The notes under the pieces are model-generated. The model was not told where the DNA came from. It did no database searches and was given only the letters and a program-made list of their open reading frames with translations. The position numbers were made by a program, and so were the translations under genes. Positions 1-64,000 of a stretch of DNA of 64,000 nt are shown here, piece after piece. Every line of letters begins with the position of its first letter. Within the stretch, counting starts at the first letter, position 1. The stretch is from Macrostomum lignano. Taxonomy: Eukaryota. The DNA lies in contig NIVC01001361.1 of NCBI GenBank assembly GCA_002269645.1, positions 62,001 through 126,000 of the forward strand. The letters are read 5' to 3'.

Positions 1-81
1 ATAGAATGCTACATAGAAATGTAGACCTATTAAATCAATCAATTCTAAAAAATAATTAGACACATTAATAGGGGAACTAGT

Positions 82-810
82 TACTTCAGTGACAGTCAGT
101 TTGGTGACAGTCACTTTGGTGACAACCATTTTGGTAATAGGTTACTTTGGTGACAAACGTATGTGTCGAGCCAATGCAAATGGTTCAATAGGACATTTTT
201 GTAAAAAAACCTTTTGGTCAATAATTTAAACTCGATTTTGAATTTAAGTTAATAGCTGTCTTAGAAATGACTATATTTCAATGTCCTGCTAAGTGAAGAT
301 ACAAAATATATGTAAGGTAGGCCTACAATATAATTTTTTGTTTAAGCAAAGGGTTTCTAAGAAATAAACATAAAAAATTTGCTCTAGGGCCTAAGAAATG
401 AATCTAACTCTTAATTAATATATCTTATAATTTTACCTTTACATCTATGCTTTGCTGATGTGCATGGACAAAGTATTTTATATATTTATTTTGTAAGCTT
501 TTGACAAGTTACATTTTCAACAAAATAATATAGCATGTTTCTGAGAAGCTGCACTTTGCTTTGAAAAGAAATCTTAAAAATTATAATATACATTCTTTTT
601 CTTAGAAACACTTCACTTTAAACAAGCAGTATACTTCCTTTTCAAAACTGACCTATTTAAGCAAGGCATTAAATTACGAGTGACTAATCTAGAGTATTTA
701 TTTCAGTTTAGATGTGAAATTATGCACACATTATTTTGTCACCAAAGTAACCTGTCACCGAAATGGATATCACCGAAGTGACTGTCACCGAACTGACTAT
801 CACTGAAGTA
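82..810. mobile_element. Non-autonomous TIR element (MITE-like) with ~75-bp imperfect inverted ends built of ~15-bp subrepeats
   Basis: 82-157 TACTTCAGTGACAGTCAGTTTGGTGACAGTCACTTTGGTGAC... is the reverse complement of 735-810 (...GTCACCGAAGTGACTGTCACCGAACTGACTATCACTGAAGTA). The interior is AT-rich and non-coding. Confidence 0.6.
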
Positions 811-1344
811 GGCCCTAATTGTAATTCATTAATAATAGGACAACTTTAGTAGCACATATCAGTAGGATTTTAAAAAAAGGAGAGCCAAAAAGCCTAGTAG
901 GCCTACAACTTGATGCCAGCAGCCAGGATTTTAATAGAGAGAAGTTAACCCCTAGTACATTTTTATTATATTTTGATTTTTATGCATTATTATCTCTAAA
1001 GTCAGCCATGCACTTTTTAAAAAATTAAACAACTTATTAATTAAAATTAAATATTTTTTTAAAAATAAAATAAAATAAATCAATCAGTCCGTTTAAATAT
1101 CAAGCAGGCAGCAGTAGCTGCATCTTTATTTTGTTACAATTGATATATTTGGAAAATTTGCCAAAATGGCCTAATATTGTTGCTGAAGTGACTATTGCCA
1201 AAATGTTTTGTCACCAAAGTGTCCATCACCAAATTGTCTTGTTGCTAAAGTAACTGGTAGTCTATGTGATGACCATAATAAGTATAAATATAGGCAACAT
1301 GGAATGTTCTAAGGGCAAGGCTATGTATTGTATGCTAAACTCAC

Positions 1345-1627
1345 CAGATTGAGAAACAGAAGCAGCTGTCTTAGCAGAAGTAACAGCTGTATCCTCTTCA
1401 ATAACAGATAGTTTGTCAGTTAGAAAATCATTAGATGTACATGGCTCACTGCATGTTAGGCCTAAACTAATTTTACTATCTGCTCCAGACTCAGACTGCT
1501 GTCGAAAGAACCATGAATCATCAACTTTAGCCTCCTCAATGCAATCAAGCTTTTGCGGACAGTCTATGCTATCAAACATATTGCTTTCAAACAAATTAGG
1601 TCTACACGTCTCTGGTTTAAAATCCAT
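1345..1627 (-). CDS. Probable host exon, acidic/Ser-rich, unknown product
   Basis: Open frame MDFKPET...SVSQS bounded by ttatcag| at 1628 and a CTG|GTGAGT donor at 1344. No recognisable domain. Confidence 0.4.
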
Positions 1628-3325
1628 CTGATAAATCTACTCACTAGGCCTAAATAAACTTAGCAAGAGGTCGTCACAAGTTTTATAATAGATGCCTATA
1701 GACTATAGTATAGAGCCGAGTGATGATTAGATCTAACAGAGTTCTTTATTTAGTTTCGATCTGACACTGGATTCGATTTAACTAGTTAAGATTGGTAAGA
1801 TCGTAAGATCAGTGTAACTCGATCCCCGCTGGGATTCTGGGAAAAAGATCACAAGCATCCAACATCCAACGTGAGCCGCGAATTTAAATTTGCTGAAAAG
1901 CGAGTTCCTAGAAAGCTCAGAGAATGCTATTCACGAGTAAAATAAACACATACGCTCATAGTCGGATCTAAATGGTTGGAATTGTTTACCAAAAGAGTTT
2001 GATTCTCAGTAGAATTGTTTGCTCAAACCCAGCAATTATTTTAGCTTAAAACCTCATCATATGACACCCAGGCATCTCACCAAAGTCCCTTAGCAGTCTT
2101 ATGCAACACAAAGTTGCTTCAGCTCTTTCATGTGGCAGTACAGAATATTAAGCTTTTCACGAATATTATTTCCAGAACCAGAATAATTCCGATTCCAGAA
2201 CCAGAATCGGTAGGAAAATGAAAAGCTTCGAACTCATTTTATGTTTTTCAGTCTTTACAATGTACATGTAATTTGTCTTTCCTTGACTTTGTTTACTCTT
2301 GGATATGGCAAAAAACAGATTAATAATATAGCAATTGACGGTTTCAAATATATTTTACTGTTAAAGCGTAAACATGACAATTCGGATCCAGAAATTTTCT
2401 CGATCCAAATTCCAGAACCAGAACACGGTTCTCTGGAACCAATTCTGAAAATGGAGCAGGTAATTATATGAAGCTCAAAAACCGATCGATTCTTTGATTC
2501 TGGAATTTGTAAAATGAACTCATTAGTTCATAAAGATACCGCGCTACTTACTGTTCGAAAAAATACGAAGGTGAGTGACTTATCCCATGGACAACTAGAG
2601 TAGTCTACTCTAGTCCGTGCAGACTTATCCGTGCAGCAATGCCAGGTACGTGATTTTTGCCCGTATTTAGGACACAATTTTTATGCAATGCCGATAATTT
2701 TGGGCGTCCAAAACTGATCAGCGTTCTATATTTCATATATTTGAAATAGAAATACAACAATATGAAAGTCAAATTTTCATTATGGAACTATATAAAATAC
2801 AGCAGAGTAACATATTTTGCATGCTAAATTAACGAAATGTTATAATCTTCTCATCCCCAGAGCTGATCAGATCAAACGCGAATCATTGATTTCTTTATGA
2901 AAAAATGAATATTTATCGCCGCTGATATTTTTCAGGAAATTATAGCCTTAAAAAATGACAGGATCTATGAGTTTTACGTTCTGTTATACTGGTCATTGGT
3001 GGAACCTCGAGGCATCTTTCGCGATCTGGTGCTCGACTGGTCCCCCCACCTTTGGAAATAAATCAGTTTCTGGCGCAGATTCCTATACCCTATAAAAGCT
3101 CCCTCTCTCTAGGATCATAAGTTCACCTGGGGAGTAGTAGTTCGGTCGATAGCGAGCGGTCCCCCTCCTGGTGTCGGGCCAGCCTAGTGGGTTATTTAAT
3201 TCGGCCAACTGCCCGGTCAGGTGGAGCGGCCGGGTGGGAATTAACCGCACCCCTTCGAGGTTATAGCCCGGCCCCTAACCTTTATCAATGGCCTTCAAGC
3301 CGACTATGGATAAGCTTTCTTAACT

Positions 3326-4210
3326 ATGGACGGGGCCTCATTCAACCCAACCTCAGTCCGAAGGACCGACCGGCCGACTGACTCAAACTGCAGGTGGCAA
3401 AGGGAGGACGTACCGGTCGGCTCTGCTGGTAGATCCAATTGGAGCCATCAAAAACAAGGTACCCAAAGACCTGCCAGCTCTTCTGGTGGATCAAAGGGAA
3501 CCGTGAGCTCTGAGCCTATAGAGGACCCACCAAACCTGGCAGATCCGACGAAGCTCAATGGGCTCGGCTTGGGCGCAAACGCGCTACGAGGGTAAAACAA
3601 ACGACAATACCTTTCGTGGTTTTTGTCCCTGCAAAGAGCACCACTGCCCAATGCTTGAAGATGCTTGAAGAAGAGCACCACTGCCAGATTGGAACCTACA
3701 ATCATTCGATGGATGGAGCCACCCAATTGCAGCGGGAATTGTTACTGAGGATTTCATGCGACCGTGCGGTCAGAACTTTCAAGGCTTTCAAATCTCCTGG
3801 ACCCGATGGTATTTACCCTGTTCTTCTTCGCGAAGCAGCTAAGATACCCACGTTCTTAAGACTTACCCGCAATCTCATGCGGTCCTCTATTCCTCTGTTC
3901 CCCAGCCCTTTCAACAGCTTCGGAGGTTCTTTTTGCGCCTCTCGCGAAAAGACATCCGGGCTGCCGTACCGGCTGCTTCTCCAGGCACCAGTACCTGCGG
4001 GACAATGCCACCAACGCCAACTGTAGTTTCTGCAACTCAGGTGACGAAACTGCTGAGCATTTTGTCAGCATCTGTCTCGCCTTCACGCGAGCCAGACTCA
4101 CTTACCTCGGGTCATACATGTACCTGTACACATCAATTACTGAAGCGTGCAAACCCAAAAACTTTAATCAGCTCATGCGCTACCTCCGTGCCACTCGCAG
4201 GGCTGAACTC
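3326..4210 (+). mobile_element. Internally deleted non-LTR retrotransposon remnant (LOA/R1/I-like LINE)
   Basis: AVRTFKAFKSPGPDGIYPVLLRE (~3765-3835) matches the pre-RT KSPGxDG motif. After a frameshift, LSRKDIR..TG..HQYL..CSFCNSGDETAEHFVSICLAFTRARLTYLG (~3940-4110) is the ORF2 C-terminal CCHC knuckle. Confidence 0.7.
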
Positions 4211-4847
4211 TCCTTTCCAGAGAGCACCATAGCTGCTGGCGACACTGGGGGACCTCCCTGGGCGGCGCCAACCCTTCGTCCATAGCGACGCGCCGGCCGT
4301 TCAGAGATTAGCGGAATAGGTGTTCGCACCTTCCCGCTGTGTCCCTTCCCAAACAGCCCTGCTCAAGTCAAGTCAAGTTCTTGTTCAAATCCCGAACTTC
4401 GGCAAAGCATTCTCGCCCCCGACAGCATCAGTTCGACTCCACCAGCAACTACAGCGACGCCAGTGTTTACGCCGCCTTGAACTGCCCGGATTGTCATCTA
4501 GTATACATGCGTATATTCCCTCCCTTGCCAATAACATTGATTGATGCCGAGGCAGATGCGGCCAAATTACTTTTGAAAAATCATTAGACATTTAGTTAAT
4601 CTGCATGTCTAAAGTCATGTTGCGAGAGTATTCGTACAGTGCTGTGCTGCGGATGTACGAGAGAAGTTAAGGTTCAAATAATGTATAATTAGCTACATTT
4701 ATAACAAATCTACAAGCCCTATAACTAATATTGTGCCCTATAACTAAATTACGAACAGCTCAGAGATAGCGTGCGTCACTGTGCGGCAGGTACATCGCCA
4801 TGGATTTTTATACGGCGGGGGACAAAGCAAAGAATTTTACATGTACG

Positions 4848-5800
4848 GGCAGGCACTCATTTTGGCGCCGCAGGCACTCATTTTTGCGCCACAGAAACTC
4901 ATTTTGGCGCCACAGAAACTCATTTTGGCGCCACAGAAACTCATTTTAGCGCCGCAGGCACTCATTTTAGCGCCGTAAACACTCATTTTAGCGCCGCAGG
5001 CACTCATTTTAGCGCCGCAGACACTCATTTTAGCGCCACAGGCACTCATTTTGGCGCCGCAGGCACTCATTTTGGCGCCGCAGGCACTCATTTTAGAGCC
5101 GCAGACACTCATTTTAGCGCCGCAGGCACTCATTTTAGCGCCACATGCACTCATTTTAGCGCCATAGGCACTCATTTTAGCGCCACAGGCACTCATTTTA
5201 GCGCCAAAGGCACTCATTTTAGCGCCGCAGGCACTCATTTTAGCGCCGCAGACACTCATTTTAGCGCCACAGGCACTCATTTTGGCGCCGCAGGCACTCA
5301 TTTTGGCGCCGCAGGCACTCATTTTAGCGCCGCAGACACTCATTTTAGCGCCGCAGGCACTCATTTTAGCGCCACATGCACTCATTTTAGCGCCACATGC
5401 ACTCATTTTAGCGCCACAGGCACTCATTTTAGCGCCACAGGCACTCATTTTAGCGCCGCAGGCACTCATTTTAGAGTCGCAGGCACTCATTTTAGCGCCG
5501 CAGGCACTCATTTTAGAGCCGCAGGCACTCATTTTAGAGCCGCAGGCACTCATTTTAGAGCCGCAGGCACTCATTTTAGAGCCGCAGGCATTCATTTTAC
5601 AGCCGCAGGCACTCATTTTAGCGCCGCAGGCACTCATTTTAGCGCCGCAGGCACTCATTTTAGCGCCACAGGCACTCATTTTAGAGCCACAGGCACTCAT
5701 TTTAGCGCCGCAAGCACTCATTTTAGCGCCGCAGGCACTCATTTTAGCGCCGCAGGCACTCATTTTAGCGCCACAGGTACTCATTTTAGCGCCGCAAGCA
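4848..5800. repeat. 21-bp minisatellite (GCAGGCACTCATTTTAGCGCC)n, left part of an array split by the Polinton
   Basis: About 45 direct tandem units. The long ORFs here are translations of the repeat. Confidence 0.97.
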
Positions 5801-6466
5801 ACTACTAAGGGATTCCGAATGGCTCGATTTTGCGAAGGTCCGTCGGGCTGATGTCGGCCTCTAGCACCGCGGCAAGGTGCTCCCTCGGGGTGTACCACCT
5901 CCCCCGGGGTGTACCTCCAGCGGGGTGGGTGTCCAGCGAGTGTACCTCCAGCGGGGTGGGCCTCCCGCGAGTGTACATCCGGCCGGCTGGGCGTCCAGCG
6001 AGTGTACCTTCAGCGCATGGGCCTCCCTCGGGGTGTACATCCGGCGGGGGGATTCCCGCCCCTCCCACCAATGTCGTGTGCACGCGGTTAGTGTAGGAAG
6101 GAAACCCCCGATGCTGACGCAGCCCTGTACACTGAGCAACCGGCCCCCATGCGGGGGACAGAGAGCAGCCCTGTAGCTGGGGACAGAGAGCAGCCCCTGT
6201 AGCAGGAGGGGTAGTGCGTGGAGAGCCGCCATCCCCCTGTAGCAGGGGACAGATAACAGGCGACCCCTGTAGCAGTATGAGGTGGGGTACAAAGAGACAC
6301 GGGGTGCTGGGACAGAGAGTGCGTGGAGGCACCCTGCGCTGCCCTGGCATGTCGCAGCACGCGGCGTGGACAGAGAGGGAGTATGAATCACACCCCCCGC
6401 GGAGAGAGCGGCCCAGTCTGGAGGCGCGGGACAGACCGGGGGTGAGTGATAGAGAGCTCCCCCAGG
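5801..6466 (+). repeat. Left terminal inverted repeat
   Basis: 5801-6393 is the near-exact reverse complement of 15764-16357 (differences seen: one C-run length and a few substitutions). A further imperfect block 6428-6466 matches 15689-15726. Confidence 0.95.
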
Positions 6467-6557
6467 GCAGTAGAGGACTTGAAAAGAAAAAACACGTATT
6501 TTAGTTGTTTCAGGTTCAGGCCATCCGGCAAACAGAGCAAAGCTCTCCAACAGTGTT

Positions 6558-7187
6558 TTATTTAGCATAAACTACGGGGTAGCGCCCCAACACATTAGCA
6601 TAGTAGCGAACAGATGCGTTCTGCAAGCAATTAACAATCAAGTAGGAGTAGGGCTCCCTAGTGGCGTCTTCGTACATTTGAACAAAACTTTTTGGGTTAG
6701 CGGGGACAAGCTGCTTTGCAATATGGGCGACTGTACTAACGTCCCGTACATTGCGGAACAATACAAGGTAGTTTGCGTTAAGGGATTGAGTGCGGTGCTC
6801 CTTGCCCTTGGCAAACAGGTTTTGTACAAGGTACCAAAGCCGGAATCCCACATGGCTGACTTTGCGAGTGAAAAATGCGGTAAAAGCAGCGTTTTTTTCC
6901 ATGGCTTGCATTTGATCATCGACAACGAGTAGAATATTCGGAGCGGGAACATAGGTTTCAGGGTTAAATGTAGACGAGCGAAAATTGACAGGGTACGGTA
7001 ATTCAAACAGTTCCGGGTCTGGATAGTGCCCAAACCAATCAACGCGAACAGGCTTAGGGTCCTGAAAAAACTCGTTTCGCAGCAATTCTTTAACAAGAGT
7101 TGTTTTTCCGCTCTGGTTAACACCAGCAAAAATCGCCGAAGTATTTGGAGCAAACTTTAGAGCGTCAGGATCAATTGTTTGGTACAT
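6558..7187 (-). CDS. A32/FtsK-like genome-packaging ATPase
   Basis: Walker A GVNQSGKT, Walker B LLVVDD, then FTRKVSH..LVQNLF..RTQSLNANYLVLF..RD typical of Polinton ATPases. First ATG is at 7187 (the 7211 start is TTG). Confidence 0.92.
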   Translation of the reverse strand: MYQTIDPDALKFAPNTSAIFAGVNQSGKTTLVKELLRNEFFQDPKPVRVDWFGHYPDPELFELPYPVNFRSSTFNPETYVPAPNILLVVDDQMQAMEKNAAFTAFFTRKVSHVGFRLWYLVQNLFAKGKEHRTQSLNANYLVLFRNVRDVSTVAHIAKQLVPANPKSFVQMYEDATREPYSYLIVNCLQNASVRYYANVLGRYPVVYAK

Positions 7188-7221
7188 TTTCAGGGCGAGT
7201 TGACACTCCAAATATTAAAAA

Positions 7222-7658
7222 CTATTTTATTTGTAGAACATGTTTTCGAACCATCAAATCATTTTCAAGCAGATTGGTAGAGTAACATTCCCTTAAAATC
7301 TTTTCAATCGACAACCCCTCTAAAAAGTGCTTTTCGGCCACAAAAATCACATGCGGCCCACACGCTACACTTAGAGGGTGTTGAACAGGGTGGCGATTCA
7401 TAGCAACAGGTGAATGTACATGCATCGAGATCCAAGCCGAGAGCAATTCCGGCACGGGTTCAATACACAGGGGTCAAAAAATGTCACACTCTTATCATCG
7501 TGTAGGCAAATCAGTCCCCAGTGGGTGCCTGGCAGATTACCCGTGTCAAAATTAATTACATATGCAGCAGGGTAAACAGGTGCAGGAATTCTGTCGAGAG
7601 GGCAAACGTGCACTTCCACAGGTAGTTTTAAACGCTCCAAAATTTCCAACGTGTTCAT
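7222..7658 (-). CDS. Adenain-like cysteine protease, split by a 1-nt frameshift (~7467); ~145 aa when repaired
   Basis: GTHW (His) and FFD (Asp) are in ORF 7398-7658; QHPLSVACG (Gln/Cys) is in ORF 7222-7455. Restoring one G gives the continuous FFDPCGIEPVPELL. Confidence 0.88.
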
Positions 7659-8936
7659 ACGTAGTCCAGAATGGGCTGGCGGCCTCTAGTGATTTGCACG
7701 CGTTGTCAAAGTAACCAAACACCAAAACGTTAATCCCGGCAGGTAGGGCTGCAGAAAACTTTATCTGTAGGGTCAGATTCCCTCTCTCGCGAGGCATGCT
7801 ATGTCCACCCAGTTCCATGTCGGGCATTAGATTCCACGCAAATAAGCAGTAACCGGCGCGATAATCCGAATATGACAGGTCAATGTCCAAATCGCGATTC
7901 ATTTTCCCTAGGCTCTTAAACAGCATGGCGTATTCGCGAGCATAGTTTTGGGCAGCGAACCTTGGAGTGAATGGTTGACCGCACAGACTGACACCGTCCT
8001 TGTACAGGGCCACACTGTCCGCCCCAAATGGCTCGAAATTGAACGGATTATGGGTGGCCACCCCGTTATATGCGGCACTATTGACCATCCCATAATGACA
8101 AGTTTAGGCTTCTGCTCCGGGAAAATATTATTGATTGACACGTCGCGAACTCCTACAGCGACAGAGGTGTTGTGTACAACGAGGCGCTCGATGGGGTAGA
8201 CTGCATTCTGAGTCGCCAGCTGTTCTTCAATCTCCAAGGCCAGTTGGGGGTTAGCCTTTACCCGACGAACGTGTAATTTTGCACTTTGAAGAACCAACTT
8301 TGCATCAACCCCTTCGGCGTGATTCTCTACAACGAATCCCGAATTTTGCAGAGTGAGCGTAACCACCATATCAGTGTAGGGTAGCAGCATACGATCGTTG
8401 GTGACAAAAAAGTCGAGACTAAGAGGGCCATACAGGTGAAATGTTCGAGAACCGGCAGCCATCGCCTTGCGAGTTACAAAGCCAGGATTTCCAACCGCAG
8501 CCATTTGACCCCCAGCGTCTTTAGCGTAGCCCATCATCCGCAGTTGGTTAGACTTTGAATCAGACCCATAACTCAAGCATGTACGAATGTACGCCTTGTA
8601 GGCGTGGTTGTTGTTGCTAGACTCGATATGTGTACCATTTATGGAAAGAGACACGTTTTTGAACATGGTCTCCAAGAGGTAATTGATTGGCGCCACGTTT
8701 GAATCCGCCGCCAAATCGGCTCCATTAGCTCTTTTAATACAACCTTTAATCTCGAGATCAATGTCATTAAGATCGACAAACGTCTCGCCGCCCACAATTC
8801 TAAACTCAACCACACTCGCATTTTCGACGCTGGCAACCGGGTGGATTTCTTCAGTAGTTGAACCTACAGCGGCAATCTGGTGGGCTCGAGGGGCAAAGAG
8901 CTCAAACTCGGACTTTGTACACAGACACTCGGACAT
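7655..8936 (-). CDS. Double-jelly-roll major capsid protein (Polinton PY), two 1-nt frameshifts; ~427 aa when repaired
   Basis: N-terminus ECLCTKSEFELF..HQ..EEIHPV..VEFRI..FVDLNDI and middle HNPFNFEPF..VALYKDG..QP. One G restored at ~8089 gives KLVIMGMVNSAAYNG; one G at ~7700 gives DNAVQITRGRQPILDYV*, whose TGA overlaps the protease ATG. Confidence 0.92.
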
Positions 8937-8965
8937 GTTTAGTAGACAGACTCGATTCGGCGAAT

Positions 8966-9310
8966 CTAATTGAAGCGGGGCTTTTTATTTATAGTGCTGA
9001 AAATGTCTGAATTGAGACGCTTCGGAGCCTTTTTTCTTCTTCGTCCGCTACCCCTTTGGGTAACCGTGTCTTTAAAGGCGTCCTTGGCAGCCTGAACAGA
9101 ATTGCGCAGGACAGACTCCTTCAAATTGCCTCCTTGCTCGAGGCTATCGTTAACAGTAGTTGCTAGGGCTCTAGTACCATGACGGAGAACGTTTTTACCA
9201 AAACTCTTTAGAATTGGCAGCGCGAAGCGGGCAATGCTTCCAAACAAACCGTTGCCCCTCTGGGCGCCCGCGAAAACAGGCAAAGCTCCACCAATCAGAA
9301 TAGAAGGCAT
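8966..9310 (-). CDS. Basic core-like virion protein with adenain-type cleavage sites
   Basis: FAGAQRGNGLFGSIARFALPILKSFGK amphipathic segment, QRGSGRRRKK basic tail. This is a conserved Polinton ORF type located between penton and capsid. Confidence 0.75.
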   Translation of the reverse strand: MPSILIGGALPVFAGAQRGNGLFGSIARFALPILKSFGKNVLRHGTRALATTVNDSLEQGGNLKESVLRNSVQAAKDAFKDTVTQRGSGRRRKKAPKRLNSDIFSTINKKPRFN

Positions 9311-9353
9311 GATTAAGCACTAGGATATAGTTTACTGAGGCTGTGCTGTTTAT

Positions 9354-10484
9354 TTATAGCTTCTTTTCGCGGATGTTAACGCTCAAGACGGTCTTGCCCC
9401 TCATTACTTTTGTCATATCCCTGCCCATATCATCGTTAATTTGTACTTCAATAGTTTTGAATGGGTGCTTAACCAGCGGTAGATATGCCGGATTGACAAA
9501 CTCGTAGTACTCGCGACCGCCCTGAACTTTGGGATCCATCGGTATAGCTCCCAACAGAGGAACTTTAACGTCTCCTACAATAACAGAATCGACTATGCTC
9601 GAATAGATGTACATTGTTTGTATTCCACCGGTTAATTCCATTGATGCGTTTGCGTAGAAATCCGATATACCGAAAAATGGGGTTGTATAATCATGCTCTG
9701 GGAAACCAAGCACGCTGGTCAAGCGCCCCAACCCAAACATGTAATCCACCGAGCCGATGTAATAACACCTATTCGTAACTTCGCTGTATCCGAAAAAGTC
9801 CTTTCTAGGTGCTGGAGCCGCTATGAGATCTTTGATCCGTTTCCAAATTAAATCGTTGAGTTCCTCCACCAATCTTTTAGGTGTACTATAGTATCCACCC
9901 TGCATAAAATAGATTTGATCAGACGCTGCGCTAGTAACTTGTCTTATTATTGGAGCGTGGTCCATTGACTGTACAGTCGGTTCCTCAACAACTGCGGTGA
10001 TGGAGGCTGCACACCCCGCGTGTAATACGAGTTCAGTAGGTAGATCCTCATTAGACTCGAAGCCGGCGACTAGTTTAAACACCTTGGGTAGGGCATCCGG
10101 GAATTTGATGCCGACGGTGGATTTTGAAGTATTCACAATCATAAAGGCGGTTGGGGATGTTCTTAAAAAGACAATTTTCTTATTATCCCCTTCAACGTAT
10201 CGGATACCGTTTAGAAAGCCGGAAATACATTCTTCAGGGGTTTTCAGACCCGCTGCGAGACAAAGGCTTGCAAACGACGAAGCCGTCAAGAGGCCCTCCT
10301 GTTCGCGAATGGTGATCGGTATAGATTTTTTGAAAGATTCAAATTCTTTGGTAAAGTAGATCCGTTCGAGGCAAACCTCATGATTCGGAAAGTGGAGAGT
10401 GTCCGGTAAATTAATAAAATAATGAGCCGGATTATTTTCGGGATAGTGCTCGGGGCACGCATTGCTAGGCAGAAAGAGATGCAT
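9354..10484 (-). CDS. Minor capsid (penton, single jelly-roll) protein
   Basis: LFLPSN..YPENNP..F..LP..L...EVCLERIYF N-terminus; MYIYSSIVDSVIVGDVKVPLL..EFVNPAYLPL..F.TIEVQINDDMGR C-terminus. Confidence 0.85.
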   Translation of the reverse strand: MHLFLPSNACPEHYPENNPAHYFINLPDTLHFPNHEVCLERIYFTKEFESFKKSIPITIREQEGLLTASSFASLCLAAGLKTPEECISGFLNGIRYVEGDNKKIVFLRTSPTAFMIVNTSKSTVGIKFPDALPKVFKLVAGFESNEDLPTELVLHAGCAASITAVVEEPTVQSMDHAPIIRQVTSAASDQIYFMQGGYYSTPKRLVEELNDLIWKRIKDLIAAPAPRKDFFGYSEVTNRCYYIGSVDYMFGLGRLTSVLGFPEHDYTTPFFGISDFYANASMELTGGIQTMYIYSSIVDSVIVGDVKVPLLGAIPMDPKVQGGREYYEFVNPAYLPLVKHPFKTIEVQINDDMGRDMTKVMRGKTVLSVNIREKKL

Positions 10485-10496
10485 GGTAGCCACGCA

Positions 10497-11575
10497 TTAG
10501 TTATTATTACGTTGACGTATATTTATAACTTCATTTACAGGTACAAATGAATTAAAAGTGTCGGGATAACCGCGCCAGCTAACGTAATGGTGCGCAACAC
10601 CATTTATTAACACGTTTCTACGCAAAACTTTATTGATTACAAAACGCTCGGGTCGGGTAGATTTGGACAGTTCATTGTAGTAAAACCGTCCCTCAATCAC
10701 TTCACCAGACAAATCAGAAATACGATAAAAATGTGGGGGTCCAGGGCAAACTTTGGATATAATGTACACCTCCTCACTATACATGTCGTATGCCTCCTTG
10801 TCGAATGCCCTGCGAGATTTCGAAATTCTCACAAAATCCCCCTTTTTATATACGGGGTCGTCTTTTTGCTGATCCGGGTAGAGCTTTTCCCACACACGCT
10901 TCTGATTGTGGAACCCTACACTTGACGGTTTCATCTCAATAGTAGAATGCGTCGTGTTGTTGTAATTGCCTACAAATTAGGTAAGTAGTCAACCCAACGC
11001 CACGTGTTGTTGTGCTCAAAGTAGCGAGCCAGACGCTTTCGAAGAGTTCTAATCAGCCTCTCGGCCATGTTTGCCTTGTACACAGAGTTGGTGCTGTACA
11101 TTTTAACATTATTGTCTTTTAGTATGCGGCGCATTCGCTGATTATAAAACTCGGTACCCCGATCCACGTGAAGGTAAAGGGGGCGGGCAGGGAAATCATT
11201 CGCCAACATTGACTCAAACGCTGCGGGGGTATCACTCTTTAGTTTAATTGCCCTACAAAAAGCCTGCTTACTAAGCACATCAATAATAACTAGTATATAT
11301 TTATGTCCGTCATTCCAACGTTTGTATCGCGACATGTCCATCAAATCGGCTTGTAGAGTTTCCATGAATCCTCCCGACATTACTTTTCCCGTTTTAAATG
11401 TCCTGTTGACTCTCCGGTGACGGGTGTAACTCGGTTGGGTTTCTAGCCATTCCCTGGTTTGGCGTCTTGTCAGGTTTGGCGCCAGACGTTTGGCCTCCTG
11501 ATAGACACGGGCAGCATTTGAAAAAGCGGCGGCTCCTTGTTCGTAAACTCGACGAAGAGCGGTTAGAGCCCTCAT
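10497..11575 (-). CDS. rve (DDE) integrase with C-terminal chromodomain, one 1-nt frameshift (~10975); ~359 aa when repaired
   Basis: QADL..IDVLSK..VDRGTEF..AERLIRTL (D,D,E). Restoring one T gives NFVGNYNNTTHSTIEMKP. Ends with the chromodomain-like HYVSWRGYPDTFNSFVP. Confidence 0.92.
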
Positions 11576-11672
11576 TGACAACAAGTGTGGATGCACAGCA
11601 TGAATAGTTGCACGTAATGTCGGCTGGGGAGTTGTCTACACAAAGCTTTGACGCGGCTGCTGCTGCGCCCAT
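11572..11672 (-). CDS. Putative 33-aa Cys-rich microprotein (needs one restored A)
   Basis: ATG lies 37 nt downstream of TATAAATA. Restoring AA>AAA gives MGAAAAASKLCVDNSPADITCNYSCCASTLVVK* with an ATGA overlap into the integrase. Confidence 0.3.
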
Positions 11673-11707
11673 GACCGCCGGCGCGCGGTTATGTTTGGAC
11701 TAGGGTT

Positions 11708-12334
11708 CTATTTATAAAGAGTCACGTATTTTTTCTTTTTCTCGGGTGGTCTTAGTTGGTAATCGTGATATTTACCCACCCCGGTACCTCGATCGACAAG
11801 TTTGGGCATAGCATTTACACCTTTGTTGCGCGTGGTCGTTAAATCGCGGGTGTCTGTCGCAATTGTGTGCTCATATTCATCGCGGTAATCGTCGGTACCA
11901 ACCATATGGTCAACCTTCTTTTCCTCCACAGGGAGCTGTTTCCGACCGAGCATAGACATTGGTATACGGGCCTTGTCTAGCAGAGCCCAGAAAGCGGTTG
12001 AATATTTCGGGTGATTATTAGTGTTGGTGGTGACGGCTTGTAGAAGATCAAAAACGTTGCTGCCACCCCAAGTTTCACCATCAAAAACGACTTCCCACGA
12101 TTGGTTGTAATTTAGGCTGGGGTGCTTTTCTGTTAGTATATTCCATATACGTTGTTGCCTATCAGAAAATAGCTGCTTTGTCGTCTTTTGGGGTTTTACT
12201 TTAGCCAATTGGGTCTGTAGCTTTGCATTGTACTCTACAAGTTTTTCGTACTCCGATTTTGGGGCAATTTCTCGCGGAGTACCCTGTCTAAGCTGATTGA
12301 ATTCCTCCTCGGGGACCACAACGTACTTGTCCAT
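11708..12334 (-). CDS. Conserved Polinton-type hypothetical protein
   Basis: YNQSWEVVFDGETWGGSNVFDLL motif resembles the WN..GE.V..G..I.GSNI.DL ORF common in Polintons. Tightly packed in the gene string. Confidence 0.65.
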   Translation of the reverse strand: MDKYVVVPEEEFNQLRQGTPREIAPKSEYEKLVEYNAKLQTQLAKVKPQKTTKQLFSDRQQRIWNILTEKHPSLNYNQSWEVVFDGETWGGSNVFDLLQAVTTNTNNHPKYSTAFWALLDKARIPMSMLGRKQLPVEEKKVDHMVGTDDYRDEYEHTIATDTRDLTTTRNKGVNAMPKLVDRGTGVGKYHDYQLRPPEKKKKYVTLYK

Positions 12335-12336
12335 TT

Positions 12337-12726
12337 TCAACGTCGTTGTCCTAGCAGACCACCAAACAGTCCAGTGATTAACGGTGCAGCAATCTTGGCG
12401 AGAATTGGTAGGAATCCTCCAACTTGAGGGTCCGATAGTATCATATTCTTCTTCCTATTTATAGACAGTTTTTTGTCGGCCATGTCATGCAGGGCTTCTC
12501 TATAACGTTTCAACCTTGCAAACTGTCTAGGGGATAGATCGATATTGCCCTTGAGTACATTGTGGCTTAACTCGCACAGACACTGCATCAACTCATTATC
12601 GGCTCCCCTAATAATGGCCCTCCTTCGATGTGGTCGCGCGTCACCGAGCTCCTCTAGCTCGCGACGGCAAGAACAAAGACGAGAAATTCCGTTTGTCATT
12701 ATTAAGGTGGTAAGCATTGCGTGCAT
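12337..12726 (-). CDS. Adenovirus pX-like precursor with C-terminal amphipathic peptide
   Basis: ELMQCLCELSHNVLKGNIDLS..L.RYRE.L..MA..K and QVGG|FLPILAKIAAPLITGLFGGLLG, similar to the adenoviral pX GGILPLLIPLIAAAIG. Confidence 0.75.
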   Translation of the reverse strand: MHAMLTTLIMTNGISRLCSCRRELEELGDARPHRRRAIIRGADNELMQCLCELSHNVLKGNIDLSPRQFARLKRYREALHDMADKKLSINRKKNMILSDPQVGGFLPILAKIAAPLITGLFGGLLGQRR

Positions 12727-12764
12727 ACATGTGCATATTTTGTTTATTTATAAGCAAAGCATAA

Positions 12765-13283
12765 TTAGAGTTGCAGAATAGCAGTCACGTGGTCGTACAT
12801 TTTACACAGTTCGTCATAGTTTCGTATTCCTAGGAACACTAACCGACCATTCTTTCCGCACAGCAGGCACTTGGCCTTGCGGAATGGGGACTTTATTACA
12901 AGCCCATTGAATACCTCACTCTCCCACTCAACCCAGCGCGAGCTCGAGTTGGCAAGGCGGAAAAAGTTTGGCTTAACATTAACTTCTGCACGATAAGTAC
13001 CGGTAGTGATAACAACAGAGTTTGGTTTACATTGAGCAAAAAGACGCAGCACATCGTTGGTTGATTGGCAACCAAAAACAATGGCAGATAATGAACGTTT
13101 GAAAAAGTTTATTGTACACTTTCCGATCCTCAGGTTGTACAATGCCCGGGGTCTATGAAACGTTCTAGCGCGCGCCCAGTCCAAGTTCGGTAGGTGGTTC
13201 CACCTTGCGCAAAACACCCTGTTTACGCACACGACGTTCTGCAAGCGGTTTTTTCGGTTGCTTTTGTTTCCGCTCAGCTCCAC
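12765..13283 (-). CDS. TATA-binding-protein (TBP/TRF)-like protein
   Basis: Two TBP repeats: LQNVVCV...INFFKRSLSAIVFGCQSTND and WESEVFNGLVIK...LCGKNGRLVFLGIRNYDELCKMYDHVTAIL (cf. TBP [65 protein letters not shown]). No ATG; the start shown is GTG. Confidence 0.75.
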   Translation of the reverse strand: MELSGNKSNRKNRLQNVVCVNRVFCARWNHLPNLDWARARTFHRPRALYNLRIGKCTINFFKRSLSAIVFGCQSTNDVLRLFAQCKPNSVVITTGTYRAEVNVKPNFFRLANSSSRWVEWESEVFNGLVIKSPFRKAKCLLCGKNGRLVFLGIRNYDELCKMYDHVTAILQL

Positions 13284-13845
13284 CAGCTCCGCGCTTGCGT
13301 CCTACCTTGATTTTTAACGGTGGAATCCAGTAGCAGCGGTCAAACGCCTGCTTGGGAGCTTCTATGAATTGCAGTTGTTGAATTTTCGGCACCGCGGTTA
13401 GAACCGAGTCGTGAATCACCGCCGTGTCTAGGGCGAACAGTACTCTATAGTAGCCCGTCTTGTTCTTGTAGTCGGTGCACAACTTGCCGCTCTTGTCGTA
13501 CATTTTAAAGTCGTGAGCCAATCCGAATGCAGCGCTGTCGCAGCCAAAAGTGGGGTTGTACCCCAATAGCGCCATTCCTTGGATAGAGAGCTGGTGACAC
13601 ACGGAATTGAACGCTTCTGGTATGCAGCTCTCCAAGTGCTTTTGGGAAAGAATGATGAATTCGCGGCCTTCATTGTCGGTTCTCACACCCTTGACAATCA
13701 GTACGGGCGTCGCATTGGCAAGATAGAGAGGGCCCTGTTCGTCGTACTCAATGTCGTACGTCTCGGTTCCGTTGTAGCTTGGACCTCTCGACTTGAGAGA
13801 GAATAGGTCGATCCTAACACTATTGTAGTCTTGAACGGTATCCAT
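13165..13845 (-). CDS. Putative OB-fold ssDNA-binding protein (T7 gp2.5/NCLDV DUF2738-like) with basic tail
   Basis: IEY..PLYLANATPVLIVKGV..G.EF..LS and KMYDKSG..KTGYYRVLFALD..I..VLTAVPKIQQLQFIE resemble that family's pattern. ATG at 13845 lies 44 nt downstream of TATATAAG. Confidence 0.45.
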   Translation of the reverse strand: MDTVQDYNSVRIDLFSLKSRGPSYNGTETYDIEYDEQGPLYLANATPVLIVKGVRTDNEGREFIILSQKHLESCIPEAFNSVCHQLSIQGMALLGYNPTFGCDSAAFGLAHDFKMYDKSGKLCTDYKNKTGYYRVLFALDTAVIHDSVLTAVPKIQQLQFIEAPKQAFDRCYWIPPLKIKVGRKRGAGGAERKQKQPKKPLAERRVRKQGVLRKVEPPTELGLGAR

Positions 13846-13933
13846 GTTGCTGCTGCTGCTGAGAGTGGGTCTCGCTCCTGAGCGCCTCCTTATATACCCT
13901 TGGCGCGGAGGGTGGGGTGGCTGGGCGTTTTTG

Positions 13934-14449
13934 TTATAGTCCTTCTTTAACGACACTTTCCGGTGTTGGAAATCCGGAAAAAATAAACCTTTTGTTTCGA
14001 TCTTCTGGTCGAGGGGTTTGAGGCGTGTCGTGAATGCAGCTGCAGTGAGGGTTGATAGTCAACTTCGCTAGCACTGGTCTACTGTGTTTAGGTCGCCAAA
14101 TCCTTTGGTGTTCCGTCCACGAGGGAGCAATCGGCTGGTGATTCCGGTACCGTATTTTCTCACGATGATCCTCTTGTAATATTGGGGCAATTATCTGCTC
14201 CATTCTTTGAAGATTGGCTTTGAAATGCATCTTGTCTCTAAAGTAGTAGTCAATTCGGGCATCTGTATATTCTTGGGTGCTGTAAGGCCCTTGCCCAATT
14301 TCGTCTACCTCGACATTAAAGGTGACTAATCGTTCGGGAATTGGTTTGCCGTGACAAATGCATAACCAGTCTGTGGACTTTTTCAGGGTCTCGTACTCTG
14401 CCCTTTCTTTGCTCGATAAAAGCGGGTAGTCTCGAGAAATCCAGCTCAT
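13934..14449 (-). CDS. Hypothetical protein, 171 aa, with CxCH and HCxCxH motifs
   Basis: ATG overlaps the upstream stop (ATGA). Intact ORF within the packed gene string. Confidence 0.7.
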   Translation of the reverse strand: MSWISRDYPLLSSKERAEYETLKKSTDWLCICHGKPIPERLVTFNVEVDEIGQGPYSTQEYTDARIDYYFRDKMHFKANLQRMEQIIAPILQEDHREKIRYRNHQPIAPSWTEHQRIWRPKHSRPVLAKLTINPHCSCIHDTPQTPRPEDRNKRFIFSGFPTPESVVKEGL

Positions 14450-14799
14450 TCCTCTGACTCGTCAGATTCGTCGAGAAAGAAATAGTGGAAGAAATTGTCG
14501 ACTCTATTCTTTTCAACTGCACAAAGTATTTTGTCTGACAGGTGAAATTCGCAGTCTCCTTTTACGTACAGGCGCTTCCCGTCGATAACTTTGATAGATG
14601 CGCCGCCTCCGAGATCGTAATCTGTGCAGCTAGTGCCCAGAAATTTCATTCGATGCCATTGTGCTCGACTAAACACGGCTCCTGGACAGCTACAGTTTTG
14701 ACAGTGGATGCGGAAACGCGGCTTGTTTGGGTCCCAATATCCCACTTCCAGCACTGCGTTGTCAACGTGGGTGTACACTATTTCCGATTGCCAGTACAT
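14446..14799 (-). CDS. Hypothetical protein, ~117 aa, weak PC4-like signature, acidic tail
   Basis: ATG at 14799 lies 32 nt downstream of TATAAATA. GAVFSRAQWHRMK resembles PC4 GISLNPEQWSQLK. Ends DESDESEE. Confidence 0.6.
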   Translation of the reverse strand: MYWQSEIVYTHVDNAVLEVGYWDPNKPRFRIHCQNCSCPGAVFSRAQWHRMKFLGTSCTDYDLGGGASIKVIDGKRLYVKGDCEFHLSDKILCAVEKNRVDNFFHYFFLDESDESEE

Positions 14800-14833
14800 T
14801 TCGATATTGTTGAGAAATACCAATTTTATTTAT

Positions 14834-15613
14834 TTATAGGCTGCCGTCTGAACAGATTTCCAACCATTCCCTCCACTGTAGAACGGTTCTCTCAATTGAT
14901 AAAAGTAAATACGCCGCTAGGAGCCCCCGGTTGCTGCTGCGCGCTTCGTAAAGACAGTTGAGATATGTGTCTCTATTTGCATACGCAAATGATACGGGTT
15001 CTGGCAGAATCCGGTTGATCAACTTTGATAATAACAACCTAGCAGTTCTACCATTGCCGTCGCTAAAGGGGTGTATGGTGAGAAACTTTTCTAGGAAATA
15101 TGCTCCTGTCACTACTGCATCACGCAAGATTTGTGGCTCTTTTATGTCTCTAGTTAATTTTACCAGCTGCCGTTCAATATTTTCTGGGGCACTGTAATAC
15201 ATACTCGCGCCTGCTGGCTTGGCGTGCTTAATTCTATACGATCCTGCATTCGGGAGCAGTCCTCTACACACGCGTGTGTGAACTTGTCTAACAAACTCTG
15301 TGTCAATTAACCCCCTCGTGTCATTGAGGTGTTTTGCCGCACTCCATAGATTGGCTGTGACCATACAGGACCCGGTTTTTATCGCTTCTTCTGCTTCCTC
15401 CCAAGTCAACGCCACCTCTCTCTCCTCAATGTTTACTTCAGTTACGAATGCCAGCCGGGCTAGATACGTGAATTCTAAGCGCTCCTTTGCGGTCAATCCC
15501 TCGATTCTTTTCCTAGTGTCTGATAACAATCTTTCAATGAGGGGTAATCTGGCGCGCACGCTCTCGTTGCTGAAATAGGGGTTATCAGTTATACCCTCTT
15601 CCATGTTCTCCAT
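14834..15613 (-). CDS. Fic-domain protein (AMPylase-like), FICD-type architecture
   Basis: Canonical HPFSDGNGRTAR motif. Upstream VTEVNIEE..LTWEEAEEAIKTG aligns with the FICD inhibitory helix TVAIEGNTLTLSEI; VRQVHTRV..AGSYR is also present. Confidence 0.9.
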   Translation of the reverse strand: MENMEEGITDNPYFSNESVRARLPLIERLLSDTRKRIEGLTAKERLEFTYLARLAFVTEVNIEEREVALTWEEAEEAIKTGSCMVTANLWSAAKHLNDTRGLIDTEFVRQVHTRVCRGLLPNAGSYRIKHAKPAGASMYYSAPENIERQLVKLTRDIKEPQILRDAVVTGAYFLEKFLTIHPFSDGNGRTARLLLSKLINRILPEPVSFAYANRDTYLNCLYEARSSNRGLLAAYLLLSIERTVLQWREWLEICSDGSL

Positions 15614-15688
15614 ACAGAGGGTTTTGTACACTGCTTCTATTTATGGTTGCATTAACACGTTGCTCGCGGCCTGTCTGTCCCTCTGCAG

Positions 15689-16357
15689 CCTGGGGGGCTC
15701 TCTATCACTCACCGCCGGTCTGTCCCTCTACCACCCCGGCCTGGGGAAGCTCTCTGTCCCTCCGTGTGACTCACACTCCCTCTCTGTCCACGCCGCGTGC
15801 TGCGACATGCCGGGGCAGCGCAGGGTGCCTCCACGCACTCTCTGTCCCAGCACCCCGTGTCTCTTTGTACCCCACCTCATACTGCTACAGGGGTCGCCTG
15901 TTATCTGTCCCCTGCTACAGGGGGATGGCGGCTCTCCACGCACTACCCCTCCTGCTACAGGGGCTGCTCTCTGTCCCCAGCTACAGGGCTGCTCTCTGTC
16001 CCCCGCATGGGGGGCCGGTTGCTCAGTGTACAGGGCTGCGTCAGCATCGGGGGTTTCCTTCCTACACTAACCGCGTGCACACGACATTGGTGGGAGGGGC
16101 GGGAATCCCCCCGCCGGATGTACACCCCGAGGGAGGCCCATGCGCTGAAGGTACACTCGCTGGACGCCCAGCCGGCCGGATGTACACTCGCGGGAGGCCC
16201 ACCCCGCTGGAGGTACACTCGCTGGACACCCACCCCGCTGGAGGTACACCCCGGGGGAGGTGGTACACCCCGAGGGAGCACCTTGCCGCGGTGCTAGAGG
16301 CCGACATCAGCCCGACGGACCTTCGCAAAATCGAGCCATTCGGAATCCCTTAGTAGT
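15689..16357 (-). repeat. Right terminal inverted repeat
   Basis: Reverse complement of 5801-6466. Confidence 0.95.
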
Positions 16358-16998
16358 CAAGCACTCATTTTAGCGCCGCAGACACTCATTTTAGCGCCGC
16401 AGGCACTCATTTTAGCGCCGCAGGCACTCATTTTAGCGCCGCAGACACTCATTTTAGCGCCACAGGCACTCATTTTGGCGCCACAGGCACTCATTTTAGC
16501 GCCGCAGGCACTCATTTTAGAGTCGCAGGCACTCATTTTAGCGCCACAGGCACTCATTTTAGCGCCGCAGACACTCATTTTAGAGCCGCAGGCACTCATT
16601 TTAGAGCCGCAGGCACTCATTTAAGAGCCGCAGGCATTCATTTTACAGCCGCAGGCACTCGTTTTAGAGCCGCAGGCACTCATTTTAGAGCCGCAGGCAC
16701 TCATTTTAGCGCCGCAGACACTCATTTTAGCGCCACAGGCACTCATTTTGGCGCCACAGGCACTCATTTTAGCGCCGCAAGCACTCATTTTAGCGCCGCA
16801 AGCACTCATTTTAGCGCCGCAGGCACTTATTTTAGCGCCGCAGGCACTTATTTTAGCGCCGCAGGCACTTATTTTAGCGCCACAGGCACTCATTTTAGCG
16901 CCACAGGCACTCATTTTAGAGCCGCAGGCACTCATTTTAGCGCCACAGGCACTCATTTTAGAGCCGCAGGCACTCATTTTAGAGCCGCAGGCACTCAT
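16358..16998. repeat. 21-bp minisatellite, right part of the split array, same orientation as 4848-5800
   Basis: The repeat resumes in register after the TSD: CAAGCA|CTCATTTTAGCGCC. Confidence 0.97.
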
Positions 16999-18317
16999 CT
17001 TGGCGACTACATGTACAGGCAGAATTCACTTTGTTGCCGGAGGTGCTATATTTTGGCGCCCAGAAACAAAATTATTGATTTCCACAACTGGTTACAAGGT
17101 GGGGTGGGGCCGGACAAAGCATTGGCATGTCGAAAATTATTGCCCCAAATTATACATGTTAGGGTTACATTCTTTAATTTTAAATCTACTTAAATAACCT
17201 ACTGGTATGTCAACCGAGGTAAATGTACATTCACATGTACAGTTGCAAATGCTAAATAATCTATCGCAGATAAAGTAAATTTAGGCAACGTATTTAGTCA
17301 TACCGGTATTGTACCATATATAGTCTAGACGAAATTTATTTAAGCAATTTTTATTGAAAGTTACACCGCTCAATTAAATTTTTCTTAGCTCGATAGCATT
17401 TATAATCAATAAATTAGCAATTAGAATAGCAAAATAATGAAAGCAGGGGCAAAATCAAATTTGCTAGAATCAACACAAGAAAAAGAAATTTTACTGACAA
17501 TCCGAAAGCAACAAGTCAGTTTGCAATCCAATAGTCGATCTGTGTCTAATTAAAAATATGGTATTTGATAAATATTATTCCATTCCATGTAGTGATTTAC
17601 CAACTAGGATAACAAAGAATAAAAGTCGTACGGCCAGACTGCGATGGGATGTAAATTGTGGCCACAGAAAATCATTAAGACTAAAAGTACGAAGCACATT
17701 TTATGAAAGGTTTTTAACAAAGAACTGATCAATCACGGTCAGCAACCAGATCAGTCAGAATGAATAACATAATTTATACCACCTTAATTAAAACTATAAA
17801 GATGCCATGCGGAAAGTTTTATAGCAAACAAGAATGGCAGAACGTATCGCCTTAAAACTACGCGTATATTGTAACAAATGATATATGCTCGTATTATTGA
17901 TTGGCGAGAATGGCGCAAACTGCATTCTATATATATATTTATGTTTGCGCATTGGATGCATATTCAGGCCGTTTGAGCTCTCAAAACTGCCGTTAGCGCG
18001 CGTGTGACCAGACACTGGCCGACGGGCCAACTAACAAATCATTGATGGTCACAATAATAATAATAGTAATAAAGATAGAAATAATAAAGAAATAAGAAAA
18101 TAAAGATTGAACGCGCGATTACGGACCAATGGCCAGCCAAAATGAGCCAATGTCTAAGCTGTCCAGTGCTTGCAGGGCCGAGACTGAACAGCGCTGATCG
18201 GGTGGAATGGGCGATGCGAGAGCTGGGGCAAGCAAAAATAATTGTCATATCCTCAACTATCACAATGAAACTCGGGAAAGGGGGTCTGGACGGCGGGCGG
18301 AGGCGGTTCAGCGCTTA

Positions 18318-21300
18318 TCAAAAGAACTTTGAATTGTCGAAGGCCTCATTGTCGATGCCGCCGCTGCGGCTGGAGCCTTGAACTGCTTCGACGATGCCAC
18401 TGACTTCGCCGCCAGTGCTAGGCGATGGGCCTTCTATCGATTGCGAGTCGTCACCGTCAGGACCAGCCATGGGCAGCTCTAAAAACTCCCGCTCGGCAAC
18501 GGGGATCTCAGACGGAGGGCTGTTCACTGTCACATCGTCGACTTTTGATGTCGGACGGGTCGACGATTCAGCTTCGGCGTTGACCGGCGCTGACGCCACG
18601 GTGTGACTATCGATGTTGATATCCTCGACGTTGACAGACGGCTGGCCGAGGTACCTGCGAAGTGTCCCGTTTCACGTGCATTTTTAATAATAATGCTTGG
18701 CAAATGGCTGGCGAAGCATCGCTAAGCTGCTAATTTCTGAGTCAATGGGTGCGAGTTGAACAAGGTCTGTTGTGTGTTGTCAAGTGTCCTCCTAGTATAG
18801 AGAACGAATGGGGTTTTGCCATAGACAAATTAGGTGGAGAAAAAATCAAATTCCTCTAGAGAATTACTAAACTCACTAGCGATGCGACAACTTTTTCGTT
18901 GCCCCAGCTCATTTCTAAGAAAGTCGAATATACTGTCAGTTCCCATGAGGATATCCTGGATTTATGGTAAAAATTCAACTTTCTATTTGTTTATTGCTCT
19001 AAGAAAAACATGTTAGACATGTTACACTACTTCATCTATGGGCTCTGCTTCTCCGCCAGTCATTTTTGTCTATGGTCAAAAGTCATTTCGGGACCAGTTA
19101 GAGCCATTTAAGTTTCATTTCATTGAAGTTCAGGCTATAGACATACCAATCCCCCACTTGCCTAGGGTGTGAGTCCATTGTGTCACACCTGCTGAATTTG
19201 GCCATGGACTACATGTTTGACTAGTCGTATCAAATGATGGCGCTCGGTTGACGGGGAAATGACGGCCATAATAAAATCTTCACGCAGTCAAAATGCTTGT
19301 AATTTGTATCATGTTGATTTCTCATGGACTTTGCCCTTGAAAACAGTATTCGCTGCACTTGTCTCTCGCATATTATTAGAATAAATCAATATTCGCAGGA
19401 GGGCTGTGCACAGTGTGACGCAACTCCTTAGGGGACATCGTCCCGCAGCCAGCATCTGCCCGTTCCGCTGACTCCTGAGCACATGCAGGCGCGCTAATAC
19501 TGTACGCAGGCACGCACTCACACACCGCTCACACAGGGTGTACAGCGGCCCTGACTTTCTAATCGTCAGGCATGTACACTCTCTGTGCCCTGGGGCTGGC
19601 CCTCATGCCTGTGAATCGCACGACAAAACCAAGGGTCATGGCGCAAGGCCAATATAACAGAACTTCACCTGTTCATGTCCAGATTGGCGAAGTCGGTCAT
19701 GCAGGTCAGCACGTAGCTGGGGAAATTCTCCCCTGGCGGAGCTTCAACGCTGAACTCGTCCGGCCCGGTGGCCGTGTCGCCGTCGCGCACAGCGAAGGAG
19801 CCGGTGACGCGGACCTGCAGCAGGAAGCGGCGGGAGGACCGCTCCACGGGGAACTGGCACTCGCGGTTGCGCTTGATGGCAACGGCGTCCAGCTCGCACG
19901 GCACGTGCAGCCGACGGGCGCCGGCGGACGAGAGTGGCGCCATTTCAACGTCCGCGGCTCTGGAGGCGGCAATAGTTGCCGAGACCGAGCTGATGGCGGA
20001 TGCGGTGGCGGCAGCTGGGACCATGATGGGGTGCCGGTAGCCGTACCGGCTGGGCCGGCATCTGCCAAGAGAGAGCGAGTGCAGCGAGTGTTCAGCGAGT
20101 TGCACTTTTTCACAAGCCGGTCTTTCTGCTGGCATTCAATGGAGTAGCTTGTTTTACCAGATGTTTGAAATTTCTGCAACAATAACTACTTATCACCATG
20201 TCAGAAACATTAAAATCTAGGAAGCTTACAAACCTGCGAAAAATCAAACAAATTTAAAATCGAGACAAAAGTCTATCGAACCCGACCCGACACAAACCTA
20301 AAAAACCCAAAGACACAAACCTACAAAACCCAAAGACACAAACCTACAAAACCCAGACACAAACCTACAAAACCCGACAAGACACAAACCTACAAAACCC
20401 AAAGACACAAACCTACAAAACCCAAAGACACAAACCTACAAAACCCAAAGACACAAACCTACAAAACCCAGACACAAACCTACAAAACCCGACAAGACAC
20501 AAACCTACAAAACCCAAAGACACAAACCTACAAAACCCAAAGACACAAACCTACAAAACCCAGACACAAACCTACAAAACCCAGACACAAACCTACAAAA
20601 CCCAAAAACACAAACCTACAAAACCCAGACACAAACCTACAAAAACCGACAAGACACAAACCTACAGAACCCGTGAAGAGACAAGACACAAAGACACAAA
20701 CAAGCAGAAAATCAAAATAGACAAACATAAAGATACACGGACATGAACAGCTGCCGTTTACACATTAAGAATATTTCGCAGACGCACCTGCCAGTCGTTC
20801 TCGAGCGTTTCCGACGAATCCGTTTAACCTGCGACTTGCCGCTGGCCTCGTCCCGGTGCAAGTAGAGCAGCGCCGGGGCCCTGAACATCTCGCGCATGTC
20901 CCAGTCAACTGTGCGCCCGGCAACCCGGGCTCGAACTTTGCGCCTGCAGGGGCAGCAGCTGAGCACTCCGGATCCGTGATAGTCTGGCGTGAACACCAGC
21001 GACTGCAGGTCCACCTCGGCGATGTCGCCTCGGCAGTGCAGGAATGCGTAAAGAAGCAGCCGGCAGATGTACCTGCGGGCGGAGTTCGACTCAATATATT
21101 GCGGTCTAAAAGACCTCTTGTTGGGTTTTGTAGGCTGTTTCCCATTTGAACTTTTAGATTTGTCTCTTTTTGGGTTTTGTAGGTTTGTGTCTTTTTGGGT
21201 TTTGTAGGTTTGTGTCTTTGGCTTTTGTAGGTTTGTGTCTTTTTGGGTTTTGTAGGTTTGTGTCTTTTTGGGTTTTGTAGGTTTGTGTCTTTTTGGGTTT

Positions 21301-22479
21301 TGTAGGTTTGTGTCTTTGGGTTTTGTAGGTTTGTCTCTTTGTGGGTTTTGTAGGTTTGTGTCTTTGGGTTTTGTAGGTTTGTCTCTTTGTGGGTTTTGTA
21401 GGTTTGTGTTTTTGGGTTTTGTAGGTTTGTGTCTTTTGGGTTTTGTAGGTTTGTGTCTTTGGCTTTTGTAGGTTTGTGTCTTTTTGGGTTTTGTAGGTTT
21501 GTGTCTTTTTGGGTTTTGTAGGTTTGTGTCTTTGGCTTTTGTAGGTTTGTCTTTGGCTTTTGTAGGTTTGTGTCTTTTTGGGTTTTGTAGGTTTGTGTCT
21601 TTATGGGTTTTGTAGGTTTGTGTCTTTTTGGGTTTTGTAGGTTTGTGTCTTTTTGGGTTTTGTAGGTTTGTGTCTTTGGCTTTTGTAGGTTTGTCTTTGG
21701 GTTTTGTAGGTTTGCGTTTTTGGGTTTTGTAGGTTTGTGTCTTTGGCTTTTGTAGGTTTGTGTCTTTGGGTTTTGTAGGTTTGTGTTTTTGGGTTTTGTA
21801 GGTTTGTGTCTTTGGGTTTTGTAGGTTTGTGTCTTGTCGGGCTTGGAAGGTTTGTGTCTGTGGGTATTGTAAGTTTGTGTCTTCAGGTTTTGTCGTTTAT
21901 GTATTTTCGGTTTTGTAAGCTTCTATTTTCAAGTTTATCTTTTCAGCTTTTGTAGTCTCGTGTCTTGTCGGGTTTTGTAGGATGTGCTGTGTCAGCGATT
22001 TCTGTAGGTTTGCGTCTTCTCGGGTTTTGTAGGTTTGTGCCTTTATCGGCGCGCTACTGCTGAGCAACTCTGGCAAACAAAGTCTTTACTCAAGTACTTC
22101 ACTGTGTTTGCTATCCTTGGCTGAAGTTCATGGCGCTCAACTAAAAAACCTAGTCCACAGCACTTGAGGTAAATGTAGTGCATGCCCTTGTCCCTCACCT
22201 AGCGACCCGCCTGACGTCCTCGGGCGCGCGCAGGGCGCCCAGCTGCCACTCGTAGACCAGGCAGAACTGTCGCAGCAGCCGCAGGGCGGTGCCCCGAGTC
22301 CGCTCGGCCGCTTCAGAGTCGACAAGAAGGCGGCCGATTCGCGAGTTCGGCCGGGCGCCCCGGCTGCGCCGCTTAGCCAAACTCGACCAGGCCTCCTCGC
22401 TGCTGCTCAGAAATTCGCGCAAGTTCTGATCATACCTGAGCAACTGGACGGGTTTGGCGCGGTGTAAGCCATTAGCCAT
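18318..22479 (-). CDS. Four-exon host gene, ~442 aa, unknown function (exons 22479-22199, 21105-20788, 20061-19669, 18654-18318)
   Basis: All junctions are GT-AG with matching phase 2, and the joined frame is open from ATG to TGA. Confidence 0.65.
20290..20670 (+). repeat. 20-22-bp minisatellite (GACACAAACCTACAAAACCC[AAA])n
   Basis: Tandem units seen directly. Confidence 0.9.
21165..21840 (-). repeat. Same minisatellite in inverted orientation (GGGTTTTGTAGGTTTGTGTC)n
   Basis: Reverse complement of the 20290-20670 unit. Confidence 0.9.
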
Positions 22480-22769
22480 GCATAAGCATATTTTTCTGCA
22501 TGTGACAGTACATCTGGGCACATCGTTAGGAAATCGGCCTTCAAACTCTTCTTAAAATTGTGTTGCAAATTTTAGTTTAAATTGCAACTTTTACGAGTAT
22601 AAGCTCGTAAACATTTTACGACGCACTCGCCACTCACTTCCGGAAATTGCGTTTCTTGGTTTCGATTTGGATTTCAATCAAAACCATTAAAATGAGCTTA
22701 ATGTACTGTTTCACTACAGAACCTGTTCAGCTATTCAGCAGCAACTGATTCATGGGCGCTGTGCAGAGT

Positions 22770-23370
22770 GAGGCACTGAGAGAGACTAAGTGAGGCAATC
22801 GGAGAGTGACTGAGTGAGGCACTATGAGTGACTAAGTGAGGCAATCGGAGAGTGACTGAGTGAGGCACTGAGAGAGACTAAGTGAGGCAATCGGAGAGTG
22901 ACTGAGTGAGGCACTGAGAGAGACTAAGTGAGGCAATCGGAGAGTGACTGAGTGAGGCACCATGAGTGACTGAGGCAATGGGAGAGTGACTTGTGAGGCA
23001 ATGGGAGAGTGACTTAGTGAGGCAATGGGAGAGTGACTGAGTGGGGCGCTGGGAGAGTGTCTGAGTGAGGCACTGATAGAGACTGAGGCACTGAGAGAGT
23101 TACTGAGTGAGGCACTGAGAGACTGTGAGGCACTGAGAGTGACTGAGTGAGGCGCTGATAGACTGAGTGAGGCACTGAGAGTGACTGAGTGAGGCGCTGA
23201 TAGACTGAGTGAGGCACTAAGAGAGTGACTGAGTGAGGCACTGATAGACTGAGTGAGGCACTAAGAGAGTGACTGAGTGAGGCACTGATAGACTGAGTGA
23301 GGCACTAAGAGAGTGACTGAGTGAGGCACTGAGAGACTGTGAGGCACTGAGAGTGACTGTGAGGCACTGA
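22770..23370. repeat. Degenerate minisatellite (GAGTGACTGAGTGAGGCACTGA)n
   Basis: Tandem units seen directly. Confidence 0.85.
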
Positions 23371-24680
23371 GAGTTACTGCAGGTAGTAAATAAATTAGAT
23401 GCGTAAGTAAGCCGACACAGCAAGATATGATAATGAAAATTTAGAAACAAACGATAACATATAAGAATATTGCACTCATAGGCGCGTATATTGAATTAAC
23501 TTTAATTAGAGTGCCGTAGCGATTTTTAAAGCTGGATAAATAAGTGAAAAAGCAACAAAAACAGAAACACACACAAAACGGCAAAAGTAGGTTAAACAGG
23601 TTTATGAACGACAAACTATTTATTACATGAGTAGATTGCGTAGCGTAATAATACATTAATCTATATAATTGTGAAGATCTGTTAAGCTAGATAGACAGCC
23701 ATTTAGAATCAGAAAACTCACCTGATCCTGATCCGTCAGGTGTTGTACAATGTCGATGCCGCTAATATTATTAATGTAATTATAATTATAATATTAATAT
23801 TATTAGCTAGTAGAGCTGCGCAGCTGAGAATGCCTATTGACCAGCATCAGACAGATCCGATTGAATAATTTTCCAGCGCAAGAATCTGCTACTAGAGAGG
23901 GGGGAGATAGAATTGCCTTGGGATGCAAAAACTTTATAGAACACAGTTTGGCCTATCAGACAGACCAGAACAAGAGAAGTAAATTATATAGAGAGAGGGA
24001 GAGACTGACTATTCTGCGGTGCGCACCGGTCTGAGGCTAAATAAAATAGGATCCCTCCTCCCTCCTACCCGGCGTTCGACGGCTTACTCCTGGCTTGTGG
24101 AGGCAAGAGAGGGGCAGGCAGGCAGGCAGGCAGGCAGGGCGATAAGGTTGAGCTGAGCATTGGGCAGTGCAGCAGCCACCCCAGTACGTGCATGGCCTAT
24201 TGAATAGGCGGCGGTCGGGAGAGGGAGAGGGAGAGGGGGACGGCGGGGGGGGGGGCGGGCCTGACACGGCCGCCGGCGTTGAAGCATTTTTGTTTCTAAA
24301 AATAGCAACTAAACTTGGCTTGAAGAAGAAAAACGTTCCCTTTTTGGGTTCGTTGCGAGTCTTTCTATTAAAGAAAACATTGTATTAACGAAATCCGTGG
24401 GCTAAGTGTTTGCAGAACAGGGCAACGCTCTGTCCAGAACTATTAGGATTTATAAGCCTGAATAAATGATAATGCATGCAGACAACAAAAAAATACAACA
24501 GATATTTTTTATTTGCAGCATTAATAAACTAAAAATTAGCCGAATGATGACGCAAACGAACGAATATTAATCAATTATTATTAGAATACACATGATTACA
24601 GCATAGTGTTTACTTTCAGTCATTATTAGTTAAAGCGACAACTTAAGAAAATAGTTTTCTCTTCTGTCTCAACAGACGAT

Positions 24681-27600
24681 TCAAAACTCGATCACGTCGA
24701 CAATGTGAACGCTGCGACCGTCCTCGCCTGGCAGGACGCCTTCGTCGATCTGCAGCTGCCGGCGGCGCGGCTTCTGCTGCCGAGGCTGCGGCACCTCGGG
24801 GACGGCGCGTTTGTCACGGTTTCCAGGCTCGGCATCATTGGAGGCTGCGAGGAGAGGGAGAGAAAGGCATTATTTTCTAGCGAGAGCAACTGAGGATCTG
24901 GGAGGCTGGCCTAGCAACTGACACTCTGGGAGGCTGGCCTAGCAACTGAGGATCTGGGAGGCTGGCCCAGCAACTGACACTCTGGGAGGCTGGCCTAGCA
25001 ACTGAGGATCTGGGAGGCTGGCCTAGCAACTGAGGATCTGGGAGGCTGGCCTAGCAACTGAGGATCTGGGAGGCTTACCCAGCAACTGAGGATCTGGGAG
25101 GCTGGCCTAGCAACTGACACTCTATGAGGCTGGCCCAGCAACTGAGGATCTGGGAGGTTGGCCAGCAACTGAGGATCTGGGAGGCTGGCCCAGCAACTGA
25201 CACTCTATGAGGCTGGCCCAGCAACTGAGGATCTGGGAGGCTGGCCTAGCAACTGAGGATCTGGAAGGCTGGCACAGCAACTGAGGATCTGGGAGGCTGG
25301 CACAGCAACTGAGGATCTGGGAGGCTGGCCCAGCAACTGAGGATCTGGGAGGCTGGCCCAGCAACTGAGGATCTGGGAGGCTGGCCTAGCAACTGAGGAT
25401 CTGGAAGGCTGGCACAGCAACTGAGGATCTGGGAGGCTGGCACAGCAACTGAGGATCTGGGAGGCTGGCCCAGAAACTGGATCTGGGAGGCTGGCCAGCA
25501 ACTGAGGATCTGGGAGGCTGGCCCAGCAACTGAGGATCTGGGAGGCTAGCCTAGCAGCTGAGGATCTGGAAGGCTGGCACAGCAACTGAGGATCTGGGAG
25601 GCTGGCACAGCAACTGAGGATCTGGAAGGATGGCACAGCAACTGAGGATCTGGGAGGCTGGCCCAGCAACTGACACTCTGGGAGGCTGGCCCAGCAACTG
25701 AGGATCTGGGAGGCTTACCCAGCAACTGAGGATCTTGGAGGCCTACCCAGCAACTGAGGATCTGGTAGGCTGACACAGCAACTGAGGATCTGGGAGGCCT
25801 ACCCAGCAACTGAGGATCTGGGAGGCTGGCCCAGAAACTGGATCTGGGAGGCTGGCCCAGTAACTGAGGATCTGGGAGTATAGCCTAACTAGGGGTCCTG
25901 CAGTAAACTTGTTGGGACTATTTTAAACATTTTCGATTACTCTTGGTGCAGCAGTTGCTAGTCAGCGAGCTGAGTACGGCAGTAAAATTTAATAAGCTGC
26001 CGGTCCCGCAGCGGGAGTGCAGTCTGGGTGCAGACAATGCAATGCAGAGCTCCAATTCAGTAACACATCTGAATTATTTTTAGCTCAGTGTAGCTCAGAA
26101 TTTTATATACATTAGAATCGATAGACTAGTAACATTAAGCACTCCAGTAATTAGCTAACAGAGAGCATTCGAGTAGCGCGAGGGGAGACCATGGAAACAA
26201 TAGGCGATGCTTTGCTAACAGAAGATTTGCAGCATAATTAACCTTATGCTTTTGAGTGCACTATATGTGAGAGCCATCTAATTAAGTTATTCCTCCGTGG
26301 CAGGTTAAGCACAGATTGTGTTAGTTGAAAAACTGCTTCTCGGAAATCAATGAGCTGGTGACATATCGATGAGAGTCGGTGACAGATCTATAAGAGTCAG
26401 TGACATATCAAAGAAAGTCAGTGACAGATCAAAGAGAGTCAGTGACATATCAAATACAGTCAGTGACAGATCTATGAGAGTCAGTGACATATCAATGAGA
26501 GTCAGTGACATATTAAAGAGAGCCAGTGACATATCAACGAGAGTCAGTGACATATCAAAGATAGTCAGTGACATATCAAAGAGAGCCAGTGACATATCAA
26601 CGACAGTCAGTGACATATCCATGAGAGCCAGTGACATATCAAAGAGAGCCAGTGACATATCAACGACAGTCAGTGACATATCCATGAGAGCCAGTGACAT
26701 ATCAAAGAGAGCCAGTGACATATCAACGACAGTCAGTGACATATCCATGAGAGCCAGTGACATATCAAAGAGAGTCAGTGACAGATCAAAGAGAGTCAGT
26801 GACATATCAAATACAGTCAGTGACATATCCATGAGAGCCAGTGACATATCAAAGAGAGCCAGTGACATATCAACGACAGTCAGTGACATATCCATGAGAG
26901 CCAGTGACATATCAAAGAGAGTCAGTGACAGATCAAAGAGAGTCAGTGACATATCAAATACAGTCAGTGACAGATCAAAGAGAGTCTGTGACAGATCTAT
27001 GAGAGTGTGACAGATCAACGAGAGTCAGTGACAGATCTATGAGTCAGTGACAGATTTATGAGAGCAGCTTACCGGTGCCGCAGTTGCAGGTGCGACAGCC
27101 GTTCTCATCGTGCAGGTACTGATTTCCAGGACAGGGGTTCACGCAGTCCAGCATAGGGCATTCCTTCTGCTCCTCATCAGTCGAAGAAGAGTCCTCCTTG
27201 CCAGCGTCAACAGACTTTGACTTGAAGGTGTAGCGGAAGATGATTGGCTGGACTAGGTAGGTCTGGTAGCCGCGGCACATGTGCCAGGCCTCGCTGCCGT
27301 AGGACATGAGATCGCGCTCGCTGATTGGAGGATAGCGGACAGCCAATCGGACGTATTGGATGGTCTTGGCCGAGACTTCGTGTTGTTCCTACGGTGCGGT
27401 GAGGATACGATATTGTTATAAATCTGCTTTACTAATCCGGGTAGGTAGTGCTCCAATCATTTTTTGCATGATTATACTTTTTGTGTATAAAAAACGGTAA
27501 CATGTTTACTCGTACCTGCAAAATGCACTTCTGGATTTCTATATTTCGATTTGCGTAGTCAAAGCCGTACACTATTCGTGAAGTTCGTACAAAGATTCTG

Positions 27601-28129
27601 CTGAATATCCTCAGCTGCCAATTACTATACTAGGCTTTCTAATTAACACCCTTGTTACTTTTACACACCATAGTCCCGCAGCTATCGGGCTTTTTTCTTG
27701 ACTAATTGTTTACTTGTTCGACAGTATCTAAGCCCTTTTTCTGTTCCTAAAAATAGTATATTCGAATAGCTAAGCTCCCGGATTTTGTGGGGCCTTTTTG
27801 TGTTTCTAAAATTATAAAATATGTCTAAAATTACTCAAACAAGATTGAGAGAGACGGGGGGATAAGGGGAAGATAGGGCGGGGCTGAGAGGGAGAATAAA
27901 GAGGGAGATTTAAGAGGGAGAGGTGAGGTTGAGATTCAAGAGTGAGGTGAGATGGAGGTAAGAGGTGAGATGAAAAGGTGAGATGGAGAGGCGGGAGAGA
28001 GGAGAGAGAAGTGAGAGGGAGATGAGAGTGAGAGGTGAGAGGGAGAGGCAAGAGGGAGAGACGAGAGGAAGAAGTGAGAGGGAGACGAGAAGAAGAAGTG
28101 AGATTGAGATGCGAGAGGGAGAGGGAGAG

Positions 28130-28221
<92 letters not shown>

Positions 28222-28948
28222 GTGAGATTGAGATACGAAAGGGAGAGGCGAGAGGGAGAAGTGAGAATAGATTGAGATGCGAGAGGGAGAGGTGAGATTG
28301 AGATGTGAGAGGGAGAGGCGAGAAAGAGAGGTGAGATTGAGATGCGAGAGGGAAAGGCGAGAGGGAGAAGTGAGAATAGATTGAGATGCGAGAGGGAGAG
28401 GTGAGATTGAGATACGAGAGTAAGAAGTGAAATAGAAAGGTGTGACGGAGAGGCGGCCCAGCTGCCGTACGCAGATACACTGAACGCAGTAAGCAACCCA
28501 GTAGCCCCACCTTGGCCCAGATGACAACATTACTGGCCCAGTCGTGCCTGCGCCAGGTCGAGCGCTTCACAAAGCACAGCTGAGCGGACGGGGCGCGCAG
28601 CAGAGTGAAGCCTCTCAGCTGGTTGTGCAGCACGGTTGGCCGGCCGTCCGAGTCCCATGACGGCTGCATCAGTACGCGGCCGGAGCCGTCAGTTTTAACC
28701 AGCTCGCTTCGGCTTTCAACCCGCCCGTCGGCCTGGCGAAATCGGATCCGGCAGTTGACAGTCGAGTCGGCCGAATCCGAACCGTTGCGCTGGTGCTGGC
28801 GCATGCGCAGCCCGATGTACAGCACGACGCCAATGTCCAGCAGGAGGAACACGGCCAGCAGCCAGGCGAAGATGCGGCACAGCCGGCGGCGCCTGGCCGC
28901 ACGGTGGTTGTAAAACTCGACATACTCCACTGAGTAGGTGGGAGGTCG
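24681..28948 (-). CDS. Type II membrane BRICHOS-domain protein with an antistasin-like domain (exons 28948-28511, 27388-27073, 24844-24681; first exon not located)
   Basis: TM helix IFAWLLAVFLLLDIGVVLYIGL; BRICHOS-like TVLHNQLRGFTLLR..LCFVK and GSEAWHMCRGYQTYLV; antistasin-like CPMLDCVNPCPGNQYLHDENGCRTCNC. Splice phases are consistent. Confidence 0.7.
24890..25880. repeat. 28-bp minisatellite (AGCAACTGAGGATCTGGGAGGCTGGCCY)n, intronic
   Basis: Tandem units seen directly. Confidence 0.93.
26350..27060. repeat. 21-bp minisatellite (GAGAGTCAGTGACATATCAAA-like)n, intronic
   Basis: Tandem units seen directly. Confidence 0.93.
27940..28430. repeat. Purine-rich (GA)n low-complexity tract, intronic
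   Basis: Pure (GA)n at ~28133-28218 with GAGA-rich flanks. Confidence 0.9.
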
Positions 28949-29014
28949 CTGGTGAAGAATTATGGGGGGGATTAATAGGAATTTATGACAACCCCTGAGA
29001 CTGGAAAGCAAACG

Positions 29015-31480
29015 TTATAGTGACATCATATATTCCACAGGGAGTGCCATCATATATTTCACTCGGAGTGACATCATATATTCCACAGGGAGTGCCATCA
29101 TATATTCCACAGGGAGTGACATCATATATTTCACTCGGAGTGACATCATATATTCCACAGGGAGTGACATCATATATTTCACTCGGAGTGACATCATATA
29201 TTCCACAGGGAGTGACATCATATATTACACGGGGAGTGACATCATATATTACACGGGGAGTGACATCATATATTCCACAGGGAGTGACATCATATATTCC
29301 ACAGGGAGTGACATCATATATTCCACAGGGAGTGACATCATATATTACACGGGGAGTGACATCATATATTCCACAGGGAGTGACATCATATATTTCACTC
29401 GGAGTGACATCATATATTCCACAGGGAGTGACATCATATATTCCACAGGGAGTGACATCATATATTACACGGGGAGTGACATCATATATTACACGGGGAG
29501 TGACATCATATATTCCACAGGGAGTGACATCATATATTCCACAGGGAGTGACATCATATATTCCACAGGGAGTGACATTATATATTCCACAGGGAGTGAC
29601 ATCATATATTCCACAGGGAGTGACATCATATATTCCACGGGGAGTGACATCATATATTCCACAGGGAGTGACATCATATATTCCACGGGAGTGACATCAT
29701 ATATTCCACAGGGAGTGACATCATATATTCCACAGGGAGTGACATCATATATTCCACAGGGAGTGACATCATATATTCCACAGGGAGTGACATCATATAT
29801 TCCACAGGGAGTGACATCATATATTCCACAGGGAGTGACATCATATATTCCACAGGGAGTGACATCATATATTCCACAGGGAGTGACATCATATATTCCA
29901 CAGGGAGTGACATCATATATTCCACAGGGAGTGACATCATATATTCCACAGGGAGTGACATCATATATTCCACAGGGAGTGACATCATATATTCCACAGG
30001 GAGTGACATCATATATTCCACGGGAGTGACATCATATATTCCACAGGGAGTGACATCATATATTCCACAGGGAGTGACATCATATATTCCACGGGAGTGA
30101 CATCATATATTCCACGGGAAGTGACATCATATATTCCACAGGGAGTGACATCATATATTCCACAGGGAGTGACATCATATATTCCACAGGGAGTGACATC
30201 ATATATTCCACAGGGAGTGACATCATATATTCCACAGGGAGTGACATCATATATTCCACAGGGAGTGACATCATATATTCCACAGGGAGTGACATCATAT
30301 ATTCCACAGGGAGTGACATCATATATTCCACAGGGAGTGACATCATATATTCCACAGGGAGTGACATTATATATTCCACAGGGAGTGACATCATATATTC
30401 CACAGGGAGTGACATCATATATTCCACGGGGAGTGACATCATATATTCCACAGGGAGTGACATCATATATTCCACGGGAGTGACATCATATATTCCACAG
30501 GGAGTGACATCATATATTCCACAGGGAGTGACATCATATATTCCACAGGGAGTGACATCATATATTCCACAGGGAGTGACATCATATATTCCACAGGGAG
30601 TGACATCATATATTCCACAGGGAGTGACATCATATATTCCACAGGGAGTGACATCATATATTCCACAGGGAGTGACATCATATATTCCACAGGGAGTGAC
30701 ATCATATATTCTACAGGAAGTGACATCATATATTCCACAGGGAGTGACATTATATATTCCACAGGAAGTGACATCATATATTCCACAGGGAGTGACATCA
30801 TATATTCCACAGGGAGTGACATCATATATTCCACAGGGAGTGACATTATATATTCCACAGGAAGTGACATCATATATTCCACAGGGAGTGACATCATATA
30901 TTCCACGGGGAGTGAGATCATATATTCCACAGGGAGTGACATCATATATTCTACAGGAAGTGACATCATATATTCCACAGGGAGTGACATCATATATTCC
31001 ACGGGGAGTGACATCATATATTCCACAGGGAGTGACATCATATATTCCACAGGGAGTGACATCATATATTCTACAGGAAGTGACATCATATATTCCACAG
31101 GGAGTGACATCATATATTCCACGGGGAGTGAGATCATATATTCCACAGGGAGTGACATCATATATTCTACAGGAAGCGACATCATATATTCCACAGGGAG
31201 TGACATCATATATTCCACGGGAGTGACATCATATATTCCACAGGGAGTGACATCATATATTCCACAGGGAGTGACATCATATATTTCACAGGGAGTGACA
31301 TCATATATTCCACAGGGAGTGACATCATATATTCTACAGGAAGTGACATCATATATTCCACAGGGAGTGACATCATATATTCCACAGGGAGTGACATCAT
31401 ATATTCCACAGGGAGTGACATCATATATTCCACAGGGAGTGACATCATATATTCCACGGGGAGTGACATCATATATTTCA
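29015..31480. repeat. 24-bp minisatellite (GGGAGTGACATCATATATTCCACA)n, ~100 units
   Basis: Highly homogeneous tandem array. Confidence 0.97.
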
Positions 31481-32273
31481 GGACAGCAGGCAGCGAAGCG
31501 TATTTTAATGGGTATGTGGGTATGGTGGGTAATGGTGTAATGGTGAATATAGTTTTACAGTGCGAAGACTGCCGGGCATATTACAAAGTTCATACCGTAG
31601 TGGCTGTAGTATCTAGACAGACCGCTGAAGGTAACTAACTAAAGAGAGGTATAGAAAGTTTGCTAAACTACTCCATATAGCGAGTTGTCTGGCTAGACTA
31701 GGCGATAGATGGAAGGTAATAATAACAAGGGCGGCGCCCCAGCTACACACGGGAAGGCAGTGAGAGAATAGAGAGCGGGGGAAACGCCCAGAATAGCAGA
31801 AATGTGACGGCCAGTTTTTATAAAAAAGTAAAAAATACAGTAGAAAATATTTAAACCCAAAGCACAAAGGACTAATGAATTAATAAATTTACTAAATATG
31901 GAAAATAATACTAAAAATAGTACAGAACTCGTATTCTGGAGTAGTTTGTGAAAATAATTTGTTCGTAATTTGTTAGCGGTTTCCTACTGCAAGTAGTGTG
32001 ATCGCATAAAATCTAATTCTGTCATCTAGAGAACAAAACATTGGAAATTTTCATATTTAATGTTCAGATGCAGGTACAACTATCAGTATACTCTTAAGCT
32101 AATATTTTTCACTCGGTTGGTCAAACAAATTCAATTAGTTAGGATTAGATCTTGATCTTAATCTCTAAATCTCAGACCTGACTGTGTCCTGCCTAATCCA
32201 AAAAGTGACCCTTGTCTAACATCTACTTAAATTCCCAGATTAGCTTATATATCAGTGCTAGTAAGCCCTAGCA

Positions 32274-32677
32274 CAGGGGTCGGCAAACTTTTTTACCTCA
32301 AGGCCGGATGAAGAATCCAGCTCATGGCTACGAGCCAGATGAGAGTGGAAAGGAAAGGGAATAGAAGAGATAAGAAACAGGACAAGATGAGAAAAGAGGG
32401 AATAGATGAGAGAAGGGAGAGAAGAAAGAGGGGAGAGAGGAGAGGGGGGTAGAAAAGAGAGGGGAGAGTGGAGAGAGGAGAGAAGAGAGAGCAGAGTGGG
32501 GGAGAGGGAAGAGAGGGGATGGAAGAGAGGGGAGAGAGGGGGTAGGAGAGAGCTGAGATGAGACACAAAACCTGAGTGGGCCAGATTACTATTGTGAAGT
32601 TTCACAAGACCCGAGGGCCGGATAGAGAGGCTTTGCGGGCCACATGTGGCCAACAGGCCGGAGTTCGCCAACCCCTG
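32274..32677. mobile_element. hAT-type MITE
   Basis: TIRs CAGGGGTCGGCAAAC / GTTCGCCAACCCCTG; 8-bp TSD CCCTAGCA / CTCTAGCA (7/8 match). Confidence 0.8.
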
Positions 32678-32715
32678 CTCTAGCATAATATCTTATTATC
32701 AGTATAGGACTAATA

Positions 32716-33914
32716 CGAGGTGTATTCAAAAAGTTCTTTTTGGTGCCCTACAAAACTGAACACAAAACAACTAGAACTATGAAAACACTGTTAAATTGTT
32801 TAACATGATTCTGTCACTCAACATATTCACCGCCAATGTCTTTGCACTTTTGCCAGCGATGTACCAGACCTCTGATTCCGGAACTCACACCACTCACGTT
32901 CATTTGGCGAACAGCTTGATTGCAAGCAGCTTCAATGTGCTCGACGCTGTCGAATTGAATGCCCCGAAGGTGCCTCTTCACAAATGGAAATAAGAAAAAG
33001 TCGCACGGTGACAAATCAAGCGAATAGGGTAGATGTTGGAGCTTTTTCCAGCCCTATTTGCTCAAGAGTTCCACGACGTTGTGCTTGCGATGTGCTGGCG
33101 CATTGTCGTGCAGCAGGATCACGCCGGTTTCCAGCAGATCTAAGAGAGTCAGTGATAGCCTCTTTCGTATTGCTGGGCATACATGCGCAACCTTGGGAAT
33201 CACCCGGCCGTTTCTATAGGCAACACACACATGTAAGTCACTATTGGCTGAGAGCAGTCACGTGACTACTATTCTGTCCAATAGCGACATACATGTGTGT
33301 GTTGCCAATAGAAACGGCCGAGTGAATCCCAAGGTTGCGCCCAAGCATGTTGCTGGGCGCAACTCCTGCAGAATCCACTTGTAGTAGTCCCCATTGACGG
33401 TGGTTCCTTGTGCCCAGTTCAGCAGGATTCCTTGGGAATCAAAGAACATGACGTGCATGATCTTCAGCGCACCTTGCTTCCTGATGGCCTTCTGAGGTTT
33501 TGGAGAATGTGCTGGAAGCCATTCGGCAGACTGGGCCTTTGTCTCAGGATCCCAGCTGTCCACAACGCTCTCTCTTCCCTCAGCGAATAGCCGGTACCAT
33601 TTTCGCTGTCTGCTCAGTTGGTGCACAGTTGCCAAGCACTTGCTGAAGCTCCCTAAACATATCCGGCGGCTTTTTTCCTTGCAGAAACGGAAACTTCATC
33701 AAGTTTCGAACGTCTTGTTTTGAAAATGATTCCACCATGGCCAAAAAATGAGTGGTAGCTGATAGAAAGGTTCGCTGCTCAGACATAGTTGCAAACAAAC
33801 CCTATGAACATTTAGGGCATAGACATAACCTGGTGAAATCGCTAAAATTTTGTTTACAAAGCTTTCTAAAAGTAAATGCCAGAGGACTGAAAAGAACTTT
33901 TTGAATACACCTTG
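32716..33914 (-). mobile_element. Decayed mariner transposon (1,199 bp)
   Basis: TIRs CGAGGTGTATTCAAAAAGTTC / GAACTTTTTGAATACACCTTG flanked by TA. Fragments DPETKAQSAEW..KIMHVMFFDSQG and SPCDFFLFP.VK..LRG..RWQKC..GGEYVE. Confidence 0.9.
33185..33340. mobile_element. ~155-bp palindromic insertion within the mariner
   Basis: GCGCAACCTTGGGAATCACCCGGCCGTTTCTA..GCAACACACACATGTA mirrors TACATGTGTGTGTTGC..TAGAAACGGCCGAGTGAATCCCAAGGTTGCGC. Confidence 0.65.
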
Positions 33915-34149
33915 TATATTAGCATTGATATTGACACAACTGCAGTTAGCAGTGTTATTTATTTACTGCTTATTTACTATATTATTTATCAAATAAAGAT
34001 GTGTTGACACTCTTGTATTTGAAATGTAACCCCCCTCCCCATCCTTAACAAGGATTTTATTAGATCCTTTAGGTATTGAGTTAGTTTTTTGTTGTATTGA
34101 AATATCACTATATGACTTTAATTATACTCTGAAACTTTATACAATGAAT

Positions 34150-35900
34150 GCTTAGTGAATGCTTCAAAATGTCAGAAAAGCTTATAGAAATTCTTGAAAA
34201 TATTAGTGAAAAGAATCTTAATTTAAAACAAACACTATATGTTATTTTTTGGCCTGATGAAGAGCCTAAAGGCTTGAAACTGATTGCCATTTTTAGAACT
34301 CAATTTGGAACTTAATATGCTGTGACCTCTCTCCTTCTCTAACTCTCTTTAACGAGTTTCTTAGTTCTCAGCCGGTCTTTAATTATATAGTGTAAAAAAT
34401 ACTATATTCTAGAATCTATATTTCTTTCTTACAATTTCATACAAAGTGTCTATGCATTTTTCATTTCTAGATTCAAGGTTCACTATGACTATTTTCTAGG
34501 TGCTTTTAAGTAGGAAAAGTACTACTAATAAAAAATAGGAGTTTCAAACCTGTTATTCTAGCTAATAACTATAATTTGAGAAAGGAATTTCATTTTAGAA
34601 AAAAATTTCATACCATTAATCATTATATTGACTTCCAAATGTTGGCTTTGAGCCTTAGGTTTAAAAAGTTATATTGATTTAGGGTTTTTTATTCTTTTTA
34701 TTTTCCAAGTAGTTCTGGCCAATTATTAACCAATTTGGCCCATAATAATTTCCAATTATTATATAGGAATCATACATAATTCCTAGCATATGAAAGATAC
34801 TACCATGGGGAAGTCATTTGTGCCTAGATACTACAAAATCTACATGGGCTATTGAAAGAAAAGAGGCCTAGAGACTAGCTTGCAGAAGCATAAACTGTGG
34901 CTTCATTACATTGAGATCTTGTAATGTATAGCAGGTAGAGCTAGTCTAGTTCCATCAATACTTAAACATCTTTGACCCAAACATTTGCTGCAACTGAGCT
35001 ATAACAACATAGAGGTCAATTTTCTAGATATTATCATCCTCTAAGACCACAATGGCAATAGCAAGTCTTAAAACCAGGATATACTTCAAGCCTACTGATA
35101 GCCAAACATTTATTATCCATTATGGCTCATTTATCCTTTGCAAATTTTCCAAGGATTGAAATATAAATATATCCTTAAGTATATCTAGTAGTGCTCTCTT
35201 ATAATTGACTTTGACATAGCATATATAGTATAGGTTTGATGTCAAATCTAGTATAGCACCAAGGCTATAACTGGCATTTCCTTTGGATTATCAAGTACTA
35301 TAGATAGAACAAGTCTTATTGTCAGTATTTCTAGACAAGCAAACAAGTAAAAACATAAAAAAGGCAATTTCTCAGATCCTAGATTTGGATGTCTCATTTT
35401 CTGAGAATAGACTGAACTCTCAATCTTGGGGTAACTCTTATGTCACTATCTATTATTTGAAAAAAGTAACATGAGTGATAATAAGCCCAAGGCTGATTTG
35501 AAGCTTGATCAATGTTCAAAACAATGGTACAAGACCAACAAACAAGAAAAGGTTAATAATTTTGGCTCCTAGCTAACTCTTTTTTATAGTAAATATTTTT
35601 CTATTATTTAAAACAAAGTATTAATACATAGATTATTTAGAATATTTTGCATATAAGAAATATTTTTAATATTTGCATAGTATAACAACAGTAATACATT
35701 TTTGAAAAACAACTTTTTCTAGGAAATTGTTTTAAAAACTGGAGGCCTATTATATATACAATATAATAGAGTAATAGATCATCTAGTACAGGAAGTTGCC
35801 AAAGTACTTCTTGTGGCTATGGGATAGTCAGTGCTAGAGAAACTTGCTAAATGCTAAAGTGGGAGTCAAAAAGGTTATCACTTATCACCCATAGTCCAGA
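34150..35900 (+). mobile_element. Highly decayed Penelope-like element
   Basis: Remnants EVNFLDII (~35010), KTRIYFKPTD (~35070) and VITYHP (~35875), plus a hammerhead-like motif upstream. Confidence 0.5.
34250..34289 (+). ncRNA. Degenerate type I hammerhead ribozyme-like motif
   Basis: TGGC-CTGATGA-A-GAGCC-TAAA-GGCTT-GAAAC-TGATT-GCCA: core boxes, stem II and stem I are present; stem III is defective. Confidence 0.4.
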
Positions 35901-36860
35901 TTATGGCAGGCATATGCTAGAATGAAAATTCATGTTTTTTCAATTTTACACTGATGTAAAATTTAAAAAAATTACACCAAGGTCAGAGTTATTTGTATGC
36001 CAATTTTTTAAAGAACATATATTTTTAGAAATAAAAGTTTTACTAAACTTTAGCATGCTATTTTTTTTTACTAAAACTGATATTCTTTGCTTTAATTTTA
36101 CTTTTCCCATTAAATTACCTTATATTTTTTATTTTAGTTTCCAATTATTTTTAAAAGAGCTTTTGTTTGTTGATATTTAACTATACAATTATATTAGCCC
36201 TGAACTCGGCTATTTTTTATGCCAACTGTGTAAAATTCATATTGTCATTGACCCTGACAATTCAATACACTAAGAGTACGCCAAGATTGTCAGTGAGGGC
36301 AAAAAATACACTGGAATTTTCCATAAAGGCCACATTCTAGTTCCAGACTATGGGTTATCACTAGTATCTTTATTAAATTTATAAACTATTTGTCTTTAGG
36401 CTTAAAAAGGTTAAAAGCTATACTATTACTAATGTATATTTTGTTAAACTCATTTGGGTTTATTTGATTAAAATTTAATGTCAAAATAATTTAATGCAGG
36501 AAACTAGGACATTGCCATGTAAGTCTAGACTCTAGTATAGAGTCTAGCTAAGCTAGGCTTAAGTTTTTTATTTAGGGCCTAACCTAAAGTTAATCTTTCA
36601 TTAACTGTTTGCACTAGGCCTATGTCCATTAATCATTCAGCTGAATTCTAAACTAGACAATAAAAATGATATTACCTAGCTGGGTAGGCCTCTAGACTAT
36701 ATACTATATAGGGGCTAGGGCTAGTTGCTATTTATAGGGCCTACTAGGCGCCTAGCCATCTAGGATATGAAAAAAATAAAATGAGCCATAAGGAAATAAA
36801 CATGACCAAGACAGAAGAAAAAACACACCATAATAATTCAAATTACATCTAGAAACTTAC

Positions 36861-37018
36861 GACAGTAGCTGGATGTTCTTGGCCAGTAACATTTCCAACA
36901 TTGATGGCATTAACATTTAGGCTTTTCAGCAGGTCGATCTTCGTTTCGTCTGATTTTGGTTGATCGGCTTTCACATCAAGAAAGCTTGTTAAAGTCATTT
37001 TTGTGATAAAACCTGTTG
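36861..37018 (-). CDS. Isolated probable exon of an unidentified host gene
   Basis: ttacag| acceptor and |GTAAGT donor; open frame TGFITKMTL...HPATV. Confidence 0.4.
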
Positions 37019-37665
37019 CTGTAATTTTATGCAAAATAATAAGTGTAGGCCTAGTCGTAGTCTAGTGAAAGACGATGTACTCTGTGAGTCTTCAGAATTG
37101 AACATTAACTAATAATGCACTTTTTTAGAATAGAAACATTAAATTTTTTGAAATAGGCCGTACTTTAGAATGCTTAGAATTGTAAATTATATCAAATGTT
37201 TTAATTAGATTACTTTTCGTAAACCACGAAAAGTTACAATTAAAAGTTAAAACACTCATATTGTTCAAAAACTAGAATATTTTATGGATAATTTGTTATA
37301 TTTAGTGTCTTCTTCTCGTTTTAATCCATCCAAACACACGCGTGAAACTTTTTAACAAGTCATAGAAAACTCCAGCAGTACATACATTTAAATACATGTA
37401 CACTACAGCAATGCTCAAAAGGTATCAACCATAGAGCCTATATATATATAGAGCTAGAGAGATGACTCTTTTAACACTAAACCTTACTATAAAAGTGATT
37501 AAACTTTTATCTGCACAGCCACAGAGACGGGAGATGCGAATAAAACTGGGAGAGTATACGAGATGATAAATCAAAGTCCCAAATTCAATCCAAGTAGCTA
37601 TAAACGTCGTTTAAAAGTTGGAATGGATCGGTAGCTAACTTTGCTTCCTGGGCGTCGATAACAGA

Positions 37666-39759
37666 TCAGCCAGTCGTGGCGTTGCCATTCGTAGCCCCAG
37701 CAGATGTTTGGTTGCAGCAGTTGCAATCTGGCGGCTTCATCTGCACAAGCAGGAAAAAATAGGTCAGAAATAGACCAGCAAGCTGAAATGAATGAGTCGG
37801 GAAAGAAGCAATTATTTGCATGGCAACTACCATAGTGCTCCACTCACCATTGGGATCAGCCATCATTTAATTAATTTGATTGCTTCTACCTATACATGTA
37901 GGTCTGCCAACTACAGATTACTTGCTCAAACATGCGTTTCTTAAGCACACTGAGTGCAGTTAATACGGGACTGTCTGTTTGTTCATAAGGACGTTTTACA
38001 CTCGCTGGAGTCTACGCTCGTAGACCATTTCGATTCTCGACCCACTCGGAACAATTTGTGTCCTTGAGCAAGGCACTTAACTCAGCATTGCTTCAGTTCA
38101 CCCAGCTGTAAAATGGGTGCCAGCATTAGCTGTAGGGTAATTGATGGTGTGTGTGGCGACCCCCCAGTCCTTGGATGGACTAAACAGCCGTAGCTGCGAG
38201 GCTGAGCTGTCGGCTGCACATCTGCCCTAGAGCAGCTATAAAAATCAATTATTAAATTATTAAATCACGAGATCAAAAGGCTACTCACTTCTAGAACCAA
38301 AGATTTCTTGATTACGAATAAGGAGAAGCAGGTCAGGCCATTGTCTTCCGAGGATAAAATGTTTACGAACTGGACGAGCTGCAAGATCGGAGTTTAGTAA
38401 CACGGTAGAATTGCGGTGTTAAATGCTTCACATTAGGCACTGATAAAAAGATCGTACTTCTTGTGGCTCTTGCACAACCGTGAGCCTCTGGATATTTTGC
38501 TTCGGTCTCTTTGTCTGAAAATGTAGGTTTGGTTTGGTGGCTTTTAATAAATGCCCGAAATTCAATTTTGAGACCAAAACAAAACAAAGAACAGAACAAA
38601 AAATAGCAAGCTTTGATTGCTGAGTTAGACTTGCCAGATCGCTGATGTACCCGGCCACTGCCACCGGAACGAACAGGAACGCGAATCCCATGGCCACCCA
38701 GAACAGCATGATGAACAGGAACAGAGTCTCCTGTCGCGACTCAGGAAACTGGATTAGATAGTACAGCAGCAGGATCGGACAGGTAAGGCCGAACATGAAG
38801 GTGGCAGACAGGTACTTGCTGACTAGACCGTCAGCAGCTTTCAGCAGGTCCAGTAGGTTTACAAAGTGTCGCCTGCAGACTCGAACCTGCTTGCCAGAAA
38901 CTTCGCCTACACCAGACGAGTCAGCCTGGGCGAGCTGCTTGTCCAGAACGATGTCATAGGCGCTGAAGACGGAGGCGACGATCGCCGCTATGATGAGGAA
39001 GATCAGCATTGAGTAGATCCACACACAGGTCTTCACTACCAGCAGCAGTGAGATGCCGACTCGCCAGAAAATGTAACGCCACTCAATCTGGTAGACTGGC
39101 GCCAGGGCTTCCTCCGGCTCCAGCAAGCGCAGACTGTATTCGAACGGATTCCGGCGCGGCAGCAGCAGAATGAGCACGGCTGAGAACACAGAGTTCGCCA
39201 GCACGCCGGCGGTGCCACCCCAGAACAAGAGACGGTGCCGACGGCAGCTTTTCTCCCAGTGCTTGTCAACGCAGTTGCCGGGCGCGCCCCAGTCTTTGAG
39301 GCTTGTCAGCGCGTTGTCGACCAATTTAAAGAAATCGACAAAGCGACCAACGCAGCTTAAGTACACTAATATGGACTGCGAAAAGCTGCAGTAAAGATAA
39401 AAAGTGATCAGCGTTGTCGAGAGCATCGCCCTGGCGTCAAGTTCCCGCGACATCCTTAGCTGCTGAATACTGATTGCGGCTGCCTCAACGAACGCCAACA
39501 AGCTTAAGACTGCGGCAACGGTGGTGACCAGGCGCCGCCGCCAGCCGGTCAGCAGGCCGGGTAGCAAGCCGATCCAAGAGAAAAAGGTAAAGTAGGGCCG
39601 GAGGAGGTTGCAAGCGCTGAGATCGGGGTCAGCGACGGCTTCGGTAGAGGAAGGTCGTTTTGCTGACTTGGGTTGGACGGAGTCGTCGTTAGTAGTATCA
39701 GCGGGATCGATGCGGATGCTTTTGATTTTACTGTCTCTCTCTAAATGAAGGCGAGACAT
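37666..39759 (-). CDS. Gustatory-receptor-like 7TM chemoreceptor, ~462 aa (exons 39759-38635, 38514-38458, 38378-38289, 37782-37666)
   Basis: Multiple TM helices; C-terminal GLTCFSLFVIKKSLVLE-LAGLFLTYFFLLVQM matches the GR-family TYxxxxxQ motif. All introns are phase 0; intron 1 is GC-AG (CTG|GCAAGT). Confidence 0.8.
38025..38250 (+). mobile_element. 5'-truncated tRNA-derived SINE in a GRL intron
   Basis: TTCGATTC B-box, then TGTGTCCTTGAGCAAGGCACTTAAC..CACCCAGCTGTAAAATG; shared with 48540-48800. Confidence 0.75.
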
Positions 39760-42700
39760 TTCGTACCTGCTGCCGAGCTGTAATACTTCTCTGTCTGGGA
39801 AATTGGGGACTTTTTGTATTCTGGTCTAATAATTAAAAAACAGCTTTGTCGGTCTTATATTCTCAGAGAGTGAATGCTCCTCATGGGTTCGCTAGTGGAC
39901 ACAGGATTTGGCCAATCGTAGTGGAATCGCTTTCTGATCGCCAACAAGGGGATAGAAGGCAGAGTAGCTGAGCTAAACTGAAACGTTCTGGAATGGCTTT
40001 TTGAGATACGCGTCCTTTGCGCCCCCTGTTCTCCTTAATCCACTCTAATCTGCAGCTTTCCACCTGCATGGAAACGGAAGGCACTCCCGATGCCATTTGC
40101 AAAGTCTGAATCATTTCACCCTCTCTTACATCTGCTCTCCTCATCCTGCCAAAGATGCATGCCAATATCATCAGTTACTGTAAGAGCTCTGTAAGAGCTC
40201 TTGTTTAGGTAAGTAGCATTGCGCTGCAGAAATGAGATGCATTGATTTACTGGAATGGCTGCTTGTCCCTGGTACAGAAAAGGACAGGACAGGAAACCCA
40301 ATGAATATGTGCTCTATTCATAGAGTTCTGCAGATAGCTGCCATCTACTGTATACTGTGTCTAAAACAGATTTAAACAAATTCAACCCCAAAACTATTCT
40401 GTGCATCCAGCTGTCTTAAGGAAGGTCGATTCGTCGTCATTTCCATAAAGTTGCGCCGAGTGATGCAGCAGCAAATCAACAAAAAAGTGATAAATTTTCT
40501 GTTAAATATGTTTCCATTACTTCAAGTCCCTGATTAATCGGTGGCTCTTCAGTCTTCTACGAGCGTAGGCTCTATTCAGGGAATACTCAATGCCAGGGAA
40601 CAGAAAACAACAGAATTTGGGAGCCTACTTTGTGTGTATTCCCTTGAAGTGAGTTTTTTTCAGTCGTGAAACCTACGAGTATCCAAGTAATGCTTTTCGA
40701 GGACTAAGCTTTTAATATATCAGTCTCCAACTTTGTCCTTCCCCGTCCCTAGAACTTGAATAGTCCCTGGCTCTATTGCTACGGTGGTAAACTGCCGTCA
40801 CGCGATTTATTGGACAAATCAAAGCGATGCTGAAATGCCTTTGAGTACCTTCCCATTGTCTATTGTTGTCAGACTTAATTACATGCCCAGACCATTTTGT
40901 GAGAATCGTTTTATACAACAATTGTAGATAAATGGTTTGCGGGGCAGACAGAGGCAGTGTAAGTCACGCAAATGCATTAAACTTGGAGTTGCGGCTTTGT
41001 TGTAGCGCGTTATGTATGTTTTGAGCATTGTAGAAATATAAAAAAGCACCAGCTTAGTTGATCTCAAGCTACAAGCTACGAAGCGACAACTTTGACAACG
41101 TTATTCATGCATACATGTACAAGACAGCAGCACAACAAGATGTTCTGTCAGTTCTTATAAAAAAAACAACTTTATAGGGCGCGTCTCTGGCCGGGGGCCT
41201 CGCAGTCGACGAAACGCTGATTGTTGCATATGCCCCCCCCCTCGGTGGGTCACTAAGACGTCTCTCCAGTTGTTGTTGACTCACGCGTCGCCGTAGCAGA
41301 AAGCCGTCGTCGTTTGGTAGAAGAGAAGTCAGGCAAGCTGTCCAGTGCTGACACAGCAGCTTTCATGCCGCCATGATTGCGGGAGCCTGGCACGTTGTAC
41401 CATTGGGAGCAAGAATACCACTGCTTTGAATGTATTCTTGAAATCTATGAAGACAACAGTCAGGATCGAATTGCGTATCCACACCTCCTCGATGACTCGG
41501 CGAAGATCCAGGATACGGATCCAGAACGGGTTGCAACCGCGATGATAGTTTCCATTTGAAGAACATCATCGCGCAGTGCAGGACTGAAGGCAGATGCCTC
41601 GATGCTCTTCAAGCCTTGTGGTGCCCGGCTTTTTAGGAATGGGAACAACAGAAAAATAGCAGAATTTTTTATAGTTTTCAATCAGTTACCGCGAGTTTTG
41701 ACAGGAGATTTTTTAAGATTTCAAGGATACATGTAGCTTATTAAAAATACGTGTATTGCATTTCTTTGGCTCCCCAACGGGGGCGTAGATTGCTAGTCTA
41801 ACAACTAACAATCTGTCGGTTTTTGGATACTAAAAATGAGTTGATTATTGAGCTTTTCTACGGCTGAATACGGACGGACAAGTTGTGACATTTAAGCTGG
41901 ACTCCGACAATGATGCTTAATCTCGATGATGCCACTGTCGAAGGCACCACGAGAATCGAAAAATTACGACAAATACGGAAAAATCAGTTGATTTTAAAGT
42001 CGACTTTCTCATCCAGGATTGATAGTCGACTTCCAACTTGGTTGCCTCTCCTTCTTGAGAGAAAATGAAGACTTATAGGGCGCTGCGGCCTGTTCTCAAT
42101 TCGGTGGGCTCCTCCAAGTACGTTACTGCACGCTTCCCTCTCGTCTAGGCCTTTGCGTGGATCGTAAACAAAAGCAGACAGACTGGCTGATGCAGCATTG
42201 CAAACGCTATGATTCTGTTTGACCGCTTTAAAAATCAATCAGCTGCATGGTCTCTAAAGCAAATTCATCGACGAGGTATTGACGCGCGATGCCTGTTGGC
42301 CTATCGAAATTTCAGTAGGAGATATCCAGAAGACCATGCACTACGAGCGTACTCGTACATGATGTGAGAGCATTTATCGGCAATGTTCTTCCCTTTGCTA
42401 TCCATTCGAGTTACGCTCGAAGGAGTTACAAAAATTTCCACATGTAGTAAAGCAACTGCAGTGCTAAATATAAACTCTTTCCATTTCCAATCAGCGGTTT
42501 CGCATCTCTATCGATCAATCACATGATTCGCTCCGCCCGGCCAAGAAACTTGAGCCTTAAGTCTTGAGCCGTTTTCAGGCCAAAGAAACGAAATTAGAGG
42601 ATAAAAATCTTATACTCCAGCAAGCTATTGAACTGAGGCCAAAACAATTCGACTATACATAACATTTAGGCATCCAAAAAGGTTAGGAAACAGCTCTACT

Positions 42701-42914
42701 TCAAGTAGTCACCTCCATAAACTAAATGAATCTTATCGGATAGAAAATTTATTTTAACCTTTATTGGATTAAAAGTACGATAGATCACAGTCAAAATTGC
42801 TTCTTTATGTGATAATTTGGCAGATTAAAGCAAGAGAATTTTCATTAAAGTTTAAAATCAAGCAGAAAATTTTAAATCTTAAATCCGAAATGTTGGATTT
42901 TTCTCGGCGCAAAA

Positions 42915-44321
42915 TCATTCGACCTTGGCCGACTTCTTCTTTGACATGCTCAACTGCTCCTTTTGCTGCTTCCGATCTCGGCTTCGCATGTAGAGCCAAA
43001 GACCGGAGGACAGCAGGTGCAGGCCCTGAGCAAGGCCAGTCAGCCAGCTTGGCGGCTGCCGGCTGTGCAGGGCGACGCACAGAGTAGTCACAACGATGCA
43101 GCGCATCAGCTCGATGGTGGCGGCCGAGCGGGGGAAGCCGTCAATCAGGCGGCCGATGGAGTACAGGGTGAGGAGGATCAGCGCACAGCTGACAGCCACG
43201 GCCGGCACAGACAGGCTCTGCCGGTTGCTAGCCAGGTAGATGTAGACAACGTGGATAGCGAAGAAGTGCAGGGTGGCGTAGGCAGTCACCCAGATGGGCA
43301 CCTGGGGATTGTGATACTGCACCGGGTTTTCGATTTCCGAGAAATCGTCAGTGCCGAGCCGAGGCGTCCCTGGCTGCCAGCCGGGTCCGTAGAAGAAGGC
43401 GCGGAATCTGTCCGTCCAGTTGCTGTGCTGGCGCCACAGGCCGAGCACGTATTTCAGATGGAACAACTGCAGCTCTATGGGGTCGAAGGTGTTCACCGGA
43501 TGGATGAGGCCGTACACAGGCGGCTCGTCGTCCTTCTCAGCCTGAAAAGTGCCAAAAATCCGGTCAAACAGAATGAAAGTGCCGCCATAGTTCTTGTCAA
43601 TACAGTAGGCATTGCGTCCGTGGTGGACTCGGTGATGCGACGGCGTGTTCATCACGTACTCGATGGGCGCAGGCAGCTTCTTGATCACTTCGGTATGGAT
43701 CCAGAACTGGTACAGCAGGTTGAACTGGATGTGCACGGCAAACAGAGATGGCGGCAGCACCAGAGCCAGTGGTAGGTAGGTAAACCAGCTAAAGTAACGC
43801 TGTAGCACGGATTGGCGCAGCGCAGTGGTGAGGTTGTACCGCTCCGAGCTGTGATGCATCTGGTGGCCAGACCAGAACAAGTTCACCTCGTGCGCGGTTC
43901 TGTGCACCCAGTAGTAGCAGAAGTCCACCCCGATCAAGGCGGCCAGCCAAGCCCAGGCCGAGTCCCAGGGTACTTCAGCAATGCGCCAGTGATCGTACAC
44001 CCAGATGTAGCTGGACACCTCAATGCTGCGCGCCAACAGCAGTGGCAGCTGGGAGATCAAGCCGCCGCTGACTGAGCCAATGCTGTCGTTAAGAGGAATG
44101 GCCTTTCTGCGGCCCTTGCACACCAGGATTATATATTCGATAAAGATGAGCAGCAGAAAGTACGGGATGGCTTCGTCAACAAATTTGGGTACTTTGTCCA
44201 CCTCCGGAGCGCTGGACTCCCACGGCGTCACCAGGTAGAGCATTCTGCGTAGGCCAGTCAGCGGGTCCACCAGGTGCGGCCTCGTCACCTCCTCTGTGAC
44301 GTTGCTCATGTTGCTAGCCAT
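42915..44321 (-). CDS. AGMO: Alkylglycerol monooxygenase (fatty-acid hydroxylase family), intronless, 468 aa
   Basis: His boxes YYWVHRTAHEVNLFWSGHQMHHSSE, WIHTE and TPSHHRVHHGRN..CIDKNYGG..FDRIFGTF. Confidence 0.93.
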   Translation of the reverse strand: MASNMSNVTEEVTRPHLVDPLTGLRRMLYLVTPWESSAPEVDKVPKFVDEAIPYFLLLIFIEYIILVCKGRRKAIPLNDSIGSVSGGLISQLPLLLARSIEVSSYIWVYDHWRIAEVPWDSAWAWLAALIGVDFCYYWVHRTAHEVNLFWSGHQMHHSSERYNLTTALRQSVLQRYFSWFTYLPLALVLPPSLFAVHIQFNLLYQFWIHTEVIKKLPAPIEYVMNTPSHHRVHHGRNAYCIDKNYGGTFILFDRIFGTFQAEKDDEPPVYGLIHPVNTFDPIELQLFHLKYVLGLWRQHSNWTDRFRAFFYGPGWQPGTPRLGTDDFSEIENPVQYHNPQVPIWVTAYATLHFFAIHVVYIYLASNRQSLSVPAVAVSCALILLTLYSIGRLIDGFPRSAATIELMRCIVVTTLCVALHSRQPPSWLTGLAQGLHLLSSGLWLYMRSRDRKQQKEQLSMSKKKSAKVE

Positions 44322-45329
44322 GCTCAGCTAGTGGAGGAGTGACATTCAGCGATTCCGAGTAATACAGCAAAGAGATCTGCTTGAGCCTGAGGGCGAAGCA
44401 AAATATAGCCAGTCGGATCGCAGTCTGTGCGTACAATATGCCGCACACTCTGCCAGCGCTCAGTGACAGCTCATCACTAGGTGAATCTCTTAACTCTAAT
44501 CTTGGGGCAACTTGGCATAGAGACGAGGCGTACAATGAGAAGGCCTGTACACTCGTCTGACCACACCTATATAATGAACTTTGGCTAGGCATGTGACCAC
44601 TGACACTTGCAATTCCCTCCATTCGACCGCAAAGTACGTTTTGGCTTCTACGAGTATGTAACAGGCGGTGGCACGTCGAGCCACGTTTTAGCGATAACGG
44701 GTTCTCATTTGCCCTGTTTTTCTTTTATACATAAATCTCAGCAAAACTAAAGCAATACTTGCAGTTTTCCAGCATTCTTGGTCTAATGTTCTGCACGGAC
44801 TACTTAAACTAGGGATGGGAAACTGGCCAAATCATGCAGACAATAGTTGGAGGCTGGTTTTTTCTAGCGCTCCCTAGAATTTTAGTGAACGTAGAAAGCT
44901 GTTTTTTTGCCATCCTGAACAGAATTTATTCCTCTATAAGATGCACAACTTATTTTTTGTCGAGCTTCATTTTGAGAGTAGCAGTGAGATTTTTTGTACA
45001 GTACTCCTTTTTCACAGTGTTTTTATAGAGAATGCCTTATAAAAATCTGTAGTCAGACGGATTTTTGTCTATGGTATAAAACGCATCATCACTATACATG
45101 TAACACTTGTGTATCAATTGAGCATGCAACGAAGGCTTTGCTTTAGTCTGTCTGATGACTGATAGAGCCTGATACATGTATATGAATGAAGAGTTTAGCT
45201 AAAGTCGAAAAACTCTAGCAAGCCAACTTTTTTCGAGCCAAGCTCACGAGGCCCCCGTCGGGTAGAAAATTAACACAGAGCTACCCGGATGTAGCGAGGC
45301 TGCGGTAGCTGCTAGAGCGCAATGAGAAC

Positions 45330-46140
45330 TTGTTCGCCAAGCACGAGTTCGACCTGGGCACAACGGAACTGCTGCAGCACCAGGTCCAACTGGAAACGGG
45401 AACGCGGCCGCACCGGCAAATCCAAGCAGCGCCGTCTGCCTCTGTCTGTGCCAGACCAGGTGGATAAAAAGATCGTACAGATGCTGGACAGCGGCATCAT
45501 CGAGCCGTCGTCGTCGCCATGGGCGAGCAACCTGCTGGTGGTCCGCAAGAAGAATGGCAAAATGCACGGACTGGCGGCAGCTGAATGCCTGCACGGTCAA
45601 GGACGCGTACCCGCTGCCGCACATGCAGCAAGCATGAATGCTATGGTCGGGTGCTCCTGGTTCTCCACCATCGACTGTCGGCAGGGCTACCACCAGGTGG
45701 AGGTGGCGGAAGAGGGCCGGTTTAAAAATGCTTTCTATTCGACCCGCGGCCTGACGCAGTTCCACACGTTCCACAAACCCTAACCCTAACCCAAGGTCTG
45801 TCCTGGGACTCCATGCTGACTTAAATCGACGAAATTATCGTCTTCAGCAGGACCTTTGACGAGCATCTGGTAAGACTTGAGCGCGTTTTTTAACGGCTGC
45901 GAGATGCGGGTCTCAAACTGCACGATGCGAAGAGCGTGTTCGGCCATCGCCGGGTGCTGTACCTGGGACATTTGATCAGCGAGAAGGGTATTGCACCGGA
46001 CTCCAGCAAGTTTGAGGTCATTCGCAGCATCCTTAGTCCAAAGTCGGTCGAAGAGGTGAAGCGGTTCCTCGGCATGCTGGGGTTCTACCGCCGATTCATC
46101 GAAGGGTTCAGCCAGACGGCGAGAGTCCTGCACGATGCGT
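45330..46140 (+). pseudogene. Gypsy/Ty3 reverse transcriptase fragments
   Basis: MLDSGIIEPSSSPWASNLLVVRKK, WFSTIDCRQGYHQV, IDEIIVFSRTFDEHL, YLGHLISEKGI, RFLGMLGFYRRFI, with deletions and frameshifts. Confidence 0.9.
45776..45792. repeat. Short interstitial telomeric repeat (AACCCT)2AACCC
   Basis: Lies at a deletion junction of the RT. Confidence 0.6.
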
Positions 46141-48099
46141 GAAATCGAGAGACTTCGCATGAACCGGTGACTACGAGCAAGCTCACAGTAAAGGAAAATT
46201 GACCGCAAGAAGCAGGCGCGGGGAGTTCTGATTCCTCTGATTTTCTGGAGATGGTTCCAGGGGAAAGCTGGCATACCGGCCTGAGTGGCTGCTTCAATTT
46301 TCTCGCCAATGCTCCGCCAGCTTTACACTGCAGTCTCCAAGCTGTGCCTCCCATGTTCATAACTTTTTTTCTCACCATTGCCGAATACTTCTTTCCTGGT
46401 CACGACTTTCCAGCAACTACTGTCTCATGCGACTGTCGAATTGCTTTTTTGAAGACCTTGTCTAGCGCTACAAGACCAAAGACCAAAGTCGGCTGTCCAC
46501 TGTTGAATGTGCCATGAGTCGAGACTGACTGACACACGACACCATGTAGAGGTTTATAATACATATTTGTGAAATTTTGAGTGCTTATATGTCCACAAAA
46601 TATATCTAGCAATACGTACGTACAGTCACCGACTGCGACTGTGTGAAAAAAATCGTCTTCTGCTTTCCCTTTGCTCTTTTCCATTGCCCCCCCCTCCGAA
46701 TTCACGTGGCTCGGTTTCAGAGTAATTGCAGAGCAACTTTCAGAGTAATGACGAGGAAAATTTTATTTTTTATTCAGTTAGTCAAGGCTAATTTTTAGCC
46801 GACGCAGCAGAAGCGGCTACAAGCTTAACTGAATAGCGATGATGCATGATTTGGCCAGTTTCCCGTCCCTAGTTTAAGTAGTCCGTGATGTTCTGTTGAT
46901 CTTATCGCTGACCTATTCTATTCTAAAACAAGGCTTGCTCAATGATGAAAGCAACATTTTGTGTGATGTTTTGTTTTTGGTTCTAAACTTCAAGAGCTCA
47001 AATGATAAAATCTAGATCTATCTAGATCTTTTTTAAACTTGATAATCGAGAGTGCATCCCGTGCTTTACAAAAATGCGCGTAGTACAATGAAACTGCCCA
47101 GGAATAGACCAGATTTTGCAGCTCACTTGGCGACATCAAACGTTCTCAACTGCAGTTCTTGTCTATTGCGCCGCGGCCATCGCCCAGCAGGCCAGATGAA
47201 ACGCTACTACTGTACCATCGACGCAGCCAATGGCCAACTGGGTTCGGCACCGGGAAGACGCCAAAGAAAAGTACAGCCTAGCACAGATCTCGTACGAGCT
47301 CGTAGTGGCCCAGACCGAAGGCAATGTTCAGTAGACCGGCTATCAGAGCGTGCCGAACGCCCTGCAGTTGCGCTTGCTGTAAATGTCGAATGAGATGTAT
47401 TGTAAACTGACGAATATCTGTTACTTGATTCAATCTCTTCTGAATATGAAGCAGGTTGCAACAAGTGAGCCATGCCATTAGCTGAGCTGCTGTAATTCAC
47501 AAGTCCAGCAAGTCCGAACTTCCAGCTGACGCTGACGCCCAAACTAGCTTGTATTTTTTACTTTACTATATTTGCTTTCGTTTTGTTTGCGCTCAGTAAA
47601 AAGCTTGTAAAGTAAGCTCCCAGTACTACTAAGCACTAATGATGCTACTTTACGTCTATATTCGCGAGAAAAGAAGTCATTTCCAATGCCAAATTCTCCA
47701 ACTTCTAGTACCAAGTACTACGGTAAATAGCATGAGGATCGGAGGCATGTCAACCTACTCGTAGTTCTAGAATGGCTTAGTTTCTCTGTCAAACCCGACT
47801 ATTGGATCGGCGATGAGAGTAGAATCTTGAAATAACAGAAGACCATACTGGAGACCCATCGAAGCTGGAGACCCATGGATCTCTAGACCTATCGAATAAA
47901 GTACGCTGTTCTGCTTCGAACTAAATTGACACCCCATTCTGATCTATTCTGGGTAAACTAACGCGCAATCGACCTTTAACGCCTCCAACGATTCCAGATC
48001 AATTCGAGCCCAAAATAAATAAACATCTACAATAAGCTACACATGTATAAATCACATCTGTCTCTAGCATCACAGGTTGAAATCAATCAATCAGCTTAA

Positions 48100-48370
48100 A
48101 CTGACAGAGGCGCCCATGCCGCAGTAAACGGCCAGGCCCAGCGCCTCGGAGACCCACACGCACGCTGGCAGGACCTAAGTCAGAACGGTGGATCCAAGCA
48201 GACTGGCCGAGTCTCGGAACGGCTCCAGCCGGGTTCCCATGTAGCCAAAGGCCAGGTTGCCGACGGTGAAGGCGGCACCGTAGCCGGCTGGGTACAGGGC
48301 GATGCGGGACTCCGGGACGGAGAGCTCGCTGGCCATCACGGGGACGAAGTTGATGGCCGTCACCATGCTG
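48100..48370 (-). pseudogene. Decayed duplicate of SLC16-like exon 2
   Basis: Near copy of 50453-50725 with small deletions; the splice acceptor is replaced by telomeric repeats. Confidence 0.85.
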
Positions 48371-48391
48371 AACCCTAACCCTAACCCTAAC
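48371..48391. repeat. Short interstitial telomeric repeat (AACCCT)3AAC
   Basis: Replaces TGTCTGTTGG of the paralogous locus (50726-50735). Confidence 0.75.
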
Positions 48392-48539
48392 AGTTAAAAA
48401 TCAATGCAGAATATCAAACCAGTGTGCTGTGTATCCGAGACTAGGCGCAACCTAGGCACAATCTAGATACAACCTAGAAGTTTCCTGCATGAGTGCACGT
48501 TCAAGTTCAAAACGTGTTGAAGGTCAAAGCATCAAGCCT

Positions 48540-48800
48540 ATTGGTTAGAGCATCGGACTCACGACTTAAAGGTCGCGGGTTCGATTCTCGACTTACTCAG
48601 AACTGCAATTTGTGTCCTTGAGCAAGACACTTAACTCTGCATTGCTTCAGTTCACCCAGCTGTAAAATGAGTACCAGCATAAGCTGGGGTAACTGAGGCT
48701 GTGTGTGGCGACCCCCCAGTCCATGGACTGAACAGCCGTACGCAGCCTTCAGATGCGCCGCGCAATAGCTGCGGCTGAGCTGTCGGTTGCACTTCTGGCC
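48540..48800 (+). mobile_element. tRNA-derived SINE
   Basis: A box TGGTTAGAGC and B box GGTTCGATTC, followed by the body shared with 38025-38250. Confidence 0.8.
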
Positions 48801-49472
48801 CAATTGGGAAAGGTGAAAATTTAAACCTAAATTTTCAGATTTAGGCTGTGTAGATTTTTTGGTCCAGCGTGTGTGCAGAAGGGCAGCATGGAAATACAGT
48901 TCATCCTCTTTTCTGTTACTATTTTAGTCCAGCAGTTACAGAAGTCGTTTTTGCTCTTTCTCTTACTAGTGATGCAGTTCGGCATTGAAAACTGTGCAGA
49001 AGGTACACGTAGCCCTGTATACGAACACCGCTTGTTACGAATTCATATAGGTGCTTGATTAACGGCGTGTGACAAAAGTTAAAGCCCACGAAAACGTACA
49101 TTTTTTTGGGCAGGAGTTCGATTACAGCGATCGATATTAGAAGTTCTATAGCTGAAGTAGAAATGTCGCAAACTGATTGCCATTAAATCGATGGGTAAAT
49201 CAGCACCTTCACACAGGCTTCAATGATTGCAAGAATGGACTAAAATCAAGAAATATTAGCATACGACTGCGTTACACTCAAATAATTTCCAGCGTAAGAA
49301 AGCAGTGCTACTCTACTGCACGTCTGCAGATAATAAATATAAACAAAATACACAAGTGGCGAAATCTTGTTTTTAACTCAGAAATAATGCTGATCTTTCT
49401 TGGCTAAATTACGAGCCAAGAAATCGTACTTTCTATTTCAACTAGTATGACAAAAATTTAGGCAACCGTACT

Positions 49473-51642
49473 TTACGTCGGATGAGCATCTTTGCAGACA
49501 AACAGTGACCTGAAGTCTCCATCCGCATCCGCATCCGCATCCGCATTCGCATTCGCATTCGCATCCGCATCCGCATCCGCATCCGCATCCGCATCCGCAT
49601 TCGCATCCGCATCCGCATCCGCATTTGCATCCGCATCCGCATTCGCATTCGCATCCGCATTTGCATCCGCATCCGCATCTGCATTCGCATCCGCATTCGC
49701 ATCCGCATCGGCCAGACTCTGCAGTTCGCGCCGTCCTTGCCGCCAACGGCGTCGCGGCTGCAACGCCCAGGCGGCCAGGGTGGCCAGTCCCGCGGCTGCG
49801 AACGCCCCTGAAGCCAGTTGGAACGCTGCCGAATAGTCGCCGTGCTGTCTGCGCAGCCACTGACCGAGAAAGGGCGCAGGAAACGAGCCGAAAAAGAACA
49901 TGGCCACGTAGAGTCCAGTGCAGATCTCGTAGTGCTGCAGGCCGACCGCAAGCTTGATCAGGCTGACCATCAGTGCGTACCGGCCGCCCTGCAGGGTCAA
50001 GTTTGTTACGAATGTAATTTTAACGTCAATCTAAACTATAGAAATGGCTATAGAAACTATAGAAAGTGCCAAGTTCTTTCAAGCGTAAGATTTTGGATTT
50101 TATTGAATTTGCGACCTATGAAACTTTCAGAGATCAACAAAAACAAAATTGTAATACCTTGCTGTACATAAGTGCTCCTAGCGCTGGCCTTGGCGATCAC
50201 TTCTCACCCATCATTTTGCTTAATTTCCATTCTGCCCTCAGGTTGTCCCGAACTCTTATAGTATCAGATACCAGCTTCAATTTCTGTTCCTTTAGCTGTT
50301 CTCATTCTCACCATCTGCGTCGGTATAACCTGACGAGTCTAATTAATTATCAACTAATCAGTTCCAGTTAACGGGCCTTAACCGGTGGTCAAAATTAACC
50401 CACTTTACCCTACGCCTGTAAAATTCGGTTGCTGTACCACAACACTTCTTACCTGACAGGCGCCCATGCCGCAGTAAACGGCCAGGCCCAGCGCCTCGGA
50501 GACCCGCACGCACGCTGGCAGGATGCCAGTCAGAACGGCGGAGACAAACAGACTGGCCGAGTCGACCAGGAACGGCTCCAGCCGGGTTCCCATGTAGCCA
50601 AAGGCCAGGTTGCCGACGGTGAAGGCGGCACCGTAGCCGGCTGGGTACAGGGCGATGCGGGACTCTGGCACGGAGAGCTCGCTGGCCATCACGGGGACGA
50701 AGTTGATGGCCGTCACCATGCTGAATGTCTGTTGGAACAGTTTGAAATCAATGCGGCATAGAAAACTAGTGCAATATATACATGTTCATGTATTATCAGG
50801 CTAACTGCGTCAGGCACCACCTAGAATGCACGTTCAAGGTCAAAGCATCAGTTGAAACAGTTGAAAGCTTGAGTCCTGTCTCTTGCCTGAAGAAGAGCAG
50901 CAAAGTAGAATAACGCTGTATCCGGACCGCAGATCCGTAGCAGTTCCACCGTCCGAGCGAGTCGGCCTCGACCTGCGGCGGCCGCGTTGTCCTCGCCTTT
51001 GCCGGCCTCCAACGCCACCTCCAATGGCACCTCCTCCAATGGTAGTTCGCGACTCGCTGGCACCCTCGGCCGGATCAGCAGCGCCAGCGCGCCTGCGTTC
51101 AGCGCCGCTGCGCCCAGCACGAGTGCGGCGCCACGCCAAGTGAGGCTGCCGATGAGCAGCTGCGTGATTGGAGCCGACATGAGCAGACCGGCGCCGCAAC
51201 CGCTGGCAACGACTCCGCTGGCCAAGGTGAGTCGCCCATCGAAGTTGTGCGCCAGCAGCGTCATGGGGAAGAAGTACAGGCCCTCCGCGGCCAGCGGCAC
51301 CATCAGGCCGAAGGTGGGCAACAGCAGGCGGGCATCAGAGGCGAAGTAGCTGAGCGCATAGCCGGCGAACATGCAGACCGAGCTGCCGACGGCGACTCGC
51401 TTCTCGCCCTGAGAGCGCAGCAGCAGCGCCATGAGCGGCGACATGAGCTGGCCGGCGCCATAGGTCATGCCGTAGACGACGGCGAGCAGGCCGGTCTGCT
51501 GCGGAAAAGCCTCCAGGTGGGCGGCATAGAACAGCCCGCTGATGTTGTAAGAGCTGTCGGCTATCAGGTAAGCTACGAACCCGATGATCAAAATGGTGCA
51601 CTTGTATGACTTGGAGGTAGTTTTTTGAATTGCAGCTGCCAT
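49473..51642 (-). CDS. MFS transporter, SLC16/monocarboxylate-transporter-like, ~515 aa (exons 51642-50887, 50728-50453, 49988-49473)
   Basis: Twelve-TM pattern with [31 protein letters not shown] and GDYSAAF. Phase-0 introns, the first GC-AG (CAG|GCAAGA). Tail contains a (D/N-A)n hexamer repeat. Confidence 0.85.
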
Positions 51643-52452
51643 TGCTGGTGCAGGCTTGGATTAACTTGATTGAGAAGACAGTTTGGGCTTCTATATGTTC
51701 TGACCTGGCGTGCAAAGCATCTCTCATTATTTTCTCTCTTTCAGTGCTTTCCCTCTGCCCCGTTCTGCGTCCATTTATTTCAGATCCAATTGTGTTTGGG
51801 AGGCCTTGCAAAGACCTCTAGGAGCAAGCCCTGCTGCAACTACCCACTCCGCCACTGCTCTTTCCTATTCCAAGCATCCAGTCAGGGAAGTGCTACGCCA
51901 GTGCACTGCCATGCACATTTCTGTCGAGGCCAGCCGCTGTACGTCTGGATTTCCTTCGCTTTTTGTAAGCAAAGTGTAAATCCATTTCACCCAGTGTATT
52001 GACTTTTGGTTCCCCAGAGCACATTAATCATTTAGCATTGACGCGCAGACGACAAACGCTCCATGGTATGAAAAATATGCCAGTTGCATAGAGGACCTTT
52101 TTCTCTAGTCAGAGCAAAAGTTGTGCGAGTCATTTGACTAGTTGGCACGGAATCAGGTTTCAGGGCACTGAATAGCGGCTCCTGGACAGCATGCCGTGTT
52201 GCGCTCGAAGAATGAATTATTAATAAGCAGTTAGCTACTAGTTCGACAGGCGTGTGTTGATTTTAGTGCAATCTGATCTTGCGATAGCCGGAAGCAAGCA
52301 AATAAGTTTTAATTAAAACCACGCGGCACAGATAAGCAAAGCAAACATCCCCCGAGATTTGAGTCGTTTCCTGCTCAGAATCCACTCTTGAACGGAGTAG
52401 CTATTGTTGCGAGCTGACCGGGATGTTCTGAAGCACCCAAGCGAAACGCAAT

Positions 52453-54326
52453 ATGACTACTGAGAAGTCGAAAACGCGCGTTGATGAAGAGGATGCTGAC
52501 AGTGAGCTGCTCAAGCTCTTGGAGCTCCTGTACGAAGGACGACCTGCTGATTTTCTGTCAAAGTTTCAGCGTCTTCCGAGGACAAGCGAAGGCGGCTGCT
52601 GCTTCTGGGTGACAGCTCAACGGACGATGCTCAAGAAAGGCAGCGCCAGCTGCGACAGACGCGCTGCCCTGAGTCGCTGGACCGCCGGCCTCGACCGCTG
52701 CTGGACATCCTGCTGAGCTGCCACCTGCCGCTTGCCTGTCGAGCAATTGACTGCCTCGAGGCCGAACCCGGGGCAGCTGACTCCGGCAACTTGCTGCTGT
52801 TCCGCCTAGTTGATCACTGCTGTCGTGAGCCGCTGCAGGCCGAGAAACCTCTGGCCGACTTCTTTGCAGAGCTGGCCGTTCACCGCCCGACAGCCTGCCG
52901 TCGCTTTCTGGCCGCGGAGGCCACCGCAGAGCAGCTGCGGCCGCTAGAGTACGCCGCTCTCTGGCGCTGCTTTCACCTGGCCGCCGTATTTCTGGACGTC
53001 TCGGCCGTGTCGACAATTTCAACATCCGGCCGCTGCCGCCAAACGGAGTGGGACATCAGCGAGTACCGCTGGTCCACCGGGTCCCGATTCCCCAAGTCGC
53101 CCTTTCTGCACTTCGCTCTGGCGTTGAAAGATCGCATGGGCGAGACCTTGCCGGACGGATTCGTCCGGTTCTATCGCTGTCCCGCGACCAGCGCCTACGC
53201 GGCCAACCTGGCTGCGGCCTTTCCAACAGTCCACTTGGCGCCAGTCCTAGCGCTGCTCTGCCTGTTGCTGCATCTGTACGGCAGCTACTCGCTCACCGTG
53301 CGCCTGTTTACGGCGGACACGTTCCGCGCTAACGGCACCGTCGTGCTGGTTGGCAGCGACGATGCTTACACCTACGTAAGCCGGCTGACGCCGCTGGGAT
53401 TTGAGCTGGCCAGATGGGGAGCCCATCTTCGACAGGTATCCCAGATGATGATGGCGATAATTAGCGGGACCTACCTGGCAATCAAGGCAGTTGGAAACCA
53501 CGCCATGCTGGCGCCCGCTCGCCGGCGCTACCTGCCGCTGCAGTGGCTGCGCAGCCTCTTATTTTATCATCACGACGTCCACGACGGCCTGCTGCTCAGC
53601 TTCGTTGTCGGTGGCCTCGCCATCATGGCGATGGAGGCCTCCTTCTTCTTGCCGGGCGTTGGCAACTACGTCGAGCGCGCCGGCCTTCCGACCGTGCTGA
53701 AGCCGGAGTCGCTGCGGATGCTGTTCACCTTGCAGATGAACGCCCTGCTGTTTCTCATGCTAGGCCTCAGCGCGCACCTAGCGCAAAAATACCGAATATT
53801 TTTCGACCTGCTGCAGTGCATCCAGGAATGCATGAAGCTCATCTACCTGGTGTTCGTGCCGGCCATCCTCATCAGCTTGACGGTCGCGCTGGCGCTGCCG
53901 CAGTCGGCCGCGTCGCTGACGACCGCCGAGCCGCTGCCGGATCACGTGGACGCTGGCACCTACGCCTTCATGAAGCTAGTGGGGGACAGCATGGCGGCGG
54001 CATTCCGCTTCACCTTCAGCCTGGGCGAGTTTGGCTCTGGCCCGGCCAGCAAGCTGTTGGCCTGGTCTCAGCCGGCGCTGTACTCCCTGCTGGGCATCTT
54101 CCTGGTCAACTTCTGCATCGCGCGGCTCACCAGGCAGCTCAGCCTGATGGAGAGCCACTCCGAGCTGCGGCGCCGGATGAGCCTGGCCGGACAGGTGCAC
54201 GAATACTGCCTGGCCGAGTGGCGCCTGCGCCGGCTCATTCTGAGGCGACTGCTCAAACGACGGCCAAAGAGGCGGCCCCTGATAGTTCGGCTTCTGCGGC
54301 TCCGGGCGGACTGCGTCAGCGAGTAG
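52453..54326 (+). CDS. Intronless TRP(V)-like channel, ~624 aa after restoring one T at 52551-52554
   Basis: QTEWDISEY pre-S1 segment, about 6 TM helices, pore-like AFRFTFSLGEF, S6 LLGIFLVNFCIA. TTTT>TTTTT joins the 52453 ATG to ORF 52791-54326. Confidence 0.6.
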
Positions 54327-54469
54327 AGACGGCACTGGCTGGATAAAGGCCGCAGTATATGAGATGCCGCATCCTGGGTGCCGGCTTCCTGAGTAGCGCC
54401 TCCTGTTCCAGCTGTGGGCAGTACCATTGCTGACTGTTGACCTGCTAAAATCTTCACGTTATCTGCTTA

Positions 54470-54770
54470 GCTACCTACTTACCTGCTAACCTACCAACTT
54501 GCTGACCTACCTACCTGCTAGCCTACCTTACCTACCTGTTAACATATCTACCTACCTGCTAACCTACCAACTTGCTGACCTACCACCTAACTGCTAGCCT
54601 ATCTTACCTACCTGCCAACTTACTTACCTACCTACTAACCTACTACCTGCTAACCTATCTACCTTGCTAACCCATCTACCTACCTGTTAACCTATCTACC
54701 TACCTGCTAACCTACCTACCTATCTACCTACCTGCTAACCTATCAGCCAACCTACCTACCCACGATTACT
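54470..54770. repeat. (CTAC/CTAA)-based low-complexity repeat
   Basis: CTACCTACCTGCTAAC units. Confidence 0.8.
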
Positions 54771-55189
54771 TGCTAACCAAACGAAAATATCTAAATATTG
54801 TCGAATTGATCAAAACTGATAACTCCGCTCTGGAAATCTGTCTAAATATTACCTATCAATAAAGTAGGTACGCTTAACCATCTGACTCAGAAGTCTGTTA
54901 TTTCTGTAAACATGCAGTGTGGTTTGCAACCGAGAAAACTGTATCTTTGCCTTCCAACTTTGTCGCATTGATTAATGATACTTGAATGAGCTACCGTCGC
55001 ACGTGGTGTAATTTTATAAAAACTAACTTGCATCAGGTTTGATCGTGTGTACTCTGCTTAAGACATGTTTAAGACTGTTTGAGTCATAGAGAGGTTGAAT
55101 CAAGGAAGGAATGAATCATAGACAGCTTTAGTCATTGACAGCCGGCTTAAGTCATACACACTTTGAGTACCGCAGTTTAAGTCATAGAC

Positions 55190-55570
55190 AGCCTGACTCA
55201 AACAGCTTGAGTCATAGACAGCTTGAGTCATAGACAGTTTGAGTCATAGACAGCTTGAGTCATTAACAGTTTGAGTCATAGACAGCTTGAGTCATAGACA
55301 GTTTGAGTCATAGACAGTTTGAGTCATAGACACTGAGTCATAGACAGCTTGACACTTTGAGTACCGCAGTTTGAGTCAAAGACAGTTTGAGTCATAGACA
55401 GTTTGAGTCATAGACACTTTAAGTACCGCAGTTTGAGTCAAAGACAGTTTGAGTCATAGACAGTTTGAGTCATAGACACTTTAAGTACCGCAGTTTTAGT
55501 CAAAGACAGTTTGAGTCATAGACAGTTTGAGTCATAGACACTTTGAGACATAGACAGCTTGAGTCATAGA
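55190..55570. repeat. 16-17-bp minisatellite (GAGTCATAGACAGTTT)n
   Basis: Tandem units seen directly. Confidence 0.85.
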
Positions 55571-56052
55571 CAACTGGAATAATTGATCATAGGCAGAATT
55601 CAAACTCAGCATGTGATCTTATCTTAGTCATAGAGAGAGCTATAACTCATTCAAAAATTTAGTTTTCAAAAAAGTCCGAGAGACCTCAGCTTCATCAATT
55701 TAGCCACATACGCGTATATTTAGACGGTTAGTAAATGGCGCAAAAATATTTTTTCCAAAACACACGTATGAAAAATGGCTTGATACAGTTAATAAAATAA
55801 TGAATAAAATTGATATTTACACTAGGAATGCAATCGATCGATTAAGTTTAAACGCACTGTTTTTTGGTTCACGCGAAAGAAAAAAGACAAAAAAACGCGA
55901 AATGACAATGGAGGACTTAAAAAATTATTTTGTTTGTTTGGACGACATTTTTGATGACTTGCAAAAAAACGAGCGTAAAAAGGTAATAATATTATTTGAC
56001 AGCATGGCATGTCAGGGACCCAAACTACCGATTATAAACTGGCTTCGTTCAC

Positions 56053-57727
56053 CTTTGCCAGTACCCGGCAGATCTCGAGTCGGCCAGTACGGTCTCCAAC
56101 TAGCAGGGCCGGCTCCTGTTCACCTGGCAACTGCACCAGCTCTAGCACAGCCACCTCAGAGGTGTGCTTGCAGGACAATACCTGGGAAATATTGGTTTGA
56201 CAGAGTTATGCATTCGAACTTTAACCACGATAAAAAATTACACCCTTGGGTTCAGTTTACATTAGTTTGCATAGTTCACGTTAATTTTGGGGGCTCGTGA
56301 ACAGAAATGATGTAGGAGTCACGACGAAGCCTCAAGGCACAGATAGTGTACATGCCTGATGACGTTTCTTTAATTGTTGTCATTTCTTTTATGGCGACAT
56401 TTCTCGGTCTATGTGAGAGATTTTACTATTAAAATCTTTATTCGTCTACTTTTCACAGTAGTCTAAATTGAATTTCTCACACTAATTAATTATAGACGAA
56501 ATTCTCGATTGAAATTGTCTTTAGAGAGCTATGTAAAAACATGGAAATCCATGCTCCAATCATGGGGGTCCTTGATCTACTTGATGGGGGACAGGGTGAC
56601 TGCAGACTGCCAAATAAAACACCCGCGCACCTGTTGCATCTCAATTTTTCCAGCAGCCAGAGTCGCCAGCCAGATCTTGATTTCACCAGTCTCGCTGCCA
56701 GTGCCCAGCAGGGCTGACGAGCGGCTGCCGGTTAAGGAGCCGCCGGTCAGCGGGCCGACTGCCAAGAGACGTCTCGAGTGGCACTGCAGGTGGCGGGTTG
56801 GGAAATTCGGGTTTGGCTGTGATTGGGCTGTGAGGGTTGGATGGCTGGGTTGTGAGCTGTCAGTTGGCTGGGGCTGTGAGGGTTGGCTGGGTGGGTTGTG
56901 AGTTAATTGGGGCTGTGAGGGTTGGCTGGGTGGGTTGTGAGCTGTCAGTTGGTTGGGGCTGTGAGGGTTGGATGAGTGGGTTGTGAGCTGTCAGTTGGCT
57001 GGGGCTGGGAGGGTTGGATGGAAGTACATGACGCAGCCCCACTCACTTTGTGACCATCAAGCTTGGCCACCACCTTGCCGTCGGCATTGAGCAGCCGCAG
57101 ATCCAGGCAGCCCATGGAGGAGCAGCCGTGCACCAGCAGCAACTGCGCTCTGTCTCCGGAGAGCATGCAGGCTCCAATCGGTCGCGACTGGTCAGTTGGC
57201 AGGTCAAGAATGCAGCTCTTCAGCGGCCGGCAGATAAAGCGTCTGCGACTGGAGGAGCTGTCGGCGGGCAGCAGTAGCGACACCGGCTCACCCAGACGGC
57301 GGATCAGGTACCTGCCGCTTCTGCCAAATGAGCAGAGAAGCTCTACGCGTTTCGAGCAGCCGTCCGAATTTGCCGCTTTATGCAGCGTCCGAACGGGACC
57401 CGAACGACCGATTGGGATGTACAGGACGGAGCCGTTGAAGCAGCCGACCAGTAAGCGGTCGCCACGAGAGTCGGCGTGCAGGCAGCTGGCAGAGCAGCGG
57501 GCTGGCAGCGGGATGTTGTCAAAAGCGGCGGTCTCCTCCAGGGACACCAGCAGCAGGCTCTGCTGAAAGCCCACTGCGAGTCGACCGTCTGGCAATTGGC
57601 AAATGCAGCTGAGGGACGCTAACGAAGTGGTTAAAGATTTATTGATCAGCTCAACAGCGCCGTCTGCCTTGGAGCAATCCAGCGACTCGAATGTGAGCGG
57701 GTCGTCAGACGTAATGTCGACTTGGGT
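56053..57727 (-). CDS. WD40-repeat host protein, internal exons 57727-57047, 56783-56631, 56181-56053
   Basis: Phase-0 GT-AG junctions. KLDGHK|CHSRRLLAV..LLGTGSETGEIKIW is a GH..W repeat; also LLVGCFNGSV and LLVGDRTGRLEI. Confidence 0.7.
56810..57020. repeat. G-rich intronic tandem repeat
   Basis: GGGCTGTGAGGGTTGGCTGGGTGGGTTGTGAGCTGTCAGTT-like units. Confidence 0.8.
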
Positions 57728-58879
57728 CTGTGCGAGATAATTATTTTTTCGAGTGCATTTTTCAGAGAACATTTTATTGTTACTGTAAAGTACATGCACA
57801 TGTATTCAGCTAGCTTCGAACTCTTACTATAGGTGGCCTAATGGGATGAACAGACTTTTCAAAGACTGATGCTTTCGCTCGAGACAAAATACAGGCAAGA
57901 ACTACTCAAATAAAGAGGCATGAAGCTACGTTTCGTGGAAAATTTAACTAATAAGATTACTGCAGCACAATTATAAAATTATAATTCGAAGGATCCTATT
58001 TGTCTAATCGAAAAACTGATATACTGTACACATGTAGAAGGCTTCATCAAAAGATGAACAATTGGATCTCCCTTATAACAAAAGTAACAATTAACGTAGT
58101 TTGCTGCGTTCTTCTGCTGGAGTTGTCCTTGAACTTGAATACAGGCTTCTGATATAAACACTGTTGATCAGACACGTACTAAAAACACACAAAACTAATG
58201 CGATCTATTCATGTACAGTACGTATTGCATCCAGTCTAAATTGTTTCTGAGTATAAAGATACAAAATTTAATATGTTTAGTCACCTGAGATTTGTCATCG
58301 TCGAAGTCCGATGATTGATTTAAGTTCTTTGTCACGCCGCCATCCGTGATCAAATCGACCGATTCTGTCATTTTTAGTTGAAGTCGACGGTCGACGGTCG
58401 AGAAAAGCTACTATGTGCACATTAACACAGCCTCGGTATATTCAGCTATTCCTGAGATGGAAATTACGTATCACCCCCTATAAATGCAAGACACCGAGTA
58501 CACCAATTACGTTAGTACCCTGTGAGTCTGCACTTGGGGTGCTCTAGCTCAGTGCTGTACAAAGCAACCTATAATAGCTTTCGCTAAATTTAGACGTCAA
58601 GCATAGTATATTTTTAATAATTACTCAACTCAAGAAGACAAGGAACAAAAAAAGAAATCAGGGAAGCCTCATTTCTTCGTTACGCTTACCCCACCCCAGC
58701 CACAAGTTTTCCCAATGTTTAGTCGGATCCAATCTCGATTTTGACAGTATCTGTTTCATTTCAAAACTGAATCAACTCTACACAGTTCGCTTGAATTTCA
58801 CAGCAGTCAAGGCAATTGTTTTTGTATTAGCCTTATAGCCCTATGATTTCACAACCCATGTGTACAAAGAACAACTTTA

Positions 58880-59030
58880 AGTACCAAGGGGTACAAAGAC
58901 CAGTTTTGAACAACCAAGGGGTACAACGTTTTGAGCAACCAAGGGATACAAAGGCCTGGTTTTGAGCAACCAAGGGATACAAAGACCAGGTTTTGAGCAA
59001 CCAAGGGGTACAAAGACCAGGTTTTAAGCA
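58880..59030. repeat. ~30-bp tandem repeat (CAACCAAGGGGTACAAAGACCAGGTTTTGAG)
   Basis: About 5 units. Confidence 0.8.
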
Positions 59031-60300
59031 ACCGGCAGATTATGCTTAAGAAGATTGTTTGCATAAATTTTTGCCTCTTCAAAGAAAGTAGAAAACAAGG
59101 ATAGCACTGCTAGAGTAGCTAAAAATTTATAGATTTTAATGTAAATCTACAACTTTGCAAGCCGAAGATAGATAATATCAAGGCCTGATGAACTGCAAAC
59201 TAGAGTCACTAGCTGATATACTATATACTCCATTAGTCTCATTTTATATTATTTATTAGTAAGTATATATTCATATTCAAAATAGTCGCAAAGTAAGGGA
59301 CTTTCCTAACAGAGCAGTCAGTTTAAACAAAACAAAATATGCTTAGGCAACAGGCTATCTAGGGACACATTGCCGAGGGAGTTGAAGGGACAGGCAAAAG
59401 GTTTTGAAAGCTGCTACTACCAACAAGCACAACTCGTTGGTCTATTCAACTTTTTTCGCAGAGTTCATTGAACACGAAAACATCAAATCGAATACTGGAC
59501 AAGCAGATTTAGAGGGAGTGGGCTTAAACAGGGCTAATTATAGAATATATTCGCTTCAAGCTTAAACTATTACTAGCTAGTAGATATACTACTCACGAAA
59601 GTAGCAAGTCAACCAGACGAGACGAGGCTGGCTAAAATACAAGCGGAGAAGAAATGGGCTCTGTTTTCTTTTAAGAATTAACAAAGGACTTTGCATGCTG
59701 TGCTCAACTGTCACTCCGAGCACGGAGAGTGACGGAAAGCACCTTCTCAGAAAACAGGCTTTAGGTTTGCTGTGTAGGGCTGAAGCAGCACAGGAAAATT
59801 TAAACAGAAATAAACCGAAAGATTGAGCCACGCCTCGAAATTAAGTTGCTAGGTTAGAAATTTAAGAAATAAACAGAGTTTTTCACTTCCTCGAAATGAA
59901 TTCTCAACAATGAGCACATAGTTCTGACTTTATTCAACAAAAAGTGGTGCATCATTTTACCTTTTGGCTTGTATTTCTGATTGTTTTAATAATTTGTGTG
60001 TTCCCTGCAATAAATAGAAGAATTATAAACCAGAAGAAAGGCAAACTGACCTATTTACTCAGTCATATACTCAGATACTAGTATAACTAGATGTGTCATT
60101 CGCAATTGAAGTCGTGAAAAAGCAGAGCGTCTACTCTTTTATCAATAGCTTGTATGCGCAGGGTCACTTAACTTTAAAGTGGCAGCAATGTATCCTTTAC
60201 CTTTCTTTGGTGTTTGCGACCTCAGGAGCATATGGGATTGAGAATGAGCAACCAGCATTGAACTCGATGTACACAAGTGAACGCAAGACGGACGAAACTT

Positions 60301-60770
60301 AGCCTAGGGGGCAGGCCCAATCTAGCTCAGCCAATGAGAGAGCAGTAAGGAGAGAGGGCAAAGTCAGACAGGCGAACCTCAGCCTAGGGGGCAGGCCCAA
60401 TCTAGCTCAGCCAATGAGAGAGCAGTAAGGAGAGAGGGCAAAGTCAGACAGGCGAACCTCAGCCTAGGGGGCAGGCCCAATCTAGCTCAGCCAATGAGAG
60501 AGCAGTAAGGAGAGAGGGCAAAGTCAGACAGGCGAACCTCAGCCTAGGGGGCAGGCCCAATCTAGCTCAGCCAATGAGAGAGCAGTAAGGAGAGAGGGCA
60601 AAGTCAGACAGGCGAACCTCAGCCTAGGGGGCAGGCCCAATCTAGCTCAGCCAATGAGAGAGCAGTAAGGAGAGAGGGCAAAGTCAGACAGGCGAACCTC
60701 AACCTAGGGGGCAGGCCCCATCTAGCTCAGCCAATGAGAAAGCAGTAAGGAAAGAGGTCAAAGTCAGACA
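60301..60770. repeat. 80-bp tandem repeat, 6 copies
   Basis: Units start at 60301, 60381, 60461, 60541, 60621 and 60701; the first five are essentially identical. Confidence 0.95.
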
Positions 60771-61404
60771 CAAGAAGGCAAGAGGAAAGCCAAACTGTTA
60801 ATCGGCTTGGCTGCGGGCTAGGGCGCCACCCCTTTCCCTCTTGCTCGCTGTGCACACGCACTGGATTTGGGTGCAGCTTCAAACAGGATAAAGATGCTAA
60901 TTTAATGGGTCTGCTTGTAGAAGGCCAGAGGCGATTGTTGCAGCTTCAAAAACTTTAAATATATTGTAAAATTAAGCAGTTTTATATTTACTAAAATAAC
61001 AAAAAAACCCTATATCCTACTGAAAAGGAGTAGACGAGAATATTTTTGACTGGCATATCTAGCTATTCCAGTATCTGTGGTCATAACTACTCGCAGCTAC
61101 GGTATGCTATAGAATACAACTCTACAGACGACTCCATGGGTTAGCTGTAGATTTTGCAAGGATTTTCCGTGGACTTTTCACGGATTTACCATAGATTTTC
61201 CATGGACTTCCTACGAATTTACTACTGACTTTCTATGAATTTTTAGTAAAAAGAACGCCAAATCTATTAATACTATGGTACCACTAAGTACGCTCGTAAT
61301 TACAATTACTTATAATTATACAGTAGCTAGCCAATGGTGCTCGCATCATAGTTGGTTTTGGGGAACAAAAAGTATTATTAAAGAGCCAAGCTAGTCAAAG
61401 GCGA

Positions 61405-64000
61405 TCACAATCCTAGCAGCAGAATGCGCGGATCCTCTACAAAGCTTTTGATTTTGCGCAGAAATGTGACAGCCTCCCTGCCGTCAATCAGCCGGTGATC
61501 GTAGGTGAGCGCCACGAACATCATTGGCCGAATCTCCACCTTGCCGTTGACGGCCATGGGCCTGTCGAATACGCCGTGCATGCCAAGGATTGCCGACTGC
61601 GGCGGGTTGATGATGGGCGTGCCGAACAGGGAGCCGAATACGCCGCCGTTTGAGATTGTGAACGTGCCGCCGTCCATGTCCTGCGATTGGCGTGGGGGTG
61701 GGGGGGAAGAGAAATTAAAATACAAGGGGATATGCTGGCAGCCGGCCATTCTAGAGACAGTTAAGAACCAATAAACTTTAGAGATAATTTAGAATCCAGT
61801 AATTTAGGGATATTCTAGAATATAGTCCTTTAGGGATATTTTAGAACTCAGTTATTTAGGGAGATTTTAGAATTCAGTCATTTAGGGAGATTTTAGAACT
61901 CAGTCATTTAGGGATATTTTAGAATTCAGTCATTTAGGGATATTTTAGAATCCAGTCATTTAGGGATATTTTAGAATCCAGTCATTTAAGAATATTTAAG
62001 AACAGGCACACATTTAGGGATATTTTAACATCTTCATTTTAGAATCCAGTCAGTTCAGAAATATTTTAGAATCCAGTCAGTTCAGAAATATTTTAGAACT
62101 CAGTCATTTAGGGATATTTTAGAATCCAGTTTTTAGGGATATTTTTGAATCCAGTCAGTTCAGAAATATTTTAAAATCCAGTCATTTAGGGATATTTTAG
62201 AATCCAGTCATTTGGGGATATTTTAGAATCTAGTCATTTGGGGATATTTTAAATCTAGTCATTTTAGAATCCAGTCATTTCAGGGAATTTTTAGAATCCA
62301 GTCATTTAGGGATATTTATAGAATCATCTCGAAGACGTTAGACATGTCAATCTCATTAAAGGTAGTGAGCATAGCACAGGTATTCTGGGCCTCCTTTAAT
62401 CGCTCGGCGATGCGCAGGGATATTTTAGAATCCAGTCATTTAGGGATATTTTAGAACTCAGTCATTTAGGGATATTTTAGAATTCAGTCATTTTAGGGAT
62501 ATTTTAAAATGTTGCCATTTCGCTAATTCAGGGAATTTAACCCTTAAGTTTATGTGCATTTATCAGTTTCATTCCAGAAGGCAGCCTAAGAACTTTGCAA
62601 CAAAGAAGCCGCATACCTCAATAGCCAGCTCGTTTTTGCGCGCCTTGACGCCAAGCGCCGCAATCTCGTGTTCAATGTCGGCCAGATTCATGTTGTGAAC
62701 GCCGCGCAGCACAGGCACAACCAGGCCTTTGGGAGTGGCCACGGCCACGCTGATGTCAACGTAGTCCCTGTAGACAATGTCGCCGCCATCGATGACCGCA
62801 TTGACAGCCGCCTGCTGCTGCAGGGCGTAAGCGGCCGCCTTCACAAATGGCGACATGAAGCCCAGCTTGACCCCGTGCTGCTTCTCGAATGCCGGCTGGA
62901 ACCTGAGGGCATGTTCGATGGTAATGATTGTACAGGTGGCACACACAGTGAAGGACTGGGGGAGGGTGGCACACCTCTGAAGACTGGGGAGGGTGGCACA
63001 CACAGTGATGGACTGGGGGAGGGTGGCACACACAGTGATGGACTGGGGGAGGGTGGCACACACAGTGAAGGACTGGGGGAGGGTGGCACACACAGTGAAG
63101 GACTGGGGGAGGGTGGCACACACAGTGAAGGACTGGGGGAGGGTGGCACACACAGTGATGGACTGGGGGAGGGTGGCACACACAGTGAAGGACTGGGGGA
63201 GGGTGGCACACACAGTGATGGACTGGGGGAGGGTGGCTCACACAGTGATGGACTGGGGGAGGGTGGCACACACAGTGAAGGACTGGGGGAGGGTGGCACA
63301 CACAGTGAAGGACTGGGGGAGGGTGGCTCACACCAGCTCATTTTCCCCACTCACTTGGCCCGCATCTCGAAGACGTTAGACATGTCAATCTCATTAAAGG
63401 TAGTGAGCATAGCACAGGTATTCTGGGCCTCCTTTAATCGCTCGGCGATGCGCAGACGCATCCGGGACATCTTCACGCGACGCTCCGATCGAGCGCCGAC
63501 AGTCGAAGTCGAAGGGGCGGACGCTGACGATGAAGCCGCCGCCTGAGGCAGCGGGGGCGGCTTGGACGGCGCCTGGGAGGCCACCAGCTTGTCCTCCTTG
63601 GGTGCAGCCGGTGCCTGCTGCTCAGGCTGCTTGGGCTGCTCAGGCTGCTGCTGCGGTGCAGCTGGTTTCTCCTCCACGGCCGCCTTCTTGTCCGACTTTG
63701 CCGCAGCGGGCGCCGCTCCGCCAGCCTCAATTTTGAACACCTCCTGATGGGCCACCACCTTCTGGCCGTCCGGCACTAGCAGCTCCGTGATGACGCCGGC
63801 GCAGGGCGAGTGCACCTGCACGGAGGTCTTGTCTGTCTCAACTTCGGCTACCAGCTCGTCCTCGGCCACGGTGTCGCCGACCTGCTTCTCCCAGCGAATG
63901 TCTCCTTCAGTGACGGACTCCGCAAAAGCTGGCACTTTGCCAGTTACAACTCCGCCTCGAAGACTGCGACTTGTGTGCAGCTGCCGCCATTGGCTGTTTA
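61405..64000 (-). CDS. DLST: Dihydrolipoamide succinyltransferase (2-oxoglutarate dehydrogenase E2), 5' end beyond the window (exons >=64000-63355, 62902-62617, 61680-61405)
   Basis: Lipoyl domain [11 protein letters not shown]; [30 protein letters not shown]; HGVKLGFMS; [17 protein letters not shown]; [14 protein letters not shown]. Confidence 0.96.
61790..62500. repeat. ~24-bp intronic minisatellite (AGGGATATTTTAGAATCCAGTCATTT-like) with an embedded exon copy
   Basis: Tandem units; 62325-62417 is an exact copy of 63363-63455. Confidence 0.9.
62935..63330. repeat. 30-bp intronic minisatellite (GGTGGCACACACAGTGAWGGACTGGGGGAG)n
   Basis: About 13 units in the DLST intron. Confidence 0.95.

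What the first reader, a model, noticed from the sequence alone, without database searches (positions are those of the whole stretch)
5801..16357. Complete-looking Polinton/Maverick virus with no DNA polymerase: a possible helper-dependent endogenous virus
Seen: intact TIRs, a perfect 6-bp TSD, and 12-13 tightly packed same-strand ORFs filling 6558-15613, leaving no room for a ~1,000-aa pPolB. I also find no helicase, primase or HUH motif. Established: Polintons are defined by pPolB plus rve integrase and are usually about 15-25 kb; polymerase-less relatives (some PLVs and virophages) generally carry another replication enzyme such as an SF3 helicase or primase-polymerase. Inference: this element can integrate and build virions but must borrow replication from an autonomous Polinton, another virus or the host. 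The non-structural block (Fic, two unknowns, SSB-like, TBP-like) reads like a host-takeover kit rather than a replicase.
Basis: partly seen in the sequence, partly recalled or inferred. Interest (0 to 1): 0.9.

Follow-up and report, generated by a model that had tools for sequence, protein, structure and literature searches.

The report
Polinton virus split into two elements
This flatworm element carries capsid and integrase genes but no DNA polymerase, and a polymerase sits on a separate jumping element that shares the same DNA ends, so the two likely act as halves of one virus, an arrangement not found for Polintons in my literature searches.

Summary
The 10,557-bp element has ~680-bp TIRs, a CAAGCA TSD, 13 same-strand genes and no polymerase. 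It is one of at least 27 near-identical copies (VirA). A sister family (VirB, ~74% nt) also lacks polymerase.

The genome also holds separate 8.7-9.7 kb TIR elements (PolA, PolB). They carry a spliced protein-primed polymerase and no integrase, capsid, ATPase or protease, yet have perfect 6-bp TSDs.

The terminal ~31 bp start ACTAC, unlike the AGTAGT of this genome's ordinary Polintons, and are hypervariable and mosaic. They form two pools: VirA with PolA, and VirB with PolB (Fst 0.02-0.03 within pairs, 0.31-0.41 across). Sequence past base 50 is unrelated. Both halves show saturated synonymous and low non-synonymous A/B divergence. Non-coding palindromic satellites, mostly 7-10 kb, use the same ends.

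Best reading: a two-segment Polinton. Vir likely integrates and packages, and Pol likely replicates. Complementation and virions are inferred, not shown. Correction: this copy's integrase, capsid and protease frames are each broken. Host: Macrostomum lignano by UniRef labels.

The parts
5795..5800 (.). left target-site duplication CAAGCA
   Evidence: repeated at 16358-16363
5801..6476 (+). left TIR (~680 bp) with internal 31/62-bp tandem repeats
5801..5832 (+). terminal cassette: invariant bases 1-7 and 28-32 around hypervariable, mosaic bases 8-27; same pool as the polymerase elements (PolA) and satellites
6558..7187 (-). packaging ATPase (209 aa, Walker A GVNQSGKT)
   Evidence: 30-42% identical to ATPases of ordinary pPolB Polintons in the same genome; Pfam only weak
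7222..7658 (-). maturation cysteine protease, frame broken once in this copy
   Evidence: homologues in ordinary Polintons; Peptidase_C48 E 0.06 on another copy
7552..8936 (-). major capsid protein (427 aa in other copies), frame broken once in this copy
   Evidence: homologue of the matching ORF of ordinary Polintons; jelly-roll fold not modelled here
8966..9310 (-). 114-aa small virion-module protein (cupiennin/core-like label is recalled)
   Evidence: open in 26 of 26 copies; 86-87% identical in VirB
9354..10484 (-). likely minor capsid protein (376 aa)
   Evidence: C-terminal homology to the matching ORF of ordinary Polintons; function inferred from position
10497..11575 (-). rve integrase with weak C-terminal chromodomain, frame broken once in this copy
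11708..12334 (-). 208-aa conserved Polinton protein, function unknown
   Evidence: homologues in ordinary Polintons
12337..12726 (-). 129-aa conserved Polinton virion-module protein
   Evidence: homologues in ordinary Polintons
12765..13190 (-). TBP-like protein; no in-frame ATG near the expected start in this copy
   Evidence: Pfam TBP E 1.2e-4, 22.2 bits against cut-off 22.9; PDB TBPs; 76% identical in VirB
13165..13845 (-). 226-aa protein, possibly ssDNA-binding
   Evidence: four unnamed relatives at 46-56%; low-confidence model hits one NCLDV family including R506, EsV-1-76 and p31K; that these are T7-like SSBs is recalled
13934..14449 (-). 171-aa unknown, conserved in VirB (63-64%)
14446..14799 (-). 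117-aa unknown, absent from the VirB copies compared
14834..15613 (-). Fic-domain protein (HPFSDGNGR), absent from the VirB copies compared
15680..16357 (-). right TIR with the same terminal cassette as the left end
16358..16363 (.). right target-site duplication CAAGCA

Best explanation
The element is the capsid-and-integrase half of what is likely a two-segment Polinton, whose polymerase lies on a separate ~9-kb element (PolA) with the same ends. Shown: each half is mobile as a unit with 6-bp TSDs, each lacks the other's genes, and they share and exchange the terminal ~31 bp. Inferred: after excision, the PolA polymerase primes at the ACTACTA ends of either segment and copies it by strand displacement. 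The Vir integrase inserts either segment. The Vir ATPase, capsid proteins and protease package molecules of ~9-10 kb. Template switching between co-replicating ends shuffles the terminal cassette. VirB/PolB are a second, old pair of the same design, and non-coding palindromic satellites parasitise both pairs.
For: Vir copies: 14 of 15 VirA and 6 of 6 VirB complete copies have perfect TSDs; 0 of 21 have pPolB. Pol copies: 18 of 18 PolA and 6 of 6 PolB have perfect, all different 6-bp TSDs; 24 of 24 have pPolB; none is hit by 12 Vir-gene profiles (best E 0.29). All close integrase matches lie on capsid- or Vir-gene-bearing contigs, with nothing between 78% and 36% identity among 113 scored. Terminal bases 8-27: Fst VirA-PolA 0.023, VirB-PolB 0.034, cross pairs 0.31-0.41, while bases 51-100 of paired families are 20-30% alike. 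Four-gamete pairs: 143 of 190 and 72 of 136. One VirA end carries 45 PolA-type bases. Ordinary Polintons have AGTAGT ends and a distant pPolB. The Pol gene is spliced at GT..AG joints in three RNA-guessed runs of three studies and not in the DNA run. A versus B: pS 0.62-0.92 in both halves, dN 0.07-0.5 for Vir and 0.24-0.40 for Pol.
Against: No free DNA, particle or trans-complementation was observed. Expression of the Vir half was not tested. The RNA status of the laid runs is the tool's guess. Genome searches score only the best candidates (40 of 65, 40 of 89, 40 of 110), so a rare fused parent is not excluded. Three Vir ORFs (117, 171, 226 aa) lack a confident fold, so a novel small replicase is not formally excluded. 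Ends are not independent (two per element, some redundant contigs). PolA and VirB share bases 32-50, so pairing has not always been exclusive. Only 1 of 26 VirA copies had all 12 tested frames open.
Confidence: 0.82

Rival explanations
1. Both halves are deletion derivatives of an unseen full-length Polinton (unassembled, episomal or exogenous) that supplies all functions.
For: Mobile polB-less derivatives of complete Polintons are reported in Pieris (10.1101/2025.02.07.637071, passages). Genome searches are capped.
Against: Vir and Pol TIRs are unrelated past base ~32-50, unlike deletion products of one parent. Paired VirA-type and VirB-type ends span 7.6-14.4 kb, plus one 18.4-kb satellite, and the long ones checked lack pPolB. 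Both halves show purifying selection through the A/B split.
Confidence: 0.06
2. The two halves cooperate only as transposons inside the nucleus (trans-acting integrase and polymerase); no virions are made and segments are never packaged.
For: No particles observed here. Spliceosomal introns in the polymerase suggest long nuclear residence. Most copies have broken frames.
Against: Capsid, ATPase and protease are the most constrained genes (dN 0.07-0.14 at saturated dS). The 20 extra non-coding satellites examined are 6.6-9.6 kb rather than shrunken, as expected under a packaging-size constraint (inference).
Confidence: 0.3
3. Vir is replicated by the ordinary autonomous Polintons or by the host; the Pol elements are only passengers of the Vir integrase.
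For: The genome holds many autonomous Polintons. Shared ends could reflect integrase recognition alone.
Against: Ordinary Polintons end in AGTAGT, not ACTAC. Sharing of the variable bases 8-27 by pair, with mosaic exchange, implies co-replication rather than mere integrase recognition. The Pol gene is conserved and spliced.
Confidence: 0.07
4. Same complementation, different history: a polymerase-only linear replicon and a polymerase-less virus of separate origin converged on shared ends, instead of one genome splitting.
For: Vir virion genes are 27-42% identical to those of ordinary Polintons here, while PolA/B pPolB gives no blastp hit to theirs. Polymerase swaps are common in Polintons.
Against: Polintons pairing one class of PolB with the other class of virion module exist as single genomes (PMC8502044 passages), so one ancestor suffices. 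A and B halves co-diverged.
Confidence: 0.25

Closest known systems
Animal Polintons/Mavericks (adintoviruses)
   Same: TIRs, 6-bp TSD, rve integrase, capsid proteins, ATPase and protease; the partner element has a PF03175 pPolB with a VSR-like insert (motif; VSR-bearing pPolB2 described in 10.1101/2023.08.22.554363, passages).
   Different: pPolB and integrase/capsid genes are on two separately inserted elements. Ends are 5'-ACTAC rather than AGT/AG or (AC)3A, and the pPolB has introns, whereas intact vertebrate Mavericks are intronless (PMC8097293 passages).
polB-less Polintons of Pieris mannii (Pannagram preprint)
   Same: Mobile, TIR-flanked, keep virion genes, lack polB.
   Different: There, near-identical polB-bearing parents exist and the loss coincides with retroelement cargo. 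Here no parent was found and a dedicated polymerase-only partner family exists, twice.
Bidnaviruses / Drosophila Vesanto virus
   Same: Polinton-type pPolB on its own segment, with similar TIRs among segments (PMC8363768 passages).
   Different: ssDNA viruses with parvovirus-type capsid and helicase (PMC11071296 passages); no integrase mentioned in the passages read.
Polinton-like viruses and virophages
   Same: Virion module without pPolB in the same element.
   Different: PLVs mostly lack rve integrase and encode another replicase (PMC11161782 passages). None was found here.
Mutually complementing semi-autonomous transposons; copy-back defective-interfering genomes (both recalled, no call)
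   Same: Functions split across elements with shared ends; palindromic non-coding parasites.
   Different: As recalled, these are described for plant retrotransposons and for RNA or adeno/parvoviruses, not for an integrating dsDNA virus.

Membership tests
Polinton/Maverick (canonical) | TIRs of hundreds of bp | tested here: met
Polinton/Maverick (canonical) | 6-bp TSD | tested here: met
Polinton/Maverick (canonical) | rve integrase | tested here: met
   PF00665 over cut-off; frame broken in this copy
Polinton/Maverick (canonical) | pPolB within the same element | tested here: not met
   0 of 21 complete copies; none in the window or in 41 stretches
Polinton/Maverick (canonical) | MCP, minor CP, ATPase, protease | tested here: met
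   homology to the same genes of pPolB Polintons; folds not modelled
Polinton/Maverick (canonical) | AG/AGT terminal motif | tested here: not met
   ends read 5'-ACTACT..AGTAGT-3'; ordinary elements here read AGTAGT
Non-autonomous deletion derivative | an autonomous parent with the same TIRs exists | tested here: not met
   none among the copies and end pairs examined; searches are capped
PLV / virophage | own alternative replicase (helicase, primase-polymerase) | tested here: inconclusive
   no Pfam or PHROG hit; models of two unknown ORFs are low confidence
Bipartite/multipartite virus | essential genes divided over separate molecules without overlap | tested here: met
Bipartite/multipartite virus | segments share cis-acting termini | tested here: met
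Bipartite/multipartite virus | each segment needs the other to replicate or spread | not testable with these tools
   inferred from gene content and TSDs
Bipartite/multipartite virus | segments encapsidated, separately or together | not testable with these tools
   only indirect: capsid constraint and satellite sizes

The most novel reading that the evidence does not exclude
An active multipartite dsDNA virus of an animal: virion and polymerase segments packaged separately in ~10-kb-capacity capsids, each integrating on its own, present as two independent pairs, with size-matched palindromic defective satellites and a recombining 20-bp terminal barcode that may mark partner or strain identity.
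Probability: 0.5. Interest if true: 0.97.

Novelty: new variant of a known kind. Interest (0 to 1): 0.9.

Why it matters
Polintons are defined by polymerase plus integrase in one element, and one large survey kept only pPolB genes linked to an integrase, so split systems would be missed by design. A two-segment Polinton would extend segmented organisation to integrating jelly-roll dsDNA viruses. It would be a living parallel for how segmented pPolB viruses such as bidnaviruses could arise.

Integrated copies record segment ratios, end exchange and satellites directly. The host is a laboratory model and the polymerase appears expressed, so the open question of whether animal Polintons replicate and form virions becomes testable by knock-down and particle sequencing.

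Tried and rejected
- Ordinary autonomous Polintons as helper: different ends, distant polymerase.
- Unique deletion or collapsed assembly: at least 27 near-identical copies at different sites.
- Third coding segment: 20 of 20 further end pairs fetched had no Vir or Pol gene. They were chosen because they were absent from my hit lists. About ten earlier ones were likewise non-viral.
- Folds of unknown ORFs: pLDDT 43 and 40; PDB Foldseek, PDB HMM, Pfam, PHROG and Atlas gave nothing usable. The profile search against representatives never left the queue.
- Relatives with genomic context: none in viral contigs, one distant locus in metagenomes. Whether the 80%-identical MCPs P0005-P0007 are also split is unknown.
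- Homopolymer error as cause of the window's breaks: 0 of 4 indels lie in runs of 3 or more; undecided.
- No holder run was on record as RNA.
- Earlier scan findings: none returned.
Full report
OBSERVATION. The element spans 5801-16357, with ~680-bp TIRs and TSD CAAGCA, inserted in a 21-bp minisatellite. Thirteen minus-strand genes run from the right end: Fic, 117 aa, 171 aa, 226 aa, TBP-like, 129 aa, 208 aa, integrase, minor capsid, 114 aa, major capsid, protease, ATPase. No polymerase is detectable in the window. Integrase, major capsid and protease frames are each broken once in this copy. The same break positions recur in 1-4 other copies. This copy differs from another natural copy by 9 substitutions and 4 short indels in 9 kb, so error versus lesion is open. 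UniRef names the partner polymerase as Macrostomum lignano.

IT IS A MOBILE FAMILY, TWICE. The capsid gene has 27 matches at 97-100% and 13 at 78% among 40 scored of 65 candidates. Fetched copies are collinear. Of 16 VirA stretches, 15 held both ends: 14 have perfect TSDs, 13 distinct. Of 9 VirB stretches, 6 held both ends, all with perfect TSDs. One search added four perfect and two imperfect VirB, and two perfect VirA. Lengths are 9.8-10.6 kb, apart from two longer copies (11.9 and 14.0 kb). A pPolB profile hits none of these 21 (best E 2.1). The two VirB copies compared keep gene order but lack Fic and the 117-aa ORF.

THE PARTNER. I fetched 14 regions around pPolB or distant capsid hits. 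Five showed ordinary Polinton TIRs with AGTAGT ends (14-17 kb). Three were 9.0-9.5 kb elements with the ACTAC ends of VirA or VirB and only a polymerase. These are families too: 40 of 40 scored PolA matches are at 96% or more (89 candidates), and about 28 are full-length PolB matches. Of 22 PolA and 21 PolB stretches, 18 and 6 held both outer ends; the rest ran past the 10-kb stretch or lacked an end and were dropped. All 24 have perfect, different 6-bp TSDs. All 24 carry pPolB, and none is hit by profiles of 12 Vir proteins (best E 0.29). They therefore were inserted with an integrase signature while encoding no integrase. PolA also has a 165-aa ORF with a weak PC4 match (E 0.03). The pPolB lies in several frames. 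Contigs of three RNA-guessed runs from three studies skip GT..AG segments, one contig crossing three introns, and the DNA run shows none of these joints. PolA and PolB group together, apart from ordinary pPolBs (quick tree); VirA and VirB capsids group likewise.

SHARED, RECOMBINING ENDS. Bases 1-7 and 28-32 are nearly invariant and bases 8-27 are hypervariable. On 35 VirA, 39 PolA, 20 VirB and 17 PolB ends (6 unclassified ends left out; ends are not independent), Fst over bases 8-27 is 0.023 for VirA-PolA and 0.034 for VirB-PolB, against 0.31-0.41 for cross pairs. Bases 51-100 of paired families are only 20-30% alike. Four-gamete violations are 143 of 190 and 72 of 136 site pairs. The two ends differ within 6 of 15 VirA and 5 of 18 PolA elements. 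One VirA end begins with 45 PolA-type bases. Cassettes diverge 40-50% between copies whose cores differ by 0.8-2%, though partly co-inherited with the core (Spearman 0.44 and 0.42). PolA and VirB share bases 32-50, a trace of older exchange. Genome-wide exact end counts are 52 VirA-type, 212 PolA-type, 70 VirB-type and 109 PolB-type, with controls at 0. These include satellites and are not segment copy numbers.

AGE AND SELECTION. Between A and B, synonymous sites are near saturation in both halves (pS 0.62-0.92). dN is 0.07 for capsid, 0.08 for ATPase, 0.13 for integrase and protease, and 0.24-0.40 for polymerase exons. The split state therefore likely predates the A/B divergence, and both halves stayed functional; copies within a family are young.

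SATELLITES. Twenty further end pairs, picked because they were absent from my Vir and Pol hit lists, were all without Vir or Pol genes, 6.6-9.6 kb long, with 1.9-kb to whole-length inverted repeats; 18 have perfect TSDs. About ten earlier ones ranged from 1.1 to 18.4 kb. They show that ends alone suffice for mobilisation in trans. Their segment-like sizes suggest a packaging constraint (inference).

MECHANISM. Shown: divided gene content, independent insertion, shared and exchanged ends, a spliced polymerase, purifying selection. From established Polinton biology (terminal protein fused to pPolB; PMC11161782 passages): protein priming at the ends. Inferred: the Pol polymerase copies both segments; the Vir integrase inserts both; the Vir virion module packages them; co-replication drives end exchange. 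The 226-aa ORF may be an SSB (a low-confidence model hits one NCLDV family; the SSB label is recalled). The TBP-like protein may serve viral transcription and Fic is accessory; both roles are untested.

COMPARISON AND NOVELTY. It works like a Polinton but neither half passes the pPolB-plus-integrase test. Ten library searches (listings and abstract starts only) showed no bipartite Polinton and no Macrostomum Polinton study. I read passages, not whole texts, of PMC11161782, PMC8502044, PMC8097293, PMC8363768, PMC11071296, 10.1101/2023.08.22.554363, 10.1101/2025.02.07.637071 and 10.64898/2026.10.13.758929. No supplements were seen, and RepBase and subscription journals were not searchable; these may list the elements. 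The nearest cases are polB-less Pieris Polintons with intact parents and segmented ssDNA bidna-like viruses.

VERDICT. Real, and more interesting than first read: a likely two-segment Polinton with satellites. Confidence 0.82 in mutual complementation and about 0.5 in a true multipartite virion cycle; interest 0.9.

Noticed in passing
G000 C530:311892-321106, C303:572722-582109, C301:37567-47128 and others (L201, L221-L240): Non-coding, near-perfect 7-9.6 kb palindromic satellites with the same terminal cassettes and 6-bp TSDs; separate A-type and B-type interiors.
   Followed up: partly
G000 C150:69198-81089: VirA copy with a duplicated 1.4-kb end whose outer 45 bases are PolA-type: a direct recombinant between segment ends.
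   Followed up: yes
G000 C1313:243594-257956: VirB copy rearranged as an inverted duplication, with capsid-ATPase arms at both ends (14.4 kb).
   Followed up: partly
G000 C4:378061-392019 and C2210:6031-19931: VirA copies of 13.9 kb with inserts; the C4 copy has a 943-aa ORF that looks like a THAP transposase (recalled, not tested).
   Followed up: no
PolA, L129 2078-2938: Two GT..AG splice joints upstream of the main polymerase frames indicate further 5' exons; 11 of 18 PolA copies carry an extra ~340-aa minus-strand ORF.
   Followed up: no
G000 C4619, C114, C393, C506, C1680: At least three groups of ordinary polymerase-bearing Polintons (14-17 kb, AGTAGT ends where TIRs were found) coexist in the genome.
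   Followed up: partly
P0001-P0007: Unnamed public proteins 46-56% identical to the 226-aa ORF and 80-81% identical to the capsid: relatives exist outside this genome, context unknown.
   Followed up: partly
window 20289-21917: A 23-25 bp tandem repeat present as two inverted arrays about 500 bp apart (foldback-like).
   Followed up: no
window 29019-31477, 42918-44327, 50851-51660: A 24-bp minisatellite (103 copies); an alkylglycerol monooxygenase-like ORF; an MFS transporter exon. Ordinary host sequence.
   Followed up: partly

Follow-up and report, generated by a model that had tools for sequence, protein, structure and literature searches.

A TBP-like reading frame on the minus strand of a Polinton in the flatworm Macrostomum lignano is under purifying selection and probably forms the second exon of a protein whose first exon would encode a predicted single-stranded-DNA-binding (SSB) domain. 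Our preferred reading, to which we give a probability of roughly 40%, is that this divergent TBP-fold domain is spliced onto the SSB domain and acts as a switch for the late genes of the element.

The window, meaning the whole 64,000-nucleotide stretch of an M. lignano contig that was analyzed, contains a family A element of 10,557 bp at 5801-16357, with minus as the gene strand throughout. The sequence-only reading had placed a TBP-like gene inside a Polinton, and the surroundings agree: the element has terminal inverted repeats of ∼680 bp, a 6-bp duplication of the 5- to 6-bp type, an rve integrase, a packaging ATPase, and protease-like and capsid-like genes, all hallmarks of Polintons. The gene order is Fic, two unnamed open reading frames (ORFs), a 226-amino-acid (aa) ORF, the TBP-like frame, two more unnamed ORFs, integrase, the minor and then the major capsid-like gene, the protease-like gene, and ATPase. 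The integrase was named by Pfam, and the ATPase and capsid genes by homology to a polymerase-bearing family, family C; the capsid names are positional and come without a Pfam hit. A PHROGs search matched 0 of 8 proteins. The features of the element are the following.

5795 to 5800, plus strand: left copy of the target-site duplication CAAGCA (6 bp); the right copy is at 16358-16363.
5801 to 16357, no strand: whole element, Polinton family A, without a protein-primed DNA polymerase.
5801 to 6476, no strand: left terminal inverted repeat, starting ACTACT.
6558 to 7187, minus strand: packaging-type ATPase with a P-loop; homologue in family C (E value, 1e-21).
7222 to 7685, minus strand: protease-like gene, in two frames in the window copy; the like-placed family C gene matches Peptidase_C5.
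7552 to 8936, minus strand: major capsid protein-like gene, in two frames in the window copy; no Pfam hit, named by position and by what we take to be the usual Polinton gene order.
9354 to 10484, minus strand: gene of 376 aa, no Pfam hit, presumably minor capsid-like.
10497 to 11575, minus strand: rve integrase with a chromo-like end, in two frames in the window copy; named by Pfam.
11708 to 12726, minus strand: two unnamed ORFs of 208 and 129 aa, conserved in family B.
12765 to 13238, minus strand: TBP-like coding part, predicted exon 2; 157 codons and a stop, two TBP repeats, short helix 2.
13239 to 13305, minus strand: predicted phase 0 intron of 67 nucleotides (nt), GTAGGA...CTTGCAG; unspliced, it would encode the basic SSB tail.
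13306 to 13845, minus strand: predicted exon 1, 180 aa; gp2.5/CP312R-type OB-fold ssDNA-binding domain by predicted structure.
13165 to 13845, minus strand: unspliced ORF of 226 aa, the SSB domain plus a Lys/Arg-rich tail, overlapping the TBP frame.
13934 to 14799, minus strand: two unnamed ORFs of 171 and 117 aa, upstream of the SSB.
14834 to 15613, minus strand: Fic-domain gene, 259 aa (PF02661; E value, 6.8e-14).
15680 to 16357, no strand: right terminal inverted repeat, ending AGTAGT.

The Fic gene is intact, carries an HPFxDGNGR motif, and lies at the end of the family A element; the family B match ends before it. The 117-aa ORF was considered as a PC4 homologue and not accepted (8 of 26 identities to the family C PC4; E value, 0.069; no atlas match). 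The element sits within a 21-bp host tandem array (4837-5800 and 16358-17000), and the copies in C807 and C633 also seem to lie in repeat-like flanks. Outside the element, host-like ORFs were named by eye as membrane receptor-like (38428-39759) and fatty-acid hydroxylase-like (42915-44321), together with decayed retroelement pieces (45244-47393) and a dihydrolipoamide succinyltransferase-like exon (61405-61749).

The TBP-like frame runs from stop to stop at 12765-13301 on the minus strand (178 aa) and has no ATG until its last 11 codons. Both halves of a TBP saddle are recognizable, as had been claimed from the sequence: the four peptides quoted at the time all fall in this single frame, and its likeness to TBP is above chance. 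Pfam PF00352 matches repeat 2 only, with an E value of 9.5e-5 and 22.6 bits against a cutoff of 22.9; the relatives P0008 and P0007 score 24.6 bits (which passes) and 18.1 bits, and the TBP-like protein of family B gave no PF00352 match. In a PDB sequence search, TBPs accounted for 18 of the 19 matches at E values of ≤10 (best, 0.0034). An AlphaFold2 model built on 4 sequences reached a pLDDT of 60 and is poor at residues 79 to 114 and in repeat 2, leaving the saddle geometry unclear; with this model, Foldseek returned solely TBP-containing entries among the matches listed to rank 44. Residues 1 to 88, which make up repeat 1, had yeast TBP as their top VIA match (Z score of 6.5, which is middling and below 8; root mean square deviation [rmsd] of 2.7 over 87 aligned residues). 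In the ESM Atlas, TBP appeared in 28 of 30 matches at 0.94, a recognition below the Atlas threshold. The predicted two-repeat saddle is thus seen in repeat 2 by Pfam and PDB sequence, in repeat 1 by VIA, and over the full length by Foldseek; each line of evidence is moderate, and together they appear to cover both repeats. The likeness of the N terminus to TRF2 fared less well, with an hhalign E value of 0.27 to the host TRF2 versus 0.002 to repeat 2 of the host TBP, both from a low-depth profile, and no useful profile alignment to the host TRF2 was obtained that would support a TRF2/TBP chimera.

The genome holds at least 47 DNA matches and at least 92 protein matches, with DNA identities of 94 to 100% in family A and 73 to 75% in family B. 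Family B is ∼27% diverged from family A, and the position of the TBP gene is fixed in both. Nine of 10 family A copies examined are colinear with the window element over most of their own length, and the tenth is partial. A broken frame in other copies had been named in the sequence-only reading as a sign against a gene; among 92 matches, the frame is open over 158 residues in 21 family A places and over 157 in about 20 family B places. Between families A and B, the 157 codons show a dN of 0.14 and a dS of 1.96, near saturation at synonymous sites, and the resulting dN/dS of 0.073 is alike in both repeats; the other two frames give 1.2 and 2.3. The TBP-like frame is under purifying selection. 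Relatives at 56 to 65% identity are present in ENA, Logan, and JGI records, and no related locus was found in viral contigs or JGI metagenomes; P0005 and P0006 were discarded as repeat-rich chance hits. The Pfam score just below the cutoff and the missing start codon are what one would expect of a decayed host TBP fragment or of a functionless chance likeness, but the dN/dS value, the relatives, and the fixed gene position in two families largely refute that explanation, and we give it almost no weight.

Residues are numbered here in the 158-aa frame from Q1; repeat 2 was aligned by hhalign, and repeat 1 by hand against the host TBP, with MAFFT misaligning repeat 1 across families. In TBP, two pairs of phenylalanines intercalate into DNA and acidic residues contact TFIIB, and helix 2 is a surface for TFIIA, TAF1, Mot1, and Brf1. 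The window frame keeps N2, R38, F47, E107, E109, F111, G113, V135, and G138, and it is changed at two of the four Phe places (R32; C128/G129), at the central-strand Thr/Asn places (F56, T80, and L137), and at the Pro after F111 (N112). Of the two sets of contacts that the sequence-only reading had singled out, the TFIIB-facing E107 and E109 are kept, and the intercalating phenylalanines are reduced to two of four (F47 and F111, by hand mapping). One of four central polar residues is kept, likewise by hand mapping, and with so few of these phenylalanines and polar residues remaining, TATA-type binding may be lost. The acidic stirrup is constant: E107 and E109 are invariant in 11 of 11 alignment rows, and all 6 of the close relatives compared share E107, E109, and F111. 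Helix 2 is ∼7 residues in the model (61 to 67) versus ∼19 in canonical TBP, with 88 residues aligning over yeast residues 63 to 167, so the long basic helix 2 of canonical TBP does not appear in the model. A predicted complex with TFIIB, for which the TFIIB chain was one exon only, scored 0.01, a value that speaks neither for nor against an interaction.

These features raise a second reading of the protein, namely that it has ceased to read TATA DNA and is a decoy that titrates host TFIIB or another TBP partner and damps host transcription or defense, much as the dominant-negative role suggested at the outset. An invariant stirrup combined with a DNA-reading face that is changed over much of its extent would suit a decoy. 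However, wherever a relative covers the changed DNA-face residues it has them in the same form, and constraint is equal in the two repeats, so we consider a decoy improbable; the promoter evidence bearing on it is given below.

The gene directly upstream supplies the predicted partner. Residues 1 to 165 of the upstream ORF were modeled with a pLDDT of 78.7 in the best of five AlphaFold models, the others reaching 32 to 44. In a structure comparison, this domain matched African swine fever virus (ASFV) CP312R (Z score, 10.5; rmsd, 3.8; 157 aligned), T7 gp2.5 (8.6), and the Enc34 SSB (7.6), followed by a phage DUF2815 protein at 7.2 and then by an unrelated entry at 4.7. Foldseek returned the same SSB set, and BFVD gave 105 viral matches at E values of ≤0.001, with giant-virus and iridovirus proteins on top. 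The upstream domain is thus predicted to be a gp2.5/CP312R-type ssDNA-binding protein. Translation without splicing likely yields 226 aa, an SSB ending in a basic tail, and translation after splicing likely yields an SSB-TBP fusion of 337 aa.

Splicing of the two frames is probable on the evidence of the DNA. The upstream frame reads K-I-K to 13306, GTAGGA follows, and CTTGCAG ends 67 nt on at 13239, after which the TBP frame resumes with N-V-V-C; removal of 13305-13239 keeps the reading frame (phase 0, GT..AG). Both splice sites are present in 26 of 26 family A places and in 28 of 30 family B-type loci examined. The spacer is 67 nt in 25 of the 26 family A places and 66 nt in 1, and two of these end in AAG; one decayed copy has the textbook donor GTAAG. 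In family B the spacer is 195 to 206 nt, its length being 2 modulo 3 in 15 of 28 places, 1 in 10, and 0 in 3; the difference between 196 and 197 nt falls in a run of C's and may in part reflect sequencing error. The length of the spacer and mostly also its frame differ between the families and both sites are kept, which favors splicing. Within the spacer, the DNA similarity of families A and B comes to an end, and family B does not keep the SSB tail in frame. K-V is retained at the donor in two SSB homologues from other sources, P0002 (56%) and P0004 (41%). The tails of these homologues, known from protein sequence, can encode, in the +1 frame, the window TBP start at 22 of 29 positions for P0002 and 23 of 31 for P0004, compared with shuffled means of 5.4 and 7.3 and maxima of 13 and 14. 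The spacer thus has the conserved sites, in-frame joint, and free length of a GT-AG intron. Both sites could also be kept as codons (V-G and L-Q-N), and with six other identical runs of at least 14 nt between families A and B elsewhere in coding parts, identity at the two sites alone is no proof of splicing. The predicted joint was not among the joints listed for eight, out of 24 runs on the list, that consist of assembled contigs, which are RNA only by guess and have 2 joints beyond those listed; some contigs of these runs cross the spacer unspliced, and their near-even cover of the whole element carries no information on expression. The genome assembly contains no intronless copy, and a database search found no fused SSB-TBP protein at E values of ≤1 among 349 candidates of 313 to 2,000 aa, a null result of little weight. 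In one family A copy, G000:C4486, the spacer is 66 nt and a frame of 375 aa stays open through both domains; this is a single locus and may be an assembly error.

Two other ways of producing the TBP domain were weighed against splicing. A programmed ribosomal frameshift could join SSB, tail, and TBP, the frames overlapping with a +1 offset in family A and in P0002/P0004, but family B has a −1 offset in 15 of 28 places and shows no conservation of the overlap sequence, which makes a frameshift very improbable. A stand-alone mini-TBP of 159 aa could start from a near-cognate TTG at 13244 by leaky scanning or reinitiation and serve as a late-gene factor without being fused. The TTG stands directly before Q-N in families A and B, gene callers start P0007 at the same place, L-Q-N matches the first strand of the host TBP, no spliced read is among the joints listed for the eight contig runs, and the TBP of family C stands alone. 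However, from the SSB ATG to the TBP frame there is no promoter box of the two classes described below, which means that ribosomes would first need to get past the SSB ATGs, and a mini-TBP leaves unexplained a conserved donor at the point where A/B similarity ends; we regard it as having a poor chance. The suggestion that a virus encodes its own basal transcription factor therefore survives in part: a selected protein of predicted TBP fold is encoded by the element, but it probably does not stand alone, having no start codon and being likely exon 2 of SSB-TBP.

Two classes of candidate promoter boxes accompany these genes, as follows.

13889 to 13896, minus strand: TATATAAG box, candidate early promoter, 51 nt before the SSB ATG; the same box precedes the family B homologue.
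12745 to 12752, minus strand: TATAAATA box, right after the TBP stop and overlapping AATAAA; candidate for both the poly(A) signal and the next promoter.
8986 to 8993, minus strand: TATAAATA box before the major capsid gene.
Beginning at 14838, 12463, 11716, 10527, and 9358, minus strand: other TATAAATA boxes.
7235 (ATPase) and 15645 (Fic), minus strand: TATAAATA variants.

The family A element has seven TATAAATA boxes on the coding strand and none on the other, with 0.14 expected and none of 300 shuffles reaching this number; family B has 7 against 0.18 expected (0 of 200 shuffles). TATAAATA precedes capsid-like, integrase-region, and unnamed genes, and the SSB/TBP unit has TATATAAG in both families. 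The 117-aa ORF and Fic, which are not particle genes, also carry a TATAAATA-type box. TATAAATA fits the ordinary eukaryotic TATA consensus, so that host TBP could serve those genes and the box alone does not require a viral reader. On the decoy explanation, host TBP would drive them, and an ordinary TATA box is what that explanation expects; against it, family C pairs its TBP with a nonstandard box that host TBP would read poorly.

In our preferred reading, a single transcript would begin behind TATATAAG, a box that host TBP would read early. Left unspliced, it would yield the SSB with its basic tail, and spliced, it would yield SSB-TBP. Once bound to the TATAAATA boxes, the TBP part would use the kept acidic stirrup to bring in TFIIB and Pol II of the host, and the shortened helix 2 would drop the contacts to TFIIA, TAF1, and Mot1. 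The SSB part would keep the fusion attached to genomes whose single strands are displaced, which would link late transcription to replication, and the fusion would turn on the particle and integration genes. Binding and activation of promoters by the TBP domain is the part that we slightly favor. Redirection of Pol II to element promoters, one of the two roles first suggested for the protein, is plausible and appears to gain support from the two promoter classes. Coupling to replication is more doubtful. A fuller version, in which regulated splicing of the early transcript gives both SSB and an SSB-TBP that rides displaced strands and hands Pol II to late promoters, one protein doing what takes six in herpesviruses, we rate as unlikely.

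Families A and B lack a DNA polymerase B; the family C polymerase probe matches nothing in the window element or in the A and B stretches examined, and both families may be nonautonomous or otherwise replicated relatives of Polintons. Polintons, Mavericks, and adintoviruses have 5′-AG...CT-3′ ends, which the ends of families A and B do not fit: they read ACTAC...GTAGT, the reverse of the AGTAGT...ACTACT of family C. Family A has more than 20 near-identical copies despite the missing polymerase. The 20 bases just inside the ends (5807-5826 and 16332-16351) vary from copy to copy in short blocks, yet the two ends match each other in all 5 single copies for which both were read, and the remainder of the repeat is near-identical. 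At C150, a second family A copy lies head to tail with the first, starting directly after it, and this tandem pair has mixed ends. The end variation suggests end homogenization together with a local diversifying step.

Of 330 candidates in the genome, 150 were scored in a Pfam search, and among those 150, beside the host TBP and TRF2, most belong to the remote Polinton family C. The family C copies examined carry integrase, capsid, ATPase, polymerase, PC4, and a TBP with its own ATG (E value, 3e-21). Family C has more than 100 genome matches and an exonuclease-like ORF named by eye; between copies, its TBP hardly varies in the first half and is variable in the second. It uses TTAAGAA, also before its TBP (TAAGAA, 9 versus 2.5 expected; 0 of 200 shuffles), and TATATAAG stands before its PC4. 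No SSB was found in family C (best E value, 1.6). A TBP with its own ATG and a TTAAGAA box, and no SSB, implies that the SSB-TBP fusion is not general.

Family C also bears on a last alternative, that the window protein is a replication or genome-handling factor acting at ssDNA/dsDNA junctions, loading a helper polymerase or organizing DNA for packaging, with no role in transcription. An SSB as partner would suit such a factor, and families A and B, which have no polymerase and whose ends are reversed relative to family C, need another route of replication. Against this, neither TATATAAG nor TATAAATA occurs inside the inverted repeats, the TFIIB stirrup is kept, and a polymerase and a TBP occur together in family C. 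We consider this explanation, too, to be improbable.

Several known systems resemble the proposed SSB-TBP in part. The cellular TBP, TRF2, and archaeal TBP (PF00352) share with the window domain the two-repeat saddle, the E-x-E-x-F stirrup, and the N of strand 1; relative to cellular TBP, the window domain has ∼20% identity, a helix 2 of ∼7 rather than ∼19 residues, two Phe and most central polar residues replaced, and no start codon of its own. T7 gp2.5, Enc34, ASFV CP312R, and giant-virus SSBs have the same fold as the upstream domain, but the tail here is basic, and that of T7 gp2.5 is acidic. We know of no TBP fusion among gp2.5/CP312R-type SSBs.

Work on viral TBPs of beta- and gammaherpesviruses reportedly concerns TATT late promoters. 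The sections consulted of a study of KSHV (Kaposi's sarcoma-associated herpesvirus) ORF24 (PMC12529657) treat the roles of the four Phe and of the TFIIB-contacting residues of TBP and indicate that ORF24 needs all four Phe. As described there, the herpesvirus system shares with our model a viral TBP fold, early promoters of host type, a short dedicated late box, and a link to replication, but ORF24 is a large protein that has four Phe, is without the acidic residues for TFIIB, and acts together with five further viral activators (PMC12529657). The window TBP domain, in contrast, has 157 aa, with about two of the Phe and the two acidic residues retained; it is probably joined to an SSB, and the box that accompanies it fits the ordinary TATA consensus. 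None of the element ORFs resembles the partners of an ORF24-type preinitiation complex, and the likeness to herpesviruses is one of analogy. Mirusviruses carry a TBP, according to the sections consulted of PMC10132985, and the ESM Atlas holds a Nucleocytoviricota TBP cluster. Virus-borne TBPs are thus shared with mirusviruses and giant viruses, but those genomes are hundreds of kilobases long and encode their own RNA polymerase subunits, whereas the 10.5-kb element here encodes none.

Another close parallel comes from Starrett et al. 2021 (PMC8502044), where the legend of Fig. 5 has a TBP label, for MELD viruses with an adintovirus-like PolB; a TBP-like gene would there, as in the window element, lie in a Polinton-type midsize DNA virus. 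In the sections consulted, it is a label only, within a section on non-animal eukaryote data sets where the carrier virus is not evident (PMC8502044). The main text has no occurrence of "splic," and no promoter class or SSB fusion is mentioned in the parts examined (PMC8502044). Our literature search, which took in a small part of the subscription literature, turned up nothing on TBPs of animal Polintons, on the boxes that go with them, or on a fusion to an SSB. Viral mimicry of TBP is itself known; what would be new here is an SSB as the splice partner of a Polinton TBP.

The viral TBP under selection, the two classes of promoter, and the family-specific boxes allow a direct test, in a laboratory flatworm, of whether Polintons are working viruses with an early and a late program. 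If the splice holds, SSB-TBP would be a domain pairing absent from the literature searched and a minimal model for tying late genes to DNA replication. The rewired DNA face may also provide a natural set of TBP variants for the study of promoter specificity.
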